From positions 11,595 through 75,594 of the forward strand of contig JBKQKK010000154.1 of assembly GCA_052147535.1 (NCBI GenBank): 64,000 nt of DNA, written 5' to 3'. The stretch comes from Solirubrobacteraceae bacterium (GTDB lineage Bacteria > Actinomycetota > Thermoleophilia > Solirubrobacterales > Solirubrobacteraceae). A program made the translations under genes and the position numbers. The notes under the pieces are model-generated. The model did no database searches and was not told where the DNA came from. It was given only the letters and a program-made list of their open reading frames with translations. Every line of letters starts with the position of its first letter. The stretch's first letter is position 1. Of this stretch, positions 1 to 64,000 are shown in pieces.

Positions 1-560
1 ACGATCTGTCCGCTGCTCGTGGCGGCCGCCCAGACGTCGACGTTGTCGTTGGAGTTGACGGCGTTGGCCAGGTCCTGGCTGCTCGCGCCGGCCTTCAGCG
101 CGATCGGCTGGCCGTCGATCGTGATGCTGTCATTCGAGCTTGGGCTCGTGAACGTGAACGTGCGCTGAGCCGCGCTCGCGAGTTGGCTGACCGTCACGAC
201 TGACCCTCCGATCACGCCCCCCACGCCGCTCGCGGAGGTGGCCGTGATCAGGTCGGGATCGCTTGAGCTGACCGCCTGGGTGGGATTGAACAGCGTCGGA
301 TCTCCGACTGCCTGAGCATCGAGTTGGGCGGTGATCAGCGACGACTGGATCGAGCTGAGCGAGTTGTTCATCGTCTGCAGACCGCCACTCTGAGCCTGCA
401 TGTTCGTGATCGGCAGCTCGTACTCCTCCAACTCGGCCTGGATGATCGCGTTGGTGTTCAAGCCCGACGCCAGTCCGGTGATCTGGAGCGGACTGGTGGC
501 GCTGCCCGTCGTCAGCGTCCCTGCGGATGTTCCGATCGTGGTCGGGCTGCTGGTGGACAT
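1..560 (-). CDS. fliD: Flagellar filament cap protein FliD, N-terminal part (runs off the left edge)
   Basis: Not in the ORF track. Manual translation from ATG at 560: MSTSSPTT...LQITGLASGLNTNAIIQAELEEYELPITNMQAQ..., the FliD N-terminal motif (ITGLASGLxTxxII); GGAG RBS upstream; follows flaG. Confidence 0.9.
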   Translation of the reverse strand, partial: MSTSSPTTIGTSAGTLTTGSATSPLQITGLASGLNTNAIIQAELEEYELPITNMQAQSGGLQTMNNSLSSIQSSLITAQLDAQAVGDPTLFNPTQAVSSSDPDLITATSASGVGGVIGGSVVTVSQLASAAQRTFTFTSPSSNDSITIDGQPIALKAGASSQDLANAVNSNDNVDVWAAATSSGQI

Positions 561-576
561 GCTCGGCTCCGTTTCG

Positions 577-924
577 CTAGCTCAGATCGCCCCCGCCGGC
601 CACCTCGAGCGCCTGGCTCGGCGTGGCCGCGGAAAGGAAGTTTCCGGACAGGTCGTGCAGCTCGACCGCTAGCCGTCCGGATGGCGGGTCGATCGCAAAG
701 TGAAGGCGCCGACCGCTCGCGGCCAAATTCTTGTAGGCGGCTGCGGCCGCGACGATCGCGTCGCTGAGCTCCGGTGGGGGGCTGCCGGACAGCGTGTCCA
801 CGGCCACCGCCTCCTGGCTCGCATCCGTCTCTGACACGTCCGAGGCCGGTTGCGCGCTCCTTGCGACGCCCCGCGCCGGCGCAGGGCTCTGCGTCTGACC
901 GACCGAACCGATGTCAAAGCTCAT
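577..924 (-). CDS. flaG: FlaG-family flagellar protein
   Basis: 115 aa; C-terminal GRRLHFAIDPPSGRLAVELHDLSGNFL matches the FlaG pattern; directly upstream of fliD; AAGGAGA RBS. Confidence 0.7.
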   Translation of the reverse strand: MSFDIGSVGQTQSPAPARGVARSAQPASDVSETDASQEAVAVDTLSGSPPPELSDAIVAAAAAYKNLAASGRRLHFAIDPPSGRLAVELHDLSGNFLSAATPSQALEVAGGGDLS

Positions 925-996
925 CGACTGCTGTCTCCTTGAATTGCGCCTGCTGCTGGCGGTCGCCGAAATAGCCCGTTACCTTCCTCATACACA

Positions 997-1023
997 TAAT
1001 CGCTGCCGTTCGTCGGAACTTGA
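997..1023 (-). promoter_or_regulatory. Sigma-28 (FliA)-type promoter for flaG-fliD
   Basis: Minus strand TCAAGTTC-N11-AGCGATTA versus consensus TAAAGTTT-N11-GCCGATAA; exact 11-nt spacer, weaker -10. Confidence 0.6.
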
Positions 1024-1055
1024 GCGATTTTCGGGACTGTCGGCGGGAGCTACGA

Positions 1056-3533
1056 TCAGAGGGTGGCCTGCATCGAGCGGGTTGATCGGATGATCTGCGT
1101 GGCCGCGATGCAGCTTGGATCCAGCACCAAAGCGCGGCTCGCAAAAGTCTGCGCTGGATCCGGCTGGCCGTTGGCGAGCGACACGCGGGCGAGCCCGAGC
1201 AATGCGCGGGCATCAGGGGCTTCGTTGACGACCGCCATCCACTCCTGGGCGGCGGAGCGAAGGAAGCCCCGGCGGAGATAAATCCGTCCGAGCAGCTCTC
1301 GCTGCTCCCGGACCGGCAGACCGGACCGGGTCACTTGTGGAAGCACCGTCGCGAAGTTCTCGAAGTCCTGAACACGCAGCAGCGCCTCAAGGATCGTTTC
1401 CAGCAGCTTCCAGGCGGCCAGCGGCACGCTCTGTGGAGCGGAGGCACCCGTGCGCAGCCCCAGCCAGCTTCCGAACAGGGCGAGCTCGGCGTCCTGCATC
1501 CCGGCTTGCGCGGCACGGCCAAGTGCGTCACTAGCGTTGCCGAACTCGCCTGCGGCGATCCAGCCGAACAGTTCGCTGCGTGCGGCAACCACCAGGAGCG
1601 GGCTATCCGCGTCCAGTCGCGCGGCCTCCGCGGCGCCGTCGGCGTAACGCCGTTGGTAAAGGAGCGCTTCACTGAGCGCGATCCGTGCCTGACCGCTGTG
1701 GGGCTGACGTTCGAGCAGCAAGCGGTATTGTGCCTCCGCCGCGGTGGCGTGTCCATTCTCGAACAGCGCTGTACCGAGCCGGAAACGCACCGTCGGAGTG
1801 ATGCGTGGAACGCAACGCTCGATCTCAGCGATCACGTCCTCGCTGCTCGATCCCGTGCGCAGGAGCGCCGACGCATATGGCAGGATAAAGCCGAAGAACT
1901 CCGGGTGATTGTCGGCGCACCACCGCAGCAGCTCGAGCGCTCGAGCGACTTCGCCTCTGCTCACGTGGAGGTCGGCGAGGGAGAGCCGCGGCATGTACGT
2001 GCCGCTCCCGACCGTGGCCGCATATACGGCTGGGGCGTCGCCCATCTCGATGCACTTCTCCCAGTACCCGATCGCGTCGTCGATCCGGTTCATTTTGAAG
2101 CTGGCGTATCCCTGCTCGAGCACCAGGTCCGTGTAGCCAGGAAACAACTCGAGACCCTCCGCAGCGCGGTCGATTGCGTCCTGGTGGCGCCCGCACGCGC
2201 GCAGCGTCTTCACCATGCGCGCGAACAGCGTGGACGTGTAGTCGCTGAGACGGCCCTCCGGTAAGCTCTTGACCATCATCCAAGATTGCTCGAACTCCCG
2301 CAACGCGGATCCGAAATCATTGATTGCGTAATACTCGGAGCCCAGGTTGAAGTGCAAGAACGCGGTGGGCGGGCTGTCCGCCTTTTGGGCGAGCAACAGT
2401 TCGATGTTGCGCCGCTCCTTCTCTTTTGCGTTGCGCACCACGCCGAGATACCCGTAGTGGTCGATCCTCACGTTGGCGTGGTGGATCCGCTCCGGCAGGT
2501 ATACCGGCAACTGCTCGGCGATCTGCTCGTGCAGACGACCGCTGAAGCGATAATTGGGCCGGTTGCGGAATACTCGCAAAGCACTGTGAGTCATCGCAGT
2601 GCCCCAATCCTCCTCGCCCGTGAAGTTTGTCTCCAGAAGGTGGAAGGCCTCGCGCCAGGTCTGGCCGGTGAGCGCGCGCAATCGGTCGACGTCCTCGGCA
2701 ATCAGCACCTCGTCGGCGTCCAGGTACAGCAGCCAGTCCCCAGTGGCCTGCTCGAAGGACACGTTGCGTGCCTCGGAGAACGATCCGGTCCACTCTCGCT
2801 CGATCACCCGCGCTCCGAACGACCGCGCGATTTCGATCGTGCGGTCTTGCGAGCCGGTGTCGACGATCACGATCTCGTCGACCGCTGGCGCCACCGCCGC
2901 GAGGCAGCGCGGCAGCATCGCCTCCTCGTCGCGGACGATCATGCACAGGCTGAGGGTCAGGCCCGTCGCGGGATGAGCGCGCTGGGCTACGGTTCTTGCT
3001 CGACGCGCGAGCTGAGCCGGCGCGCCGTGGAGCGGTCGGTTCGGGCGACCCGGGCCGCGCTTGCGTCGCTTGCACTCGGCGATGTTGCGCCGGAGGTGCG
3101 GCACTGTTGGATCGAGCCGGTTCGCGGCAACGAACAGCGATTGCGCCGCATCGAGGCTCCACAGCTCATACAGCGCAACGCCGGCATAGTTGAGCAGCAC
3201 GGGCTCGGCGGGGTCCGCTTCGAGCACCGCCACAGCCGCCGTCGCTACCTCGAGCAGGATCTCGGCGGCCTGCCTGGCCGGCGTTCGCCCGGCGGCGTCG
3301 AACCCGTGTTCGATCAGCTGCTTGCGCGCGTAATAGCGCTTGCTCGGGTCCTCGATCGTGTTCGCCTGATCGAAGCATTCGTGGTAGCCGCCGAAGCGTC
3401 CCCCGTTCAGTGCTGCCTTCGCGCTGGCGATCAATGGGTCGACCAATGCGTTGACGGCGTGAGGGCCGGCGCTGGATGGCGGACAGCTGGACGCCGCGGT
3501 GGCCAGCGATGTTGTGGTGAGGCGGAGCGCCAT
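1056..3533 (-). CDS. GT2 glycosyltransferase with TPR-like repeats (candidate flagellar glycosylation enzyme)
   Basis: LSLCMIVRDEEAMLPRCL, IVIVDTGSQD, WLLYLDADE, FSGRLHEQI, HYGY motifs of GT2; helical TPR-like flanks; inside the flagellar cluster. Confidence 0.88.
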   Translation of the reverse strand: MALRLTTTSLATAASSCPPSSAGPHAVNALVDPLIASAKAALNGGRFGGYHECFDQANTIEDPSKRYYARKQLIEHGFDAAGRTPARQAAEILLEVATAAVAVLEADPAEPVLLNYAGVALYELWSLDAAQSLFVAANRLDPTVPHLRRNIAECKRRKRGPGRPNRPLHGAPAQLARRARTVAQRAHPATGLTLSLCMIVRDEEAMLPRCLAAVAPAVDEIVIVDTGSQDRTIEIARSFGARVIEREWTGSFSEARNVSFEQATGDWLLYLDADEVLIAEDVDRLRALTGQTWREAFHLLETNFTGEEDWGTAMTHSALRVFRNRPNYRFSGRLHEQIAEQLPVYLPERIHHANVRIDHYGYLGVVRNAKEKERRNIELLLAQKADSPPTAFLHFNLGSEYYAINDFGSALREFEQSWMMVKSLPEGRLSDYTSTLFARMVKTLRACGRHQDAIDRAAEGLELFPGYTDLVLEQGYASFKMNRIDDAIGYWEKCIEMGDAPAVYAATVGSGTYMPRLSLADLHVSRGEVARALELLRWCADNHPEFFGFILPYASALLRTGSSSEDVIAEIERCVPRITPTVRFRLGTALFENGHATAAEAQYRLLLERQPHSGQARIALSEALLYQRRYADGAAEAARLDADSPLLVVAARSELFGWIAAGEFGNASDALGRAAQAGMQDAELALFGSWLGLRTGASAPQSVPLAAWKLLETILEALLRVQDFENFATVLPQVTRSGLPVREQRELLGRIYLRRGFLRSAAQEWMAVVNEAPDARALLGLARVSLANGQPDPAQTFASRALVLDPSCIAATQIIRSTRSMQATL

Positions 3534-3564
3534 GCGAGGGAACCTCCGAGTTGGGGCATCCCTG

Positions 3565-3591
3565 TGATCGGCAGCTCGCCGCAGATCCTGA
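3565..3591 (-). promoter_or_regulatory. Sigma-28-type promoter for the glycosyltransferase
   Basis: Minus strand TCAGGATC-N11-GCCGATCA, 31 nt upstream of the ATG, GGAGG RBS between. Confidence 0.7.
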
Positions 3592-3797
3592 ATCCCGGCT
3601 CCAACGGCTGAGCTCTGAGCGGGCGATGGCGGACACTCAGCCGTCGGCCCGCTCGGTGCAACGAGCCATCGGTATCGGAGTGCCTTGCGGACGACGATCT
3701 GGACGTGAAGCTAGACGAATGTTGCTTAACGCGAGGACGCGCGCTGGCCGATATGTGGTGCGACTCGTCCAACGGAGTGGTGTCCAAGGAGCAGTAA

Positions 3798-4604
3798 GTG
3801 ACGCAGGTCAAGACCAGACGGGCGTCTAGCGAATCCGTCCAGAAGCTGTGGGAGCAGTACCGCGCATCGGGGGACGCGCGTCTACGCGACCAGCTTGTTC
3901 TGACGCTCGCGCCGATGGTCAAGTACATCGTTTACCGCAAGGTTCGTGAGATCCCGGCGCGGTGTGAAGTCGAGGACTTTATCTCCTGCGGTCTCGAGGC
4001 GCTGCTGCGATCGATCGATCGCTATGACCCGGCGCGTGGCGCAACGCTCGAGCAGTATTCGTGGACGCGGATCCACGGCGCCGTGCTCGATGAGCTGCGT
4101 CGCAACGATTGGGCGCCTCGCTCGCTGCGGCGCTGGGAGCGCGACATCTCTCGCGCGCGTGAACGCTTCATCGCCCTGCACGGGCGCGCTCCGACGCGCG
4201 CCGAACTGGGCGAGGCCGTCGGTCTCACGCCTGCCGAGCTGGACAAGTGGCTCGAGGACATCGGGCGCTCTGATATCGGCTCGCTGAACGTGCTCGTGAT
4301 GGGGGAGGATGACACGACCACCGAGCGGATCGACACGATCGCCAGCGGGAACGCAGACGCTGACCCGGAACGCAGGGCGATGCGCGACAGCGCCAAGGAG
4401 CGTTTCCGCGTCGCTTTCGAAACCCTTCCGGAGCGCGAGCGGCAGGTGGCTGTGCTCCTGTACGTGCACAACCTGACCCTGCGCGAGATCGGCGAGGCGC
4501 TGGGTGTCACGGAGAGTCGCGTCTGCCAGATCCACAGCGCTCTGCGCCGGCGTCTGCGCGAGAAGCTCGCTGCCGACGATCAGCTGTTTAGCGAGGTCGC
4601 GTAG
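3798..4604 (+). CDS. fliA: FliA/WhiG-family sigma factor (sigma-28)
   Basis: RDQLV..LAPMVKYIV, GAVLDELRRNDWAPRSLR, LTLREIGEALGVTESRVCQIHS; AAGGAG RBS before GTG. Confidence 0.95.
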   Translation: MTQVKTRRASSESVQKLWEQYRASGDARLRDQLVLTLAPMVKYIVYRKVREIPARCEVEDFISCGLEALLRSIDRYDPARGATLEQYSWTRIHGAVLDELRRNDWAPRSLRRWERDISRARERFIALHGRAPTRAELGEAVGLTPAELDKWLEDIGRSDIGSLNVLVMGEDDTTTERIDTIASGNADADPERRAMRDSAKERFRVAFETLPERERQVAVLLYVHNLTLREIGEALGVTESRVCQIHSALRRRLREKLAADDQLFSEVA

Positions 4605-4875
4605 CGTCGAGCCGGTAGGCCCAGGCGAGCGCCTCGGCCACCGCGCGGTACATCTCCTCTGGTACCTCGCTGCCGAGGTCGAGCAAAGCGAGCGCCTTTG
4701 CGAGGGCGGGATCCGACTTGACCGGAATGCCCAGTTCGCGGGCCACTTCGACGATCCGGGCGGCAACATAGCCACTGCCGCTGGCGGTGATCCTGGGCGC
4801 GTTATCGCCACTGTCGTAACGCAGCGCGGCTGCCCGCCTGATTGGTTGGATGCGTCGTTCGCGAGGCTCAGGCAT
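4588..4875 (-). CDS. Stand-alone FlhB C-terminal-domain protein (EscU/YscU/HrcU family, YlqH-like)
   Basis: From ATG 4875: AAALRYDSGDNAPRITASGSGYVAARIVEVARELGIPV..DPALAKAL..LDLGSEVPEEMYRAVAEALAWAY. The 5304 start in the ORF track overlaps the upstream gene. Confidence 0.85.
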   Translation of the reverse strand: MPEPRERRIQPIRRAAALRYDSGDNAPRITASGSGYVAARIVEVARELGIPVKSDPALAKALALLDLGSEVPEEMYRAVAEALAWAYRLDATRPR

Positions 4876-5458
4876 AAATCTCCACCGGGTTGCGGCGGGG
4901 TCGGACTGAGACCGTAATCGTCCGTTGCAGCGCCGCCGACAGCGCTTGGCGCAAGTCATCGGAAGCGTCCTGGGCGCGCTCGTAGGGCTCGCCGGCGCTG
5001 AGCTCCAGTTGTAGCTTGAGCGAGGCGGGGTCCAGAACGAACCGCATCTCCACGGCGCCGAGCGATGGTGCCTCGTACACGAGCGTGAGCGTGTGCACGA
5101 CCGTTTCGTCTGCGCCGCTGCCGCTCGCGGACTCGGTGCGCTCCCTGACCTCCAGCGTCGCGCCTCCGGGCAGCGGCGTCGGGACGGGCTGATCGAGGAC
5201 CACCGGCCGCTCGTGCAGCGCGAGCACGACTCGCTCCGGAGTGAGCTCCCGCACCTGGAGGCGGATCTCCTGTCCGGGCACGAGGCCGGCGGGGAGATCG
5301 GCATCGAGCAGCGCTCCGGCTAGGCTGATCGTCCCGCGGCCGCCGGCCTCGACGCTCGCGACGCGCGCCGCGAGCATCCGCCCGACCGACAGTCGGAGAT
5401 CGCCGACCATCATCGAGCGCAGGAGCTGGAGATCGACTGCAAGCGCTTCCATTGGCAT
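4868..5458 (-). CDS. Short FliK-like hook-length-control C-terminal-domain protein
   Basis: LTLVYEAPSLGAVEMRFVL pattern of FliK-C domains; fliK-C followed by FlhB-C is a known gene pairing; start may be 5452. Confidence 0.6.
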   Translation of the reverse strand: MPMEALAVDLQLLRSMMVGDLRLSVGRMLAARVASVEAGGRGTISLAGALLDADLPAGLVPGQEIRLQVRELTPERVVLALHERPVVLDQPVPTPLPGGATLEVRERTESASGSGADETVVHTLTLVYEAPSLGAVEMRFVLDPASLKLQLELSAGEPYERAQDASDDLRQALSAALQRTITVSVRPRRNPVEIYA

Positions 5459-5462
5459 GTAC

Positions 5463-5489
5463 TAAAGAATGATGCATCGCGGCCGACTT
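5463..5489 (+). promoter_or_regulatory. Sigma-28-type promoter for the flgF-flgG-flgN-flgK-flgL-fliW-csrA run
   Basis: TAAAGAAT-N11-GCCGACTT; the ATG at 5498 follows 8 nt later with no RBS. Confidence 0.7.
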
Positions 5490-5497
5490 ACAAGGCA

Positions 5498-6193
5498 ATG
5501 GACGTCGGTCTTTACATCGCCGCTCAGGGGATGCTCGCTGAGCAAGCCCGCCAGGACAACCTGGCCAACGATCTGGCGAACGCCTCGACCCCCGGCTACA
5601 AGGCGACGACCGCTGTTCAGCAGAGCTTCGGGGCGATTCTCCTGTCCAACGCGCAAAACGGCCAGGCGGTCGGGACGATCGATACCGGTGTGAGGATCGC
5701 CAAGCAGGTCGTCGACCTGGCGCCTGCGCCGCTGCAGGCAACTGGCGACCCGCTCGATTTCGCGATCGCGGGATCCGGATTCTTCGCCGTGCGGACGGCG
5801 CAGGGTGTGCAGTACACGCGCAACGGGCAGTTCAGCTCGAGCAGCCAGGGGTTGCTGGTGGACCAGTACGGCGATCAGGTCCTAGCTCAGAACGGCGCAC
5901 CGATCGCAGTGGGCGCGAAAGGCACGGTGCCGACTTCGGCGCTCGGCGTGTTCAACGTTCCAAACGCGAAGGAGATCGGCAATAACAACTTCACCGGCGC
6001 CGCGGGCGGCGCGGCGACCGGAACCGTCGAGTCGGGCCAGCTCGAGCAGTCGAGTGTCGATCCGATCGAGACGTTGATCGGGATGACCTCATCGCTGCAG
6101 GCTTACCAGGCCGGCCAGAAGGCAATCGAGACGATCAGCCAGGCGATGGCGCAGTCGGCTGGAACAGTCGGACTGATACCGGGAGGAGCCTGA
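5498..6193 (+). CDS. Flagellar basal-body rod protein, FlgF/FlhO-like
   Basis: LANDLANASTPGYK, TGDPLDFAIAGSGFFAV, YTRNGQF, GQLEQSSVD. Confidence 0.9.
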   Translation: MDVGLYIAAQGMLAEQARQDNLANDLANASTPGYKATTAVQQSFGAILLSNAQNGQAVGTIDTGVRIAKQVVDLAPAPLQATGDPLDFAIAGSGFFAVRTAQGVQYTRNGQFSSSSQGLLVDQYGDQVLAQNGAPIAVGAKGTVPTSALGVFNVPNAKEIGNNNFTGAAGGAATGTVESGQLEQSSVDPIETLIGMTSSLQAYQAGQKAIETISQAMAQSAGTVGLIPGGA

Positions 6194-6195
6194 TC

Positions 6196-6930
6196 ATGCT
6201 CGCAGGACTGTACGCAGCCGCCTCCGGGATGGAGGCGCAGCAGACACAGATGGATGCGCTGTCGAACGACATCGCCAACGCCGATACGCCCGGCTATCAG
6301 TCGACGGTGGTGGGCTTCAGCGACCTGCTGTCCACGAGCGGCGGTTACAGCGGCGCAGATCCGGCCCCGACAGGCACCGGAGCGGTGGCCAAGCTGATTG
6401 GTTACAGCCAGGCTCAGGGGCCGATTGCGCCGACCGGCCAGCCGCTGGACGTGGCGATCGAAGGGCAGGGCTACATCGAGGTCCGCCAGGCGAACGGCAC
6501 GATCGGCCTGACACGTAACGGCACGCTCCAGCTCAACGCCCGCGGCCAGCTCACGACCAACCTCGGAATGCCGCTGTCGCCCTCGATCACGGTGCCGCCG
6601 GGCACCTCGCCTTCGCAGCTGAGGATTGGTTCGGATGGGGTCGTGTCGGTGGGCGGGCGCAAGATCGGGACGATCAACCTCGTGAGCGTTCCCGCGCCGG
6701 ATCAGATGCTTGCTAGTGGCGGTGGCGTGTTCAGCGCGACCGCTGCGAGCGGGGCGATCAAGCGCGTAACCGGGACGACGCTGCAGCAGGGATCGCTCGA
6801 GCAGTCAAACGTCGACCTCGACGAGGCGATGACGACGATGATGATGGCTCAGCAGGGCTATGACCTCGCCAGCAAGGCAATCTCCTATGAGCAGCAGATG
6901 GGCCAGATCGCGTCCACCGTCAAGCAATGA
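6196..6930 (+). CDS. flgG: Flagellar basal-body rod protein FlgG-like
   Basis: LSNDIANADTPGY, TGQPLDVAIEGQGYIEV, LTRNGTL, QGSLEQSNVDL. Confidence 0.85.
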   Translation: MLAGLYAAASGMEAQQTQMDALSNDIANADTPGYQSTVVGFSDLLSTSGGYSGADPAPTGTGAVAKLIGYSQAQGPIAPTGQPLDVAIEGQGYIEVRQANGTIGLTRNGTLQLNARGQLTTNLGMPLSPSITVPPGTSPSQLRIGSDGVVSVGGRKIGTINLVSVPAPDQMLASGGGVFSATAASGAIKRVTGTTLQQGSLEQSNVDLDEAMTTMMMAQQGYDLASKAISYEQQMGQIASTVKQ

Positions 6931-7352
6931 GCTTGATCTCGCCAACCGCCGCTGCAACCGCCGCGCAGCTCAGCTCGACCGGCGTGGCGCCGATCAGCGA
7001 CGGCGACCTGCCAGCGAGCGTCCGCAACGGCTCGCCGGCCGCCAAGCAGGCTTATGCCGAGGGGCTCGCGTTCGAGCAGGTGCTCGTCAACGAGCTCGCC
7101 CAGCAGCTCACCGCCACCGTGTCCGGCAGCGACAGCGACAGCGACGGCAGCTCGACGGACGCTACCGCCGACGGCGGTAACGATGGCACGAGCGACGCGA
7201 CGACCGGATTGCTCGGCTCGGACCCGGCCGGCAGCCTGTACGCGAGTCTGATCCCACAGGCGCTGAGCGACAGCATCATGTCGAGCGGCGGCCTCGGTAT
7301 CGCCTCGGAGATCGCGGGGGCCCTCGATCCAACTCTGGAGGGTAAGTCGTGA
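6927..7352 (+). CDS. Rod-binding (FlgJ N-terminal-like) protein
   Basis: AFEQVLVNEL...YASLIPQALSDSIMSSGGLGIASEI; no muramidase domain. Confidence 0.75.
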   Translation: MSLISPTAAATAAQLSSTGVAPISDGDLPASVRNGSPAAKQAYAEGLAFEQVLVNELAQQLTATVSGSDSDSDGSSTDATADGGNDGTSDATTGLLGSDPAGSLYASLIPQALSDSIMSSGGLGIASEIAGALDPTLEGKS

Positions 7353-7882
7353 GCGCCGTCGCCGACCCTCGGTCCGGCGACCTGCTGTTCACCGGTGACG
7401 TGCTGGAGCACCTCAATGCCCAGCTCGCGGCGGCACGGCATCTGCTCGGCCTGGTGCTCGAGCAGGGCGCGGCGATCAGGCGCCGGGACGTGCAGCAGGT
7501 CGTGCGTCTTGCGGGCATGCTGCAAGCGGAGATGGAGCGTCGCCACCTGTTGGAGGAGGTGCGGATGCGCTTGCTGCGCCGCGCCGGAGAGAAGCTTGCG
7601 ATGGCGCCAGAGCTGGTGACGCTGACGATGCTCGAGGGGTTGATGGAGCGGGACGCCGCCGGCGACACGCGCCGGCGCAGCGCGGAGCTGCGCGGGCTAT
7701 TGGTCGAGATCCAGCGTGAGCACACCATCAATCGCACGCTGATGGCCCAGGAGCTCGCGTTTCTCGATCACCTACTCCGTCTGACCAACGGCGCCGGCGG
7801 CTACGGCGCCGGGGGCGACCATGCCTCGACCGGCACGCCTGGCGGTGTCATGCGCAGACGAGTGTTCGACGTGGAGGCCTAG
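7349..7882 (+). CDS. flgN: FlgN-family export chaperone
   Basis: Helical 177 aa with EHTINRTLMAQELAFLDHLL; directly before flgK. Confidence 0.8.
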   Translation: MSAVADPRSGDLLFTGDVLEHLNAQLAAARHLLGLVLEQGAAIRRRDVQQVVRLAGMLQAEMERRHLLEEVRMRLLRRAGEKLAMAPELVTLTMLEGLMERDAAGDTRRRSAELRGLLVEIQREHTINRTLMAQELAFLDHLLRLTNGAGGYGAGGDHASTGTPGGVMRRRVFDVEA

Positions 7883-7886
7883 GCGC

Positions 7887-9245
7887 TTGTACATCTCGAC
7901 TTTCACGCCGTTGCAGTCAGCGCTCAGCGGGATCGAGGTCGCCCAGCAGGAGTTGGATACGACCAGCAACAATATCGGGAACGCCGACACGCCTGGATAC
8001 ACGGAGGAGTCGGTCAACCTGTCAGCGGCGCTGCCACTGACGATCGCCGGCCCCAACGGCGCCGGCATGCAGGTCGGCACCGGCGTCGACGCCGACTCGA
8101 TCGCCAGCGCCCGCAGCCAGTATCTGGATACCTCTTATCGCGCCCAGAACGGTGCTTCCAACTACGCCTCGACCGAGCAGACCTACATCAATCAGGCGCA
8201 GTCGGCCCTGGACGAACCGTCGACCAGCGGCATCTCCACCCAGCTGCAGACGTTTTGGAGCTCATGGAACAGTCTCGCCAACAACCCGAACAGCACTGCC
8301 GCCAAGCAGGCGGTGGTGAGCGACGGACAAGCACTGGTGAGCGCGATCCAGCAGCTCAATGGAGAGCTCTCGCCCGCCGATCCGACTGATCCCTCGTCGG
8401 TCCAGAGTCAGGCCACGACCCAGTACAACACGCTCACGGGCAGCGGTGGTCAGGTCGAGAGTGACGCGCAGGCGATCGCCACTCTGTACCCCGAGATCCA
8501 GCAGGCGACCGCGGCGGGGGAGAACCCCAACGATCTGCAGGACAAGTACAACCAGGCGCTGGACGATCTCTCCTCGCTGGCGAACGTGTCTGTCCAGACC
8601 GACCAGACCGGGACCGTCAGCGTCTACTTCGGTGACGCCAGCTCGCCACTGGTCAGCGTCACGTCCACGGGCCAGTCGACGGTCGACTGGCCCCAGACGC
8701 TGACCTCTGCGGCAGGCGGGACGCTCGGAGCGCTGATGGACCTGACCGACGACTCAACCCCGGGGCCGATCGCCGGATACCAGCAACAGCTCAACACTTT
8801 TGCTCAGGATCTGGCCGACAGCGTCAACAGCTTGTCGCCCAGCCAGCCGTTCTTCACCTACGACCAGTCCGACGATGCGGCCGCCACGCTAGCTGTCGAC
8901 CCGACGGTGGTCAGCGACCCAAGCCAGGTCCAATCCTCGTCCACCGATGGTGCCGCTGGTGACGTGGCCGCGTCGATCTCCAACCTGAGCGGCGGCGAGG
9001 CCGATCAGGACTACGCCGGACTGGTCGCGATGATCGGGAGCGGCGCACAGTCGGCCGACAGCAACGCGACGATGCAGCAGGCGCTGAGCACTGCGATCAG
9101 CAATCAGCGCCAGAGCGTCGAGGGCGTCGATCTTTCACAGGAGGAAACCAACGTGATCCAGGAGCAGCAGGCCTACCAGGCCTCGGCTCAGGTCATGAAC
9201 GTGTTCAACACGATGATCAATACGCTGATCGAGCAGGTCGGCTGA
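7887..9245 (+). CDS. flgK: Hook-associated protein FlgK
   Basis: TTG start with GGAGG RBS; SALSGIEVAQQELDTTSNNIGNADTPGY and QRQSVEGVDLSQEETNVIQEQQAYQASAQVM. Confidence 0.95.
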   Translation: MYISTFTPLQSALSGIEVAQQELDTTSNNIGNADTPGYTEESVNLSAALPLTIAGPNGAGMQVGTGVDADSIASARSQYLDTSYRAQNGASNYASTEQTYINQAQSALDEPSTSGISTQLQTFWSSWNSLANNPNSTAAKQAVVSDGQALVSAIQQLNGELSPADPTDPSSVQSQATTQYNTLTGSGGQVESDAQAIATLYPEIQQATAAGENPNDLQDKYNQALDDLSSLANVSVQTDQTGTVSVYFGDASSPLVSVTSTGQSTVDWPQTLTSAAGGTLGALMDLTDDSTPGPIAGYQQQLNTFAQDLADSVNSLSPSQPFFTYDQSDDAAATLAVDPTVVSDPSQVQSSSTDGAAGDVAASISNLSGGEADQDYAGLVAMIGSGAQSADSNATMQQALSTAISNQRQSVEGVDLSQEETNVIQEQQAYQASAQVMNVFNTMINTLIEQVG

Positions 9246-10162
9246 TGACCCAGAGAATCACACCGCAGATGCAGTCCGGCGTGATGCTGGCAAACATCAA
9301 CAACGACCTAGCCGCACTCGACAACACGCAGAACCAGCTGTCCACGGGCATGAAGATCCTGCAGCCATCCGATGATCCAGCCGGCATGGCTCTGTCGCTG
9401 CAGCTGAGCGGACAGATCTCGGCGCTGAACAACTATTCGGCAAACGTCAACGACGGTACCGCATGGGCCAACACCGCCAGTGCCGCGCTGCAGAGCATTC
9501 AGCAGATCACACAGACGGCTCGAACGCTGGTCGTCGAGGCGAACGACGGAACTATGAACGCTTCGGACCAGCAAACGATCAGTACCGAGATCTCACAGTT
9601 GGTCGACCAGATCAAGGATACGGCCAACACCCAGTACGACGGTATGTACATCTTCTCCGGATCCCAGACCACCACCGCGCCCTACCAGAGCGCGACGGGC
9701 GACGTGTACAACGGCGACAGCGGTTCGGTCACGCGCACGATCGGACCCGGGACCACGACCGCGGTGAACGCGCAACTCTCCTCGGTTCTCGGCCAAGGCC
9801 AGCAGGCCAACGGAGGACAGGGAGACGGGCTACTGCTCAACACGCTGGAGACGATTGGGCAGGACGTGACGGGCGGGACCAGCACGGATCTCGGGAACGA
9901 CCTGAGCAGCCTCGATTCGAACATCAGCAGCCTCGAGTCCCTTCAAGCCCAGGTTGGCTCCGTACAGGACCAGCTATCGATGGCCTCTTCGCGTCTGATG
10001 TCGTTTCAAACCGCTGATCAGACCCAGCTGGCGAACACGGAGGACGTTGATATGGGTTCGGCGTCGATCAATTTCTCGACCGAGCAGGCGGCCTACAGTG
10101 CAGCGCTACAGTCCGGTGCGCAGATCATCCAGACGTCCCTGCTGAACTTCCTACACAGTTAG
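9245..10162 (+). CDS. flgL: Hook-associated protein FlgL
   Basis: QLSTGMKILQPSDDP, ANTQYDGMYIFSG, EQAAYSAALQSGAQIIQTSLLNFL. Confidence 0.95.
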   Translation: MTQRITPQMQSGVMLANINNDLAALDNTQNQLSTGMKILQPSDDPAGMALSLQLSGQISALNNYSANVNDGTAWANTASAALQSIQQITQTARTLVVEANDGTMNASDQQTISTEISQLVDQIKDTANTQYDGMYIFSGSQTTTAPYQSATGDVYNGDSGSVTRTIGPGTTTAVNAQLSSVLGQGQQANGGQGDGLLLNTLETIGQDVTGGTSTDLGNDLSSLDSNISSLESLQAQVGSVQDQLSMASSRLMSFQTADQTQLANTEDVDMGSASINFSTEQAAYSAALQSGAQIIQTSLLNFLHS

Positions 10163-10166
10163 CCTC

Positions 10167-10613
10167 GTGATCACGATTGAAAGCACCCGCTTCGGCACCG
10201 TGGAGATCGCGCCGGAAAGCGTGGTCGAGTTCCCAGACGGCCTGATCGGTCTTGGCGGCCGCCGGTATGCGCTGCTGGCCACGGATGCGGGCAGCCCGTT
10301 CTTGTGGTTGCATTCGCTCGAGGATCCCAAGATCGCGTTGCCCGTTACCAACCCCCACCGATTCTTCTCTGACTTCTCGGTCGAACTGAACGACGAGGAC
10401 GCGGCGCGCCTCGAGTTCGACGACGCCGCCTCCGTGGACGTGTACGTCACCGTACGCGCAGCGCCGGCTCTGGAGGATTTCACCGCCAACCTGAAGGCGC
10501 CGATCCTGATCCGCGCCGGCCGCGCACACCAGGTCATCAACCAGGCTAAAGGGGTCAGCCTACGCGCGCAGCTGTTCAAAGCTGAAGCCACGGAATCCGA
10601 GCAGGCGTGCTGA
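10167..10613 (+). CDS. fliW: Flagellar assembly factor FliW (CsrA antagonist)
   Basis: STRFG, FPDGLIG, PFLWLHSLEDP, TANLKAPILI. Confidence 0.95.
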   Translation: MITIESTRFGTVEIAPESVVEFPDGLIGLGGRRYALLATDAGSPFLWLHSLEDPKIALPVTNPHRFFSDFSVELNDEDAARLEFDDAASVDVYVTVRAAPALEDFTANLKAPILIRAGRAHQVINQAKGVSLRAQLFKAEATESEQAC

Positions 10614-10852
10614 AGCTCGAGCGTCGCGCGGGCGAGCGCGTGATCGTCGCCGGCGACATCATCGTCGAGGTGCTCGAAGTGCGCGGCCAGATCGTCAAGC
10701 TCGGATTCGACGCGCCGCGCTCGGTGCGGATCTATCGCGAGGAGATCTGGCTCGCGGTCAAGCGCGAGAACGAAGCGGCGGCGCTCGGCGCGGACCTCGA
10801 CCTGCCGCTGATGCCCGGCCCCGCAAAGCCGCCCGCATCTGACGCCGGCTGA
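10607..10852 (+). CDS. csrA: Carbon storage regulator CsrA
   Basis: MLKLERRAGERVIV...VKLGFDAPRSVRIYREEI; overlaps the fliW stop. Confidence 0.92.
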   Translation: MLKLERRAGERVIVAGDIIVEVLEVRGQIVKLGFDAPRSVRIYREEIWLAVKRENEAAALGADLDLPLMPGPAKPPASDAG

Positions 10853-10885
10853 CCGACGCGGACCTGCTGCGGCGCGCGGAGGGGA

Positions 10886-11005
10886 GCGTCTCAGGCGGGG
10901 CGTCTCAGGTGCGCACGCTCGCGCACGCACCCCGAGCACGCACGCTCGCCCACGCACACCGCGTACGGACGCTCGCTCACGGACACCGCGCACGCGCACG
11001 CTCGC
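10886..11005. repeat. Imperfect tandem repeats downstream of csrA
   Basis: GCGTCTCAGG twice (10886, 10900), then about 3.5 copies of a ~27-bp CACGCACGCTCGCNCACGCACACCGCG unit. Confidence 0.75.
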
Positions 11006-11033
11006 CGGCCGTTGAGCGGTCTACTCTCCGTGC

Positions 11034-11585
11034 GTGGCTGCGCAGAGGTCAAAGCGGCGCCGCGCGCGCAAGCGGCGGAAGCCTGACGCGGGGCGGCAGA
11101 GCGGCTTCCCCGCAAAGCGCGAACGGCAGATCCTCGCCGGACGCCCCTCATCAGGGACAGTCGGGGCGCCAGATCCGGGCCGCGCCGGAAACATGCTGGG
11201 GTCAATCGGGGAGCGACCGTCGGGTCCGTTCGGTGCTCTGCCCGTATCCGAGCTCGCGATCCTGATCGGTGGGATCGGCCTGGTCGTCGGTCTGCTCGAC
11301 AAGCGCGGTGCCGCGATCGTCGTCGGGACCATCGTGTGCGCGCTCGGCGTCCTCGAAGTGAGCGCGCGCGAGCACTTCTCCGGCTTCCGCTCGCATGCCG
11401 CCCTGCTGGCGGCGTTTCCGGCGCTGGCCGTGATGGTTGGCGTGGCGGCGGCGATCGGGACCCCAGGCGATCGAGCGCTGCTGCTGATCCCGGTCATACC
11501 GGTGTTCGCGCTCTGCTTTTGGCTGCTGCGGAGGCGCTTCCAGGTGGCGCGTCACGCGCGGCTGATCAGGCCGCCGGTGCCGTAG
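11034..11585 (+). CDS. Hypothetical membrane protein with Arg-rich N-terminus
   Basis: Four hydrophobic segments; TACTCT -10 element 6 nt before the GTG. Confidence 0.75.
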   Translation: MAAQRSKRRRARKRRKPDAGRQSGFPAKRERQILAGRPSSGTVGAPDPGRAGNMLGSIGERPSGPFGALPVSELAILIGGIGLVVGLLDKRGAAIVVGTIVCALGVLEVSAREHFSGFRSHAALLAAFPALAVMVGVAAAIGTPGDRALLLIPVIPVFALCFWLLRRRFQVARHARLIRPPVP

Positions 11586-11594
11586 CGTCGCTTC

Positions 11595-11672
11595 TAGCCG
11601 AGCGGCGTGGTCGTAGCCACCGAGCGGCGGGGCGGTAGCCGCCGAGGGGCGCCGCTTGTAGCCGCCGAGGGT
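11595..11672. repeat. Four imperfect TAGCC(G/A)CCGAG repeats between convergent genes
   Basis: TAGCC at 11595, 11614, 11636, 11659 (19-23 bp period). Confidence 0.55.
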
Positions 11673-11790
11673 GTGGCCGTGGTTGCGCGGCACACTCTCG
11701 GCGCTCGGCGTCACCCACGGGTCACGCTTTTCGTGCGACCAGGCCGGCGGTGGCGATGGCGGTGGAGGTGAAGCGGCGTGGCGATCGGTG

Positions 11791-13245
11791 CTACAGCCTC
11801 TGCGTCAGCGCTCCGGTGTCGGCATCCTGCTCCTCGGCGCAGGAGCTGCCGGTGGCTGGAGCTGTCGGCAGGCGCAGCGTGAACACGGCGCCGCCATCGA
11901 AGGCGTTGGTCGCGCTCACAGTGCCGCCGTGCTGCAGAGCGGCTTGGCGCACGATCGCCAGGCCGAGCCCGCTGCCCTGGCGACCGCGTGCGTTCTCGCC
12001 TCGGTAGAAGCGGTCGAACACGTGTGGCAGGTCCTTCTGCGAGATCCCGGTGCCGTGATCGCGCACCCGCAGCCCGTCGCGGTCGACTACCACCTCAACG
12101 GGGCCGTCGGGGCCCGTGTGGCGTGCGGCGTTGTCGAGCAGGTTGTTCACCGCCCGCCCGAGGCGCTCGGGGACTCCCTCGACGATAACCGGTGCGAGCT
12201 CCGCGATGAAATCGACGTCCGGCGCGTTGCGCCGCGCCCGTGCGAGCGATTCCTCAACCACCCGGTCCAGGCGGACGTCCTCCGTCGAGGAGGGTGGCAG
12301 GTCGCCCCGCGCGAGCTCGATCAGGTCCGATACGAGAGCGCTGAGCTCCTCGGATTGCTCGACCACGTCGGCCAGCAACCGCTCTCGGTCCTCGTCATCG
12401 AGCTGTCCGCCGGCCAGCAGCACCTCGACGTTCGTCCGCAGGCTGGTGACCGGCGTGCGCAGCTCGTGCGATGCGTCGGCGACCAGCTGCCGCTGCGCCC
12501 GTACGGATTCGTCGAGCGCATCACGCGACTGCTCGAGCCGCGCGAGCATCTCGTTGAAGCGGTTCGCGAGCTGTCCCACCTCGTCGTCGGCGTGGACCGC
12601 CAGGCGTCTTGAGAGATCGTCGGTCTCGCCGATCAGCTGCGCCGTCTTTGTGACCTCCGCGAGCGGGGCGAGCACGCGGTTGGCTGCGATCCGGCCGAGC
12701 AGCGCGGCGACGGCGATCCCGCCCAACAGCAGCAGCAACAGGATCAGGCGTAGGTCCGACAGCACGTGGTCGATCGGACCGAGCGGGCGCGCGAGCTGCA
12801 CGGCGACCGGAACTTCCTGCCCGAACGCACTCAGCTCATAGGCGCGGAAGGTGAGGATCCGTAGGTCGGCTCCACCGACCGTGGCCTCCTGAAGCAGGTT
12901 GTTGGTGGCGCCATTGATCACACTGCGCGTGCCGGCGTTGATCGGAAGTTCGACGTTGCCGATCGAAGCAAGCACCTCGTCACTTGCGTTTACGACCTGC
13001 GAGTAGGGAGCGGCGCCGCCGGCGCTGGGCGGTCCGCCGGGGAAGTAGGCGCCGCCATAGGCGCTGTCACGTCCGAGGATCCGACTGAGGGCGGAGACGA
13101 CGGCTGGCTTCTGCAGGATCAGCTCGTTGTCCACCTGGCTGAGCAGCTCAGCGCGCACACCGAGGTAGCAGACCGTCACTGCGAGGGCGACCGCCACCGC
13201 AACCGCACATGCGGCGATCAGGCTCAGTCTCTTACGCAGCGGCAC
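11791..13245 (-). CDS. HAMP-domain sensor histidine kinase, MprB-like
   Basis: Two TM helices, HAMP, H-box ADASHELRTP, N-box NLLDNA, DHGTG, FDRFYRG, GSGLGLAIV. Start GTG 13245 (or 13260), not 13377. Confidence 0.93.
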   Translation of the reverse strand: MPLRKRLSLIAACAVAVAVALAVTVCYLGVRAELLSQVDNELILQKPAVVSALSRILGRDSAYGGAYFPGGPPSAGGAAPYSQVVNASDEVLASIGNVELPINAGTRSVINGATNNLLQEATVGGADLRILTFRAYELSAFGQEVPVAVQLARPLGPIDHVLSDLRLILLLLLLGGIAVAALLGRIAANRVLAPLAEVTKTAQLIGETDDLSRRLAVHADDEVGQLANRFNEMLARLEQSRDALDESVRAQRQLVADASHELRTPVTSLRTNVEVLLAGGQLDDEDRERLLADVVEQSEELSALVSDLIELARGDLPPSSTEDVRLDRVVEESLARARRNAPDVDFIAELAPVIVEGVPERLGRAVNNLLDNAARHTGPDGPVEVVVDRDGLRVRDHGTGISQKDLPHVFDRFYRGENARGRQGSGLGLAIVRQAALQHGGTVSATNAFDGGAVFTLRLPTAPATGSSCAEEQDADTGALTQRL

Positions 13246-13249
13246 GGTG

Positions 13250-13930
13250 CTACCCGTCACTGCGCAGCACGTAGCCGATTCCGCGCACGGTGTGCAGCAG
13301 CCGCGGTTCGCCACCCTCCTCGGTCTTGCGGCGCAGATATCCCATGTAGACGCCGAGCGCGTTGGAGGTCGGTCCAAAGTCGTAGCCCCACACGTTCTCG
13401 AAGATCGTTGAGCGCGTGAGCACTTGCCGCGGGTGTTTCATGAACAGCTCCAGCAGCAGGAACTCGGTCTTCGACAGGTCCACGAGCCGCTCGCCCCGAT
13501 AGACCTCGTGCGCGACCGGATCGAGTACGAGGTCGCCGTAGCGGAGCACCTCGCCATCGGAATCCTCCGACGCCCTGCGCAGCAGCGCCCGCAGCCGCGC
13601 CTGCAGCTCGCGCAGCGCGAACGGCTTGACGAGATAGTCGTCGGCCCCGACGTCCAGGCCTTTCACGCGATCATCGATCGCGTCGCGGGCGGTGAGCATC
13701 AGGACCGGCGTGCGGTCGCCGGCTGCGCGCAGGCGCCTGCAGACCTCCAGACCGTCGATCTCGGGCATCGATACGTCGAGGATGACCACATCCGCCGCCC
13801 GTTCGGCAAGCGTATCGAGTGCCTCCCGGCCGTCGGCGGCGAGGTCGACTTCGTAGCGCTCCAGCCGGAGCGCCCGCTCCAGCGCCCGGCGGACGGCGGG
13901 CTCATCGTCGACGATCAGGATGCGTGCCAT
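13250..13930 (-). CDS. OmpR-family response regulator, MprA-like
   Basis: [28 protein letters not shown], winged helix ending LHTVRGIGY. Confidence 0.95.
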
Positions 13931-14048
13931 TGCTGAGAATGATCCTGCCTGTAGGTTAAAGGAGGTGAAGAACGGCGGCCCGTCAGCGCCGGTCAGCGCC
14001 GGCTGGGCGCCCGAGGCGCCCGGGTCGCCCGGGCGGTATTTCGTCCCG

Positions 14049-14816
14049 CTACGCGAGCTCGAACAGTAGCGGCGCGTGGTCGGAGGGCTTGCTGCCCTTG
14101 CGGAAGTTGCGGTCGATCCCGCAGACCGTCAGCTCTGGCGCCAGCTCTGCCGCGAGAAGCGCCAGGTCGATCCGCAGCCCGAGGCCCTTGTGGAAGTTAC
14201 CCGCGCGGTAATCCCACCACGTGAACTGCTGCTCGCCGGGGTGCAGGTGTCGGTAGGCGTCGACCATGCCCGCGTCCAGGATCCGCTGCAGTGTTGCGCG
14301 CTCCGGAGCGCTGACATGCGTCCCGCCAGCGAACGCCTCGGGGTCGTACACGTCGATCTCGGCGGGTGCGATGTTCATGTCCCCGGCGATCACTCTCGGC
14401 TGGTGAGCCTGTGTGCTCACCAGCCGGGCGATCGCGTCCAGGAAGGCGAGCTTGCGCGGGTACTCGGGGCTGTCCAGGGCGCGGCCGTTGGGCACGTAGA
14501 CGCTCGCGAAGCGGATCCGCCCGATTGTCGCCTCACACCAGCGCGCCTCGTCTCCTGCGGGCTCGCCGGGTAACCCGAGCAGCGCGTCGAGGAGCGTCAG
14601 CGGCGGGCGCGCTAACAGCGCCACGCCGGCCCACTGCCCGCCGGAGTGGTGTACGGCCTCGTAGCCGGCTGCCCGCAGCTGCTGGCGCGGGAACGAGTCG
14701 GGCGCGCACTTGGTTTCTTGCAGGCAGACGACGTCTGGCGCGTGGCGCTCGAGCAGCTCCAGCACGCGCGGCAGCCGCACGCGTAGCGAGTTCACGTTCC
14801 AGGTGACGACGCGCAC
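14049..14816 (-). CDS. xth: Exodeoxyribonuclease III / AP endonuclease
   Basis: [48 protein letters not shown]; probable GTG start at 14816. Confidence 0.95.
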
Positions 14817-14946
14817 GCCACGCGACGTTACCGGCTCGCGCACCGATCACGCGCTGGGCCGGTGTCGCGGCCTTGCAACGAGCTGTCACGGACCCGGGCC
14901 GGATCCGCACAGGATGCACGTGCGTCAAGGCACAATCAATCCAGCG

Positions 14947-17466
14947 ATGCCCGAGGACAAGCGACAGCCGCTCGACGAGTACCGGGCCAAGCGCGACTTC
15001 ACGGTGACATCGGAGCCGGTTGGGGAGGGCGCGCCGGCAAGCGCGCCCGCGCCGCGGTTTGTCGTCCAGGAGCATCACGCGACTCGCCTGCACTGGGATC
15101 TGCGGCTCGAGCACGACGGCGTCGCGGTTTCGTGGGCGATCCCGAACGGGATTCCGCCGACGCCCAGGGAGAACCGCCTTGCGGTTCAAACCGAAGACCA
15201 CCCACTCCAATATCTGGAGTTTGAGGGCGAGATCCCGAAGGGCTCCTACGGCGCCGGCACGATGCGAATCTGGGACCGCGGCACGTTCGAGATCGTCAAG
15301 TGGGAGCAGCGCAAAGTTGAGGTGACCTTCCACGGCGAGCGCCTCCACGGGCGCTACGGCCTGTTCCCGATCGGCCGCTCCGGCGAGAACCCCGGCGACT
15401 GGATGATCCACCGGATGGATCCGCCTCAGGACCCCGCCTACACGCCGATGCCTGAGCACCTCGCGCCGATGCTCGCGCGCGCGGGGAGGTTGCCGGAGGC
15501 GCCGCAGCAGTGGTCGTTCGAGGTCAAGTGGGACGGCGTCCGCGTGATCGCGTACGCGCGTCCGGGCCGGTTGCGGCTCGAGAGCCGTAACGGGCGCGAG
15601 ATCACCGAATCCTACCCGGAGCTGCGCGGGCTCCTGCGTGACCTGGGGATGCGCGAAGCGGTGCTCGACGGCGAGATCGTCGCGTTCGACGCGGCTGGGC
15701 GCCCGAGCTTCGAAGTGCTGCAACGGCGGATGCACGTCACCGCGCCGGCGGCTGTGCGCCGGCTCGCGGCCTCGACCCCCGTCGTCTACGCGATCTTCGA
15801 TCTCGTCCACCTGGACGGGCGCTCGCTGACCGAGCTGCCTTACCTGGAGCGCCGCGCCGCGCTCGAGGAACTCGCGCTGAACGGCCCCGCGTGGCGGGTG
15901 CCGGCGGCGCGCGCGGGTGACGGCCTCGCGCTGCTCGAGGCGACGGCCGACCAGGGGCTCGAGGGCATCGTCGCCAAGCGCATCGACTCGCGCTACGCGC
16001 CCGGCGCCCGCAATGGCGCCTGGCTGAAGATCAAGCACACCCGCCGTCAGGAACTCGTGATCGGCGGCTGGCTGCCAGGAGCCGGGAGGCGCACCCAGCG
16101 GATCGGGGCGCTGCTGATGGGCTACCACGAGGATGGCGTACTGCGCTACGCCGGCCGCGTCGGGACCGGTTTCACGGAGCTCGTGCTAGCGGACCTGATG
16201 ACGCGGCTGGCGCCGCTGCACCGGCCCGACAGCCCGTTCACGCCTGCGCCCAAGCTGCCGCGAAACGCGCAGTTCGTGGCGCCGCTGCTCGTGGCCGAGG
16301 TTGAGCTCAACGAATGGACCTCCGGCGGCGTGATGCGCGCGCCGTCCTACAAGGGGCTGCGCGAGGACAAGGATCCCGCGGCGGTGGTGCGCGAGAGCCA
16401 GCGCGAAGTGCCGCATGAGGCAAACGACGCGCGGCAGGACGCCGAGCGGGACCCCTTGGAAGTCGAGAACGTCGCCGGCGCCATCCGGGCGAGCGGGGCC
16501 ATCCGGGCGAGCGGCGCCGGCGACGGCGCCAGACGCGGCCCGGAGCAGTTGTTCGACGATTGCCGCCAGCGCGAGGACGGCACGCTCGCCGTCGCCGTCG
16601 ATCGGCGCGCGCTGAAGCTGTCCAACTGGGACAAGGTGCTGTTCCCGGAGACCGGCTTCACGAAGGGCGACCTGATCGCCTACTACACGCTGGTGGCGCC
16701 GGCCGTGGTGCCGCACCTGAGCGGCCGGGCGCTGACGTTGAAGCGCTACCCCAACGGCGTGGAGTCCGAGTACTTCTACGAGAAGCAGTCTCCCTCACAC
16801 CGTCCCGGCTGGGTGCCGACCGCACGGATCGGCGGCGTCGACTACACGCTCGCCCAGGAGCGCGCCACGCTCGTGTGGCTCGCGAACCTCGCCGACATCG
16901 AGCTGCATACATCGCTGTCGCTCGCCGCCGCCCCGCAGCGTCCGACGATGCTCGTGTTCGACCTCGACCCCGGCGCGCCGGCGGGCATCCTCGAGTGCTG
17001 CGAGGTGGCGCTCGTGCTGCAGGGCATGTTCGAGGCGCTCCGCTTGCAGACGCTCGTCAAGACATCGGGATCGAAGGGCCTGCAGGTGTACCTGCCGCTC
17101 AACGCCGAGGTGGGCTACGAGCGGTGCAAGCCGTTCGCCAAGCACGTCGCCGAGCTGCTCGAGCAACGACTCGGGGAGCTCGTGGTCTCGCGCATGACCA
17201 AGCGCTTGCGCGCCGGCAGAGTGCTCGTCGACTGGAGCCAGAACGACGCGCACAAGACGACGGTGACCGTCTATTCGATGCGCGCGCTGCCGGCGCCGAG
17301 CGTGTCGACGCCGATCAGCTGGGACGAGGTCCGGGCGTGCCGCGCGGCCGCGAGTCCGGAGCTGCTGCGTTTCGGACCCGAGCAGGTGCTGGCGCGCGTG
17401 GCGGAGCGGGGCGACCTGTTCGCGGCGGTGCTGAGCACCAGCCAGCGGCTGCCGTCGCTGAGCTGA
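14947..17466 (+). CDS. ligD: Multidomain DNA ligase D (phosphoesterase - ligase - Prim-Pol)
   Basis: PE domain (EYRAKRDF, FVVQEHHATRLHWDLRLE); ligase (EVKWDG, LDGEIV, EGIVAKR, WLKIK); Prim-Pol (KRYPNG, FDLDPG, KTSGSKGLQ, DWSQN). Confidence 0.95.
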   Translation: MPEDKRQPLDEYRAKRDFTVTSEPVGEGAPASAPAPRFVVQEHHATRLHWDLRLEHDGVAVSWAIPNGIPPTPRENRLAVQTEDHPLQYLEFEGEIPKGSYGAGTMRIWDRGTFEIVKWEQRKVEVTFHGERLHGRYGLFPIGRSGENPGDWMIHRMDPPQDPAYTPMPEHLAPMLARAGRLPEAPQQWSFEVKWDGVRVIAYARPGRLRLESRNGREITESYPELRGLLRDLGMREAVLDGEIVAFDAAGRPSFEVLQRRMHVTAPAAVRRLAASTPVVYAIFDLVHLDGRSLTELPYLERRAALEELALNGPAWRVPAARAGDGLALLEATADQGLEGIVAKRIDSRYAPGARNGAWLKIKHTRRQELVIGGWLPGAGRRTQRIGALLMGYHEDGVLRYAGRVGTGFTELVLADLMTRLAPLHRPDSPFTPAPKLPRNAQFVAPLLVAEVELNEWTSGGVMRAPSYKGLREDKDPAAVVRESQREVPHEANDARQDAERDPLEVENVAGAIRASGAIRASGAGDGARRGPEQLFDDCRQREDGTLAVAVDRRALKLSNWDKVLFPETGFTKGDLIAYYTLVAPAVVPHLSGRALTLKRYPNGVESEYFYEKQSPSHRPGWVPTARIGGVDYTLAQERATLVWLANLADIELHTSLSLAAAPQRPTMLVFDLDPGAPAGILECCEVALVLQGMFEALRLQTLVKTSGSKGLQVYLPLNAEVGYERCKPFAKHVAELLEQRLGELVVSRMTKRLRAGRVLVDWSQNDAHKTTVTVYSMRALPAPSVSTPISWDEVRACRAAASPELLRFGPEQVLARVAERGDLFAAVLSTSQRLPSLS

Positions 17467-17519
17467 GGAGCCCGAGGACCCGATCGCTCGAGGGGCGGCC
17501 TCAACGGCGGGAACGGCGA

Positions 17520-17543
17520 AGAGCCCCGCGGCTGCGGGGCTCT
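17520..17543. terminator. Hairpin between convergent ligD and Ig-repeat gene
   Basis: AGAGCCCCGC-GGCT-GCGGGGCTCT, perfect 10-bp stem. Confidence 0.7.
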
Positions 17544-17603
17544 CCGGTTCAGCAGGCTGGTTGCGGACCGGGCGGGACCGCCGTCACCAGCTTTCCATCT
17601 GGT

Positions 17604-19097
17604 TCAGCTCGCCGGGGCCGTCACGGTGACGGGGAGCGTTCCTGCAGTGATTTTAGGAGCGTAATTTGTGGTAGCGGAGATCGTGTCCGATCCCACGGTG
17701 CCCAGGGTGAGTGTGACGGTCTGGCTGCCGTTCGCGCCAAGCGTGATGTTGGCCGGAGTCCCGGTGTCGGAGCCAGTGCTCGTGATCGTCACCTGACCGG
17801 TGTAGGTGGTGACGCCGCCGTAGGTGTTCTCAGCTTCGATCGTGTAGACGGTCGCGACGCCCTTCGTCACCGTGGCAGGACCAACGATCGCCAGCTGCGT
17901 GGCCTTGCCGCCCGAGACGGTGACCGGGGCGCTGCTGCTGGTGCCCGTGATCGAGCCGGAGCCGGACGGGGCTGTGCCGCTCGCTGCGACCGTCTCGGCG
18001 CCAATGTAGCCAAGACCAAGGAACTGGGCCGAGAAAGTGTGCACACCATTGTCGTTGGACGTGTATTGGTAAGCGGTTGCCGTCGCGCCGCTGAGCTTGA
18101 CGGTGCCGGTGTAGCCCTTGGCGACATTGCCGTAAGCATCCTCGGCGGTGACCTTGACATTGAAGGCCTTGCCCGTGGTCGCGGTCTTGGGGGCTGAGAC
18201 AACGAGCTGGGTAGCCGGGCCGGGGCTTACCGTGACGCTGACGCTGGCGGCCGCGACCTTAGTACCGGGATCCTTGAAGGTGAGGGTGACCTTCTTGGCG
18301 GTGCCGAAGTCGACGCCGAAGACGTGGGTGCCGTTGTCAGTCGGGGTGTACGCGTAAGTGCCAGGCGCTGTGGGCGCTGAGTACGCGCTGGCGTTAGCCC
18401 ACATCGTGGTCTTCTTGGCGTCGGAGCTGGTAAAGCTCACCGTGTCGCCGAAGTCTGGGACAAACGCGCCGTACTTGTTCTCCGCAAACACGGTGAAGTC
18501 TTCCTCTGTGCCCGCGGGCGCGGTCTGTGTAGGATCGATCGCGTACGGGTTGGTCGATTTCTGGAGGCTACTAGGAGGCTCGATGACCAGCTTCGTGGGC
18601 GCGTACTCAACGTTGACTGTGGCCGTATTGTAAGCCGGCTTGCCTCCGTCGCTCGCCGTGAGAATGTCGGGGGCAATATCGTAATATGCGTTGGTGTCGT
18701 AGCTCCCATACTTGATATAGAACGTATGGACGCCGCGGTCGTGTGCTCCGTATTCGTAGGAGTCGCTGTCGGTTGCACTGGTATTGACAAACGTCGTTTT
18801 TGTACTGCTGACGAGATCGGTCGTGCCGCCGGTCAACGTGACGTCGCCGGTGTAATTGCCCTCGACGTTGTTGGCGGAGTCGAGCGCGGTGACCTTGACC
18901 GGCTCGATCTGCCCGACGTTGGCCACCGTGGGGGTGACGATCAGCAGCTCATATGCCGAGCTGACAGTGGGCGTGACCCTGATCTTGACTGCTGCGGCTG
19001 GCCCGACGGCGACCAGGCTGGCGACCCATACCACCAGGCTGATCGGGAAGATGAGAAGCCGACTCTTCTGAGTCGAACTGAGAATCCTTGCTCGCAT
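17604..19097 (-). CDS. Secreted Thr/Ser-rich protein with four bacterial Ig-like repeats
   Basis: Signal peptide ending GPAAA; repeats with TAxDxxxN..YTG.V.L and Y.Y...D.GVHTF; GGAGGAAAG RBS before ATG 19097; visibly more AT-rich codons than neighbours. Confidence 0.85.
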   Translation of the reverse strand: MRARILSSTQKSRLLIFPISLVVWVASLVAVGPAAAVKIRVTPTVSSAYELLIVTPTVANVGQIEPVKVTALDSANNVEGNYTGDVTLTGGTTDLVSSTKTTFVNTSATDSDSYEYGAHDRGVHTFYIKYGSYDTNAYYDIAPDILTASDGGKPAYNTATVNVEYAPTKLVIEPPSSLQKSTNPYAIDPTQTAPAGTEEDFTVFAENKYGAFVPDFGDTVSFTSSDAKKTTMWANASAYSAPTAPGTYAYTPTDNGTHVFGVDFGTAKKVTLTFKDPGTKVAAASVSVTVSPGPATQLVVSAPKTATTGKAFNVKVTAEDAYGNVAKGYTGTVKLSGATATAYQYTSNDNGVHTFSAQFLGLGYIGAETVAASGTAPSGSGSITGTSSSAPVTVSGGKATQLAIVGPATVTKGVATVYTIEAENTYGGVTTYTGQVTITSTGSDTGTPANITLGANGSQTVTLTLGTVGSDTISATTNYAPKITAGTLPVTVTAPAS

Positions 19098-19177
19098 TGC
19101 GCTTTCCTCCATGGAAGATGTTCGATAGTGGCCGGCTAGAGCCAATTTCCTGCCGCCCGGCTTTCCTTTTGCCCCGG

Positions 19178-19204
19178 TTTTCGGCATTGGGCACTGCTTC
19201 TTTA
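19178..19204 (-). promoter_or_regulatory. Sigma-28-type promoter for the Ig-repeat gene
   Basis: Minus strand TAAAGAAG-N11-GCCGAAAA, 80 nt upstream of the ATG. Confidence 0.72.
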
Positions 19205-19342
19205 GCCGCGATCGGCAAAGGGCTGGCGGAGTGGACGTTTGTCTAGGTGGCACTCGCACCGCAGCTGTGGCGCCAACAGCCCCTCAGTCTGAGGCTCCGC
19301 GGCGCGCGGCTCCCCGATCCGGCTAGCTAGGATGGTGCGGGG

Positions 19343-19633
19343 ATGGACCCGATCACGCTCAGAAATCGGCTGCTGGTGGCGACCGGGATGTGGCGCGAGG
19401 CAACCGGCGACCGGTTGCCGAAGATGGCGCCCGGCAACCCTGCAGACCAGATCCAGAGCTTCGAGCTGACGCTCGTCGATCGGCTGTTCGCGGACGCTAC
19501 GCCCGAGAGCGCCCGCGAGGTGGCCGACCGCACATGGGATCTGGTGCACGACCGTCCCGACAGCGACCCGGTCAAGCAGCGGGTGGTCGAGATCCACGAC
19601 GCGCTCGCGAAGATGACGCGGCTCGCCGACTGA
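19343..19633 (+). CDS. Hypothetical helical protein
   Basis: 96 aa, normal GC3 bias and protein-like composition; TAGGAT -10-like element upstream. Confidence 0.75.
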   Translation: MDPITLRNRLLVATGMWREATGDRLPKMAPGNPADQIQSFELTLVDRLFADATPESAREVADRTWDLVHDRPDSDPVKQRVVEIHDALAKMTRLAD

Positions 19634-19666
19634 GATCGCCGTCTGCAACATCGCGAGCACTTGCCG

Positions 19667-20068
19667 ATGACGGGACTGAGGACTGTGCGGCACACGCGTC
19701 ACTACACGTTGGAGCAGGCCCACGCGGCGCGCGGCTGGGTGGCGCAGCGCGTGCTCTGGGTGCGCATCGCTCACCACGCCCTGGAGGCGTTCGGGCCGGG
19801 ACTGGCCGCCGGCATCGGGGCGCTTGATCCGGAGTCCGGCGGCTCGTACCCCTCGCGCGAGCTCGCCGGCCCGCTCGTCAGGTTGAGCCGTGCAGTCTCC
19901 GACCTGGAGTCCGTTGAGGTGGTGCTGCGCGACGTTGACGGCGGGCGGGTCGACTTCCCCGCGATCCGCGAGGGTCGCGAGGTCTACCTGTGCTGGCAGC
20001 TGGACGAGGGCGAGATCCGCTTCTGGCACCCAGTCGACGCGGGCTTCGCGGGCCGCCGTCCGCTATAG
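19667..20068 (+). CDS. DUF2203-family protein
   Basis: RHYTLEQA, VVLRDVDGGRVDFPA, EVYLCWQLDEGEIRFWH...GFAGRRPL; start uncertain (19661-19685). Confidence 0.85.
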   Translation: MTGLRTVRHTRHYTLEQAHAARGWVAQRVLWVRIAHHALEAFGPGLAAGIGALDPESGGSYPSRELAGPLVRLSRAVSDLESVEVVLRDVDGGRVDFPAIREGREVYLCWQLDEGEIRFWHPVDAGFAGRRPL

Positions 20069-20443
20069 CCGCGTGTCCTCGATGCGTGTCCGGAACGAGT
20101 CGGCTCGCTCCACCGTCGCGCCCTCCACGTAGGCCCTGTCTGCCAGCAGCCGGTCGGAAGTTACCACCCTCACGGCGTGCGGCTCTACGTCCAGCTTGAG
20201 TCGGCGGATGATCTCATCGTCGGCGGCGTCACGGCGCGGTCTGGGCGCGTGCGCGACCTCGATCACGGTCGAGCGGATCGGAGGCGAGGGTCGGCGCTCG
20301 AACACCACCACGACGTCCTCACCCTCCTCGGCCGCCCAGCGCTCGAGTGCGTCTACAAGCCGCAGCATCGCCGCGTCGCGATCCTTCCACCACGCGTCGG
20401 GCCGCGTTCCGATCACGTTCATGCCGTCGACGAGCCAGCGCAT
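20063..20443 (-). CDS. NYN/PIN-like domain protein (YacP-like)
   Basis: WLVDGMNVIG, VVVVFE, ADDEI, VVTSDRLL; TACGCT -10 element 7 nt before the ATG. Confidence 0.85.
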   Translation of the reverse strand: MRWLVDGMNVIGTRPDAWWKDRDAAMLRLVDALERWAAEEGEDVVVVFERRPSPPIRSTVIEVAHAPRPRRDAADDEIIRRLKLDVEPHAVRVVTSDRLLADRAYVEGATVERADSFRTRIEDTRL

Positions 20444-20610
20444 GGCCGGCAGCGTACGCGCACGGACCGGGTCACGACGCCCGCTCCGTGCTAGCGTGAC
20501 GCGCGACAAGGCCGCCTGACGGCGGCATCAAGTAGGTGCAGGCCCCGGTGGTGATCGCAGAGAACCCTCCGCGGAAGCAGCACTTTTTAGCTACGGAGGA
20601 GTTCTCCACA

Positions 20611-20814
20611 ATGCCAACCGGAACAGTCAAGTGGTTCAGCGACGAGAAGGGCTTTGGGTTCATCACGCCTGACGAGGGCGCCAGGGATCTGTTCGTCCAT
20701 CATTCCGCGATCGCGGTCGACGGGTATCGGTCGCTCGCCGAAGGCGCCAAGGTGTCCTATGAAGAGGAGTCCGGGCCCAAGGGTCCCAAAGCGATCAACG
20801 TCGTAAAGCTGTAG
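20611..20814 (+). CDS. cspA: Cold-shock protein
   Basis: [34 protein letters not shown]; GGAGGAG RBS. Confidence 0.97.
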
Positions 20815-20832
20815 CCGTCGGCTCCGAGCCGC

Positions 20833-20871
20833 CGCCCGCTCCGCGCGCAGGCTTTCGCGGCGAAGCGGGCG
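20833..20871 (+). terminator. GC-rich hairpin after csp
   Basis: CGCCCGCT...AGCGGGCG outer stem with an inner CCGCG/CGCGG pair. Confidence 0.4.
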
Positions 20872-21025
20872 CTGGCGCGAGCTTGGAGCGCCTCGGTCGT
20901 GCACCCGCGGTCGCCGGCACGCGCCGGCGGCCGTGAGGCGCGCCGCTCGTGGCGCGAGTCATTTGTCGGCGCTGCGCTCTAACATCCCCAGTGGCCGCAA
21001 TGGCGATTCAACGGTCTGAGGGAGA

Positions 21026-22864
21026 ATGAGCAAAGTAGAAGAAGAACGCGAAGACGTGATCATCCGCTTCGCGGGCGACTCCGGCGACGGCATGCAGCTC
21101 GTCGGCAGTCGCTTCACTGACGCAACCGCGATGTTCGGAAACGACGTCGCGACGATGCCGGACTTCCCCGCCGAGATCCGCGCCCCGGCGGGAACGGTCG
21201 CGGGCGTGTCGGCGTTCCAGATCCATTTCGCATCGCGCGACATCCTCACGCCGGGTGAGCTTCCGAACGTGCTGGTGGCGATGAACCCGGCCGCGCTGAA
21301 GGCCAACGTGACGGAGCTCGACCGCGGCGCGACGATCATCGTTAACGAGGACGCCTTCTCGAAGCGCAACCTGGAGAAGGCCGGGTACGACACCAATCCG
21401 CTCAGCGACGGCTCGCTGCGCGAGTTCCGTGTGCACCGGATCCCGATGACGGCGCTGACCTCGCGCGCAGTCGAGGCGGTCGAGGGCGCATCGACTCGCG
21501 ATGCCGCCAAGGCCAAGAACCTGTTCGCGCTGGGGTTGCTGTCCTGGCTCTACGCGCGTCCAACCGAGATCACCGAGCGCTGGATCAAGGATAAGTTCTC
21601 TCGCAAGCCCGTGATCGCCAAGGCGAACCTTGCGGCCTTCAACGCCGGCTGGTCATTCGGTGAGACGACCGAGCTGCTTGACCATCAGTACAAGGTCGCG
21701 CCGGCCACGGGCGTCGCCCCCGGCACCTATCGCAACATCACCGGGACGACCGCGCTGACGCTGGGATTGCTGGCTGCAAGCGCCTGCAGCAAGATGCCGC
21801 TAGTGCTCGCCAGCTACCCGATCACGCCCGCCTCGGAGATCCTGCACGAGCTCTCGCGCCAGGCGAGCGGCGGCGTCAGCACGATCCAGGCCGAGGACGA
21901 GATCGCGGCCGCCGGAATGGCGCTCGGAGCCTCCTTCGGGGGCCGGCTCGGCGTGACCGCGACGAGCGGTCCGGGGATGGACCTGAAGGCCGAGATGATC
22001 GGGCTCGCGGTGATGCTCGAGCTGCCGATGGTTGTGATCGACGTCCAGCGTGCCGGACCTTCGACCGGGCTGCCGACAAAGCCTGAGCAGGCTGACCTGC
22101 TGCTCGCGCTGTACGGCCGCCACGGCGAGTCGCCGCTGCCGGTGGTCGCGCCGAGCACACCGGGAGGCTGCTTCGATGCCGCGTTTGAGGCGGTCTCGAT
22201 CGCCGTGCGCTATCGCACGCCGGTGATTCTGCTGTCCGACGGGTACCTCGCAAACTCCTCAGAGCCGTGGCGCGTACCGCCGGTCAGCGATCTTCCGCAG
22301 ATCGATCCCTGTTTTGCGACGGCGGCGCCGGACGGCGAGCAGTTCGCTCCCTACGCGCGCGACGAGCGGCTTGTGCGGCCCTGGGCGATCCCCGGCACGC
22401 CGGGGTTGCAGCACCGTATCGGCGGGCTCGAGAAGTCCGAGGGGAGCGGCAATATCTCCTATGACGGCGCCAACCATGAGCGCATGACCGAGCTGCGCGC
22501 GGCCAAGGTGGCCGGAATCGCACGTGACCTGCCGCCGCTTGTGGTGGACGCCGATCCAGACGCGAAGCTGCTCGTGCTCGGCTGGGGCTCGACCGAGGGA
22601 GCGATCCGCGCCGGCGCCCGCCGCGTCAGGCGGGCTGGACAGAAGGTGGCCGTTGCGCACCTGCGTCACCTGAATCCGCTGCCCTCCAACACCGGAGACG
22701 TCCTGCGGAGCTTCGACCGTGTCGTGGTCGCTGAGATGAACAGCGGTCAGCTCGCGCAGGTGCTGCGTGCCAAGTTCCTCGTGGACATCGAGTCCTTCAC
22801 CAAAATGCAAGGTCAGCCGGTCTGGGGATCGGAGATCGAGCGGATGATCATGGAGCACCAGTGA
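21026..22864 (+). CDS. korA: 2-oxoacid:ferredoxin oxidoreductase alpha subunit (gamma-alpha fusion)
   Basis: IRFAGDSGDGMQL, SYPITPASEI, QAEDEIAA, TATSGPG, DVQRAGPSTGLPTK. Confidence 0.95.
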   Translation: MSKVEEEREDVIIRFAGDSGDGMQLVGSRFTDATAMFGNDVATMPDFPAEIRAPAGTVAGVSAFQIHFASRDILTPGELPNVLVAMNPAALKANVTELDRGATIIVNEDAFSKRNLEKAGYDTNPLSDGSLREFRVHRIPMTALTSRAVEAVEGASTRDAAKAKNLFALGLLSWLYARPTEITERWIKDKFSRKPVIAKANLAAFNAGWSFGETTELLDHQYKVAPATGVAPGTYRNITGTTALTLGLLAASACSKMPLVLASYPITPASEILHELSRQASGGVSTIQAEDEIAAAGMALGASFGGRLGVTATSGPGMDLKAEMIGLAVMLELPMVVIDVQRAGPSTGLPTKPEQADLLLALYGRHGESPLPVVAPSTPGGCFDAAFEAVSIAVRYRTPVILLSDGYLANSSEPWRVPPVSDLPQIDPCFATAAPDGEQFAPYARDERLVRPWAIPGTPGLQHRIGGLEKSEGSGNISYDGANHERMTELRAAKVAGIARDLPPLVVDADPDAKLLVLGWGSTEGAIRAGARRVRRAGQKVAVAHLRHLNPLPSNTGDVLRSFDRVVVAEMNSGQLAQVLRAKFLVDIESFTKMQGQPVWGSEIERMIMEHQ

Positions 22865-23886
22865 CGACGATCACCACCAACGGCGGCGACACCGCCAAAG
22901 AACTTACAAAGCAGGACTTCCAGTCCGATCAGGAAACGCGCTGGTGCCCGGGTTGTGGGGACTATGCGGTCCTCGCTGCTGTTCAGCAGTTCCTGCCCGA
23001 GCTTGGGATCCCGCCCGAGCGGATCGTGTTCATCAGCGGTATCGGATGCTCAGGCCGGTTCGTCTACTACATGGACACCTACGGCATGCACGGCATCCAC
23101 GGTCGCGCTCCGGCGATCGCGACCGGCTTGGCGAGCGCGCGCAGCGACCTCTCGATCTGGGTCATCACCGGCGACGGCGATTCGCTGTCGATCGGCGGCA
23201 ACCACTTGATCCACGCGCTGCGGCGCAACGTGCCGATCAAGATCCTCCTGTTCAACAACGAGATCTACGGACTCACCAAAGGCCAGGCGTCGCCGACCTC
23301 GGAGCTCGGGAAGGTCACCAAGTCAACGCCGTTCGGCGTTTCCGACCACCCGTTCAACCCGGCTGCGCTGGCGATCGGCGCCGAGGCCACGTTCGTGGCC
23401 AGAACGCTTGATCGCGACCGCCACCACATGACAGACGTGCTCCGCGCGGCCGCCCATCACGAGGGCGCGGCACTCGTGGAGATCTACCAGAACTGCCCCG
23501 TGTTCAACGATGGCGCTTTTTTTGGACTGACTGAAAAGGGAGCCAAGGAGTCCAACCAGATCCTTCTGGAGGCTGGTCAACCGATCCGCTTCGGCGTCGA
23601 CGGCGAGCGCGGCGTGGCGATGGGAGCTGACGGCGCACTGCAGATCGTCGACGTCGCCGATGTCGGTGAGAAGGCGCTGCTGACCCACGATCCGGGCCGT
23701 GACGACCCGGGCTTGGCGTTCTCGCTGGCGAAGCTGTCAGACGACCCCACCGGGCCGACCCCGATCGGCATCTTCCGGGACGTCTCACGGCACGTGTACG
23801 GCCGCAGTGTTGCTCAATCCGAGGCGGCGTCGGTCGACGAGCTCGAGAAGCTGCTGCACGAAGGCGAAACCTGGACCGTCGATTGA
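22861..23886 (+). CDS. korB: 2-oxoacid:ferredoxin oxidoreductase beta subunit
   Basis: RWCPGCGD, SGIGCSGR, HGIHGRA, TPP motif GDGDSLSIGGNH, YQNCPVFN. Confidence 0.95.
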   Translation: MTTITTNGGDTAKELTKQDFQSDQETRWCPGCGDYAVLAAVQQFLPELGIPPERIVFISGIGCSGRFVYYMDTYGMHGIHGRAPAIATGLASARSDLSIWVITGDGDSLSIGGNHLIHALRRNVPIKILLFNNEIYGLTKGQASPTSELGKVTKSTPFGVSDHPFNPAALAIGAEATFVARTLDRDRHHMTDVLRAAAHHEGAALVEIYQNCPVFNDGAFFGLTEKGAKESNQILLEAGQPIRFGVDGERGVAMGADGALQIVDVADVGEKALLTHDPGRDDPGLAFSLAKLSDDPTGPTPIGIFRDVSRHVYGRSVAQSEAASVDELEKLLHEGETWTVD

Positions 23887-23917
23887 CCGCACCTCGAGCG
23901 GCGCAGCCCGACCGAGC

Positions 23918-24307
23918 ATGAGCCAGGCTCCGCAGATCGAGCTGCTTTGGTGGGAGGGCTGCCCCTCGACCGAGCATGCCCGCGAGCTTGTGGAAGTCGC
24001 TTTGAACGAGCTCGGGATCGTCGCTGCCGAGATTCGGATGGTCGAGGTACGCACCGATGCGCAGGCTCGGGCGCTGCGCTTCCGGGGCTCGCCAACGATC
24101 CTGATCGATGGAGTCGACTTGGTGGAGCTGACGGCTTCAAACCGCGTGGCGCCGGCCGGCGAGCCGGCGCCTGTGGCGCTCGCTTGCCGCGCCTATCGGC
24201 GCCGCGACGGCCGGATCTCGCCGCTGCCCGACCTCGAGGACGTACGCGAGGCCCTGCTGGGCGCCGTGCAGATACGAACGCGCCCCGTCAGCGGGAGCGT
24301 GGCATGA
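23918..24307 (+). CDS. Small thioredoxin-fold protein (DUF2703-like)
   Basis: IELLWWEGCPS, FRGSPTILIDGVD, LACRAY; ATG at 23918. Confidence 0.75.
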   Translation: MSQAPQIELLWWEGCPSTEHARELVEVALNELGIVAAEIRMVEVRTDAQARALRFRGSPTILIDGVDLVELTASNRVAPAGEPAPVALACRAYRRRDGRISPLPDLEDVREALLGAVQIRTRPVSGSVA

Positions 24308-24840
24308 GCCTGGCGCTCGGAGATCACGCTCCCGTACGCGAGCTTCCCGACACCGAGGGCCGGAGCTGGTCGCTCACCGAGACCGAGCCGGAACAGGCTG
24401 GGGTGACGGTGGTTGTGTTCACGTGTAACCACTGCCCCTACGCGATTGCCTGGCATGACCGGATCGCCGACGCCGCGCGCGACTATGCCGGACGCGGGGT
24501 GCGCTTTCTGGCGATCAACTCCAACGACGCCGTGCGCTACCCAAATGACTCGTACGAGATGATGCAGCGCCGCGTCGCCAGTGAGGACTGGCCGATGCCC
24601 TACCTGCACGACGCAACGCAGGAGGTGGCGCGCGCGTTCGGGGCGAAGACGACGCCTGATCTGTTCGTACTCGACGCCGACGGCGTCGTTCGCTACCGCG
24701 GCGCGCCCGACGCCGACTACGATGATCCGAGCCTCGAGGCTGCGTGGTTGCGCGACGCGCTTGACGCCGTGCTCGCCGGCCAGACGCCGCAGCGTGCGCA
24801 GACGCCGCCCGTCGGATGCTCGATCAAATGGAAGCCGTGA
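24304..24840 (+). CDS. Thioredoxin-family (AhpC/TSA-like) protein
   Basis: VVVFTCNHCPY CxxC, FLAINSND, YLHDATQEVARAFGAKTTPDLFV, VGCSIKWK; ATGA overlap with the upstream gene. Confidence 0.92.
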   Translation: MSLALGDHAPVRELPDTEGRSWSLTETEPEQAGVTVVVFTCNHCPYAIAWHDRIADAARDYAGRGVRFLAINSNDAVRYPNDSYEMMQRRVASEDWPMPYLHDATQEVARAFGAKTTPDLFVLDADGVVRYRGAPDADYDDPSLEAAWLRDALDAVLAGQTPQRAQTPPVGCSIKWKP

Positions 24841-24994
24841 GCCCTGCGCGAGACCCACATTCGGCTGCCACAGACTGACTAAATCCGGTCGCGGCGCTAG
24901 GTAATTTCGGTCACTGAGCTCATGGAACCCAGTCGACCTGCCGATGCAACGAAACATGCACCGCTGGTGAAGATCCGGTAGAGTGCCGCAAAAT

Positions 24995-25140
24995 TACCCA
25001 GCCGAGTCTCCGTCGCACGTCGTCGGAGAACGGGGAACCCGATGTGTGAGCCATAGGCTCTTGGGGCGAATCGCCGCACTCAGTGTGGCGTAGCGCAAGC
25101 TCTTTCAGCGCGAGTCCGACAGCTAACCCCGTAGGCACCC
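24995..25140 (+). ncRNA. Cyclic di-AMP (ydaO/yuaA) riboswitch
   Basis: Conserved blocks ACGGGGAACC, TTGGGGCGAATC, GTAG, GACAGCTAACCCCGTAGGC; upstream ATGCAC-N17-TAGAGT promoter; precedes a cell-wall hydrolase. Confidence 0.9.
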
Positions 25141-25158
25141 GAAAGAGAAGGGGAAAGC

Positions 25159-26181
25159 TTGTCGTACTCGATTGCAGCGCGAATAAGGACAGGAGCGCGA
25201 ATAAGGACGGCTTTAGCGGTTGCGGCCTTGGCCGTTACCGCGTTCGCGGCCAGTCCGGCGCTCGCAACGGCTCAGCCATTGGGGAGCCGCGTTCTGTATC
25301 TCGGTATGCGCGGCCCCGACGTGCGCACGCTTCAGCGGGATCTGACGGCCCTGGGCTTGACCACCACCGCCAACGGCGTATTCAACCGCGTGACACGCAG
25401 CCACGTGCTCGCATTCCAGCGCCGCTATCAGCTAGCTGCCGATGGCGTCGTGGGGGCGCTCACGATCGCCAAGCTCGAAGCCGTGGTGGCTTCCAAGCGG
25501 AGCTTGGGTGCGACCGCCTCATCGTCCGGGACGGCTAAGACAGGCGCTGCCAGCCTGGTTTCTGCAACTCCGTCTACCCCTTCGAGTCAGAAGCCCAAGA
25601 CGCCGAGTACGCCGACGCCCATGCCTACGTCCACGACGTCCACGACGCCCACGCCCACGACGCCGACGACCACCACGCCGCCGGCCGCAACCGGCACAAC
25701 GACGGGCGCAGGCGGGATCGGGACCGAACCGAGCAACGCCCCGATCGAACCGGTCACGCTCAACGCCGATGGCCTTGCGGTCCCCCCCGCGGATGCGCCG
25801 GCGGCGATCGTCGAGCTGATCGCTGCAGCAAATCGAATCTCGCACCTTCCCTACATTTACGGCGGCGGTCACGCCGTCTATCACGGCAACCCGGTGGCCC
25901 TGGACGCCGGTTACGACTGCTCCGGCTCGGTCAGCTTTGCGCTGCACGGCGCCGGCATGCTCTCCGAGCCGCTGGACTCCACCGAGTTCGAGAGCTGGGG
26001 CATGCAGGGCGCGGGGCGCTGGATCACGATGTACACCAACGACGGCCACGTCTACATGAAGGTCGGGGGCCTCTGGTTTGACACCGGAGCGCAGAGCTAC
26101 GCCAACGGCGAGGACCGCTGGTCGACCACGCGCATGTCGCCATCCGCTGGGTTCATGGTGGTCCATCCGAGGGGCTGGTAG
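25159..26181 (+). CDS. Secreted peptidoglycan-binding protein with NlpC/P60-like C-terminal domain
   Basis: Signal peptide; PG_binding_1 (GPDVRTLQRDL...DGVVG); Thr/Pro linker; YIYGGGH, YDCSGSVS, HVYM. Confidence 0.88.
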   Translation: MSYSIAARIRTGARIRTALAVAALAVTAFAASPALATAQPLGSRVLYLGMRGPDVRTLQRDLTALGLTTTANGVFNRVTRSHVLAFQRRYQLAADGVVGALTIAKLEAVVASKRSLGATASSSGTAKTGAASLVSATPSTPSSQKPKTPSTPTPMPTSTTSTTPTPTTPTTTTPPAATGTTTGAGGIGTEPSNAPIEPVTLNADGLAVPPADAPAAIVELIAAANRISHLPYIYGGGHAVYHGNPVALDAGYDCSGSVSFALHGAGMLSEPLDSTEFESWGMQGAGRWITMYTNDGHVYMKVGGLWFDTGAQSYANGEDRWSTTRMSPSAGFMVVHPRGW

Positions 26182-26198
26182 CGCCGCGAGCACGGCAC

Positions 26199-26247
26199 TT
26201 GAAGGACGCTTGGGCCCGGCGCCTGCCCGCCGGGCCCAAGTCTTCAA
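26199..26247 (+). terminator. Strong hairpin after the hydrolase gene
   Basis: TTGAAG..CTTGGGCCCGGCG-loop-CGCCGGGCCCAAG.CTTCAA. Confidence 0.75.
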
Positions 26248-26354
26248 ACCGGTTGGCGGCGCGCTTTTGGGGGTTCGCGCAGCAGTGCTCGCAGGCAGCC
26301 GGGCGGTGTGGCAGGTTTTCCCCTAGCGATCACGACGCGCGGCATAATGCCCTC

Positions 26355-27509
26355 ATGAGCGCACTGTCAGAGCTGTACACGATCCCGCAGGAATATCTCG
26401 ATTTCCGCGACACGATCCGCCAGATCACTGTTGAGCAGATCGCCCCGCGGGCCGCGGAGATCGATGAGAAGGCGGAGTACCCGCACGACCTGAGGAAGCT
26501 GCTGTCGGAGCAGGACATACTCGGACTGCCGTTCGACACCGAGTACGGTGGAACCGGCACCGGCACGCTGATGCTGAACATGGCGATCGAGGAGATCTCG
26601 AAGGCCTGCGCGTCCACAGCGCTGATTCTGATGGTGCACGAGCTCGGGACGCTCCCGATCAAGCTTTATGGCTCCGAAGAGCTCAAGCAGAGGTTCCTGC
26701 CGAAGTGCGCCAGCGGCGAGTGGTCACCCGCGTTCGCGCTTTCGGAGCCGGATGCGGGCTCCGACCCGGGCGGCATGATCACGCGGGCCGTCAAAGACGG
26801 CGATGAGTGGGTGATCGACGGCGTCAAGAACTGGATTAGCAACGCCGGCATCGCAGACTTCTACATCGTCTTCGCGGTCACCGATCGTGAGGTCAGCCAT
26901 GCCCGCGGCATTACCGCGTTCGTGGTCGAATCACAGCGCGAGGGCTTCAGCATCGGCAACCTCGAGCACAAGCTGGGGATCCGTGGATCACCGACCGGCC
27001 AGCCGGTGCTGGACGGCGTGCGCGTACCGGACGCGAATGTGATCGGCGAAGTCGGGAAGGGCTTCAAGGTCGCGATGGGGACGCTCGATCGCTCCCGCCT
27101 TGGCGTGGCCTCGCAGGCACTCGGGATCGCGCAGGGCGCGACCGACTACGCGGCGGCCTACGCCCGCGAGCGCAAGCAGTTCGGCAAGCCGATCAGCGCT
27201 TTCCAGGCGATCCAGATCAAGCTCGCCGACATGGAGACCCACTGCGCGGCCGGGCGCGAGCTGCTCTATCAGGCAGCCGCGAAGGTCGACCGCGACGATC
27301 CCGACATCGGCAAGTACTCCGCGATGGCGAAGCTGTTCTGCTCGGATGTCGCGATGAGCGCGACGATTGAGGCGATCCAGATCCTCGGCGGCTATGGGTA
27401 CGTCAAGGACTATCCGGTCGAGCGGATGATGCGCGACGCCAAGATCACCCAGATCTACGAAGGCACAAACGAGATCCAGCGCCTCGTGATCGCACGGACA
27501 ATGGGTTAG
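26355..27509 (+). CDS. Acyl-CoA dehydrogenase
   Basis: FALSEPDAGSD, GVKNWISN, KLGIRGSPT, QILGGYGYVKDYPVERMMRDAKITQIYEGTNEIQR. Confidence 0.96.
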   Translation: MSALSELYTIPQEYLDFRDTIRQITVEQIAPRAAEIDEKAEYPHDLRKLLSEQDILGLPFDTEYGGTGTGTLMLNMAIEEISKACASTALILMVHELGTLPIKLYGSEELKQRFLPKCASGEWSPAFALSEPDAGSDPGGMITRAVKDGDEWVIDGVKNWISNAGIADFYIVFAVTDREVSHARGITAFVVESQREGFSIGNLEHKLGIRGSPTGQPVLDGVRVPDANVIGEVGKGFKVAMGTLDRSRLGVASQALGIAQGATDYAAAYARERKQFGKPISAFQAIQIKLADMETHCAAGRELLYQAAAKVDRDDPDIGKYSAMAKLFCSDVAMSATIEAIQILGGYGYVKDYPVERMMRDAKITQIYEGTNEIQRLVIARTMG

Positions 27510-27513
27510 CACG

Positions 27514-28212
27514 ATGCGCGGCGCGCCGTCATCGCTCCGCCAGGTCGCGGTTGCGGCCCTGGCAGCGATGACGGTCGGCATCGGTCTGCTGACGCTGGTG
27601 GCAGGCTTCAACAGCGATTTCCTGGTGCGGTTGCTCCAGGGCCTTGCCGTGTTCGGCGCCGGAGCTTTGCTGGTGGGCGGTGCCGTGGTGCTCGCGCTGG
27701 TGAGGCTGGCGGATTGGCGCGACCCGGAGTCCGAGAAGGAGTTCGAGGCGCTCGTGCAGCGTGCCGAGCGTCTCGCCTCGGAGGGGTCATGGGGCGCCAC
27801 CGAGGATCACGAAGCACCTGCCGGCGAGGGTCACCAAGCACCTGCCGGCGAGGAGGATGAAGACTTCTACCTGCTCGATGACGACGATCATGACGATGAT
27901 GAGCAGGACTTCAGGGCTCTGGTGCGCTCGGCCGTGGATGAGCTGCCACTTGAGTTTCACCGTGCCCTCGAGCACGTCGCGGTCGTCGTCGCCGATGGCG
28001 GTCGCAAGTACCGCGCGTACGGCCTCTACCAGGGCGACACGATCGCCCAGGACTACTTTCACGAGCGGATCGTGATCTTTCGAGACACGCTGATGCGCGA
28101 TTTCGGCCACGACCCTGAGCTGCTTCGCGCGCGGGTCACGCGTACCTTGCGCCACGAGCTCGCCCACCATCTCGGCTGGGGCGAGAAGGGCGTTCGTAAG
28201 CTCGGCTTGTAG
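27514..28212 (+). CDS. Membrane-anchored zincin-like metallopeptidase (DUF1025-like)
   Basis: Two N-terminal TM segments; YGLYQG, IVIFRDTL, TLRHELAHHLG (HExxH). Confidence 0.85.
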   Translation: MRGAPSSLRQVAVAALAAMTVGIGLLTLVAGFNSDFLVRLLQGLAVFGAGALLVGGAVVLALVRLADWRDPESEKEFEALVQRAERLASEGSWGATEDHEAPAGEGHQAPAGEEDEDFYLLDDDDHDDDEQDFRALVRSAVDELPLEFHRALEHVAVVVADGGRKYRAYGLYQGDTIAQDYFHERIVIFRDTLMRDFGHDPELLRARVTRTLRHELAHHLGWGEKGVRKLGL

Positions 28213-28244
28213 GCGCGCCGCTCAGTTCGTGCGGCTTGCGCCGC

Positions 28245-29237
28245 TCAGCTCGTGCGCGCTGCGAGGGAGAGCGCGAACAACTCGTCCTCATCTGTGTACC
28301 AGCTGTCCAGACGCAACCCCGCCGAGGCAAAGTCAGCTTCCAGCCGGTTGCGCGTGAACTTGGCGCTGATCTCGGTGCGGAGCTCCTCGCCGGCAGCGAA
28401 CTCGACGCACAGCGATAGACTGGCAATCTGAACCGTTTGTGGAGCCCGGGCGCGCAGGCGCATCTCGATCCACTCGTGCCGACGATCGAAGAAGGCGACG
28501 TGATCGAACCCATCGGGTGAGAAGTCGGCTCCCAGCTCGCGGTTGATGACGTGCAGCACGTTGCGGTTGAACTCGGCCGTGACGCCCTGCGGGTCGTCAT
28601 AGGCTGCCTCGATCACCTCGGGATCCTTGACCAGATCGGTGCCGAGCAGCAGCCGGTCCTCTGGTCCCAGCAGCCTGCCGATCTTGCGCAGCAGACTCCG
28701 GCGGCTGCCGGGCGGGAAGTTGCCGATCGTCCCGCCCAGCAACGCCACGAGCCGGGGAACGCCGGACCCGACTGGAAGCCGCTCGAGGTGACGCTCGAAG
28801 TCGCCGATCACCCCGTGGACCTGCAGGTCCACGTAGTCCGCCACGAGCTCGTTCGCGGCCTCGCGCACGACGCTCTCGGACACGTCGAGCGGGACGTAGC
28901 GTCGCAGCGTGCCGGCCGCGGCCATCGCGTCGAGCAGGATCCGCGCCTTGTCGGAGGAGCCCGATCCGAGCTCCACGATCTCGCCGGCACCGGTCCTCGC
29001 GACGATCTCAGCGGCGCGTTCCTCCAGGATCTTCGTCTCGGTTCTGGTGGGGTAATACTCGGGCAGCTCGCAAATCTGCGAGAACAGCTCCGATCCCCGT
29101 GCGTCGTAGAAGTGCTTCGGTGGAAGCTCCTTGAACGGGCGTGTGAGTCCATCGAGCACGTCGTCGGCGAGGCTGCGCTCCTCAGCCCCCGAAAGGCACG
29201 ATTCGATCCGCACCGAGTCGGTTCCGAGCGATTTCAT
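28245..29237 (-). CDS. egtD: L-histidine N-alpha-methyltransferase
   Basis: KELPPKHFYDARGSELFSQICELPEYYPTRTE, ELGSGSSDK, GTDLVKD, GVTAEFNRN, TEISAKF; ATGA overlap with egtB. Confidence 0.95.
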   Translation of the reverse strand: MKSLGTDSVRIESCLSGAEERSLADDVLDGLTRPFKELPPKHFYDARGSELFSQICELPEYYPTRTETKILEERAAEIVARTGAGEIVELGSGSSDKARILLDAMAAAGTLRRYVPLDVSESVVREAANELVADYVDLQVHGVIGDFERHLERLPVGSGVPRLVALLGGTIGNFPPGSRRSLLRKIGRLLGPEDRLLLGTDLVKDPEVIEAAYDDPQGVTAEFNRNVLHVINRELGADFSPDGFDHVAFFDRRHEWIEMRLRARAPQTVQIASLSLCVEFAAGEELRTEISAKFTRNRLEADFASAGLRLDSWYTDEDELFALSLAARTS

Positions 29238-30547
29238 GCGTCCTTCGCAATTCTGAACCCGGCGAAGATCTGGCGGCGCTGTGGGAAATCCCAGTTGCGG
29301 AACGCGGAGGTGATCACGCGCGCCCGCGTCGCCCAAGAGCCGCCGCGCAAAACCTTGTAGTCGGCCCCGAAGAACGCCTGTGAGTACTCCGGGTACGGAT
29401 CGGCGACAAAGCCCGGGTAGTTGCGGAAGTCGCTCGCTGTCCACTCCCAGAGGCCGCCGATCATGTCGAGCGCCCCGTGCGGCGAGGCGCCGGCTGGGTG
29501 GCAACCCACTCGCGCTGGGCCGGGGGAGATGTGATCGAGGTTTGCGTGCAAGCCGGGCACCGGCGGCGCGTCGCCCCACGGGAAGGCCCGCGAGCGCTGC
29601 AGCCCGGGATCCCAGCTGGCCGCCTTCTCCCATTCCGCTTCGGTCGGAAGGCGCGCACCATGCGCGCGCGCGAACGCGTCGGCCTCGAACCATGAGATCG
29701 ACGTCACCGGCCGTTGCGGATCGAGTTGCTCCAGAGCGCCCAGCCTCCACTCGCTTGTGTTGCTCTCAGACCAGGCGCCTGGTGCCGCGATCCCGTGGTG
29801 CCGGCGCCATGTCCATCCCGCATCGGTCCACCACCCGCGCCGCCGATAGCCGCCATCCTGCACGAACGCGAGAAACGCGGCGTTGGTGATCGGCGTGCGA
29901 CCGATCGCGAAGCTGCCGACGAAGACTGCGTGGCGCGGGCGCTCGTTGTCGTACGCGAACCCCTCGGGGCCCGCGCCGACTGAGCACTCGCCGGCTGGGA
30001 TCTCGACCAGCTCGAGTCCCGTGTGGCACGGCGCGGCCGGATCCGCCGGCGCGCCGGCAGCCTCAGCGCCGGCGGGCGCGCTGGGGAGCTGATAGCCGCT
30101 GAGCCTGGCCAGTTGGATCGCCTGCAGCATCGTCTCGTTGTGCTGCTGCTCGTGTCGGATCACAAGCTCGTGGAGCAGGCCGTCGCCGATCCCGCGCTGC
30201 TCGATCACCTCGAGCGTGTGGGCGCGGACCTCCCGCAGGTACTCGCGCGCAGGCTCGGGGCGCAGGAACTCGAGCTCGCCGCGGCTCGCGCGCGGCGTCT
30301 GCAGCGCGTCATAGATCTCTGCCAGACCGGGGTGCAGCAGCGGGCGTTCGCCGTAGTGGTGCACGAGCCACAGATCCTCAAACGCGGCGATGTGCGCGAG
30401 ATCCCAGACCAGCGGGCTCATCAGTGTCGAGTAGACGCGCTCGAGCTGGTCGTCTGACAGCGCTGAGGCGAGGGCGAGCGTGCGCTGCCGCGTCTCGCGC
30501 AGCGCCTCGATCACGTTCGCGCTGGACCGAGAAGCTACGGCGGACAT
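29234..30547 (-). CDS. egtB: Ergothioneine sulfoxide synthase EgtB
   Basis: DinB-like MSPLVWDLAHI and HEQQHNE iron motif; FGE-sulfatase domain (FAYDNERP, LPTEAEWEKAA, VLRGGSW, RRQIFAGFR). Confidence 0.93.
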   Translation of the reverse strand: MSAVASRSSANVIEALRETRQRTLALASALSDDQLERVYSTLMSPLVWDLAHIAAFEDLWLVHHYGERPLLHPGLAEIYDALQTPRASRGELEFLRPEPAREYLREVRAHTLEVIEQRGIGDGLLHELVIRHEQQHNETMLQAIQLARLSGYQLPSAPAGAEAAGAPADPAAPCHTGLELVEIPAGECSVGAGPEGFAYDNERPRHAVFVGSFAIGRTPITNAAFLAFVQDGGYRRRGWWTDAGWTWRRHHGIAAPGAWSESNTSEWRLGALEQLDPQRPVTSISWFEADAFARAHGARLPTEAEWEKAASWDPGLQRSRAFPWGDAPPVPGLHANLDHISPGPARVGCHPAGASPHGALDMIGGLWEWTASDFRNYPGFVADPYPEYSQAFFGADYKVLRGGSWATRARVITSAFRNWDFPQRRQIFAGFRIAKDA

Positions 30548-30604
30548 CCCACTCCCATCAGTCGAGATAACGCCCCCATCGCGAAAATTCTCCCACGGCC
30601 ACTA

Positions 30605-31375
30605 TTAACGAAGGCGAACTTCGTCTGCGCCCGCGCCGATCCCGTAGCGCAGGTAGAGGGAGTCGCCTCGACTCAGAAGCCACAGCAGCCGCAGCGCAAG
30701 CAACCTCGGTAGCGGTGGGGGCCCAACCAGCGTCGGTCCGCCGCCGCCGGTGAGCATCGGCGCGAGCGTCAGGAACAACTCATCGAGCAGCTCCTCGGCC
30801 AGCAGCGAGCGCAGCAACGTCGGACCGCCCTCGCACAGCAACGTCTGCACGCCGAACTGGCTCCGTAGCGTGTGCAGCGCCTCGGTGAGCGGGCGATCGG
30901 CGCGCGGATCGGTGCGCACGAAGTCGATCTGGGCGCGGGTGGTGCGGAGGTCGGGCGCGGTCGGCGAGAGGATCACCACTCGCGCCTGCGGCTCGGCGAA
31001 CAGCGGGATCCTCAACGGGATCGCGCCACTCGCGCTGATCACGCAGGCGAGCGGCTCCGCTTCGCGGCCCGCCGCGCGCCGGCGCTCGCGGGCCTCGGCA
31101 GACTTGATGATCCGGCCGTAGCTCTCGACCGCCAGCGTGTGCGTGCCCGCGAGCACGGCATCGACCTGCTCGCGCAGCGCGTGGAAGATAGCCCGGTCGC
31201 CGGGGTCGCTGAGCGCGCCCGAGCGGCCCTGCACAGCGACGCGGCCGTCGGCGCTGGCGATCAGGTTCGCGATCGTGTAGGGACGTTGCAAGGACGCCTT
31301 CGGCGGTTGCGGCGCGGCGACCATCTCGTCCGCTGCAACGGTCGCGAGGTCAGGCAGCAGGCGCGTAAATTGCAC
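30605..31375 (-). CDS. RibD C-terminal-like reductase (DHFR fold)
   Basis: NLIASADG, DAVLAGTHT, LLCEGGPTLL, LDELFLTLAP. Confidence 0.9.
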   Translation of the reverse strand: MQFTRLLPDLATVAADEMVAAPQPPKASLQRPYTIANLIASADGRVAVQGRSGALSDPGDRAIFHALREQVDAVLAGTHTLAVESYGRIIKSAEARERRRAAGREAEPLACVISASGAIPLRIPLFAEPQARVVILSPTAPDLRTTRAQIDFVRTDPRADRPLTEALHTLRSQFGVQTLLCEGGPTLLRSLLAEELLDELFLTLAPMLTGGGGPTLVGPPPLPRLLALRLLWLLSRGDSLYLRYGIGAGADEVRLR

Positions 31376-31458
31376 GGTTGCGATGGCGCCAAGCTAACAG
31401 CTCCCGCGGCCGTTGCCCAGCCCTCCGGATCGCCGCGATAGGAGTAGGGTTCGAAAGC

Positions 31459-31512
31459 ATGAAACGAGACGATTTCCAGCGAATCGAGGCCAGTCCTCGA
31501 GGTGTCCGATGA
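31459..31512 (+). CDS. Candidate leaderless uORF (17 aa) coupled to glpX
   Basis: MKRDDFQRIEASPRGVR; ATG 8 nt after TAGGGT; its TGA overlaps the glpX ATG (ATGA). Confidence 0.35.
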   Translation: MKRDDFQRIEASPRGVR

Positions 31513-32510
31513 GCAGCGCTGCAGGGCAGGTGCGCCCGGATCGCAACCTCGCACTCGAGTTGGTGCGCGTCACCGAGGCGGCGGCTCTGGCGGCCTCGAG
31601 GAAGGTCGGTAGGGGGGACAAGGAGGCGGCCGATCAGGCCGCCGTGGACGCGATGCGGCAGGTGCTCGAATCCGTCTCGATGGACGGCCTCGTCGTGATC
31701 GGCGAAGGCGAGAAGGACGAAGCGCCGATGCTCTACAACGGCGAGCAGATCGGTGACGGCAACCCTCCGCGCGTGGACATTGCCGTCGACCCGCTCGAGG
31801 GCACGCGGCTGACCGCCCTGGGGATGCCGAGCGCGATCACCGTGATCGCGCTCGCCGAGCGCGGCGCGATGTTCGATCCCGGCCCGTGCGTGTACATGGA
31901 GAAGCTGGCCGGCGGTCCCGAGATCGCCGACCTGCTCGACCTAGAACGGCCGCTGCCTGAGACGCTCGCCCTGGTGGCCAAGCGCAAGGGTGTCGACATC
32001 CGCGACGTGATCGTCGTGATGCTCGACCGCGAGCGTCACCACGCGAAGATGCGCGAGATCCGCGAGGCCGGCGCGCGTGTGCGGCTGATTCTCGACGGCG
32101 ATGTTTCGGCGGCGCTGCTGGCGGTCTCCACCGACCGGCCGGTCGACCTGCTCTGGGGCATCGGCGGCACGCCCGAGGGCGTCATCTCGGCGGCGGCGAT
32201 CAAGTGCATCGGCGGCCAGCAGCTGGGCCGCCTGTGGCCGCGCAACGACGACGAGCGCACGGCCGCGCTCGATGCCGGGTACGACCTCAGCAAGGTGCTC
32301 GACGTCAACGACCTGGTCAAGGGCGAGGACGTGTTTTTCTCGGCCACCGGCGTGACCGACGGCGATGTCCTGCAGGGGGTCCGGTACACGAGCAGTGGCA
32401 ACGCCACCACCGAGTCGCTGGTGATGCGCACGCGTACCGGGACGGTACGGCGTGTGATGGCGACCCACGATCGCCGGAAGCTGCACCGGATCAACGCTTC
32501 GCTCTACTAG
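31509..32510 (+). CDS. glpX: Class II fructose-1,6-bisphosphatase
   Basis: DRNLALELVRVTEAAA, VVIGEGEKDEAPML, DIAVDPLEGT, GIGGTPEGV, ATGVTDG. Confidence 0.97.
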   Translation: MSSAAGQVRPDRNLALELVRVTEAAALAASRKVGRGDKEAADQAAVDAMRQVLESVSMDGLVVIGEGEKDEAPMLYNGEQIGDGNPPRVDIAVDPLEGTRLTALGMPSAITVIALAERGAMFDPGPCVYMEKLAGGPEIADLLDLERPLPETLALVAKRKGVDIRDVIVVMLDRERHHAKMREIREAGARVRLILDGDVSAALLAVSTDRPVDLLWGIGGTPEGVISAAAIKCIGGQQLGRLWPRNDDERTAALDAGYDLSKVLDVNDLVKGEDVFFSATGVTDGDVLQGVRYTSSGNATTESLVMRTRTGTVRRVMATHDRRKLHRINASLY

Positions 32511-32584
32511 CTTGCGCAGCTGAGCTCCAGCGAGCTCGGCTTGCGCTGGAAACGCTGCTGCCGGGCGGTGCTGCCGGGTGGTCT

Positions 32585-32608
32585 GCGGGTGGCCTGCGGG
32601 CCACCCGC
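32585..32608. terminator. Hairpin between convergent genes
   Basis: GCGGGTGGCC-TGCG-GGCCACCCGC. Confidence 0.7.
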
Positions 32609-32616
32609 CACCTGCA

Positions 32617-33315
32617 CTACTCGGCGGGCAGCTTGCGGACCTTCGACTCCGCCAGCTCCAGCTTCGCCAGCGACCGCAGGAACGCGTGCGTGACGAGCAC
32701 GTGGACGAACGACTGCGTGGCCTCGTAGATGACCGTGCTGAGGCCCGCGGCGATCGCGGGATAGAAGTTCGCGACCTCGACCGCAACGTGAAGCGTGGCC
32801 AGCTCGGCGGCGTCCGCGGGCGCGTCCTGGCGTCGCACGTCCAGCGACAGGAAGCCCGAGCCGTTGCGGCCGGCGCGGGCAACGAGCAGGCCATCACGGA
32901 TATGCCAGGTGACCTTGCCGTGGTTGGGCTCGACCGCGTATTCGGGTGCCGAGAAGCGCAGCAGCGTCAGCGGCCGCACGAGCAGCACCACCCGGCGCTC
33001 CTCGGCGCCGTAGATGACGCGGATCGCGCCGAGCGTCACGCGCGAGAGGAACAGCCAGTAGGTGCGCGCCAGGTTCTCGAGGTTGGCCTGCTTCCAGATC
33101 CGATCAAGATCCGCCGGAGCGAGCGCCACATGGGCGGCCTGGACGGAGCGGACCGCACCGTCGGCGGCGATCACGGTGGATTCTCGCGCGGACACGATCA
33201 AGGTCCGCGCCGGCAGGCTGCGGCGCCACAGCCAGCGCGCGAGCAGTCCGGCAAGGATGCCAGCCAGAACCGCTGCCGCCACGCCGGTGCGGGCTCTCCT
33301 CGACTGCGGCTTCAT
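32617..33315 (-). CDS. Hypothetical protein with N-terminal membrane anchor
   Basis: 232 aa; ATGA overlap with moeA; no family recognised. Confidence 0.75.
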   Translation of the reverse strand: MKPQSRRARTGVAAAVLAGILAGLLARWLWRRSLPARTLIVSARESTVIAADGAVRSVQAAHVALAPADLDRIWKQANLENLARTYWLFLSRVTLGAIRVIYGAEERRVVLLVRPLTLLRFSAPEYAVEPNHGKVTWHIRDGLLVARAGRNGSGFLSLDVRRQDAPADAAELATLHVAVEVANFYPAIAAGLSTVIYEATQSFVHVLVTHAFLRSLAKLELAESKVRKLPAE

Positions 33316-34529
33316 CTCAGTAGCGCCTCCAACTTCACGATTTCGCCCGCCGGTGCCGCGCCGGTGCCGCTGGCGAGGATCGCGAGCGCGTCGGCATCCA
33401 GCAGCGTGGTCATGCGATGGGACTCCTGCCCGCCGGTTGGCACCGCGATCGTCGCCTGCGCGCTGAGTCGCAGGCGCACGAGGATTGCCCGCTCGCGGGA
33501 CGGATTGCGGCGTACCGGTGCCGCGAGGATGGCCTGCGCCGGGGCCCGATGGCGCGCTTCCAGCGCGCCCTGCAGGGCGCGCAGCGCGGGTGCTACCAGC
33601 AGCGTGAACGTGACCGCCGCCGAGACCGGGTTGCCCGGCAGGCCGAACACGGGCTTGCCTTCACGGGAGCCGAACCAGGTCGGCTTGCCGGGTTGCAGCG
33701 CGACACCCCAGAACTGCTGCTTGACGCCGAGGTTTTGCAGGACCGCCCGGACGTGATCGTGCGGTCCGACGGAGACACCGCCGCTGATGATCAGCACGTC
33801 TGCCCGCGCCAGCGCAGCCAAAACTGCTCGGGCGAGGGCGTCGCGTTCGTCTGCAACGCGGATTGCAGGCGCCGTGATCGCGCCGCAGCGGCCGGCCAGC
33901 GCGGTCAGCATCGGGCCGTTGGAGTTGTGGATCTCGCCCGCCCGCAGCGGCTCGCCAGGCGCTCTCAGCTCATCGCCGGTGCAGAGTACCGCGACGCGCG
34001 GCCGGCGCGCCACCAGCAGGCTACTCGCACCGGCAGCCACGGCCGCGGCGAGTGCGTGCGGGCGGAGCACGGTGGCGGCTGGCAACACCGGTTCGCCGGC
34101 GCGCATGTCGCCGCCTTCCGGGCGGATGTTGAGTCCCGCCGCCGGCTCAACCAAGGTTTCGATCGAGCCGTCTTGAACCGTCACGTCCTCCTGGCGGATC
34201 ACGGCCGTCGCAGCTGCCGGCACGGCGGCGCCGGTCGAGATCCGGATCGCCTCGCCGTCCCGTAGCGGGGCGGGGTGGGGGACCCCCGCCCGGGATTCCC
34301 CGGCGATGCGCAGCCTGCGTCCGGCGGGTCCGTGTGCCACGGCATAGCCGTCCATCGCCGAGCACGGAAACGGTGGAACATCCCCGGCGGCCGGCATTTC
34401 GGTGGCCAAGAACCGATCCAGCGCGTCGGCGATCCCGACCAGCTCGGTGCCCAGTCGGCCACCGGTGACGCTCAGAACGCACGCTCGCGCTTGGTCGATC
34501 GTGATCAGTCGCTGCTGCACGTGCTCCAC
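33312..34529 (-). CDS. moeA: Molybdopterin molybdotransferase
   Basis: PPFPCSAMDGYAV, RISTGA, VLCTGDEL, IHNSNG, ISGGVSVG, QPGKP, GLPGNPVSA. Confidence 0.95.
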   Translation of the reverse strand: MEHVQQRLITIDQARACVLSVTGGRLGTELVGIADALDRFLATEMPAAGDVPPFPCSAMDGYAVAHGPAGRRLRIAGESRAGVPHPAPLRDGEAIRISTGAAVPAAATAVIRQEDVTVQDGSIETLVEPAAGLNIRPEGGDMRAGEPVLPAATVLRPHALAAAVAAGASSLLVARRPRVAVLCTGDELRAPGEPLRAGEIHNSNGPMLTALAGRCGAITAPAIRVADERDALARAVLAALARADVLIISGGVSVGPHDHVRAVLQNLGVKQQFWGVALQPGKPTWFGSREGKPVFGLPGNPVSAAVTFTLLVAPALRALQGALEARHRAPAQAILAAPVRRNPSRERAILVRLRLSAQATIAVPTGGQESHRMTTLLDADALAILASGTGAAPAGEIVKLEALLR

Positions 34530-34572
34530 AGCGGGATTGTCGCTCAGGCAGCCGGATCTTGGCTGAGCCGCG

Positions 34573-34648
34573 GGATCAGTCGTCCGGATGCCGGATCAGT
34601 CGTCCGATGCGGGCAGTCGTCCGGCTGCCGGATCAGTCGTCCGATTGC
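34573..34648. repeat. Four tandem ~19-bp repeats (core CAGTCGTCCG)
   Basis: Units start at 34573, 34593, 34612 and 34630, between the rlpA stop and the moeA start. Confidence 0.85.
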
Positions 34649-34675
34649 GGCGCGGGGGATGTCAGCGCGTCGCGG

Positions 34676-35530
34676 TCAGCTCTGCGCAAGCGCGACGGTG
34701 CCGATCGTGGCGCGCCCGATGGTCAGCATTCCGATCGCTTTCGCGGTCGCTTCGGTCAGGTCCCAGGTGACGCCTTTGACGTACGGACCTCGGTCGATCA
34801 CCGGCACGACGATCGAGCGGCCGGCGTAGTAGATCCCCACCGGCGTTCCGCACGGCAACGTCAGGTTGGCCACGCCGAGCGTGTTCCGACGCAGCAGCTC
34901 GTGGCACGCGGTCTGGTTGCCGAACATCGTGGGACCGCCGTACCACGTTGCGACCGTCGGGCGGTAGACGGTCATCGCCAGCGCCGCCGAGGTGGCGGTG
35001 GCTGCCGGAAGCGCGGACGAGGCTCCGGAACCTTCGGAGGCGAGCGTCCCCTCGACGGTCGCTGGGATCAGGGCAGCCCTGATCGAGAACATGCCGCTCT
35101 GGTTGGCACGCCAGGCGACCGTGAACGAACCACCGGCGGCGACGAGGGTCTGCGCAGTCGAGATCCAGCTGGACTTGATCTGCGGTTCCATGCGCTCGAT
35201 CTCGATGATGTCGCCTGCGTCAGCAGGCGGTGCACTGCCCGTGAACTGGACCATCTGGTGGTTCAGGGCTGACTCTGTGGTCGCCACGGTGATCCCGTCG
35301 CCGGTGGCCGAAACGGGCAGGTTGGCAGGCGCAGTTAAGACCACGTCCCCGGTGCCGCCGGAGCCGCTGCCGGGGCCGCCGGAGCCGCCGGGGCCGCTGA
35401 AACCAACGCCGCCGCTGCCGTTAGACGGCTCACTGAGGGAATTCGCCCAACCGATCTGCGGAGCCGCGAGCACGGCGGCCCCGGTGGCGAGCAGCAACCA
35501 CAGTTTTAGTCCTGCGTGAGCGCGGATCAA
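34676..35530 (-). CDS. Secreted RlpA-like (DPBB) lytic transglycosylase-family protein
   Basis: Signal peptide; ATWYG, TACHELL, LTLPCGT, VPVIDRGPY, WDLTEATA. Confidence 0.88.
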   Translation of the reverse strand: MIRAHAGLKLWLLLATGAAVLAAPQIGWANSLSEPSNGSGGVGFSGPGGSGGPGSGSGGTGDVVLTAPANLPVSATGDGITVATTESALNHQMVQFTGSAPPADAGDIIEIERMEPQIKSSWISTAQTLVAAGGSFTVAWRANQSGMFSIRAALIPATVEGTLASEGSGASSALPAATATSAALAMTVYRPTVATWYGGPTMFGNQTACHELLRRNTLGVANLTLPCGTPVGIYYAGRSIVVPVIDRGPYVKGVTWDLTEATAKAIGMLTIGRATIGTVALAQS

Positions 35531-35558
35531 GTCAGTCTTCGTCCTGTTTCGGTTTCAT

Positions 35559-35695
35559 GCCTACGGGGTGAGCTGACGGGCTCGCGCTAACCAGCGCTAC
35601 GGTCCTTTGCAGGTCCGATTCGCCCCTACGGTGTCCGTGGACTCCGCAAGTGGTTCCCCCGTCGACAGTCCGCGGACGGACTGTCGCTCGGCGTT
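35559..35695 (-). ncRNA. Cyclic di-AMP (ydaO/yuaA) riboswitch
   Basis: Minus strand ACGGGGGAACC, GGGGCGAATC, GTAGCGC..AGCGCGAGCCCGTCAGCTCACCCCGTAGGC; TATACT -10 at 35702-35707. Confidence 0.9.
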
Positions 35696-35930
35696 CGCAC
35701 AAGTATACGGAAGATTGAGCGCACGCGGCAGGCCAGGCAGCCGACTTCACTCCATTGGAGCCGCACCGATGCGCGTTTACGAGCGGCGTTTGTGCGAGTA
35801 GCAGGTGCGAGGCGAATCCGAGGCTCTGGCCCGTCAAGGCGCGGCGCCGCCAGGACGTGGGGCGAATAACCGCGAAATCAGGGGGGTTTGACGCCCCGCC
35901 TCGCCCCGAGGCCTCCGATGAGCACTTAGA

Positions 35931-36395
35931 TTAGGGCCGCGGAAGCTTGGAGACCGCGGTTCGAATCGCGCGGGCGCTGAACGAAAGTCCGATCTCGGTG
36001 AGTTCGGCGGCGGCCTGCACCGTGGTGGCGAGGATCGGGATCTCCGTCTCGCTCGGCGCCTTCGAGCGTGTTAACTCGGGCTCTGCCGGCGCGTCTGCGG
36101 GCAGCGCCCGCTTGTGTGTGCGGGGGCGTCGCGCCTGCGGTTGCGTTGCGCCCGTCGCTTTGCGCGAACGCCTGGGCGGTGCCGGTGCGGTGGCTGGTGC
36201 CGTTGCGGGCGCGGTGGCTGGTGCCGTCGCGGCGGGCACGGTGGCTGGTGCCGTTGCGGGCGCGGTGGCTGGTGCGGGCGCGGCTGCCCGTGGGGGCACC
36301 GGCACCGAGGGGTTTGCGGGGCGCTTGTCGCTGCGGCGTTGCGGTCGCGACCGCGGCAGCGAACCGAGGAGATCGGTCGGCATATCGTCGCTCAT
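35931..36395 (-). CDS. Hypothetical protein with Pro/Ala/Thr repeat linker
   Basis: LGSLPRSRPQRRSDKR start, PATAPATA repeats, helical C-terminus AAAELTEIGL. Confidence 0.7.
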   Translation of the reverse strand: MSDDMPTDLLGSLPRSRPQRRSDKRPANPSVPVPPRAAAPAPATAPATAPATVPAATAPATAPATAPATAPAPPRRSRKATGATQPQARRPRTHKRALPADAPAEPELTRSKAPSETEIPILATTVQAAAELTEIGLSFSARAIRTAVSKLPRP

Positions 36396-36579
36396 GCAAG
36401 CTAGATCATGCCACCGTCGTAAAGACCGCGATCTCAGATCGCGCACAGGTGCCGTGCCCAGGTGCCGCGCCCCGGTGCCTAGCCCTAATAGGCGAGGAAA
36501 AATTCAGGCAACGATTGAAACGCCGCGGGGAGATCGTGGTATTTGAATCAAGGAGTCCGGGCAGGCCCGTAATATAGCC

Positions 36580-36608
36580 TTGACTTCAAAAAGGATAGTG
36601 CTTATACT
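36580..36608 (+). promoter_or_regulatory. Near-consensus sigma-70 promoter of the RpoD-type sigma gene
   Basis: TTGACT-N17-TATACT in an AT-rich island. Confidence 0.85.
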
Positions 36609-36718
36609 TGGACGCTATGTCTACGTAGTGGGAGTGCGCGCTCATCGGTTCGCGTCCGCCCGCTCGTTCATGGAGGCGGCAGCCTGAACTGCCGGCGCGA
36701 CGACGGAAACGGAACCAG

Positions 36719-37819
36719 ATGTCAGTAGCGGAACTGCAGGAACTCGAAGAGATCAAGGGCCTGGTCAATCGCGGCCAGCAGCTCGGCGTGCTCACGTTTG
36801 CCGAGATCGCCGGTGCGATCGCTGAGCTCGATCTCGACGAGGCGGATGTTGAGGAGCTGCACGGCTACTTGGAACGGGCCGAGATCGAGCTCGTAGAGGA
36901 GGTCGACCCAGCGCTCGCGGAGGCGGAGGTGGAGCGGGCACCGGACAAGCGGGGCCGGCGCAAGGCAAAGACGGCGCTTGACCTCAAGCCCGACATGACC
37001 ACCGATTCGCTGCAGCTGTTCCTCAAGGACATTGGGAAGGTGCGCCTGCTGACCGCGCAGGAGGAGGTCGATCTCGCCAAGCGCATCGAGCGCGGCGATC
37101 TCGATGCCAAGCAGAAGATGGTCGAGTCGAACCTCCGGCTAGTTGTGTCGATCGCGAAGAACTACCGCAACCAGGGGCTTCCGTTTCTGGATCTGATCCA
37201 GGAGGGAACGCTCGGACTGGTCCGCGCCGCGGAGAAGTTCGACTACCGCAAGGGATTCAAGTTCTCGACGTACGCGACGTGGTGGATCCGTCAGGCGATC
37301 GCGCGCGCGCTGGCCGACAAGGCGCGGACGATCCGGATCCCGGTGCATGTGGTCGAGAAGCTCAACAAGATCGGCCGGGCCGAGCGCAAGCTGGTGACCG
37401 AGCTAGGACGCGAGCCGACCGCCGAGGAGATCGCCGAGGTAACCGGAATCGAGCCCGACGAGGTGGAGTCGATCAAGCGCTCGGCGCAGGCGCCGGTCTC
37501 GCTGGAGAAGCCTGTCGGCGACGAGGAGGAGTCCGAGTTCGGGCAGTTCATCGCCGATGAGCGCGCCGAGTCGCCATACGAGCGCGCGGCCGAGATCCTC
37601 ACCAAGGAGGCGCTGCGCGAGGCACTTGAGAACCTCTCCTACCGTGAACGGCGCGTGCTCGAGCTGCGCTACGGCCTCGGCGGTGAGCACCCCCGCACGC
37701 TGGATGAGGTCGGGCGAACCTTCAACGTTACGCGCGAGCGGATCCGCCAGATCGAGAACCAATCGCTCAAGAAGCTGCAGTCGCTCGCCGAGGCTCAGAA
37801 GCTTCGCGACGTAGCTTGA
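36719..37819 (+). CDS. RpoD/SigA-type primary-like sigma factor
   Basis: Region 1.1, [61 protein letters not shown]. Confidence 0.95.
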
Positions 37820-37825
37820 GTTCTT

Positions 37826-37896
37826 GACGCCGGGCGCCGCCTTCTTTCGAAACCGCACGCGAGTTTCGAACGAAGGCGGTGCGCCCGCGTCTTTCT
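37826..37896 (+). terminator. Long hairpin terminator after the sigma gene
   Basis: GGGCGCCGCCTTC / GAAGGCGGTGCGCCC outer stem, TTCGAAAC / GTTTCGAA inner stem, followed by TTTCT. Confidence 0.75.
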
Positions 37897-38076
37897 GAGT
37901 CCTCGGTCGGTTCTGGCGGGGCTCGCGCCCTGGGGCCGAGCCAAGCGTTTATGTGCTTCCTCGCTCGGGCTTGGGTTTCCGTGCTGGCTGCGAGTCTCCT
38001 GCTCGAGTTGCGCAGCCGGCTCGCCCGCGCTGCTGGCTGTGACCCAACCAAGGCGCCGCCAGCTGTGCGGCTTCGG

Positions 38077-38505
38077 TCAAGCCGTGGAAGCCGCTTGATC
38101 GCGCTCCTGCGCGATGACATGACGGACCGGCAGGCCGGTTAGCTGCTCCACGCGGCGTGGTAGATCGATCCGCAGCCAGCGTGACAGGTGCTCAGGGAGC
38201 GTCGAGACGATCACCTCGTCAAAGTGCTGCGGGTCCCAGATCGCTTTGACGGCCTCGAACGGGTCCGCTGCACCACAGACCGTATGCATCTCGATGCCGG
38301 CGCCCGAAAGCTGCTCGGCGGCGGTGCGCAAGCGTCTCAACGCGGACTCGCGACCTCCGTGCGGATCCGTGACTTCCCACGCGGCCGGCGCCAGCAGCGT
38401 TGCAGCGATGGGCCCCTGCGTGTGGCGCTCGACCAGGGCGGTGTGCAGTTCCTGGGAATCGGCGGTGCGGTCAGCGACGACAAGTATCCGGACCGTAGCG
38501 GTCAT
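38077..38505 (-). CDS. Universal-stress-protein-like fold protein
   Basis: RILVVADRT, DPFEAV, FDEVIVSTLP..LSRWLRIDLP; AGGAGG RBS. Confidence 0.75.
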   Translation of the reverse strand: MTATVRILVVADRTADSQELHTALVERHTQGPIAATLLAPAAWEVTDPHGGRESALRRLRTAAEQLSGAGIEMHTVCGAADPFEAVKAIWDPQHFDEVIVSTLPEHLSRWLRIDLPRRVEQLTGLPVRHVIAQERDQAASTA

Positions 38506-38521
38506 GACGAACCTCCTGTGA

Positions 38522-38540
38522 GTTAGCACGACGTTAGCAC
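38522..38540. promoter_or_regulatory. GTTAGCAC direct repeat, 11-bp period
   Basis: Copies at 38522 and 38533, upstream of the USP-like gene. Confidence 0.5.
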
Positions 38541-38580
38541 CGTGTTTGCGTCAAGGTATGGATCCCGAGCAGTTGCGGTA

Positions 38581-38595
38581 CTTCACTTCGTGAAG
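38581..38595. promoter_or_regulatory. Palindromic operator candidate CTTCAC-N3-GTGAAG
   Basis: Lies just upstream of the TACACT -10 element of the hxlR-family gene. Confidence 0.5.
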
Positions 38596-38618
38596 CGTCG
38601 CGCTACACTCGATCTTGG

Positions 38619-38996
38619 ATGTCGTCAAGCGAAACCTGTCCGGTCTGTCGCACGGCGGAGATCGTGTGCGGCAAGTGGACGCTCCTTCTGATCAAGGACC
38701 TCTCCGAGGGGCACTCGCGGTTCTGTGAGCTGGAACGCTCGCTCGGCGGGATCAGCCCGCGGACGCTGTCGCTGCGGCTGCGGGCGCTCGAGGAGGAGGG
38801 CATCGTCGAGCGCCGGACATTTCCCGAGGTACCGCCGCGGGTCGAGTACGCGCTGACCGAGAAAGGGCGGGCGCTCGTGCCGCTGATCGAGGACATGCGC
38901 GCCTACGGAAGCCGCTGGCTGATCGGCGGTTGCGCGGACCAGGCAAGCCGCGGCGGCGACTCCCAGGAGCGCGAGGCGACCCCGGTCGCGGCCTGA
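38619..38996 (+). CDS. HxlR-family winged-helix regulator
   Basis: CPV..TAEIVCGKWTLLLI, RFCEL..SLGGISPRTLS.RLRALEEEGIV.R, PPRVEYALT. Confidence 0.95.
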   Translation: MSSSETCPVCRTAEIVCGKWTLLLIKDLSEGHSRFCELERSLGGISPRTLSLRLRALEEEGIVERRTFPEVPPRVEYALTEKGRALVPLIEDMRAYGSRWLIGGCADQASRGGDSQEREATPVAA

Positions 38997-39017
38997 ACGC
39001 CGGTCGCGGCCTGAACG
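38982..39017. repeat. Perfect 18-bp tandem duplication spanning the hxlR stop codon
   Basis: CCGGTCGCGGCCTGAACG twice. Confidence 0.9.
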
Positions 39018-39029
39018 CCTTCTGGCGCG

Positions 39030-39473
39030 ATGCGGATCGCCATCTCAGCCGACGAGCTGACCGGGGTTGCTGAGCAGCTCATGAAGGTGCTGTGCGATCG
39101 CGGGTATGAGCTGATCCTGCACGGCGCGTACGCGCCCGCGGAACGTGATGACTGGGCCTGGTGCAGCGAAGCCGCGGCGCGTGACGTGGCCGATGGGCGC
39201 GCCGAGCAGGCGCTCGTTGCCTGCTGGACCGGAACGGGCGCGTGCATCGCCGCCAACAAGGTGCGCGGCGTCCGCGCTGCTCTCTGCACGGATGCGCAGA
39301 CCGCCGCGGGCGCGCGCCGCTGGAACCACGCGAACGTGCTCGCGCTCAGCTTGCGGAGCACCTCGGCCGCGGTGCTCGTCGAGATCCTCGACGCCTGGTT
39401 CGCCGGTTCCCCGAGCGTCGATCAAGCGGACGGTGCGAACGTTGAGCATCTGGTTGAAATCGAGCGATCGTGA
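39030..39473 (+). CDS. rpiB: RpiB/LacA/LacB sugar-phosphate isomerase
   Basis: IAISADE, ACWTGTGACIAANKVRGVRAALC, ARRWNHANVLALS. Confidence 0.9.
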   Translation: MRIAISADELTGVAEQLMKVLCDRGYELILHGAYAPAERDDWAWCSEAAARDVADGRAEQALVACWTGTGACIAANKVRGVRAALCTDAQTAAGARRWNHANVLALSLRSTSAAVLVEILDAWFAGSPSVDQADGANVEHLVEIERS

Positions 39474-39506
39474 AGGATCTCGCGGCGCCGCGGCGAATCG
39501 GCTTGT

Positions 39507-40847
39507 GTGCGGAACGCTGCGCTCCATGTGGTGCTCGAGGCATTCACGATTGATGCCGCCGGCCGGCTGGCGAACGCCACCGCCGAGGGTGAGGAGATTC
39601 CCTTCGAGGTGGTCGAGACCGACAGTTGCAGGCGGGGCGCGCGGGTGCCGCTGTACTGCTACCGGCCGTTGACGACCGCCTTCATCGGACAGCGCATCGG
39701 CCTGCTGGCCGCGCTGGCCAGCTACGCGCCCGCCGCGCGCTCGCTGCAGCTGCTTGAAGGGACTGCCGGCTACTTGCGTCAACGAGGCGAGATTGACCTT
39801 CCACGCGACGCGCGCGAGCGCGCCGACGCCGCACTGCGATGCTTCCTCGCGCGCGTATTCGAGGAGCGCAGCGCGTTCGTGTTCGACCCCGAACGGTTCG
39901 AGCTCGCCTATGAGGAGCTCGAACGCGCGCTATACGAAGGGCGCTGCGTGACGATCGTCGCGGCGCCGCTGTACGGCGTTGCGCTTGACGCGCAGACGAC
40001 CGAGCTGGTGCTCGATAACAGCATGTCGCTTGTTCGGGGGGACGCGCTCGAGGGCGCACCACCCGAGGCGGTGTGGGGTGACTCCTTCCAGCTTTCGGGC
40101 GAGGAGCCATGCGTGCTGGCGGTGCTGCGGGTCACGCAGGAGCGCGCCGCGCCAGCGCCGGTGTCCGTCGCGCGCGCGAGCTTCCGGCGCACGCTGACGG
40201 CGCTGCGCCTGTTCGAGCGCGGTTCATACACGCTCGGGCTGCTCGCCTGGACCCGCGTCGACGACGGCGCATGGCATTCTGTTCCGCTCGGCGCCAGCGG
40301 CCGCTCCCGGCTTTGCACCCGGATCGCGCCCGCGCAAGAGGACGAACTGCGCGCGTTCTGCAGCCTCGTGGGGCGCCGCATGCCATCCGCCTCTGCCCGC
40401 CTGCGCAATCCACTGGGCGCCGAGCAGCCACAGCCCGACAGCTCGGGCAGAGGCGAGCTCGCCTGGGCGCTGTCGCGCTTCGAGATGGGCTGCGAGCGAC
40501 TCGCCAAGTTCGAGGCGCTGACCGACTACCTGCTCGCGCTGCGGGCGCTGCTGGAGCCCGAGGGCCCTGCCAGCGGGCGGCTCGCGCAGCGGCTCGCGGC
40601 GATCTGCGCGAGGCTCGAGGATCGCGCGGCGCTCGCTGAGCGCACCGCTCATGTGATCTCGCTGGAGCGCGCGGTGATCGCGGGTCTGGCGCCTGCTCGA
40701 ACCGGCATCGACACGCTCGTCGACGAGGTCGCCGAGCACCTGCGCGCGATCCTGCGTGACATCCTCTGCGGTCACCTCGACGTCGACGTGTGCGCGGTCG
40801 CCGACGAGTTGCTCGCCGAGGCCGCCCTCGCAAGCAGCGGGGCGTAG
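39507..40847 (+). CDS. Hypothetical protein with C-terminal Apea-type HEPN-like domain
   Basis: ALTDYLLALRALLE...RLAQRLAAI...HVISLERAVIAG resembles the HEPN helical scaffold but lacks the Rx4H motif. Confidence 0.65.
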   Translation: MRNAALHVVLEAFTIDAAGRLANATAEGEEIPFEVVETDSCRRGARVPLYCYRPLTTAFIGQRIGLLAALASYAPAARSLQLLEGTAGYLRQRGEIDLPRDARERADAALRCFLARVFEERSAFVFDPERFELAYEELERALYEGRCVTIVAAPLYGVALDAQTTELVLDNSMSLVRGDALEGAPPEAVWGDSFQLSGEEPCVLAVLRVTQERAAPAPVSVARASFRRTLTALRLFERGSYTLGLLAWTRVDDGAWHSVPLGASGRSRLCTRIAPAQEDELRAFCSLVGRRMPSASARLRNPLGAEQPQPDSSGRGELAWALSRFEMGCERLAKFEALTDYLLALRALLEPEGPASGRLAQRLAAICARLEDRAALAERTAHVISLERAVIAGLAPARTGIDTLVDEVAEHLRAILRDILCGHLDVDVCAVADELLAEAALASSGA

Positions 40848-40920
40848 AGGCCCGCCCTAGCGCCCTCCGGAGCGACCAAGTCGCCCCCATCAGACCTCGA
40901 CTACTAGAGTCTTCGCGACC

Positions 40921-41532
40921 GTGTTTCACGTCGAGTTGCGCCAGCGGCCACATGTGGCGCGTGCCTTCAATCTGCAGGAGCAGGAGGTCGCTGTCCGCTT
41001 TCTGAACCCGCTGCTGGCGGGCCGGCCGATCAACTACTCAGACCATGACTGGGATCCGAAGAAGACCAAGCTGACAGTGCTCGAGGGGCCCGAGCTGCGC
41101 CTCGAGGAGATCGGGATGGGGCGCGGCTGGGGCAACGCTCAGCGGTCGGCGATCGACGTCACGGAGCGCCTGATCGCGCGGGCGCGAGAGCTGACCAAGC
41201 GCGCCCCCGAGCTTGACCGGCTGAAGCAGCGGATCGTCGGCCGGATCGACGCCGGGCCGCTGCCGCTGAATCGAGTGGTGGTCTTGACAGCGGAGCTGAT
41301 GGCGGGGCGTCGCGCCAGCGATCGCCTGTCGCTGGCCGAGATCGCTGTCTGGGAGCTCCTACATGAGCGGGTGGTTGACCTGCTGGCGGGCGACGCGCTG
41401 CGCGACGAGCCGGTGGCCGAGCCTGATTGGCAGGCGCACCTGTTGAGTTGGGAGTCCTGGACGGCGGCTTGCGCTCAGGCGACCACGTCGTCGATCATTC
41501 TGGCGCGCTCGGCGTCAGACGCGAACAGGTAG
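40921..41532 (+). CDS. Hypothetical protein
   Basis: 203 aa, typical codon bias; TAGAGT upstream; 3' end overlaps the ArsA-like gene. Confidence 0.75.
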   Translation: MFHVELRQRPHVARAFNLQEQEVAVRFLNPLLAGRPINYSDHDWDPKKTKLTVLEGPELRLEEIGMGRGWGNAQRSAIDVTERLIARARELTKRAPELDRLKQRIVGRIDAGPLPLNRVVVLTAELMAGRRASDRLSLAEIAVWELLHERVVDLLAGDALRDEPVAEPDWQAHLLSWESWTAACAQATTSSIILARSASDANR

Positions 41533-42620
41533 CCGTGCATGCGCACCAGCCCTTCGACATCGTGGACATCGTCGTCGAAGTACGGCACCAGCAGTAGCGG
41601 CTCGTCGTTGATTTCGCCGGCAAGGCGCTCGACGTTGACCGCGTCGCGCTGCGCCAGCGCACGGTAGTCGTTGAAGTTATCGGCCACGCTGGCGGCCAGT
41701 TGCTCGCCGAGCAGCTGCGCCAGCTGCGCGCCCACTTCGGCTGGGTCTTCGTCACCGGCGAGATCGTGGTGAAAACGGTTGACGACGACTCCGGCGAACG
41801 GCAAGCCGGTCTGGAGCAGCGTGTGACGCAGCCAGATCGCCTCATCGATCGGCTCGCTCTGCGCCGAGGTGACAAGCACGAACGCTGTGTCCGGCGCTCG
41901 CAACAGGCGCTGGACCTCGGCTGCGCGAACGGTGAAGTCCTCGGTCATGTCGCCAAGCAGCGCAAAGAAGAGCGACAGATCGGTGATCATCTCCACGCCT
42001 GTGATCCGGCGCAGGGCGGGAAGCAGAGGGGCGACGCCAAGCTCGAGCAGCCGCATCCCGATTCCGGTTGGTCGCAGAAACGCCTTGAGCGCCCGCCCCT
42101 CGAGGAACGATGTCAGGCGGCGCGGTGCCTCGAAGAAGTCGATCGCGTTGCGCGACGGTGGCGTATCGAGCACGAGCAGGTCGAACTCGCTGTCGTGCGT
42201 GAGCTCGTACAGCTTCGAGACCGCCGTGAACTCCTGCGAGCCGGCCACCGCCGTCGAGAGGGACCGGTAGACGCGGTTGGCTTTGATTTCCTCAGCGCGC
42301 GCGGGCGTCGGTGCGATCTTGTCGATCAGCTCGTCGAAGGTCCGCTTCGGATCGAGCATCATCGCCCACAGCTCACCCTTGATTTCGAGTCCGAACGCCG
42401 CCAGGCGATCCGGGTCCACCAGGCGCGGCTCGTTCTCGAGCTCCTGCAGGCCGAGCGCGCCGGCCAGGCGTTTGGCCGGGTCGATCGTCACGACCGCCAC
42501 CCGCGCCCCGCGCGCGGCCATCCCGAGCGCGATCGCCGCCGACGTGGTCGTCTTGCCGACGCCGCCGGAGCCGGCGCAGACACAAACGCGCTTGCCGGCA
42601 AGCAGCTCGGCGGCGTTCAC
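41475..42620 (-). CDS. ArsA/Get3-family ATPase (Rv3680-like)
   Basis: CAGSGGVGKTT, VTIDPAKRLA, LWAMMLDPKRTFD, VLDTPPSRNA. Confidence 0.92.
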   Translation of the reverse strand: MNAAELLAGKRVCVCAGSGGVGKTTTSAAIALGMAARGARVAVVTIDPAKRLAGALGLQELENEPRLVDPDRLAAFGLEIKGELWAMMLDPKRTFDELIDKIAPTPARAEEIKANRVYRSLSTAVAGSQEFTAVSKLYELTHDSEFDLLVLDTPPSRNAIDFFEAPRRLTSFLEGRALKAFLRPTGIGMRLLELGVAPLLPALRRITGVEMITDLSLFFALLGDMTEDFTVRAAEVQRLLRAPDTAFVLVTSAQSEPIDEAIWLRHTLLQTGLPFAGVVVNRFHHDLAGDEDPAEVGAQLAQLLGEQLAASVADNFNDYRALAQRDAVNVERLAGEINDEPLLLVPYFDDDVHDVEGLVRMHGYLFASDAERARMIDDVVA

Positions 42621-43582
42621 GGCAATGCCTTCCCGAGTGCATCGGCGAGCCTCTGCAGCTCAGCCACACCGATGCTCGCCGAGAACACGAACGGCAGCGT
42701 TGCAACGATCGCTCCAAACGCCTGCTCGAGGCGCTCCTGCTGCTCAATCTGGGCGACGCAGCGCGCCTGTTGCGAGAGCGCCGCACGCAGGGCGGCTCGC
42801 GCGCGCGAGCCGTCGGCGGCCTGCAACGCCGCTTGCAGCGCCGGCACGTCCTGCGGCGCAAAGCGGTCTACGTAGCGAGCATTGAGGATCACCGCGTCGA
42901 TCGCGAGCTGCTGGCGAGCCAGCTCCTGTCCGAGCGCGAGCGTTTCGGTGACGGGCATTTCCTCGGGTGTGCTGACCGCGATCACACCGGTGAACGAGCG
43001 ATCGGCGATCGTGGCGGAGATCTTGCCCGCCTGGGCGGCGATCGGTCCGACTCTGGCGATCTCGGCGAACGTGCGCGGCGTCTGCAAAAAGCCGACGCCG
43101 TGACCGGTGGCCGGCGCATCGACGATCACGAAGTCATACGGCGCCCCCTCATGAGCGCGGCGCTCGAGCTGCGCCAGCTCCCAGATCTTGCCCATGCTGA
43201 GCAGCTCGCGCATGCCGGGCGTCGCCATCGCAAACGCGTGAAACACGCGGCTGGCGGAGAGGACATGGCCGAGCGCGCCGATCCGCAAGCGCAGGTACTC
43301 CTCCATCGCGTGCTGCGGATCGATCGAGATTGCGAACAGGCCGGGCGCGAGCTCCACCTCGTGAGAGATCTCGCCGTGTTGAGCGAAAGCTCGCTGTGCG
43401 CGTGCGTTGCCACCGAGCTCGGCGACGATCGTGCGCAGCCCCCTGCGCGCGGCGAGCAGACCGAGCGCCGTGGCCACCGTCGACTTCCCGACTCCTCCCT
43501 TGCCGGTGACGAACACCAGTCGACGCTGCAGCAGAGAAGACACCTCCCGCAACATACAGCCGTCCGCCGCCGAGGTGCTCAC
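42617..43582 (-). CDS. ArsA/Get3-family ATPase (Rv3679-like)
   Basis: VTGKGGVGKST, ATPGMRELL..GKI, IVDAPATGH, TPEEMPVTET; start uncertain. Confidence 0.9.
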   Translation of the reverse strand: MSTSAADGCMLREVSSLLQRRLVFVTGKGGVGKSTVATALGLLAARRGLRTIVAELGGNARAQRAFAQHGEISHEVELAPGLFAISIDPQHAMEEYLRLRIGALGHVLSASRVFHAFAMATPGMRELLSMGKIWELAQLERRAHEGAPYDFVIVDAPATGHGVGFLQTPRTFAEIARVGPIAAQAGKISATIADRSFTGVIAVSTPEEMPVTETLALGQELARQQLAIDAVILNARYVDRFAPQDVPALQAALQAADGSRARAALRAALSQQARCVAQIEQQERLEQAFGAIVATLPFVFSASIGVAELQRLADALGKALP

Positions 43583-43722
43583 AGCGTGCGAGCAGCGCCT
43601 CAGGCGCGTTTGTCCGGTGGCCGACCTACCCTCGGCGCGTCATCGCACGTGTCGGTCCGGTGTCGTGCGTATCCTTGCGAAGCAGGAATCTTGACGGGCT
43701 CTACGAAATAGTGCCCGCGCAT

Positions 43723-44517
43723 ATGTTCTTCAACGCACCGGAGCCCTCAGTGACGGCCACCGCCAAGGTGATCGCGTTCGCCAACCAGAAGGGTGGCGTC
43801 GCAAAGACCACGACAACGCTCAACCTCGCCGTGGCGTTCGCGGAGGAGGGCCATCGCGTGCTGTGCGTGGACATGGACCCGCAGGGGAACCTGACGATGT
43901 CCCAGGGAATCGACCCGGACGGCCTCAAGAAGTCGATGTACGACGTGCTGGTGCACCACATCTCGATGCGCGAGGTGATCAGCAGGCGCGAGATCGACGT
44001 CGCCTGCGCCTCGATCGACCTTGCCGGCGCGGAGATCGCGATGTCGATGATGATCGGCCGTGAGCGGTCGCTGCAGAAGGCATTGGTGGAAGTGGAGCAC
44101 GATTATGACTTCGTGTTCATCGACACGCCGCCGAGCCTCGGGCTGCTGACGATCAACGCGCTCACCGCTTCGCACAAGGTGATCGTCCCCGTCCAGTGCG
44201 AATATCTGTCGATGCGAGGTCTCGTACAGTTGCAGAACACGCTTGCGATGATCCGGGAGAACCTCAACCCGACCGTCGACATCGAAGGGATCCTGCCGAC
44301 GATGGTTGATTCGCGCACTTTGCACGCCAAGGAGGCGATCGAGTTGCTCGAGGAGAACTTCGGCGACCGTGTGTTCGCCTCCCGAATCCGCAAGACCGTC
44401 CGTTTCGCCGAGGCGCCCGTCAAGGGCATGTCGGTACTCAAATACGATCCTGACGGTCTGGCAGCACACGCATACCGGCAGCTCGCGAAGGAGGTCCTCT
44501 CAAATGCCCAACGCTAA
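43723..44517 (+). CDS. ParA/Soj-family ATPase
   Basis: FANQKGGVAKTTT, DMDPQGNLT, IDTPPSLGLLT, VPVQCEY, TMVDSRT, IRKTVRFAEAP; start 43723 or 43750. Confidence 0.96.
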   Translation: MFFNAPEPSVTATAKVIAFANQKGGVAKTTTTLNLAVAFAEEGHRVLCVDMDPQGNLTMSQGIDPDGLKKSMYDVLVHHISMREVISRREIDVACASIDLAGAEIAMSMMIGRERSLQKALVEVEHDYDFVFIDTPPSLGLLTINALTASHKVIVPVQCEYLSMRGLVQLQNTLAMIRENLNPTVDIEGILPTMVDSRTLHAKEAIELLEENFGDRVFASRIRKTVRFAEAPVKGMSVLKYDPDGLAAHAYRQLAKEVLSNAQR

Positions 44518-46303
44518 ACGGGCGAGCATGCGCGAGGGGCCACTCGCGGCGCTGTTTCGCAAGACCGCCGAGGAGACGGGCCTGTCGGAGGGGCAGGTCC
44601 ACGAGCGCCAAGAGTTCGATGAGGGCGCTGCAGAGCACCGCGAGGCTCCGCAATCATCGTTTGAGTCTCCGGCAGGCGCCGGCCCGGCGGCGCCCGAGTC
44701 GGCTGCGTCCATGCCAGCAGTTGGCTCTGCGTCCGAAGTTGCGTCTGCGCCTTCTGCTCCCGAGGTTGCGTCTGCGCCTTCTGCGCCCGAAGTTGCGTCT
44801 GCGTCTGCGTCAGCGCGAGCGACGTCGGCGAGGCGTTCCTGGCCGGCGCTCACAGCCGACCCGAGCGGGGGTGACGTCCCTGCGCCCTCGCCGCAGGAGC
44901 GTCTGCGTCAGGCGTTCTCAGCGGACATCCCGCAGAACCTGATGGAGCTCGAGCGAGCCGCCGCAGCCCGCGAAGCGGCGCGCCGGCCAGAGCCGGTTGT
45001 GGCTCCCGAGCCGGTCACGGTTCCCGAGCCGGTCACGGCTCCCGAGCCGGTCACGGACGTCTACGCGCGCAGCGACCGTTCAGCTGACATGCACGCTGGG
45101 CCGCGGCCGGTGGGCAAGCCCGTGCTCCGGGTCGTCGGCGTCGGTGGCGCCGGTGTCAACGCGGTCAACCGCATGATCGAGGCGCAGGTCGACGGCGTCG
45201 AGTTCATCGCGATCAACACTGACCTCCAGTCGCTGCAGCAGTCGGCGGCCGCCGACACATTGCATATCGGCGACACGCTTACGCGCGGGCTGGGCTCCGG
45301 CTCGGATCCCGACGTGGGGCGCCAGGCAGCGCGGGAGGAATACGACCGCATCAAGGGAATGCTGCGCGGGTCCGACATGGTGTTCATCGCCGCCGGAGCT
45401 GGTGGCGGCACCGGCACCGGCGCGGCACCGGTCGTCGCGGAGATCGCCCGCGAGCTGGGAGCACTTACCGTCGGCATCGTCACGCGCCCGTTCCAGTTCG
45501 AGGGGACGCGGCGGCGCGTCCAGGCCGCTTCTGGGATCAACGCCCTGTCCGAGGTGGTCGACACGCTGATCGTCGTGCCCAACAATCGGCTGTTGAGCGT
45601 GCTCGATCGCAATACGTCGATGGTCGAAGCGTTCCGCGTCGCCGACGACGTCCTGCGACAGGGCGTCCAGGGGATCTGCGACCTGGTGACGTTGCCCGGC
45701 CTGATCAACCTGGACTTCGCCGATGTCCGGACGATCATGTCGGACGCCGGCAACGCATTGCTCGGGATCGGCATGGGCACCGGCGAGCGGCGCGCGATCG
45801 ACGCCGCCGAGAAGGCCGTGGCCTCGCCGCTGCTCGAGACGAGCATGGAGGGAGCGCGCTCGATCCTGCTGTCGATCACCGGCGGTTACGACCTATCCCT
45901 GTGGGAGGTCAATGAGGCGGCCAAAGCGGTCGCCGAGGCGGCTCATCCGGACGCGAACATCATCTTCGGAGCGATGGTTGATGAGAAGCTCGGCGACGAT
46001 CAGGTGTGGGTCACCGTGGTCGCCACGGGCTTCGGCGAGGCACGCCCGCGCCGGGGAGAGCGTGAGCGTGAGCGTGCCGGCAGGGCGGATCAACCAGGCG
46101 CGCCTGGGCGGCGCCGAGCGGAGTCGACGGAGCGAGAGCGTTCGCGGCAGAAAATCGCGACAGAGCGGCCGCGACCGGCGGAGCGCCAGTCAGAAAGCTG
46201 GCGGCCGCTGCGCGAGCCGACCGGTGAGCCGCGCGTCAGGCGTACACGCGAACGTTCATCCTCCGCGGAGCTTGACGTCCCCGAATTCATCCCCCGTCGC
46301 TGA
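44504..46303 (+). CDS. ftsZ: FtsZ with a ~200-aa N-terminal extension
   Basis: AAGGAGG RBS inside parA; core GVGGAGVNAV, GGGTGTG, PFQFEG, T7 loop INLDFAD; C-terminal peptide LDVPEFIPRR. Confidence 0.95.
   Translation: MPNAKRASMREGPLAALFRKTAEETGLSEGQVHERQEFDEGAAEHREAPQSSFESPAGAGPAAPESAASMPAVGSASEVASAPSAPEVASAPSAPEVASASASARATSARRSWPALTADPSGGDVPAPSPQERLRQAFSADIPQNLMELERAAAAREAARRPEPVVAPEPVTVPEPVTAPEPVTDVYARSDRSADMHAGPRPVGKPVLRVVGVGGAGVNAVNRMIEAQVDGVEFIAINTDLQSLQQSAAADTLHIGDTLTRGLGSGSDPDVGRQAAREEYDRIKGMLRGSDMVFIAAGAGGGTGTGAAPVVAEIARELGALTVGIVTRPFQFEGTRRRVQAASGINALSEVVDTLIVVPNNRLLSVLDRNTSMVEAFRVADDVLRQGVQGICDLVTLPGLINLDFADVRTIMSDAGNALLGIGMGTGERRAIDAAEKAVASPLLETSMEGARSILLSITGGYDLSLWEVNEAAKAVAEAAHPDANIIFGAMVDEKLGDDQVWVTVVATGFGEARPRRGERERERAGRADQPGAPGRRRAESTERERSRQKIATERPRPAERQSESWRPLREPTGEPRVRRTRERSSSAELDVPEFIPRR
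44728..44810 (+). repeat. 27-bp in-frame tandem repeat in the FtsZ N-terminal linker
   Basis: Encodes ASEVASAP-SAPEVASAP-SAPEVASAS. Confidence 0.85.
44986..45058 (+). repeat. 18-bp in-frame tandem repeat in the FtsZ N-terminal linker
   Basis: Encodes PEPVVA-PEPVTV-PEPVTA-PEPVTD. Confidence 0.85.
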
Positions 46304-46392
46304 CGGCCGGGGAGCTGCGTCTCGCGGCGTCCTCGCTCGCTCACGTGCGGAGCACGCCACGCTCGCTGCGTCCTTGCGATGCTTGCTTCCCC

Positions 46393-46470
46393 GACCGTCA
46401 GCCTCCGACACTGCCGTGAGCCTGGCTTCGCGCGGCGTCCTGACCGTCAGCCTCTGACACTGCCGTGAGC
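46393..46470. repeat. 29-bp direct repeat (one mismatch) with a 20-bp spacer
   Basis: GACCGTCAGCCTC(C/T)GACACTGCCGTGAGC at 46393 and 46442; the second copy contains the ggt GTG start. Confidence 0.9.
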
Positions 46471-48024
46471 TCGGATCAACCTCTCGGCGTCGTGGCCGCC
46501 GGGCACGAGCTCAGTGCCCGCGCGGGAGCGGACGCGCTGCGTGCCGGCGGCAATGCCGTCGACGCCGCGCTGGGCGCGCTGCTGATGTCGTTCACTTGCG
46601 AGCCGCTGCTCACCGGCTTGGGCGCCGGGGGGTACATGCTGGTGATCGAGCCAGGACGGGCGCCGGTTGTCCTGGACTTCTTCGTCGAGGCGCCCGGGAG
46701 AGGTGCCGATCACAGCGCGCGCACCGAGCTGATTCCCGTGAGCGTCTCGTTCGGCGACGCCGTGCAGATCTTCAACGTCGGCCCCGCGTCGGTCGGCAGC
46801 TACGGCATGCCCGCCGGCGTCGCCCACGCCGGCGCCCGCTTCGGCCGGCTGCCGCTGTCGCAGCTCGTGGCGCCCGCGGTCGCGGACGCTCGCGCAGGTG
46901 TCACGCTGGTGCCCCAGCAGGCGTACGTTGTCGAGATACTGGAGGGCGTGGTCACCTCGACCCGCGAGGCCGCGGCGCTGTTCGCCCCCTACGGCGACCT
47001 GCTGCGCGCCGGCGACGTCATCGTACAGAACGAGCTCGCCGATGCGCTGGAGCTGCTCGGGGCCGAAGGGGCCGAGCCGTTCTACACGGGCGCGGTAGGG
47101 GCCGCGATCGTCGACTGGCTCGGCGCACGCGGCGGCATGCTGACGATGGATGATCTGTCGGCTTACGAGGTGATCGAGCGTGATCCCGTCCACGCCGTCT
47201 ACCGGGGCCGTGAAGTCGTGACCAATCCGCCGCCGTCGGCCGGAGGGATCTTGATCGCGCGCGCCCTGGGCATGCTCGACGCGAGGCCGTCACCGCCCAG
47301 CCTGGCAGACGTGATCGAGGCGATGCAGGCGACCCAGGCGGCACGCACGACGGAGTTCCTGGAGGGATTGAACGACCCGGAGTTCGTCAGGCGGTTCCTG
47401 ACGGCCGGCGGCGCGGCGAGCCGGCGAGCCGCCGCGCCGCCCGCAAACGGCAGCGGCACCGCTGCTCCGCTCGGATCGACCACCCATGTCGCGGTGATGG
47501 ACCGCGACGGGTGGGCTTGCTCTGTCACCTCGAGCAACGGCTCCAGCTCCGGCGTGATCGTGCCGGGCACGGGCGTGCATCTGAATAACATGCTGGGCGA
47601 GCAGGACCTCAACCCGCGCGGCTTTCACCAGCATCCGGTCGGCAGACGGCTGCCGAGCATGATGGCACCCACGGTGGTGCTGCGCGACGGCCGGCCCGAG
47701 CTCGTACTCGGAAGCGCGGGCTCCAACCGAATCCGCTCCGCGATCCTGCAGACGATCGTCCGGGTGCTCGACGACGGGCTGCGCGCGGGCGAGGCGGTGC
47801 AAGCGCCGCGCGCCCACTACGAGGACGGCACCGTCTACGTGGAGCCCGGAATCGACATTGGCCAGATCGACCTCACCCTGCACGCGCACGCGGAGTTCCG
47901 TGAACGCAACCTTTTCTTCGGCGGCGTCCAGGCGGTCGAGCGCGACGCCGACGGACGGCTCTGGGGTGGAGGCGATCCGCGCCGGGGCGGCGCGTCGATC
48001 GTGGTCTTCGATCGGGTTAGGTAA
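46465..48024 (+). CDS. ggt: Gamma-glutamyltransferase (no signal peptide)
   Basis: GGNAVDAA, TGLGAGGYML, NPPPSAGG, catalytic STTHVAV, LNNMLG, LPSMMAP, GSAGS, GGGDPRRGG. Confidence 0.93.
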   Translation: MSSDQPLGVVAAGHELSARAGADALRAGGNAVDAALGALLMSFTCEPLLTGLGAGGYMLVIEPGRAPVVLDFFVEAPGRGADHSARTELIPVSVSFGDAVQIFNVGPASVGSYGMPAGVAHAGARFGRLPLSQLVAPAVADARAGVTLVPQQAYVVEILEGVVTSTREAAALFAPYGDLLRAGDVIVQNELADALELLGAEGAEPFYTGAVGAAIVDWLGARGGMLTMDDLSAYEVIERDPVHAVYRGREVVTNPPPSAGGILIARALGMLDARPSPPSLADVIEAMQATQAARTTEFLEGLNDPEFVRRFLTAGGAASRRAAAPPANGSGTAAPLGSTTHVAVMDRDGWACSVTSSNGSSSGVIVPGTGVHLNNMLGEQDLNPRGFHQHPVGRRLPSMMAPTVVLRDGRPELVLGSAGSNRIRSAILQTIVRVLDDGLRAGEAVQAPRAHYEDGTVYVEPGIDIGQIDLTLHAHAEFRERNLFFGGVQAVERDADGRLWGGGDPRRGGASIVVFDRVR

Positions 48025-48116
48025 ACGCGCCCAGGCCGGATTCTGAGAAACCGCTTAGACGTTGGCGCCCGTCGCCCGTGCGCAGCTCCAGATCGCCCGC
48101 TACTGTTGCCGCGTCG

Positions 48117-49019
48117 ATGCTCGTCCTGGCCGCCGTCAAGATCACAACGCTGCAGGCGATAATCCTCGGGGCCCTGCAGGGCGTGACCGAGCTGTTTCCG
48201 ATCTCCAGCCTCGGCCACACGGTGATCTTCCCGAACCTGTTCGGGTGGCAGAACATTGTCGCCTGGCAGTCGCAGCCGGAGTCCCCGTGGCTGGCGCTCG
48301 TGGTGATGCTGCACGTCGGCAGCGCGGTTGGGCTGCTGATCTACTTCTGGCGCGACTGGATCGAGCTGATCAAGGCGTTCTTCGCGACCCTCACGAAGCG
48401 GCGTATCGAGACGCCGACCGAGCGACTCGCGTGGCTGATCATCTGCGCGACGATCCCGGTCGGGATCCTCGGGCTGCTGCTCGAGCACGTTGTCCGAGTC
48501 GCGCTCGCCAAGCCACTGTATGCGTCGATCTTCCTCGTGGTCAATGGCGTCATCCTGCTCGGTGCCGAGCGGCTGCGGCGGCGCAGCGAGGTCCGTGCGC
48601 TCGCGGCTCGCGAGGGAGCCAAGAGCGACGGTTCTCGCAAGCTCGACACGCTCGGTTTCAAGGAGGCGGCGGGGATCGGAGTCGCGCAGTCGACGGCCCT
48701 GATCGCCGGGATCAGCCGCGACGGGATGTGCATGAGCACCGGTCTCGTGCGGGGTCTCGATAACGCCGACGCGGCGCGCTTCGCGTTCCTGCTCGCGACG
48801 CCGCCGATCCTGCTGGCGGGGCTGCTGAAGTTGAGCGATCTCACCGGTCCTCTGGGCGACGGCGTGCGAGGCCCGGCGGTGATCGCAGCTGCCTCCGCTG
48901 CGGTCACAGCCGTGTTCACCGTCCACTTCCTCACGCGCTGGTTCAAGACGCGCACGCTCACCCCGTTCGGGATCTACTGCGTCGTGTTCGGGCTGGCGAT
49001 GGTGGCGTATAACGCTTGA
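48117..49019 (+). CDS. uppP: Undecaprenyl-diphosphate phosphatase (BacA)
   Basis: LQAIILGALQGVTELFPISSLGH, IAGISRDG, RFAFLLATP. Confidence 0.95.
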   Translation: MLVLAAVKITTLQAIILGALQGVTELFPISSLGHTVIFPNLFGWQNIVAWQSQPESPWLALVVMLHVGSAVGLLIYFWRDWIELIKAFFATLTKRRIETPTERLAWLIICATIPVGILGLLLEHVVRVALAKPLYASIFLVVNGVILLGAERLRRRSEVRALAAREGAKSDGSRKLDTLGFKEAAGIGVAQSTALIAGISRDGMCMSTGLVRGLDNADAARFAFLLATPPILLAGLLKLSDLTGPLGDGVRGPAVIAAASAAVTAVFTVHFLTRWFKTRTLTPFGIYCVVFGLAMVAYNA

Positions 49020-49081
49020 CGCAAGCTGTCGTCGCAGAATGTACCTGTTGCTACCAGTTGCGGCTTGTGACGCTCAGGTGA

Positions 49082-49708
49082 TCAGTTGAACCGCACTTTG
49101 CCGTTCGACCTCGCGCGAGCCTGAGCGCGCTCGACGAACTCCAGGCGTTTGAGCGCGGCGCGCAAGAGGCGCGCCAGCAACGCCAGCCGCGCGTTCTCCG
49201 ACCGCAGGTCCAGCAGCCCCTGTTTGGCGTCCAGGCCGAAGTCGACGGTCGCCGCCATCTCGTAGGCGCTCAGCTCCGCCAGTTCGCTGTCCTGCGGATC
49301 GCGGTCGGTGGCGCGGCGCACGAGGTCGCCGTAGACCGCGTGGGCGGCTTCGGCGAGCGCCTCGTCCGGCGGCTCGTCATGGTCACCGAGGAACTCGACG
49401 ATCCCGGCCGGATAGGCAAGGTGTCCCTGGCGCTCGAGCACTCGGAAAGGGCGCGTGCCGCGCGTGAGCAGATTCATCCGGCCGTCCTCCATCCGCTCCA
49501 GCACGCGCTCGATCCTGCAGGCGCAGCCGATCTCCCGTAAACCGTCATCGGACAACCAGAGGATCCCGAACTCGCTCTCTCGCGCCAGGCACTCGTTGAT
49601 CATCGTCTTGTAGCGCTCCTCGAAGATGTGCAGCGGCACCGCTTCGGTGGGCAGCGCCACGAGGCCCAGCGGAAACAGCGGGAAGTCGTGCGATAGGCGG
49701 TCGGGCAC
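49082..49708 (-). CDS. LON substrate-binding-domain protein
   Basis: FPLFPLGLVALP, PLHIFEERYKTMI, GTRPFRV; no ATPase or protease domain. Confidence 0.9.
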   Translation of the reverse strand: MPDRLSHDFPLFPLGLVALPTEAVPLHIFEERYKTMINECLARESEFGILWLSDDGLREIGCACRIERVLERMEDGRMNLLTRGTRPFRVLERQGHLAYPAGIVEFLGDHDEPPDEALAEAAHAVYGDLVRRATDRDPQDSELAELSAYEMAATVDFGLDAKQGLLDLRSENARLALLARLLRAALKRLEFVERAQARARSNGKVRFN

Positions 49709-49727
49709 CGTCGGTGCGCTCAGCCGC

Positions 49728-50648
49728 TCACGCGTGCCGGGCGGTCAGCAGCAGGTTGTAAAAGATCGCGGGTGGCAGGTGCGGTTCGAGTGCGCGCTCG
49801 TCCAGTCGCTGCAGCATCAGGTAGCCGTGAAACGCGTAGCGCCGCCAGAGCATCGGCACGTCGTCGGGGTTGGCGGTCGCCTCCAGCACCCGGTTGAACC
49901 ATCCGAACCAGCTCGCCGTGAGCTCCTCGCCTCGCACGTCGATGTCGACGAAGCCCGCGCGCCGGGAGAAGGTGTCGAGATCGCGGGGAGTGAAGGCATG
50001 GATGTCGACGAAATGCTCCATGTCGTGGTAAATCTCCTCAGCCGAGCCCGGCTGCGCCGGTGCCGGGGCTCGGCGGGCGTGCAGCAGCGCGCGCCAGGCC
50101 GGCGCCAGCAGCCTGGCCGACTGCTTGGGGACCCGCGCGAGCCTGTCGCCGAACCGCGAAGGCTCGCCGGCGAACGCAAGCCGTCCACCGGGTGCGAGCA
50201 CGCGGTGGAACTCGGCGAAAGCGCGCCGCAGGTCTGGCAGGTGGTGCAGCACCGCGTGTCCGAGCACGAGATCGAAGCTCTGGTCTCCGAACGGCAGCCG
50301 CTCCGCGTCGGCGCGTGCCGCGCGCACCCGCGTCAGGCCCAGGCGCGCGGCGTTCTCGCTCAGAGTGCTCACCATGCCAGGCGAGATGTCGGTGCAGGTC
50401 GCTTCGTGCAGGATGCCCGCCTGCACCAGGTTGAGGCTGAAGTAGCCGGTTCCGGCGCCGATCTCGAGAGCGCGATCGTAGCCGGCGTCGAGCTCGCGCC
50501 CGACCAGTTTGCGCATTTTGCCGAGCACCTGGTCCTGCCCGGTCTGGCCGAAGTCGATGCCCCACTTGGCGTCGTAGGTCGACGCTGCGACGTCGTGGTA
50601 GCGGGTGTTGACATCGCGGATCTCGTCGGGGGTGCGCAACGCGGGCAT
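49728..50648 (-). CDS. Class I SAM methyltransferase, Rv3038c-like
   Basis: YHDVAASTYDAKWGIDF, YDRALEIGAGTG, GHAVLHHLPD, AFAGEPS, FYNLLLTA, recalled as characteristic of mycobacterial Rv3038c. Confidence 0.85.
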   Translation of the reverse strand: MPALRTPDEIRDVNTRYHDVAASTYDAKWGIDFGQTGQDQVLGKMRKLVGRELDAGYDRALEIGAGTGYFSLNLVQAGILHEATCTDISPGMVSTLSENAARLGLTRVRAARADAERLPFGDQSFDLVLGHAVLHHLPDLRRAFAEFHRVLAPGGRLAFAGEPSRFGDRLARVPKQSARLLAPAWRALLHARRAPAPAQPGSAEEIYHDMEHFVDIHAFTPRDLDTFSRRAGFVDIDVRGEELTASWFGWFNRVLEATANPDDVPMLWRRYAFHGYLMLQRLDERALEPHLPPAIFYNLLLTARHA

Positions 50649-50675
50649 TATCGAGATCACATTACCCTGTCGTAC

Positions 50676-51443
50676 ATGGCTGTGAACGATTACGTTCAGC
50701 AGGACCAGCCCGCCGGGGTGCCGCCGCTGTCGCTGACTGGCGAGCGCACACTCCCCGACGTGCCGCTGGAGAACTACTGGTTCCGCCGTCATCTGGCCGT
50801 ATACGAGTGGATCGCGACGCGCGTCGCTGGCGGCCGCGTGCTCGACATGGCCTGCGGGGAGGGGTACGGCGCGGCCGTGATGGCGCGCTCGGCGGCAAGC
50901 GTCGTCGGTCTCGACGCGAACCTCGAGGCGCACGAGCACGCGCGCCTGCGCTACCAGTCGGCGAACCTGACCTTCGAGCGGGGAATGGTCGAGAACTGGG
51001 GCGAGCCCGGCAGCTTCGACGCGGTCGTGTTCCTACAGACGATCGAGCACGTGTTCGATCCGCCCGCGGTGCTCGCCCACCATCGCTCGCTGCTGGCACC
51101 CGGCGGCAGCATCTACGTCTCGACACCGAACCTGCTGACGATCGCGCCGCGGGGCGCCGAGAAATCCGCCAACCCGTGGCACATCAGGGAGTACCGCGCC
51201 GACGAGTTCCAGCGCCTCTGCGCCGCGGCGTTCCCGTCGGTTCAGATGCTCGGCCTGTTCCACGCGCGCAAGCTGCGAATCCACGCGCTCGCACTGGTGC
51301 TCGGCTGGGACCGTGTGCACCACGCGCTTGGGATCACGGACCGCTTCTATGACCGCTTCACGCCGGCGATCGCCACGCGCGACTTCGCGTTGCGCGGAAC
51401 GCGGCTCGACAAGGCGCTCGATTTCCTCGCGGTCTGCCGGTGA
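50676..51443 (+). CDS. Class I SAM methyltransferase, Rv3030-like
   Basis: LTGERTLPDVPLENYWFRRH, ACGEGYG, QTIEH, STPN, NPWHIREY. Confidence 0.9.
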   Translation: MAVNDYVQQDQPAGVPPLSLTGERTLPDVPLENYWFRRHLAVYEWIATRVAGGRVLDMACGEGYGAAVMARSAASVVGLDANLEAHEHARLRYQSANLTFERGMVENWGEPGSFDAVVFLQTIEHVFDPPAVLAHHRSLLAPGGSIYVSTPNLLTIAPRGAEKSANPWHIREYRADEFQRLCAAAFPSVQMLGLFHARKLRIHALALVLGWDRVHHALGITDRFYDRFTPAIATRDFALRGTRLDKALDFLAVCR

Positions 51444-52909
51444 CGGTGAGCGCATCACAACCCCGTTGGCCGGCGAGCGCGTCAGGAGCCGGTCAGGCGG
51501 TGGGGGCACTACGCCCTCGCGAGGAACCCGGCGAGCTGGCGATCGTCCTGCACACCCACATGCCCTACGTGGAGGGCTTCGGGAGCTGGCCGTTCGGGGA
51601 GGAGTGGCTGTGGGAGGCGATCGCCACCTGCTACCTGCCGTTGCTCGACCAGCTGGGACGCGCGCCGCTGACGCTCTCGCTGACGCCGGTGCTGTGCGAT
51701 CAACTCGGCTCACGCGCGGCGATCGATCGCTGCCTGCAGTTCCTGCGAGACGTTCGCCCCGCCTCGCACACGCTGGACATCGCAGTCGCCCGCAGGGCGG
51801 GAGACGATCAGGCGATCGCCGAGCTCGAGCGCTCGGCTGCGGAGTACGCGGCGGCCGCCGAGCGGCTCGCGCAGCTGCAGCGATCAGGCGGCGGGCTGAT
51901 GGCGGCGCTCGGCGAGCACGCCACGTGGACCTCCTCTGCGACTCACGCGATCCTGCCGCTGGTCGTGACGGATGCCGGGATCGCGCTGCAGCTGCACACC
52001 GGAATCAGCTCCCACCGGCGCCGGTTTGACAACTGGGAAGGCGGTTTCTGGCTGCCGGAATGCGCGTATGCGCCGTGGCTGAACGTGCCTTTGGAGCAGT
52101 CCGGCGTGAGTGCGACGTGCGTCGAGCTGACAAACTTCTTCGGACTCGGCGATCGCCGTCACTTGCAAGCGCTGCTGACCGACGAAGGGCCGCTGCTGTG
52201 GCCGGTGGATCGCCAGGTCATGGCGCTCCCCTGGGGCAAGGACGGCTATCCGGCGCGGGCCGCCTACCGCGATTACCGCGCGCTCACTCCGCGCCACCAT
52301 CATGTCCTGGGTAACGACGGCGAACCGTACGACTTCAGGCGGGCACTGGCGCAGACGGTGCTCGATGCGCGCGACTTCGTGCACCGCGTCGGTGAGCGCG
52401 TGGCGCAGGGCGGCGTGTGTGTGTGCGCGCTGGACACCGAGCTGCTCGGCCACTGGTGGTACGAGGGGGTGCACTGGTTGTCGGCGGTGATCGACGAGGC
52501 CCAGCGGAAGGGGCTCGCGCTGAGCACCCTCGATGATGCTCGTGAGCGGCACAAGCCTGCTCCGGCGGGTGCGAACCTGCCGGTCACGAGCTGGGGAATT
52601 GGCAACGATCTGCGCACGTGGAGCGGGCCCGCCAGCGCCGCGTTCGCGTGGCAGATGCGCAAGGCGGAATTGACAGTGCTCGCAAAGGGCGCGCGACCCA
52701 GCGACCGCGCGCTGCGCGAGCTGATCGCGTTGCAGGCGAGCGACTGGGCTTTTCTACACTCCTACGGCTGGGCCGCCGACTACCCGCGCGAGCGGGCCGA
52801 CGGCCACGCCGCGGAGCTGCACCGGGCGCTCGCCGGCGGCGCGCCGGGCGCGAGCGGAGATCAGGCGCTGCGCACTCTGGCGCCGCAGCTGGTTGGCTGG
52901 GAAGGCTGA
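51440..52909 (+). CDS. GH57 1,4-alpha-glucan branching enzyme, Rv3031-like
   Basis: VLHTHMPYV, WPFGEEWL, nucleophile WLPECAY, acid/base DTELLGHWWYEG, LQASDWAF. Confidence 0.92.
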   Translation: MTVSASQPRWPASASGAGQAVGALRPREEPGELAIVLHTHMPYVEGFGSWPFGEEWLWEAIATCYLPLLDQLGRAPLTLSLTPVLCDQLGSRAAIDRCLQFLRDVRPASHTLDIAVARRAGDDQAIAELERSAAEYAAAAERLAQLQRSGGGLMAALGEHATWTSSATHAILPLVVTDAGIALQLHTGISSHRRRFDNWEGGFWLPECAYAPWLNVPLEQSGVSATCVELTNFFGLGDRRHLQALLTDEGPLLWPVDRQVMALPWGKDGYPARAAYRDYRALTPRHHHVLGNDGEPYDFRRALAQTVLDARDFVHRVGERVAQGGVCVCALDTELLGHWWYEGVHWLSAVIDEAQRKGLALSTLDDARERHKPAPAGANLPVTSWGIGNDLRTWSGPASAAFAWQMRKAELTVLAKGARPSDRALRELIALQASDWAFLHSYGWAADYPRERADGHAAELHRALAGGAPGASGDQALRTLAPQLVGWEG

Positions 52910-52979
52910 TGGCGCGCGCGCCCGCTCGCGCGCGCCCGCTCGCGTCCCCTCCGCGGGCGCGCTGGCGTGCGCCCCCCGG

Positions 52980-53001
52980 CGCGGGCGGCGCGCCGCCCGC
53001 G
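52980..53001. terminator. Perfect GC palindrome between convergent genes
   Basis: CGCGGGCGGCGCGCCGCCCGCG. Confidence 0.55.
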
Positions 53002-53004
53002 CGG

Positions 53005-53682
53005 CTATGACCAGCGGAACGTGAGCGGCGCCTTGCGCATCCTGATCAGGCGTGCGGGCACGCCGCCGACGACCGCGTTGTCCGGAACGTCGTGGGTGAC
53101 CACCGCGTTGGTGCCGATTACCGTGTTGTCCCCGACCTGGACGCCGCGCAGAACGCAGGCGCCGTAGCCCATCCAGACGTTGTTGCCGACGTTCACGTCG
53201 CGCTTGTAGATCCCCTGCAGGCGAACGGGCTCCTCCGTCTGCGCCGTGTGGTGATCGAAGTCGATCAGCATCACGCGGTCGGCGATGATGCACTCGCGCC
53301 CGATCGCGACGTGCTGGTAGCAGGAGATCGTGCATTCCTGACCGAGCACCGACTTGGCGCCGATCGAAACGGTGCCCTCGTGCGCGCGAACCTTGGAGTC
53401 GTGGCCGATCCACACCCAGCGGCCGAGCTCGACGCGGGCGCCGCGGCCGATCTCGAACTTAACGCCCGGGCAGATGAAGCACAACCCGTCGGTCACCAGC
53501 CGCCCGCGCCAGCGTAGCTTCAGGTAGACCCACTTTGAGATCAGCCGCACGTATCCCCACCGGAACATGTTGTGCTTGCGGGCGAAACGCAGGAACTCGA
53601 ATGGTCCGCCCCGATGCGGCCGAGGCGGCGTGCGCAGCTCCTGCGTCGGCGCCGGCGCCTTATTCACACTGGTCAATGACAC
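53005..53682 (-). CDS. Hexapeptide-repeat acyltransferase, Rv3034c-like
   Basis: LGRWVWIGHDSKVRAHEG, MLIDFDH, QGIYK, VVGGVPAR. Confidence 0.9.
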   Translation of the reverse strand: MSLTSVNKAPAPTQELRTPPRPHRGGPFEFLRFARKHNMFRWGYVRLISKWVYLKLRWRGRLVTDGLCFICPGVKFEIGRGARVELGRWVWIGHDSKVRAHEGTVSIGAKSVLGQECTISCYQHVAIGRECIIADRVMLIDFDHHTAQTEEPVRLQGIYKRDVNVGNNVWMGYGACVLRGVQVGDNTVIGTNAVVTHDVPDNAVVGGVPARLIRMRKAPLTFRWS

Positions 53683-53715
53683 CGCCGAATCGTAATCGTC
53701 ATCATGCTCATCCCG

Positions 53716-54681
53716 ATGACCGATGCAACCAAATCACTTGCAAGCAGGCTTTTGGACGGAGACCGACGCGCGCTTGCGCGCGGGATCACGCTCGTGGAGG
53801 ACGACACGCCCGAGGGCTGGGATCTGATCCGCGAGATCTATCCGCATAGCGGCCGCGCCGCGATCATCGGTCTCACAGGCCCTCCCGGCGCGGGCAAGTC
53901 GACGCTGATCGGAGCGCTGACGGCGCTGCAGCGCGCTTGTGGTCGGTCGGTCGCGGTGCTCTCGATCGACCCCTCCTCGCCGTTCACCAAGGGAGCGCTG
54001 CTCGGCGACCGGATCCGCCTCACCGACCACTTCCTCGACCCCGGCGTGTTCATCCGCTCGATGGCCAATCGCGGCGCGCTCGGCGGGCTCAGCGAGGCGA
54101 CCCTCCAGGCAGCGCTGCTGATGGACGCGTCGGGCCGCGACGTGGTGCTGCTCGAGACGGTCGGCGTCGGCCAGGCTGAGATCGACATCATCGACCACGC
54201 CGACACGGTCGTATTGGTCCTGGTGCCGGGCTCGGGTGACTCGATTCAGGCGCTCAAGGCCGGCGTGATGGAGATTCCCGACATCATCGTCATCAACAAG
54301 GCCGAGCACGCGCTCGCCGACACGATGATCCGCGAGATCCGCAGCGTGCTGGCGCTGGGCCCGCGCGAAGGCTGGCGGGTTCCGGTGCTCAAGACCGAGG
54401 CGTTGCGCGGCGCGGGCATCGAGGAGCTCGCCGACGCGCTTGCTGAGCATCATGCCTTCATCGAGGCGGAGGGTACGCTGTCCGAGCGGCGGCGGCGCAA
54501 CCTCCGCAACGAGGTGCTCGCGATCGCGACGGCGCGCATGCGCCGCGAGCTGGAGGCCGCGATCGCCGCCGATCCGCAGGTCAAGGAACTGCTCGACCGT
54601 GTGGTCGCCCGCGAGCTCGATCCGGCCAGTGCCGCCACCGAGATCCTCCGCGCGCGCACCGGGTTGGCGCACTCGAGCTAA
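53716..54681 (+). CDS. meaB: Methylmalonyl-CoA mutase-associated GTPase MeaB
   Basis: GLTGPPGAGKST, IDPSSPFTKGALLGDRIR, RSMANRG, ETVGVGQ, VINKA. Confidence 0.95.
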   Translation: MTDATKSLASRLLDGDRRALARGITLVEDDTPEGWDLIREIYPHSGRAAIIGLTGPPGAGKSTLIGALTALQRACGRSVAVLSIDPSSPFTKGALLGDRIRLTDHFLDPGVFIRSMANRGALGGLSEATLQAALLMDASGRDVVLLETVGVGQAEIDIIDHADTVVLVLVPGSGDSIQALKAGVMEIPDIIVINKAEHALADTMIREIRSVLALGPREGWRVPVLKTEALRGAGIEELADALAEHHAFIEAEGTLSERRRRNLRNEVLAIATARMRRELEAAIAADPQVKELLDRVVARELDPASAATEILRARTGLAHSS

Positions 54682-54764
54682 GGGCCGGCGGTCAAATTCC
54701 CGCACTGATTTCCCGCGGGCCCCAAGACGGCGCCCGAGCCAGTGCCGACCTGTAGGCTGCGACC

Positions 54765-56258
54765 ATGTCAGAGCAGATCGATCGTCGCTCGTTCCTCGCT
54801 TCGGCCGGTATTGGTGCTGTGTCGCTCGCGCTTGGCACTGGGATCGCTGACTCCCGTCCCTTGCGCCGAGCGCTGAGCAAGCCCACGCCGGGATCGCTCG
54901 CGCGAGCGATCCGCGGCCAGGTGATCGCGCCCGGCTCGCCGGGGTTTGCCTCGGCCGCGCATGTCTACAACGAGGCCTTCGACTACGTCAAGCCGTTCGC
55001 GGTCGCGCGGCCTCTCAGCGCCGCCGATGTGCAGGCAGCGGTGCGCTGGGCGGTGGCTAACAGCGTGCCGATGCGCGCGCGGGGGGGCGGGCACAGCTAC
55101 GCGGGCTACTCAACGCTGTCGGGCGGGGTCGTGCTCGACCTGCGCCAGCTCAAGGCGATCTCGGTCAACCGGGCGACCGGGACCGCCACGGTCGGCGCCG
55201 GCGTGCAGCTGATCGACCTGTACGCGGCGCTGGCCGCGTACGGTGCGACGGTCCCAGCGGGCTCTTGCCCGTCGGTCGGGGTTGCCGGTCACGCGCTCGG
55301 CGGCGGCATGGGTCTCGCCGGCCGGAACCTCGGGCTTGCGTCCGACAGCCTGCTCGCCGCGCAGATCGCGACCGCCGACGGCCGGCTGCGCACCGTCAAT
55401 GCGCGCACCGATCCCGACCTGCTGTGGGCGTTGCGTGGCGGCGGGGGCGGGAACTTCGGCGTGGTCACGCAGTTCACCTTCCGGATTCACCCGATTCCTG
55501 CTCGAGCCGCCTACTTCTTCGTCAACTTCCCCTGGTCCTCGGCCGCCGACGCGATCGAGGCGTGGCTGTCGTGGGCGCCACACACTACCCAGCTGGCGAC
55601 CTCGATCCTGCATCTGAGCGCCGGCGCCGGCTCCACCTCGGTCGATGTCACCGGCCAGTACTTCGGACCATCCTCGGCGCTCGGCCCGGTGCTGGCGCCG
55701 CTGCGGCAGGTTCCGGGGGTCTCGATCTTCACCGGCGATCAGGACTATCTCGGCCTGCAGCTGCGCTGGGCCGGCTGCCTGACCACGCCGATCGCGCAGT
55801 GTCACACGGTCGGCACGGCGCCGTTCGGCACGCTTCCGCGGGCCGATTTCAACGCCAAATCCGATTACGTCGCGAAGCCGTTTCCCGTCGCTGCCCGCAA
55901 CCTGCTGGTCGGAGCGACCGAGCGTCGCGCCTCGCTCCCCGGCTCGGGTGCGATCCTGTTCGATTCCTACGGCGGCGCGATCAACCGCGTGCATCCGAAC
56001 GCGACCGCTTTCGTGCACCGTGACCAGCTGTCCTGCATCCAGTACCTCACGTACAACGACTCGAGCCAGTGGATCGGGCAGACGTGGGCGAGCATGCGCC
56101 CCTACGTGTCCGGGACGGCGTACCAGAACTACATCGACGCGCGGCAGCCCAACTGGCAGCACGCGTACTACGCCGGCAATTACGCGCGGCTCGAGGCCAC
56201 CCGCGAACGCGTCGACCCCGACCACCGCTTCAACTTCCCGCAGGCGATCGGTCGCTGA
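54765..56258 (+). CDS. Tat-exported FAD-linked oxidase (berberine-bridge-enzyme-like)
   Basis: DRRSFL twin-arginine signal; RGGGHSY, GSCPSVG, LLWALRGGGGGNFGVVT, AYQNYID, DPDHRF. Confidence 0.92.
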   Translation: MSEQIDRRSFLASAGIGAVSLALGTGIADSRPLRRALSKPTPGSLARAIRGQVIAPGSPGFASAAHVYNEAFDYVKPFAVARPLSAADVQAAVRWAVANSVPMRARGGGHSYAGYSTLSGGVVLDLRQLKAISVNRATGTATVGAGVQLIDLYAALAAYGATVPAGSCPSVGVAGHALGGGMGLAGRNLGLASDSLLAAQIATADGRLRTVNARTDPDLLWALRGGGGGNFGVVTQFTFRIHPIPARAAYFFVNFPWSSAADAIEAWLSWAPHTTQLATSILHLSAGAGSTSVDVTGQYFGPSSALGPVLAPLRQVPGVSIFTGDQDYLGLQLRWAGCLTTPIAQCHTVGTAPFGTLPRADFNAKSDYVAKPFPVAARNLLVGATERRASLPGSGAILFDSYGGAINRVHPNATAFVHRDQLSCIQYLTYNDSSQWIGQTWASMRPYVSGTAYQNYIDARQPNWQHAYYAGNYARLEATRERVDPDHRFNFPQAIGR

Positions 56259-56334
56259 GCGCCGGCCGGAAGCTGTCAGCCGGCCCAGCGGCCCGCGGGC
56301 CGCAGGGCCGGAGCGCGCGCGCTGCGGGGCCAAC

Positions 56335-57807
56335 TCAGGCACCGGCGTGCTTCCACGAGCGCGCGACCTCGACCAGCAGCCGGACGCCGAAGCCGGTCGC
56401 GCCCTTGTCGGCGATGTAGGGGCCGGCCGTGTCCCAGGCGGTGCCGGCGATGTCGATGTGCGCCCACGGCAGCTCGCCGGCGAAGTGGTGCAGGAACTCC
56501 GCCGCGGTGATCGCCATCGCTTCGCGGCGCTCGGTCAGGTTGGTCAGCTCCGCGTAGCGGCCGCTGACCATCTTCGCGTAGCGCGCGTGCAGCGGCAGCC
56601 GCCAGACGAGCTCGCCGGTGCGCCGCGCACAGCTCTGGACGTGTGCCGCCAGGCGCTCCTGGTTGCTCATCAGCCCCGCGTGCACGTTCCCGAGCGCGAC
56701 GACGACGGCCCCGGTGAGCGTCGCGATGTCGACGATCGCGGTGGCACCCTCGCGGCGCGCGTAGGTGATGCAGTCGGCCAGCACGAGGCGGCCCTCGGCG
56801 TCGGTGTTGTTGACCTCGATCGTGGTCGAGTCGAGCGCCGTGACGATGTCACCGGGCTTGACGGCGGCGGCGCTCGGCATGTTCTCGGTGGCGCCGACGA
56901 CCCCGAGCACGCGGACCGGCGCGTGCAGCTCGGCGAGCGCCGCGATCGCCTCGATCACGGCCGCGGCCCCGCACATGTCGAACTTCATCTCCTGCATCTT
57001 GGCGCTCGGTTTGAGGTCGATCCCGCCGGTGTCGAACGTGACCCCCTTGCCGATCAGAGCGAGCGGCCCCCCGTCCGCCCCGTTCGCCCCGTCGCCGACG
57101 CCGTCGTAGCTGATCGTGATCAGTCGGGCGCTCTCGCGCGAGCCCTGCGCGACCGCCGCGAAGGCGCCCATCCCGGCGGCGCGGATCGCGTCCTCATCCA
57201 GCACGCCGACCGTGACGGCGCTGTCGCGCTCGGCCAGGGCCAGCGCATACTCGGCCAGGCGTGAGGGCGTCAGACCGTTGCCCGGAGTGTTTCCGAGGTC
57301 CCGGGCGCGGTTCTGCGCCTGCGCGATCACCGCCGCCTCGGCGACGATCGCGCCCAGGTCGTGGTCGGCGCTGAGGATCAGCTCGGCGAGCGCCTGCGGT
57401 CCGGCTCCGGCGCTGGCGCGCTTGTAGCGCTCGAAGCGGTAGTCGCGCAGCAGCGTTCCCTCGACGAGCCCGGCGACGGCGGCGTCCGGCAGGTCGTGCG
57501 GGACCTCCCAGCAGAGCGACTCGGTGCGCAGCTCGCGCGCGCGTGCGGCTGCGGCGCCGGCTGCGCTGCGCGCCCGCTCCGCGCCGAACTCCGCGCGCGC
57601 CCCGAGGCCGAGCAGCAGCAAGCGCCGGCCCTCGGCGTGAACGACCGCCAGCCGGCCGTGCTCGCGCGAGCCCTCGCCGCTGCGCAGGAGCGCCCCGAGC
57701 GGCTCGCCCGGCAGATCGTGCGCCACGTCCTCGCCTTCGAACACGCCCACGGCGATCGTGTCCGCGCGCGTCTGCGAGGGCGCGCCTGTGATGGTGCTGA
57801 GGTTCAT
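56335..57807 (-). CDS. pepA: Leucyl aminopeptidase (M17)
   Basis: GKGVTFDTGG, MKFDMCGAA, NTDAEGRLVLAD, ATLTGA, WAHIDIAG. Confidence 0.96.
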   Translation of the reverse strand: MNLSTITGAPSQTRADTIAVGVFEGEDVAHDLPGEPLGALLRSGEGSREHGRLAVVHAEGRRLLLLGLGARAEFGAERARSAAGAAAARARELRTESLCWEVPHDLPDAAVAGLVEGTLLRDYRFERYKRASAGAGPQALAELILSADHDLGAIVAEAAVIAQAQNRARDLGNTPGNGLTPSRLAEYALALAERDSAVTVGVLDEDAIRAAGMGAFAAVAQGSRESARLITISYDGVGDGANGADGGPLALIGKGVTFDTGGIDLKPSAKMQEMKFDMCGAAAVIEAIAALAELHAPVRVLGVVGATENMPSAAAVKPGDIVTALDSTTIEVNNTDAEGRLVLADCITYARREGATAIVDIATLTGAVVVALGNVHAGLMSNQERLAAHVQSCARRTGELVWRLPLHARYAKMVSGRYAELTNLTERREAMAITAAEFLHHFAGELPWAHIDIAGTAWDTAGPYIADKGATGFGVRLLVEVARSWKHAGA

Positions 57808-57847
57808 GCCTGCACCCTAACGCTCTGGCGGCGCCTACCATGAGCGT

Positions 57848-58681
57848 GTGAGGGCTCCTGAGGGCGACCATGCGCTCAGCGCCGCGTTCTTCGACCTGGA
57901 CAAGACGCTGATGCAGGGGTCCTCAGCATTCGAGTTCGGCCGCGCTGCCTACAGGGCGGGCATGATCAGCCGCAGGCGCATCGTCGGCAGTGCGCTCGCC
58001 AACATGCGCTACCGGCTGCACGGCGCATCCGATGAGCGTTCACAGGCGGTGCGCGAGCGCATTGCGAGCTCGCTCGCCGGCGTGCGCGTACGTGACCTGG
58101 AGCGACTCGGCGTCGGCGTCGTATCCGGGATCCTGCCGCGCCTCTATCCGCGGATGCTGGAGCTCGCGCACCAGCATCAGGACTCTGGGCAGCGCGTGTA
58201 CATCGTGACGGCGGCAGCGCACGAGCTCGCCGAGGTGCTGGCGCATGTGATGGCCTTCGACGGGGCCGTCGGCTCGCACCTGTCGGAGGTGGTCGACGGT
58301 CGCTACACGGGCCGCGCCACCGGCGCCTTCCTGTACGGCGAGGCGAAGGCCGAGGCGATCCGTGGGATCGCCGCGCGCGAGGGCTTCGACCTGGCTGCCA
58401 GCTACGCCTACTCGGATTCGGCCTCGGACCTGCCGATGCTGACCGCGGTCGGCCATCCGGTGGTCGTCAACCCGGACGCCGAGCTCGAGGCGATCGCCCG
58501 CGAGCACGGCTGGGAAGTGCTCCGCCTGGACCCGCTGGCACGCTGGCTGTGGGCCGGCGCGGCGCTGGCGGGCGCCGCGCTCGTCGGGGGCACCGCGACG
58601 CTCGCGGCGGCCCGCGCGACCAAGCGTAAGGAGCGTCCGGAGCCGCCCCGTCGGGGCGCGCGTCGGATGCTGACCAGGTGA
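57848..58681 (+). CDS. HAD-IB family hydrolase (SerB1-like)
   Basis: FFDLDKTL, IVTAA, YGEAKA, AYSDSASDLPML, VVNPD; C-terminal TM helix. Confidence 0.92.
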   Translation: MRAPEGDHALSAAFFDLDKTLMQGSSAFEFGRAAYRAGMISRRRIVGSALANMRYRLHGASDERSQAVRERIASSLAGVRVRDLERLGVGVVSGILPRLYPRMLELAHQHQDSGQRVYIVTAAAHELAEVLAHVMAFDGAVGSHLSEVVDGRYTGRATGAFLYGEAKAEAIRGIAAREGFDLAASYAYSDSASDLPMLTAVGHPVVVNPDAELEAIAREHGWEVLRLDPLARWLWAGAALAGAALVGGTATLAAARATKRKERPEPPRRGARRMLTR

Positions 58682-58779
58682 CCCGCGAGCCCGCTCGTGG
58701 CAAACCCCACTCGCGCCGCCTTTCACATACAATGGCGCTGCTCGCAGTCGCAGTGTAAGCCTGTGCCTGCGATACGTCG

Positions 58780-59187
58780 ATGCCCTCCGCCACCGAGAAG
58801 AAGATCCGTGTTGTCGTAGCGAAGCCCGGCCTCGACGGGCACGATCGCGGCGCCAAGATCATTGCCCGTGCGCTGCGTGACGCGGGCATGGAAGTGATCT
58901 ACACGGGTCTGCACCAGACGCCCGAGCAGATCGTCGAAACCGTCATCCAAGAGGATGCCGATGCCGTCGGTCTATCGATTCTGTCGGGTGCGCACATGAC
59001 GCTCGTGCCGCGGATCCTGACCCTGCTCAAGGAGCAGGGTGTGGACGACGTCGTCGTGATCGTGGGGGGGACGATCCCCGCCGAGGACGTCGCCGAACTG
59101 AAGTCGCTCGGCGTCGCCGCGGTGTTCACGCCGGGGGCGTCGACGGAACTCGCGATCGACTTCATCCGCGGCGCGGTCCGCGCGTAG
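58780..59187 (+). CDS. Stand-alone cobalamin-binding subunit of an acyl-CoA mutase
   Basis: [31 protein letters not shown]. Confidence 0.95.
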
Positions 59188-59269
59188 TGACACACCCGGG
59201 CGGCCGATTGGATCGTCGATCGATCGCTACCACCCCGCTCTGTTCAAGGCAATTCCTTAGGAGGCACCT

Positions 59270-60061
59270 TTGAAGATCTGCGTCCTGGTCAAAGAGGTAC
59301 CGGACGCCGCCGTCGAGAAGAAGATCAACCCCTCGACGGGGCGTATGGACCGATCAGGTGAAAAGAACCTGAACCCGTATGACCAACAAGCGATCGAGGC
59401 TGCGATGCAGCTTCGCGAGGGTGGCGTCGTGAAGGTCGACGACATCGTCGCTGTGACGATGGGTCCCGAGACGGCCGTGCGCGTGCTCCACAAGGCCGTG
59501 TCGCTCGGCGCTGACCGCTCGCTGCACCTGACCGATGCGAGCCTTGCCGGCTCCGACGTCGCAGCGACCGGCTACGCGCTCTCGAAGGCGCTCGAAAAGG
59601 AGCAGCCAGACCTCGTGCTGCTCGGCCAGCAATCCGATGACGGCGAGTGCTACACGATCGGCGCGGTCGTCGCCGACTGGCTCGAGATGCCGTCGATCAC
59701 GCAGGTGATCAAACTCGACGTCGAAGGCGACGCACTGATCTGCGAGCGTCAGGCGGAGTATGGCTACGACACCGTCAAGGTCGAGTTGCCCGCTGTGATC
59801 TCCGTCGGGGATGCGATCAACGAGCCCCGTTACCCGTCGCTGAAATCGATCATGGGCGCCAAGAAGAAGCCGCTTCAGACCGTCTCCGCCGCGGACATCG
59901 GGATCGATCCAGAGATGGTCGGCGCCGAGGGCTCCCGCGTGCACTGCACCGAGTTCCTGGACCCGCCTGCCAAGGCAGCCGGTCAGATCATCGAGGACGA
60001 AGACACCAACGACACGGTCGCGAAGATCGTCGCCTGGCTCGAGGAAAGGAAGCTCATCTAA
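59270..60061 (+). CDS. etfB: Electron transfer flavoprotein beta subunit
   Basis: KICVLVKEVPD, NPYDQQAIE, LGQQSDDG, INEPRYPSL. Confidence 0.96.
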   Translation: MKICVLVKEVPDAAVEKKINPSTGRMDRSGEKNLNPYDQQAIEAAMQLREGGVVKVDDIVAVTMGPETAVRVLHKAVSLGADRSLHLTDASLAGSDVAATGYALSKALEKEQPDLVLLGQQSDDGECYTIGAVVADWLEMPSITQVIKLDVEGDALICERQAEYGYDTVKVELPAVISVGDAINEPRYPSLKSIMGAKKKPLQTVSAADIGIDPEMVGAEGSRVHCTEFLDPPAKAAGQIIEDEDTNDTVAKIVAWLEERKLI

Positions 60062-61044
60062 TGTCCGACGTTCTGACCTACGTCCTCCATTACGAGGGCG
60101 CGTTCAACAAGAACTCGCTCGGAGCCGTGTCCGAGGGCGCCGCGCGTGCGGCCGACGTCGGCGGCGAGTGCCACGCTGTCGTGGTCGGCGGCGCTGACCT
60201 GACCGATGCGCTCTGCACCACGCTCGGCGAGTACGGCGCGACCAAGGTCTTCCGTGCCAAGGGGCCGGAGGGTCTCGCGCAGCCGGTCGTCGACGTGATG
60301 AACACGATCATCGAGCAGCACGGGCAGAACTACGCGCTGTTCGGTGGCGGTCTGCTCGGCTTCGAGATCGGCGCGGGACTCGCGGCGCGCCGGCGCGCGG
60401 GCGTCACGATGGAGGTCACGGCGATCCACGTCGAGGGCGGCCAGCTGGTCGCTGAGCGTCCGATCCTGGGCGACTCCAAGCTCTCGCAGTCTCACTACAA
60501 CCACGGCCTCGGGATCATCGTCGGGCGCATCAACGCGTTCGAGATCAAGCAGGCCGGCAGCGGCCCGGCTGAGGTCATCGACGTCGAGGTCGAGTACTCG
60601 CCGTTCTCCACCAAGTCGACGGTTCTGAAGCGCGGCGAGCAGCGCGGCGAGGACGTTGACATCGAGGGCGCCGACATCCTGATCGCCGGCGGCCGTGGCC
60701 TCGGCAAGCCCGAGGGTTATCAGACCTGCCAGGAGCTGGCGGGTGCATTCGGTGCCAACACCGCCGTTGCGGCGACGCGCGCGGTCGTCGATGCCGGCTG
60801 GTTCCCGTATGCAACACAGATCGGTCAGACCGGCAAGACGGTCGCGCCGAAGCTGTATCTCGCGGTCGGCATCTCCGGCGCGATCCAGCACAAGGTCGGC
60901 ATGGCGAGCTCGGAGAACATCGTCGCGATCAACAAGGACGCGAACGCTCCGATCTTCGAGTTCTCCGACCTCGGGATCGTCGGCGATCTGAACAAGATCG
61001 TTCCCAAGCTGACCGACGCGATCAAAGCCAAGAAGGGTTCGTAG
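60061..61044 (+). CDS. etfA: Electron transfer flavoprotein alpha subunit
   Basis: [53 protein letters not shown]; TAATG overlap with etfB. Confidence 0.96.
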
Positions 61045-61046
61045 CA

Positions 61047-62783
61047 ATGGCGAGCAACGGCAAGCGGTCGTACGCCCCGAACGAGTTCCCACCTCCGGTA
61101 GATCCGCAGAAGGAGTTCATCAAGCGCGGCCTTGACCCCGAGGACGAGATCATCGAGGTCGGCGTCGTGATCGTCGGCGGGGCGACCGCCGGGCTCGCGA
61201 CGGCCAACCGGCTCCTGCAGTTGCTCGCGGATGATCCGGAGACGATGGAGAAGCTCGGCGAGGTTCCGGTTGCGATCCTGGAGAAGGCGAAGACGTGCGG
61301 CGCGCACGCGCTGTCCGGCGCCGTGATCCGGCCGGAATCGCTGCACGAGCTATTCCCCGACCTATCACGTGAGGATTGGCGCAAGGAGCGCTTTGCGTTC
61401 GGCGAGGTTAAGAAGGAAGCCGTCTACATGCTCCCGAGCGCGACGGCCAAGCTGAAGATCCCGACCCCGCCGAACTTCAAGAACCACGGCAACGAGATCG
61501 TGTCGGTCGCGGCACTCGCCCGCTACCAGCAGCGCCTCGCCGAGGAGGCCGGGGCGTACGTCCTGACCGAGACGGCGGGGATGCAGCTGGTCGTGGACGA
61601 CGGCGCAGTGGTCGGCGTCCGCTCGGGCGATAAGGGACGCGGCAAGGAGAACGAGCAGCTCGGCAACTTCGAGCCCGGCGCCGACATCAAGGCGCAGTAC
61701 ACGGTCCTGGCGGAAGGCTGCTGGGGCCATCTGACTGGTGCTGCGATCAAGGAGTTCAACCTCGGCGACGGCAAGGAGCCGCAGGTCTGGGAGCTCGGGG
61801 TCAAGGAGGTCTGGAAGGTCCCAAAGCCGCTGGACCGACTGATCCACACGATCGGCCCGTGGCCGCTGAAGCTGTCCGCCAAATACGGCCAGATCGGCGG
61901 GACCTGGCTTTACCCGATGAGGGACGAGAGCACCGGGGACGATCTCGTCTCGATCGGGTTCGTGGTCGATCTCGAGTACGCCGACGCGACCACGTCCGCG
62001 CACGATCTGCTGCAGCAGTTCAAGCTGCATCCGCTCGTGAAGGGAATCCTCGAGGGAGGCGAGCGCGTGGCCTGGGGCGCGAAGGCGCTGCCGGCCGGTG
62101 GCTACTGGTCGATGCCGAAGCTCTCGATGCCGGGTGCCGTGATCGTCGGTGACGCAGCGGGGATGGTCGACACGGTGGCGCTGAAGGGCGTGCATCATTG
62201 CGTCACCTCGGGCAGGCTCGCCGCCGAGGCGATCTACAACTCGCTCAAGACGGGCGCGCCGCTGAGTGCGTACGAGGATGCGATCGAGAACTCCTCGGTC
62301 GGCAAGGAGATGTACCAGGTCCGCAACACCCGCCAGCCGTTCCAGAAGGGCTTCATCAGGGGAGCTCCGATGGTCAACATGGCGATCATGACCAAGGGCA
62401 AGATCCCCGGTGGGCGCCTGCCATGGCACACGAACGACAGCACTCCGCTGTTCATCGGCGACACCGCTGAGGGCTATCCGAAGCCTGACGGCAAGTACAT
62501 CTTCGACAAGCTCTCGAGCGTCTATATCAGCGGCAACGTCACGCGTGACGACGCCCCCAACCACATCCGGGTCCAGACGAACGTTCCGCGGGAGATCGCG
62601 GAGGGCTGGAAGTGGATGTGCCCGGCGGGCGTGTACGAGATCCCGGACGACGCGCCGGCGACCGGCCCCGTCGAAGTGATCGTCAACTACACGAACTGCG
62701 TGCAGTGCGGGGCGATCACGGCGAAGGGAGGCCGGCTGACACCGCCCGAGGGCGGCGACGGTCCGCTGTACACCGTCACCTGA
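61047..62783 (+). CDS. ETF:quinone oxidoreductase (FixC/FixX-like fusion)
   Basis: [61 protein letters not shown]. Confidence 0.92.
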
Positions 62784-62838
62784 TCGGGTCCGGATGCGGC
62801 GCGTGCAGCAACTTCGCGCCTAGTAGCTTGTTTAACGG

Positions 62839-63690
62839 ATGATGAGACGGTTCGCGATGATCGCGATCAGCCTGGCGGTCGCGGGCCTGCCGGCGGCCGC
62901 GCTCGCCGCCGCTCGAAGCAGTCAGTCGAGCGGCGGCGCGCGCGCCGAGCTGACCGGTTTCCTGTGCCAGACGGCGCAGGACCCGCCGGCGCGCGTGGTC
63001 TCGGTGACCGCCGTGATGAGGCCGCTGGCGGACACGCAGAAGCTCGCGATCGAGTTCAGGCTGTTCGAGAAGGCGAGCGGCGCGACCGCTTGGACGTTGG
63101 TGTCCGATCCGGTCGCCGATCCACACCTCAACATCTGGCTCTCGCCGGGGATCCCGACGCTCGGGCAGCGACCGGGGGATGTCTGGAACGTCCCGTTCCC
63201 GGTCGCGCAGTTGGCGGCACCCGCCGCTTATCGCTTCCGTGTCAGATTCAAGTGGACCGGCGGTCGCGGCCGCGTCCTCGGGACCGCGGCGCTCGTCTCG
63301 GCTACCTGCCGCCAGCCGGAGCTGCGCCCCGACCTGACGGTCGACTCTGTCAGCGTCAACCAGAATCAGTTGCACCCGCGAGTCGAGGACTTCGCGGTGG
63401 TCATCGGCGATCTCGGCGTGACGGGCGCGGGTCCGTTTATGGTCCAGTTGGGCTACACGCACGACCAGATCGCAGCGGCCAAGGAGCAGACCGTTGCGCA
63501 CATCGCGCCTCACAAGACCCGGGCGCTGCAGTTCGCCGGCCTGCTCTGCGATGCCGGCAGCGAGGTCACCGTGATCGCAGATCCCACTGATCAGATCGAT
63601 GTCTACAGTCGGTCGCAAGCGAACATGACCGTGACCTGTCCGGCCCCAACGATCCCGGTTACCAGTTCGACCGTCAGCTCGAGCGCTTGA
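62839..63690 (+). CDS. Secreted protein with CARDB-like C-terminal domain
   Basis: Signal peptide; [29 protein letters not shown]. Confidence 0.75.
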
Positions 63691-63742
63691 CGCCGCGCAG
63701 CGGCCCGGGGCGATGCTCCCCGCTCGCTATGCTAGTGCGACG

Positions 63743-63967
63743 ATGAAGCAAGGAATCCACCCCGAGTATGTCGAGGCACACGTCAGTTGCACGTGCGGCA
63801 ACCAGTTCGTGACCCGCTCCACCAAGCCTCAAATCCACGTCGAGATCTGCTCCGCCTGCCACCCGTTCTACACCGGCAGGCAAAAGCTGGTTGACACCGG
63901 TGGTCGCGTCGAGCGCTTCCAGCGGCGCGTCGCCAAGGGCCGCCGCGCGGCCCGCGCTACCGCCTGA
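63743..63967 (+). CDS. rpmE: 50S ribosomal protein L31 (zinc-binding form)
   Basis: [33 protein letters not shown]. Confidence 0.98.
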
Positions 63968-64000
63968 GCCACTCAGACGTGGGCCGCCCGGCCGCCACAG

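Follow-up and report, generated by a model that had tools for sequence, protein, structure and literature searches.

The window, a stretch of 64,000 nucleotides from the genome of a soil actinobacterium, carries a second complete ftsZ gene beside the normal division ftsZ of the same organism. This gene, here called ftsZ2, overlaps the 3' end of a gene for a ParA-type ATPase (parA2), and its product is headed by a short basic tip that is conserved throughout the class Thermoleophilia. The new observation is that the FtsZ2 tip, when aligned, resembles the N-terminus of an uncharacterised small protein whose gene occupies the homologous slot behind parA2 in other Actinomycetota. It is still poorly understood how bacteria that lack both Min and nucleoid occlusion, Actinomycetota above all, place their division ring, and we know of no partner for the second actinobacterial ParA (PldP/Rv1708/ParA2), which has division phenotypes. 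A search of the literature on Thermoleophilia FtsZ, ParH/SCO1771 and parA-ftsZ coupling yielded no description of a parA2-ftsZ2 module.

Results

Organization of the parA2-ftsZ2 operon

The initial annotation had let parA begin at ATG 43723. We replaced this start with GTG 43750, which is most likely the true one, because a GGAG element (43740-43743) lies 6 nt upstream of it and the relatives of the protein are called at 254-255 aa; ATG 43723 is the in-frame alternative. The remaining description of the junction was borne out: the ATG of ftsZ2 (44504) precedes the TAA stop of parA2 (44515-44517), giving an overlap of 14 nt, the ribosome-binding site of ftsZ2 (AAGGAGG) is located within parA2, and no parB is adjacent to the locus. 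The features of the operon are as follows.

43750..44517, + strand: parA2, non-Soj ParA-type ATPase of 255 aa with AAA_31, CbiA, MipZ and ParA Pfam matches
44488..44494, + strand: Shine-Dalgarno sequence AAGGAGG of ftsZ2, internal to parA2 and 9 nt upstream of the ATG
44504..44517, + strand: 14-nt overlap of parA2 stop and ftsZ2 start; probable translational coupling, as read from the sequence
44504..46303, + strand: ftsZ2, FtsZ paralogue of 599 aa composed of tip, disordered arm, FtsZ core, C-terminal linker and C-terminal peptide
44504..44575, + strand: FtsZ2 tip, aa 1-24, MPNAKRASMREGPLAALFRKTAEE, putative ParA2 handle
44726..44803, + strand: in-frame 27-nt tandem repeat (SAPSAPEVA, 2.9 copies) in the disordered arm
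44885..44941, + strand: second island, aa 128-146, PSPQERLRQAFSADIPQNL, conserved, predicted helix (AF2, aa 130-139)
44990..45056, + strand: in-frame 18-nt tandem repeat (PEPVTx, 3.7 copies) in the arm
45116..46048, + strand: FtsZ core, aa 205-515, with GGGTGTG and T7-loop NLDFAD intact; TIGR00065, Pfam Tubulin and FtsZ_C
46268..46300, + strand: C-terminal peptide ELDVPEFIPRR, FtsZ partner-docking motif, nearly invariant among relatives

Since exactly 14 nt are kept in 73 of the 82 related loci, conservation of the overlap exceeds chance, and an overlap is also found in other Thermoleophilia families. An (A/C/G)(A/G)GGAGG element stands before ftsZ2 in all but one of these loci (81/82). A metatranscriptome contig covers positions 44340-44773, in line with translation of the arm. 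Scanning the operon for promoters and terminators gave nothing useful.

The gene had been described as an ftsZ outside any dcw cluster, which is true of the window gene itself; it is, however, a second paralogue. The proposed search for a dcw-linked copy was successful, as a canonical 364-aa ftsZ closes the dcw cluster on contig C72 of the same genome, which makes the window copy a paralogue and not a sole ftsZ that has been relocated. That it might be the primary, dcw-linked FtsZ was ruled out, because the C72 cluster ends with a different ftsZ and the two fall into separate paralogue clades. The genome also contains a canonical parA-parB pair on contig C155 and one SepF. Given the presence of a normal dcw FtsZ, a role of parA2-ftsZ2 in placing the main Z ring is not implied.

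FtsZ2 combines an intact FtsZ core with a disordered N-terminal arm

All hallmarks of a complete FtsZ claimed for the product (GGGTGTG, NLDFAD and a C-terminal LDVPEFIPRR) were found. FtsZ2 scored 416 bits against the TIGR00065 ftsZ model (cut-off 295) and exceeded the curated Pfam cut-offs with its Tubulin/FtsZ GTPase domain (PF00091, aa 209-367, 157.7 bits) as well as its FtsZ_C domain (PF12327, aa 416-510, 106.8 bits). GGGTGTG and NLDFAD were invariant in 40 relatives, and the AF2 model gave the GTPase domain a pLDDT of 80-94. The core is 63% identical to that of the dcw-encoded FtsZ (FtsZ1); in the tree, FtsZ2 sequences form a monophyletic group (98/93) on longer branches than FtsZ1, indicating faster evolution. 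Exactly two FtsZ proteins are encoded in 191 of 201 Thermoleophilia genomes. Outside this class one FtsZ is the rule, and the double FtsZ found elsewhere in the phylum (f39, f60, f67 and G413) are tandem copies without linkage to parA.

The claim of about 200 additional N-terminal residues with a basic tip, repeats and a helical island also proved correct. The arm, headed by KRASMREGPLAALFRKT, contains the island PSPQERLRQAFSADIP besides the tip and the in-frame repeats, and was disordered in the AF2 model of full-length FtsZ2 (pLDDT < 50). In this model, confident docking of the tip on the core was not seen, and the model is uninformative on ParA. The arm is rich in P, A and E and measures 100-211 aa in relatives, with in-frame repeats accounting for its indels, and across 12 GTDB families the linker ranges from about 20 to more than 200 aa. 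Tip, core and C-terminal peptide nevertheless share one reading frame in 68 of 83 FtsZ2 sequences. FtsZ2 is an ancient FtsZ paralogue that retained its GTP-binding and T7-loop motifs as well as its C-terminal docking peptide, and that gained a Pro/Ala/Glu-rich, disordered arm expanding by repeats.

The tip motif, [KR]R.S[ML](R/K)(D/E)G(P)L..LF(R/K).T, spans 17-20 residues and is near-invariant in more than 860 proteins and at least 538 species genomes. Among 83 loci, 14 of its 18 positions were invariant although each is encoded by 2-5 synonymous codons, which is beyond chance and supports purifying selection acting on the tip at the protein level. The suggested survey of parA-ftsZ synteny likewise revealed pairs with a recognisable tip in all Thermoleophilia families sampled, and the 12 GTDB families have all retained the exact 14-nt overlap, the Shine-Dalgarno sequence and a near-invariant tip. 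Of the two N-terminal islands whose conservation across Thermoleophilia was to be surveyed, the tip is class-wide. The helical island is conserved in the examined Solirubrobacterales loci (69 aligned Solirubrobacterales-type FtsZ2 sequences), and inspection by eye of other families, whose arms are short, showed no clear counterpart. Within Thermoleophilia, the co-occurrence of parA2 and ftsZ2 counts as a single inherited event, and replacement of the partner body would likewise be a single event; both points weigh against the reading of the tip as a ParA2 handle.

The window ATPase is not a Soj and probably belongs to the ParA2 group

ParA2 has the deviant Walker A sequence KGGVAKT, which fits KGGxxK[ST], and matched the Pfam families AAA_31 (199 bits), CbiA (99 bits) and, partially, MipZ (aa 37-191, 47.9 bits). 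Solved Soj structures were retrieved with E values of 1e-43 to 1e-50, and the best solved relatives were the 273-aa chains 5if9 and 4pfs (E 2e-61), deposited as 'cobyrinic acid a,c-diamide synthase'. Sequence identity amounts to 43-44% with Soj of the same genome and to 46-52% with scpAB-linked ParA2-type proteins. Arginines had been noted at the DNA-binding positions of Soj, and the alignment with the Soj of the same genome agrees with this (TMVDSRT with TMYDART, RKTVRFAEAP with PRNVRISEAP); the aligned arginines (DSRT/DART, TVR/NVR) are those we take to be the non-specific DNA-binding residues of Soj.

In the ParA tree, the FtsZ2-linked proteins were monophyletic (100/97), lay outside the Soj/ParB-linked clade (96/95) and joined scpAB-linked ParA2-type genes (93/71). 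The ParA group sister to them was a third one, zinc-ribbon-linked and supported at 95/90 under a long-branch warning, and they were not nested within the small-protein-linked clade, which counts against a direct ParA2-tip reading. By its position in the tree, the window ParA is a non-Soj actinobacterial ATPase and probably falls into the group to which the scpAB-linked ParA2 (PldP/Rv1708/SCO1772) type belongs. Two other identities were rejected: (i) chromosomal Soj, because the gene is followed by ftsZ2, lies outside the ParB-linked clade and the true parAB pair is on C155, and (ii) MinD, because the TIGR01968 score of 51.5 bits falls far short of its cut-off (212.9) and the C-terminus (...AYRQLAKEVLSNAQR) is devoid of an amphipathic membrane-targeting helix. 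A Walker A regular-expression scan of the host genome, a weak test, returned ten ORFs, none of them recognisably MinD-like.

A small protein behind parA2 in other Actinomycetota carries a related tip

The nearest ParA homologues outside Thermoleophilia are directly followed by genes for small proteins that begin with RRASLPGADELFRxT and continue with a variable linker and a C-terminal domain of about 65 aa. Such a gene was found directly 3' of parA2 in Streptomyces, where scpA and then scpB come after it, and in six other sampled GTDB families. Across 56 non-Thermoleophilia genomes searched, all 18 strong matches to this N-terminal motif, one in each of 18 genomes, were at the 3' end of a ParA2-type gene; 5 Thermoleophilia genomes searched in the same way contained no match. 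The small protein has no Pfam family and no sequence relative in the PDB, and AF2 modelling from 20 Streptomyces sequences reached a pLDDT of 49. The sequence pattern KITVY..EL..LE.ARL.LR allows one to guess at a ribbon-helix-helix fold.

When the FtsZ2-tip HMM was run against 250 Actinomycetota genomes and 20 chosen genomes (E<=10), the small-protein tips stayed at noise, with a single hit in G249 (11 bits), and the reverse HMM, built from small-protein tips, did not recover FtsZ2 from a six-frame translation of its own genome, the small-protein profile being over-specific for RRASLPG. Since the genome-wide rank test failed, the likeness of the tips was assessed by position-restricted and profile-profile tests. 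Applied to small-protein N-termini, the FtsZ2-tip HMM gave empirical p values of 2.7e-5 to 2e-3 (110,454 candidate N-termini). In hhalign, the two tip families matched with Prob 89.8 and P 1.8e-6 over about 20 aligned columns, and the score of 23.4 was not reached by any of 300 column shuffles (7.1 +/- 2.0, maximum 15.1). The FtsZ2 N-terminus also fits the motif [KR]R.S[LM]...(E/x)LFR.T of what we named the 'ParA2-partner tip', i.e. the tip of proteins encoded directly 3' of a ParA2-type gene.

The peptide had been interpreted as ParB-like, and this did not hold up. On ParB tips the FtsZ2-tip HMM scored -0.8 to -2.2 bits (p 0.14-0.5), which is noise, and hhalign returned Prob 17.6 and P 1.4e-3 with a score inside the shuffle tail (among the top ~1% of shuffles). 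A ParA-activating motif of the ParB type, with the consensus (K/R)xGLG(R/K)GLxAL(I/L), was rejected on the same grounds. Because the slot behind parA2 is occupied elsewhere by an unlike, small protein that begins with a related tip, the tag travels with the ATPase, and the comparison suggests that the tip goes with the ParA subfamily and not with FtsZ, while the protein body differs.

Discussion

Proposed mechanism

The reading of these findings that we prefer is that the FtsZ2 tip may be the handle on the partner that proteins of the ParA2 family recognise, and that ParA2 may act directly on FtsZ2 filaments; we see about equal reason to accept and to doubt this proposal. According to it, a copy of FtsZ would have replaced the body of the ParA2 partner in the ancestor of Thermoleophilia. 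ATP-bound ParA2 dimers on the nucleoid would bind the tips, which an FtsZ2 filament would display multivalently on flexible tethers, and the tips would probably stimulate the ATPase, so that FtsZ2 assemblies might be placed at, or excluded from, sites defined relative to the nucleoid. By way of its FtsZ1-like core and its C-terminal peptide, FtsZ2 could co-assemble with FtsZ1 or recruit SepF, and either link would couple division to the ParA2 pattern.

If the tip is a ParA2 handle, an FtsZ would be the direct client of a ParA ATPase, and no simpler connection of the nucleoid to tubulin-like filaments would so far be known. The Streptomyces small protein would then become a concrete candidate for the missing ParA2 partner in a genetically tractable species, and a portable short motif would have moved between unrelated protein bodies in one operon slot. 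A broader interpretation, which we offer tentatively and would not yet favour, is that Thermoleophilia possess a minimal two-protein, nucleoid-referenced system in which the FtsZ filament is both cargo and multivalent ParA activator, and that actinobacterial ParA2/PldP would not be an orphan, its partner being a RRASLPGADELFR-tipped family. In Streptomyces this family would be represented by the hypothetical small protein and in Thermoleophilia by FtsZ2, which would show that ParA partners can exchange the body and retain the handle.

Alternative explanations

Among the alternatives, the one that survives best, though we find it unlikely, is that the tip is directed not at ParA2 but at the membrane (as a short amphipathic helix by which FtsZ2 would anchor itself), at DNA or at some further protein, for instance SMC-ScpAB, and that coupling to parA2 reflects no more than co-expression in a shared process. 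AF2 predicted a short helix at aa 15-18 of the tip with low confidence, and the hydrophobic moment of the tip is in the same range as those of the membrane-targeting sequences of MinD and FtsA, a value that does not discriminate. In Atribacter, the second FtsZ has been suggested to begin with an amphipathic helix (PMC7736352), the Streptomyces slot adjoins scpAB, and Rv1708 was reported to bind ScpA (PMC10482377). However, the invariant positions of the tip are largely polar or small (R6, S8, R10, E11, G12, T21), which is typical of a protein-binding motif, whereas a lipid-binding helix tolerates substitution. Furthermore, the small-protein motif is poor in hydrophobic residues, includes an acidic pair (ADELF) and occurs only directly behind ParA2-type genes (18/18), and FtsZ2 already bears the usual C-terminal anchor-docking peptide.

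We consider it quite improbable that ParA2 and FtsZ2 interact but serve chromosome organisation, segregation or another non-division task, with FtsZ2 filaments replacing a DNA-bound adaptor and not feeding the division ring. The position of the slot within the parA2-small protein-scpA-scpB string, the complete dcw ftsZ and SepF already present in the genome and the faster evolution of FtsZ2 would fit such a role. Against it speak the almost invariant divisome-docking C-terminal peptide, the 63% identity of the core with FtsZ1 and the division phenotypes of the homologues PldP (C. glutamicum Cg1610) and Rv1708/MSMEG_3743 (PMC4255298, PMC10482377, 10.1101/2025.07.02.662783).

Even less credible is a merely inherited arrangement, in which an ancient duplication put ftsZ2 behind parA2, the two products have no direct functional contact and the likeness of the tips is due to convergence or chance. 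It would agree with one origin for the whole class and with the failure of genome-wide HMM searches to link the two tip families, but then the exact 14-nt overlap, the Shine-Dalgarno sequence and the near-invariant tip would have been kept over 12 GTDB families while the linker varied from about 20 to more than 200 aa. Moreover, the similarity of the tips beats 300/300 shuffles, the tip sits at the homologous position behind the related ATPase, and the absence of the small protein from Thermoleophilia (5 genomes) is what replacement, and not coincidence, predicts. Finally, that translation starts near the core and the upstream frame is a high-G+C artefact hardly deserves belief, for although long spurious frames are common in the present DNA of 70% G+C, and one database cluster (P0007) was called from an internal start, the conserved ATG with its strong Shine-Dalgarno sequence, the protein-level purifying selection on the tip and a frame held class-wide through variable linkers and in-frame repeats support translation of the arm as part of FtsZ2.

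Comparison with known systems

MipZ of Caulobacter is a ParA-like ATPase that is positioned by ParB and acts directly on untagged, canonical FtsZ; the match of the window ParA to Pfam MipZ is partial (47.9 bits vs 199 for AAA_31). Atribacter laminatus has a conventional FtsZ and a second FtsZ that is extended at its N-terminus, and a pair of this kind occurs in 9 of 6751 type strains (PMC7736352). This extension is, however, short and was read as a membrane helix, and neither ParA coupling nor a conserved tag is described there (PMC7736352).

Like PldP/Rv1708/SCO1772, the window ParA is a non-Soj protein, and in the tree it probably groups with scpAB-linked ParA2-type genes against the Soj clade, although its own clade is sister to another ParA group and not nested within the ParA2 group. 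PldP is called an orphan and Rv1708 is directly followed by scpA, whereas the window parA2 is coupled to ftsZ2. The locus recalls ParABS in that its gene in the slot 3' of parA encodes a basic N-terminal stretch followed by G-x-L-x-A-L-(I/L/F), yet it has neither a ParB domain nor parS, and the similarity of the tip to ParB is not significant. In the type Ib system ParF-ParG of TP228, the flexible N-terminal tail of a small partner acts on a ParA-type ATPase (PMC7308502). Elsewhere in the Actinomycetota, the small proteins encoded behind parA2 are laid out like ParG, although for them a ribbon-helix-helix is only suggested by the sequence pattern, and the body of FtsZ2 is an FtsZ.

Non-homologous partners activate ParA/MinD ATPases through short basic N-terminal peptides. 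In the PomXYZ system of Myxococcus xanthus, which places the division site, the activator of the nucleoid-bound ParA/MinD ATPase PomZ is PomX, whose conserved basic N-terminal peptide of about 22 residues alone activates the ATPase; behind this peptide come a disordered region rich in Ala and Pro and a body that self-assembles into filaments (PMC7993993). PomX and FtsZ2 are without sequence relation. FtsZ2 has the same layout of peptide, disordered region and filament-forming body, with the difference that PomX serves as a coiled-coil scaffold, its recruitment of FtsZ being indirect, and that a second activator, PomY, exists, whereas the body of FtsZ2 is itself an FtsZ paralogue.

The parA2-ftsZ2 operon

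The gene pair analyzed here, which encodes a ParA-type ATPase distinct from Soj (ParA2) and a second FtsZ (FtsZ2), is an ancient, class-wide and translationally coupled operon of Thermoleophilia, and FtsZ2 is an intact FtsZ paralogue whose N-terminal motif is under selection and sits on a disordered tether. Its features are as follows.

43750-44517, + strand: parA2
44488-44494, + strand: AAGGAGG, Shine-Dalgarno sequence for ftsZ2, inside parA2
44504-46303, + strand: ftsZ2, start ATG at 44504, overlapping the parA2 end by 14 nt
44515-44517, + strand: parA2 stop codon TAA
FtsZ2 residues 209-367: GTPase domain (Pfam)
FtsZ2 residues 416-510: FtsZ_C domain (Pfam)

Judged from the sequence, GTG 43750, with GGAG 6 nt upstream, is most likely the start of parA2, and it gives a protein of 255 aa, versus 254-255 aa called in relatives. 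FtsZ2 (599 residues) scored 416 bits against NCBIfam TIGR00065 (cut-off 295) and contains GGGTGTG, NLDFAD in the T7 loop, and ELDVPEFIPRR at the C-terminus. Both the sequence and the domain scores agreed with the initial annotation, which had described a complete FtsZ overlapping the parA 3' end by 14 nt, with its ribosome-binding site inside parA. The first ~200 residues comprise a tip (MPNAKRASMREGPLAALFRKT; the first ~24 residues) followed by a Pro/Ala/Glu-rich arm that holds a conserved island, PSPQERLRQAFSADIP, and two tandem repeats that keep the frame, one of 27 nt (x2.9) and one of 18 nt (x3.7). In an AlphaFold2 model built on a 40-sequence alignment, the GTPase domain reached pLDDT 80-94, while the arm was predicted to be disordered except for short helices at residues 15-18, 130-139, 146-159, and 192-197. 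Two blocks of FtsZ2 are conserved among Solirubrobacterales relatives: the helical island itself (44885-44941) and EPxGEPRV in the C-terminal linker (residues 571-580; 46214-46243).

A 434-nt wetland metatranscriptome contig corresponded to positions 44340-44773 with 3 mismatches, crossing the parA2/ftsZ2 junction into the arm; it is consistent with co-transcription of both genes, with DNA carry-over as a possible source. Further RNA contigs matched parts of both genes. Since these contigs cover the junction and parts of either gene, a close relative appears to be transcriptionally active in wetland soil. Divergently upstream of parA2 lie two neighboring genes for ArsA/GET3-like ATPases (381 and 321 aa; 41475-43582, - strand), and the order ArsA, ArsA, parA2, ftsZ2, gamma-glutamyltranspeptidase, BacA/UppP is repeated in two distant relatives (loci L008 and L009).

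Further FtsZ and ParA copies in the genome

The second, dcw-linked ftsZ that we looked for in this genome was found on contig C72, where it follows murE-murF-ftsW-murG-murC-murB-ftsQ as the last gene of the string; it encodes a canonical protein of 364 aa (FtsZ1), whose core is 63% identical to FtsZ2. The initial placement of FtsZ outside any dcw cluster therefore holds for the window gene, but not in the sense of a relocated sole copy. There is one SepF in the genome. A canonical parA-parB pair is located on contig C155, and its ParB begins with AERQKGIGRGLAAIL. ParA2 is 43% identical to the Soj of this pair, and arginines are kept at both aligned positions, as had been noted initially; in Soj, the arginines at these positions serve non-specific DNA binding. 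The assembly also contains a plasmid-like parA-parB pair on a 3-kb contig (C402:1-2000), whose ParB has no GLGRGL tip, and three additional ParA-like open reading frames (C103:5132-5959, C176:1611-2432, and C395:19570-20331).

Distribution and origin of the pair

The N-terminal 205 residues of FtsZ2 matched over 860 FtsZ proteins with lengths of 470-700 aa, and in all of these the tip and the C-terminal peptide were nearly invariant. When one genome per species was scanned, at least 538 contained an FtsZ2-type sequence, and all 80 genomes listed among them were Solirubrobacterales-type or unclassified actinobacterial MAGs of the class Thermoleophilia. Synteny was likewise conserved: the exact 14-nt overlap was present in 73 of 82 loci, two had an 11-nt overlap and one a 9-nt spacer, the remainder being contig ends or frameshifted long-read assemblies. 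In seven other GTDB families of the class, parA was followed by ftsZ2 with a recognizable tip at all 20 loci examined (forms KRASMREGPLAELFRKT, SMREGPLADLFRRT, RASMKEGALANLFQ, KRHSMRDGPLAQLFKAT, KRASMRDGLNELFRRT, and KRSSLRDSGLNSLFRAT), and in some families the arm was as short as ~20-60 residues.

Exactly two FtsZ proteins were found in 191 of 201 class genomes, and one in Actinomycetota outside the class, where rare doubles were tandem copies. Such duplicates, ~1.3-1.5 kb apart, occurred in another actinobacterial family (f39, 7/7 genomes) and a few others (G368:C24:38028-39644, G322:C1:88569-90231, G379:C33, G419:C25, and G413:C180); they are an independent route to two FtsZ, without linkage to parA. 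Phylogenetically, FtsZ2 formed one clade (98/93) whose branching order follows the families, FtsZ1 grouped with other actinobacterial FtsZ in the same tree, and the FtsZ2-linked ParA proteins were also one clade (100/97). Because FtsZ2 and its ParA each form a single clade, the pair has a single origin, at the root of the class or earlier.

A related tip on a small protein outside the class

The nearest out-of-class homologues of ParA2 (46-52% identical) were directly followed, in seven GTDB families, one of them represented by Streptomyces, by a small gene, usually with overlapping stop and start. In Streptomyces the order is parA2, small gene, scpA, scpB, as in locus L152 of a Streptomyces-type genome (G251):

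directly 3' of parA2, reverse strand: small gene
L152:1099-2448, - strand: scpA
L152:476-1198, - strand: scpB

The copies examined encode 117-192 aa and consist of the N-terminus (V/M)xRRASLPGADELFRxT, a variable linker, and a conserved C-terminal domain of ~65 residues (HDEKITVY..EL..LE.ARL.LR..DRGRIVR). At least 8000 database clusters matched; among the top 120, every one named by its source was a 'hypothetical protein', and none contained a Pfam domain. The family (MSRRVSLPGADELFRTT tip) was also seen at L140, L143, L147, L149, L156, L157, L188-L192, and L196. Streptomyces parA2 encodes the second ParA (SCO1772/ParA2), related to PldP and Rv1708 (PMC4255298, PMC10482377), and PldP is still termed an orphan (10.1101/2025.07.02.662783); the small protein is a candidate partner for the 'orphan' ParA2 of Actinomycetota.

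Aligned by hhalign over 20 columns, the FtsZ2 tips (a profile drawn solely from Thermoleophilia; kRaSMreGpLa.LFR.T) and small-protein tips (rRASLPG--AdELFR.T) gave Prob 89.8 and P 1.8e-6, with a score of 23.4 versus 7.1 +/- 2.0 (maximum 15.1) in 300 column shuffles. An HMM of FtsZ2 tips scored twelve small-protein N-termini at 4-14 bits (p 2.7e-5 to 2e-3); among 110,454 candidate N-termini of the genome analyzed here, such scores were reached only by the FtsZ2 tip and a handful of others. Of 56 non-class genomes searched with the HMM of small-protein tips, 18 had exactly one strong match (E <= 5e-11), which in every case lay at the 3' end of a ParA2-type gene; five Thermoleophilia genomes had no such match. 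In genome-wide HMM searches, neither tip family retrieved the other. In the ParA tree, the FtsZ2-linked clade and the small-protein-linked ParA2 fell into a joint non-Soj clade (93/71), within which, subject to a long-branch warning, the FtsZ2-linked ParA was sister to a third group. The latter is an actinobacterial, monophyletic group (100/99; L141, L144, L146, L150, and L159), and the gene behind it encodes a small protein whose four-cysteine motif, CTVECSSCREETRV...CPSCG, resembles a zinc ribbon. By sequence comparison, other Actinomycetota encode at this operon position an unrelated small protein that bears a related motif. We infer that ParA2-type ATPases recognize their partner by this motif as a handle, and that the body of the partner became an FtsZ in Thermoleophilia; the tip comparison spans ~20 columns, and the body replacement would be one evolutionary event.

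The initial annotation had regarded the FtsZ2 peptide as ParB-like. The Thermoleophilia-tip HMM scored eight ParB N-termini (seven scored) at -0.8 to -2.2 bits (empirical p 0.14-0.5), and hhalign against 16 ParB tips gave Prob 17.6 and P 1.4e-3, with a score of 13-14 that lies within the top ~1% of column-shuffle controls. Since the HMM is at noise and the hhalign score inside the shuffle range, the likeness is at best marginal, and we do not rely on it.

Proposed mechanism and alternatives

Nucleoid-bound ParA2-ATP dimers would most likely bind the tips that FtsZ2 polymers expose, and these tips would turn the dimers over. ParA2 would thereby position FtsZ2 at, or exclude it from, places relative to the nucleoid, and the effect could be passed to the divisome by co-assembly of FtsZ2 with FtsZ1 and by the C-terminal peptide. 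ParA2 could act as either tether or inhibitor, and the target could be either division or chromosome handling.

Beside partner recognition by ParA2, the tip might serve a membrane or third-factor role, an explanation to be weighed against its recurrence behind ParA2-type genes. The module might also have a non-division role, to be set beside the intact C-terminal peptide of FtsZ2 and the scpA-scpB neighborhood in Streptomyces. Pure inheritance of the pairing is a further rival, to which both the single clades and the near-invariant tip are relevant. Least convincing is a misassigned ftsZ2 start: across 83 loci, the tip keeps the same residue at 14 of its 18 positions, each encoded by 2-5 synonymous codons; tip, core, and C-terminal peptide share a single frame in 68 of 83 sequences; and the arm varies from 100 to 211 residues by in-frame repeats. 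By this coding pattern, the arm is translated as part of FtsZ2.

Comparison with known systems

No description of the parA2-ftsZ2 module was found in the literature searched. The nearest item in print is Atribacter, with two FtsZ, one bearing an extension that was interpreted as a membrane helix; the same paper notes such FtsZ pairs in 9 of 6751 type strains (PMC7736352). The present analysis contributes the small-protein tip found outside the class, a controlled test of ParB likeness with a negative outcome, and the FtsZ and ParA trees. As a general rule, ParA/MinD ATPases have non-homologous partners that act through a short basic peptide at the N-terminus, and the 22-residue N-terminal peptide of PomX alone activates PomZ (PMC7993993). 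The FtsZ2 tip fits this rule, and PomX has the same layout of peptide, Ala/Pro-rich disordered region, and filament-forming body (PMC7993993). We file parA2-ftsZ2 as a putative member of the ParA/MinD positioning systems with an N-terminal partner peptide.

Follow-up and report, generated by a model that had tools for sequence, protein, structure and literature searches.

A compact gene cluster in Solirubrobacterales with counterparts in the mycobacterial methylglucose lipopolysaccharide locus

On balance, we consider it likely that four adjacent genes of a genome from the deep-branching order Solirubrobacterales have been passed down vertically as the core of a pathway by which actinobacteria make a methylated, acylated α-glucan, the same pathway as for mycobacterial methylglucose lipopolysaccharide (MGLP). 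The genes lie in a 64,000-nucleotide stretch of DNA (hereafter the window) from the MAG of a soil actinobacterium (class Thermoleophilia) whose assembly is 91.6% complete, and encode two methyltransferases (MT1 and MT2), a GH57 protein, and an acyltransferase (AcT). We favor this reading because reciprocal best hits hold both ways for all four genes, because the arrangement MT1/MT2-GH57-(GT4)-AcT is conserved in Thermoleophilia and clustered in Actinomycetes, because the GH57 protein keeps its catalytic E and D but lacks an insert and loop, like Rv3031, because AcT is nearest to maltose O-acetyltransferases, and because the genome holds a GpgS candidate that exceeds its family cut-off as well as a GlgM-type GT4. 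Counting against it, we found no report in the literature of an O-methylglucose polymer in any Thermoleophilia, nor any published link between MGLP and this class.

The four-gene locus and its mycobacterial counterparts

The features of the locus and its surroundings are as follows (positions in the window).

49728..50648, minus strand: MT1, class I SAM methyltransferase, 306 aa; start ATG at 50648; Pfam Methyltransf_11, 8e-26
50649..50675, no strand: divergent MT1/MT2 intergenic region, 27 bp between start codons, read from sequence
50676..51443, plus strand: MT2, class I SAM methyltransferase, 255 aa; Pfam Methyltransf_23/25
51440 or 51500 to 52909, plus strand: GH57, Rv3031 type, 489 or 469 aa; PF03065 and PF09210 (BE_C)
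53005..53682, minus strand: AcT, left-handed beta-helix (hexapeptide) O-acyltransferase, 225 aa; Hexapep
53704..54681, plus strand: MeaB GTPase, divergent from AcT; TIGR00750, 331 bits
59270-60061, plus strand: ETF beta; NCBIfam and ORF translation
60061-61044, plus strand: ETF alpha; NCBIfam and ORF translation
61047-62783, plus strand: ETF-ubiquinone oxidoreductase-like gene (ETF-QO); NCBIfam and ORF translation
5498-10613: flagellar rod, hook-associated, flagellin-family, and FliW genes

All four genes at 49728-53682 are thus where the original prediction had placed them, and its flagellated host and ETF genes about 5.6 kb downstream (beginning at 59270) are likewise borne out by the gene content. 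As it had also said, no GT4, Rv3037c-type methyltransferase, gpgS, or octT was found in the window. The GC content at the cluster is that of the surrounding genome, and GH57 and AcT are separated by only 95 bp. Our scans of 49000-54200 gave no terminators and one weak promoter site, before meaB. The absence of a sigma-70-like site from the 27-bp MT1/MT2 region in the same scan suggests transcripts that are leaderless or internally promoted.

Judged by reciprocal best hits against Mycolicibacterium, Rhodococcus, Nocardia, and Lentzea, the four genes are true counterparts of those at the Rv3038c, Rv3030, Rv3031, and Rv3034c positions, these Rv numbers being taken from where each gene sits among its neighbors in Mycolicibacterium sp. 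CBMA 234 rather than from H37Rv itself. The matches, first proposed from motifs, hold with wide margins. In the forward direction, MT1 scored 204 bits (next match 47), MT2 128 bits (next 40), and AcT 116 bits (next 46), with all three best hits falling within the GH57 cluster of the target genomes. The reverse searches returned 191 bits for MT1 (next 58), 130 for MT2 (next 55), 117 for AcT (next 85), and 145 for GH57 with no second match. Reciprocal best hits for MT1, which carries the SAM motif ALEIGAGTG, ranged from 196 to 213 bits in five Actinomycetes genomes against at most 49 for the next match (191 to 213 against at most 70 over both search directions), and those for MT2 and AcT from 116 to 137 (next at most 40) and from 104 to 129 bits (next at most 65), respectively. 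We place MT1 in the Rv3038c slot because its Mycolicibacterium orthologue is flanked by a THUMP-like methyltransferase (Rv3037c position) and an enoyl-CoA hydratase (echA17/Rv3039c position). MT2, the Rv3030-type methyltransferase, lies directly upstream of GH57, its stop codon overlapping or adjoining the GH57 start. Among solved structures, AcT is nearest to O-acetyltransferases of maltose and galactosides (3HJJ at 1.4e-17).

To our knowledge, genetic support in mycobacteria extends to Rv3030 and Rv3032 only, with none for Rv3031, Rv3034c, or Rv3038c. The rv3038c gene has been reported as essential in M. tuberculosis. Genetic evidence ties Rv3030 and Rv3032 to MGLP and makes Rv3030 a 6-O-methyltransferase (PMC4555173). 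As a member of the M. tuberculosis oleic-acid resistome, rv3038c, whose function is unassigned (PMC13279779), fits a polymer that buffers fatty acids.

The GH57 protein and its conserved neighbors

The GH57 gene, the only one in the genome, starts with GTG, either at 51440, where it overlaps the stop of MT2, or at 51500. As had been predicted, both catalytic residues are present: across 19 orthologues, neither the nucleophile E187 (WLPECAY, codon 52058) nor the acid/base D312 (DTELLGHWW, codon 52433) varies, and in alignment both fall on the catalytic positions of the Thermus glycogen branching enzyme, or GBE (1UFA/3P0B). These residues and the BE_C domain would fit a protein that is the cell's glycogen branching enzyme, with the flanking methyl- and acyltransferases as unrelated neighbors, though we regard this as highly improbable. 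In the alignment to Thermus, the protein lacks the beta5-beta6 insert and most of the flexible loop, and Mycolicibacterium, Mycobacterium, and Lentzea have the 17-residue and loop deletions in common with it. Branching requires both the loop and the beta5-beta6 strands, and GH57 proteins without the loop act weakly or not at all on amylose, with Rv3031 itself inactive on this substrate (PMC9291813). Moreover, its score with the Thermus branching-enzyme model is 206 bits, where the cut-off is 920 bits, so that neither the structural elements nor the equivalog score of a true GBE is found. Glycogen branching is already provided for by two canonical GH13 GlgB genes (909 and 893 bits). On the score, the deletions, and these GlgB genes, we ruled out a role in glycogen branching; the conservation of the GH57 partners across classes likewise speaks against unrelated neighbors. 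We know of no activity found so far for Rv3031.

Of 201 Actinomycetota genomes sampled evenly, 52 have a GH57 homologue, as do all six sampled from Solirubrobacterales, and the cluster is missing from 9/9 sampled genomes of other Thermoleophilia orders. Its usual Thermoleophilia layout is the compact unit MT1/MT2-GH57-GT4-AcT. The partners in MT1/MT2-GH57-(GT4)-AcT surround GH57 in 42-43 of 48 Thermoleophilia loci and also in Mycobacteriales, and MT2 is immediately upstream of GH57 in 43/48 Thermoleophilia loci and again in Mycobacteriales. The genes are also clustered in Mycobacterium, Mycolicibacterium, Rhodococcus, Nocardia, Williamsia, Lentzea, and Kineosporiaceae. In contrast, these partners accompany GH57 in none of five non-actinobacterial loci, and we ruled out chance adjacency on this distribution. 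A GT4 directly follows GH57 in 29/48 Thermoleophilia loci and in 15/18 Mycobacteriales loci, the latter being all those with enough flank. Among the neighbors, MeaB lies within 12 kb of GH57 in 41/48 Thermoleophilia loci (mostly adjoining AcT), and the flanks GGT, LonN, and MeaB are conserved across Solirubrobacterales. In Mycobacteriales, Kineosporiaceae, and several other actinobacterial families, the ETF genes adjoin MT2-GH57, and in several Thermoleophilia loci they are about 9-10 kb from the cluster. The window holds a reduced form of the Thermoleophilia cluster in which the GT4 slot is empty.

Accessory genes, proposed pathway, and age

A GT81 that is a GpgS candidate and a GH63 hydrolase turned up elsewhere in the genome; an Rv3032-type GT4 and OctT, both named in the original prediction, did not. 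The Rv3032-type GT4 was found neither in the cluster nor in the rest of the assembly, where the best match reached 85-130 bits at 27-32% identity. Complete genomes of the same genus (G045 and G145) carry this gene outside the cluster (544-555 bits), with 62-65% identity to the Conexibacter gene. In the window's clade, the Rv3032-type GT4 has left the cluster. The window's own genome may have lost it altogether, a true absence being unproven because the assembly is incomplete, and the neighborhoods of the relocated gene (G045, G145, and G158) are conserved neither mutually nor with the window's genome, and so give no verdict between loss and assembly gap. OctT (Rv2418c; model NF043016) was found in 0/6 Solirubrobacterales genomes, including two complete ones of the same genus, with Mycolicibacterium and Lentzea as positive controls at 342-348 bits. 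The genome likewise gave no match at E<=1e-5 to an Rv3037c-type (THUMP-like) methyltransferase (tblastn with Mycolicibacterium and Rhodococcus queries), and genes of the Rv3035 and Rv3036c types were not found in it. The GpgS candidate (contig C242, 15713-16642) reaches 340 bits with NF010496, whose cut-off is 262 bits. Among solved structures, the Rubrobacter mannosyl-3-phosphoglycerate synthase is slightly nearer to it than mycobacterial GpgS, which comes second, and so its sugar specificity is not readable from sequence. A search for GpgP matched only a generic histidine-phosphatase. A GlgM-type GT4 (546 bits) and a GlgA-type synthase are also present; Rv1212c, the M. tuberculosis counterpart of the former, partly compensates for Rv3032 in MGLP synthesis (PMC2674218).

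Given this inventory, the conserved genes might decorate a small molecule or short maltooligosaccharides from glycogen turnover rather than a dedicated polymer, for example glucosylglycerate bearing methyl or acetyl groups, or a solute of the maltose or trehalose type, with GH57 as a short-chain hydrolase or transferase. We consider this rather unlikely. It would suit a dedicated GT4 elongase outside the cluster and not found in the 91.6%-complete assembly, the resemblance of AcT to enzymes of free sugars, the GT81 and GH63 enzymes of compatible-solute metabolism, and the poor amylose activity of loop-less GH57 proteins (PMC9291813). However, GT4 follows GH57 in the Thermoleophilia and Mycobacteriales loci counted above, the same-genus genomes retain it elsewhere, and in mycobacteria the polymer that Rv3030 and Rv3032 work on is about 20 residues long (PMC2674218).

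For the α-glucan pathway that we prefer, our observations are the identity and orthology of the genes, their conserved synteny, their catalytic residues, and which accessory genes the genome has or lacks; from these we infer every chemical step and the product. An α-1,4-glucan or oligoglucan would first be built, possibly on a glucosylglycerate primer from the GT81 synthase; the builder in relatives would be the Rv3032-type GT4, and here GlgM-type and GlgA-type synthases are present. The loop-less GH57 may then carry out α-1,6 transglucosylation or other chain trimming, as distinct from glycogen branching. MT2 would O-methylate glucose, at O-6 by analogy with mycobacteria, and MT1 would add a second kind of methyl group, after which the maltose-acetyltransferase-like AcT may esterify sugar hydroxyls with short acyl groups. 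Because OctT is absent from the whole order, the expected product would have no octanoyl tail and be a methylglucan, not a lipopolysaccharide. The original caution that the product might differ from MGLP holds, with OctT, the Rv3037c-type methyltransferase, and the in-cluster GT4 all missing.

Identity of the cluster to its mycobacterial counterparts is 30-44%, as against 33-42% for the ETF genes of the same genomes, and all 52 Thermoleophilia GH57 sequences form one long-stemmed clade (SH-aLRT 100) apart from that of Actinomycetes. This ETF-like divergence and deep clade fit an origin predating mycobacteria, which lends support to the earlier suggestion of such an age. A horizontal transfer from an MGLP-making actinomycete into Solirubrobacterales, which would be uninformative on the age of the chemistry, seems to us quite improbable. 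The distribution is patchy (missing from 149/201 sampled Actinomycetota), and poorly supported deep nodes of the GH57 tree, together with absence from the nine other-order genomes, make an ancient transfer possible. Yet identity to the mycobacterial genes is no higher than for ETF, the Thermoleophilia sequences stay in their single clade, the GC content is like that of the genome, and the flanks are shared order-wide, so that any transfer must predate the radiation of the order. With true counterparts of four MGLP-locus genes in this order, methylated, acylated glucan chemistry is probably much older and wider than mycobacteria. More tentatively, the ancestral minimal unit could be five genes (Rv3038c-type methyltransferase/Rv3030-type methyltransferase-GH57-GT4-Rv3034c-type AcT), with Rv3038c, not Rv3037c, as the conserved second MGLP methyltransferase, and with Solirubrobacterales, which lack OctT, making a non-lipidated methylglucan that would buffer fatty acyl chains in organisms devoid of mycolic acids.

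MGLP has been regarded as a specialty of mycobacteria and a few Nocardia, and we know of no assignment for the role of Rv3031, the second methylation, or the short-chain acylations. A compact core conserved in a distant class shows which genes belong together, and draws attention to Rv3038c, beyond the bounds of the published Rv3030-Rv3037c cluster. The Solirubrobacterales core would offer simpler, non-pathogenic enzyme sources for reconstitution, and predicts methylated glucans in abundant soil actinobacteria such as Conexibacter and Solirubrobacter. The window's own contribution is the reduced cluster layout and the order-wide absence of OctT.

Comparison with known systems

Relative to the GBEs of Thermus thermophilus and Thermococcus kodakarensis (1UFA/3P0B, 3N8T), the window's GH57 shares the fold family, five conserved regions, catalytic Glu and Asp, and C-terminal BE_C, but it lacks about 32 residues between conserved regions III and IV (the beta5-beta6 insert and the flexible loop), its score is far under the equivalog cut-off, and it is paired with methyltransferases, unlike canonical branching enzymes. 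The mycobacterial MMP cluster (PMC9883506) is similar as a cytoplasmic polymethylated polysaccharide pathway with a glycosyltransferase, SAM methyltransferases, and a glycoside hydrolase, though it uses mannose chemistry and other enzyme families, and our PDB search gave no match of MT1 or MT2 to the solved MMP methyltransferases.

With the M. tuberculosis MGLP locus, Rv3030-Rv3037c (plus Rv3038c) by fixA/fixB (PMC2674218, PMC4555173), the window shares four reciprocal-best-hit orthologues, MT2 immediately upstream of GH57, and ETF genes close by, and its genome has the GpgS candidate and an Rv1212c-type GT4 elsewhere. In contrast, the assembly is without OctT and the Rv3032-, Rv3035-, Rv3036c-, and Rv3037c-type genes, the ETF genes are 5.6 kb away and not adjacent, and the window's cluster is compact, with MT1 divergent from MT2 and not 7-8 kb off; its product is a prediction. 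The five-gene Thermoleophilia form of the cluster, as in Conexibacter stalactiti KCTC 39840, shares the flanks GGT, LonN, and MeaB and the four genes at 54-67% identity, and keeps the GT4 between GH57 and AcT where the window's clade has 95 bp.

Gene content of the cluster and its mycobacterial counterparts

Using GC3 profiles together with domain scans, we sorted the overlapping reading frames between 49.6 and 53.7 kb into four genes, as follows.

49728-50648, minus strand: MT1, class I SAM methyltransferase, 306 aa (Methyltransf_11; SAM motif ALEIGAGTG)
50676-51443, plus strand: MT2, SAM methyltransferase, 255 aa (Methyltransf_23/25)
GTG 51440 or GTG 51500 to 52909, plus strand: GH57, glycoside hydrolase family 57 protein (Glyco_hydro_57 and BE_C domains)
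53005-53682, minus strand: AcT, hexapeptide acyltransferase, 225 aa

Here, the GH57 start at GTG 51440 overlaps the MT2 stop, and the convergent GH57 and AcT genes lie 95 bp apart. Since the 27 bp (50649-50675) between the start codons of the divergent MT1 and MT2 are too short for two conventional promoters and leaders, the mRNAs of this pair are probably leaderless, or else their promoters lie inside the coding regions. The four genes are preceded by gamma-glutamyltranspeptidase, UppP, and a Lon N-terminal-domain protein, and followed by MeaB, an FAD/BBE oxidase, leucyl aminopeptidase, a HAD-IB hydrolase, and a B12-binding protein, with ETF beta, ETF alpha, and an ETF-quinone oxidoreductase-like gene running from 59270 to 62783. 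In every detail that could be checked, the original prediction had described these genes and their context accurately. Further upstream in the window, a flagellar block at 5498-10613 (two rod proteins, FlgK, a flagellin-family protein, and FliW) and a sigma-70-family factor at 3798-4604 are consistent with a motile, Conexibacter-like member of the Thermoleophilia.

As reference loci for the methylglucose lipopolysaccharide (MGLP) genes, we used those of Mycolicibacterium sp. CBMA 234, M. komossense, Rhodococcus, Nocardia, and Lentzea. In Mycolicibacterium sp. CBMA 234, the order is EtfA, EtfB, methyltransferase, GH57, GT4, (multicopper oxidase), acyltransferase, PQQ-like protein, DUF3298 protein, THUMP-like methyltransferase, Methyltransf_11 protein, and enoyl-CoA hydratase, which is the published order from Rv3028c to Rv3039c, the last of these being echA17. 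The Rv3030-Rv3037c part of that order is found in PMC2674218. The three-domain multicopper oxidase (12839-14377 of this locus) sits between the Rv3032-type and Rv3034c-type genes, and at the equivalent place another compared genome, G139, carries a sodium:alanine symporter.

In forward whole-genome searches, the best match of every window protein fell within the GH57 cluster in 5/5 genomes, with 196-213 bits for MT1 (runner-up at most 49), 116-137 bits for MT2 (at most 40), and 104-129 bits for AcT (at most 65). Searching the window's genome by reverse tblastn with the proteins of Mycolicibacterium sp. CBMA 234 and Rhodococcus likewise returned all four genes: MT1 at 191-204 bits (58-70 for the runner-up), MT2 at 130 (55), AcT at 117 (85), and GH57 at 145 without a second match. 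With best matches thus reciprocal for all four genes, the assignments originally predicted, namely Rv3038c, Rv3030, Rv3031, and Rv3034c for MT1, MT2, GH57, and AcT, stand. In the same reverse searches, the Rv3032, Rv3035, Rv3036c, and Rv3037c types found no counterpart in the 91.6%-complete assembly.

Distribution and age of the cluster

The contig that holds the window, C154, belongs to a 5.34-Mb assembly of 415 contigs. Its GH57 has as closest relatives MAGs labelled Solirubrobacteraceae, Solirubrobacterales, and Conexibacteraceae, and in the GH57 tree it is nested deep within a clade of 52 Thermoleophilia sequences, by which we place the source in the deep-branching actinobacterial order Solirubrobacterales, outside the classical actinomycetes. 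A GH57 homologue occurs in 52/201 evenly drawn Actinomycetota genomes (38/143 genera). Within the window's class, it is present in all six genomes sampled from the same order and in none of nine sampled from other orders.

We compared neighbourhoods in twenty 20-kb regions from the 201-genome sample and in 80 named loci, across which the partners co-travel with GH57. Among 48 Thermoleophilia loci, MT2 adjoins GH57 in 43 and an Rv3032-type GT4 directly follows it in 29, while MT1, AcT, and MeaB lie within 12 kb of it in 43, 42, and 41, respectively. An equivalent cluster, with ETF immediately upstream, is found in Mycobacterium, Mycolicibacterium, Rhodococcus, Nocardia, Williamsia, Lentzea, and one Kineosporiaceae genome, and the partners were found in none of five GH57 loci from Thermus, Chloroflexota, Methylobacter, and Asgard archaea. 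The cluster genes are orthologous to the mycobacterial ones, and their linkage is conserved.

Window and Mycobacteriaceae proteins share 38-41% identity for MT1, 38-44% for MT2, 30-37% for GH57, and 33-38% for AcT, as compared with 37-42% for EtfB and 33-37% for EtfA; similarity to the mycobacterial counterparts is thus no higher for the cluster genes than for ETF genes from these genomes. This divergence, the host-like nucleotide composition of the cluster, and the single, long-stemmed clade formed by Thermoleophilia GH57 together argue against recent transfer. As the deep nodes of the GH57 tree do not resolve, an ancient transfer, preceding the radiation of Solirubrobacterales, retains a small probability.

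Several side features were seen in these comparisons. The divergent AcT-meaB pair (53005-54681 in the window) recurs in most Thermoleophilia loci (L052-L102), and in the window the B12-binding protein, ETF, and ETF-QO genes lie downstream of it (58780-62783). In other actinobacterial families, a GalT-like gene (GalP_UDP_transf/DUF4921) lies within the cluster between GT4 and AcT (loci L044, 7426-9957; L047, 12193-13185; L045, L048, and L051), and one such family also has a CoA-ligase-like gene (Succ_CoA_lig) there; neither insertion occurs in mycobacteria or in the window. The GH57 orthologues of three actinobacterial genomes (G172:C22, loci L045/L018; G112:C243, locus L025; G140:C161) each contain one in-frame TAA or TAG, for which pseudogene formation, an error in sequencing, or recoding might account.

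The GT4 gene and accessory genes elsewhere

Neither the window nor its closest relatives (loci L032-L034, L052-L055, L059, L061, L064-L067, L073, L078, and L101) have a gene in the slot between GH57 and AcT. In two complete same-genus genomes and one same-family genome, the GT4 orthologue is located elsewhere (544-629 bits, 62-71% identity to the Conexibacter gene), and the window's clade still keeps the Rv3032-type gene, outside the cluster. The window's own assembly offers no better match than one of 85-130 bits and 27-32% identity. Because the neighbourhoods of the relocated gene show no conservation, gene loss and an assembly gap would look alike here, and its absence may reflect either.

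Other contigs carry further pathway genes. A GT81 synthase (C242:15713-16642) exceeds the 262-bit cut-off of the glucosyl-3-phosphoglycerate synthase model, with 340 bits, and matches the solved Rubrobacter MpgS and mycobacterial GpgS. A GlgM/Rv1212c-type GT4 is on contig C148 (TIGR02149, 546 bits), and Rv1212c is reported to compensate for Rv3032 (PMC2674218). A GH63 MGH1-like hydrolase (242 bits), a candidate glucosyl- or mannosylglycerate hydrolase, adjoins two GT4 genes at a contig end, and this region (C354:38622-42482) may be a compatible-solute locus. Two full-length canonical GH13 GlgB genes are also present (C105:14585-16819 and C237:7623-10316; 909 and 893 bits), the C237 copy preceded by a GlgA-like gene; the pair may reflect either a genuine duplication or the assembly's 4% contamination. 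OctT, which we identified in Mycolicibacterium beside rsfS and gpgP (NF043016, 347 bits), was found in both positive controls and in none of the six Solirubrobacterales genomes.

Enzyme features and the expected product

Of the catalytic residues, GH57 retains E187 (nucleophile, in WLPECAY) and D312 (acid/base, in DTELLGHWW); neither varies among 19 orthologues, and both align to Thermus GBE. Missing from it are the 17-residue beta5-beta6 insert and the greater part of the flexible loop, which the Mycolicibacterium, Mycobacterium, and Lentzea orthologues do not have either. Xiang et al. found both elements to be required for branching and M. tuberculosis Rv3031, which lacks them, to be inactive on amylose, and proposed that loop-less GH57 proteins serve other pathways (PMC9291813). 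Since two GlgB genes are present, a role for GH57 in glycogen is unlikely. The nearest solved structures to AcT are maltose and galactoside O-acetyltransferases; those related to MT1 and MT2 are only generic class I methyltransferases.

As for the chemistry of the cluster, which we infer, genetic evidence from mycobacteria connects Rv3032 with the elongation of MGLP and Rv3030 with 6-O-methylation (PMC4555173). Rv3031 and Rv3034c are assigned to MGLP by context only, and our search of the MGLP literature found no paper naming Rv3038c. In the compact Thermoleophilia unit, the Rv3038c type stands back to back with the Rv3030-type methyltransferase and Rv3037c is dropped, which suggests Rv3038c as the conserved second methyltransferase of MGLP synthesis. 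MGLP bears acetate, propionate, isobutyrate, and succinate esters, and given this and the meaB pairing, the cluster could conceivably be connected with acyl-CoA mutase metabolism. On balance, we expect the product to be a methylated, short-chain-acylated alpha-glucan or oligoglucan without an octanoyl tail; the main alternative, that the enzymes decorate short sugars or solutes, seems rather improbable.

A 2026 TnSeq study lists rv3038c, of unknown function, among the M. tuberculosis genes needed against oleic acid, and draws no link to MGLP (PMC13279779). Such a phenotype is, circumstantially, as expected for a gene of a fatty-acid-sequestering polymer. The window adds a layout without GT4, the order-wide absence of OctT (0/6 genomes), the GH57 deletions shared with the orthologues above, and the link to the rv3038c phenotype.
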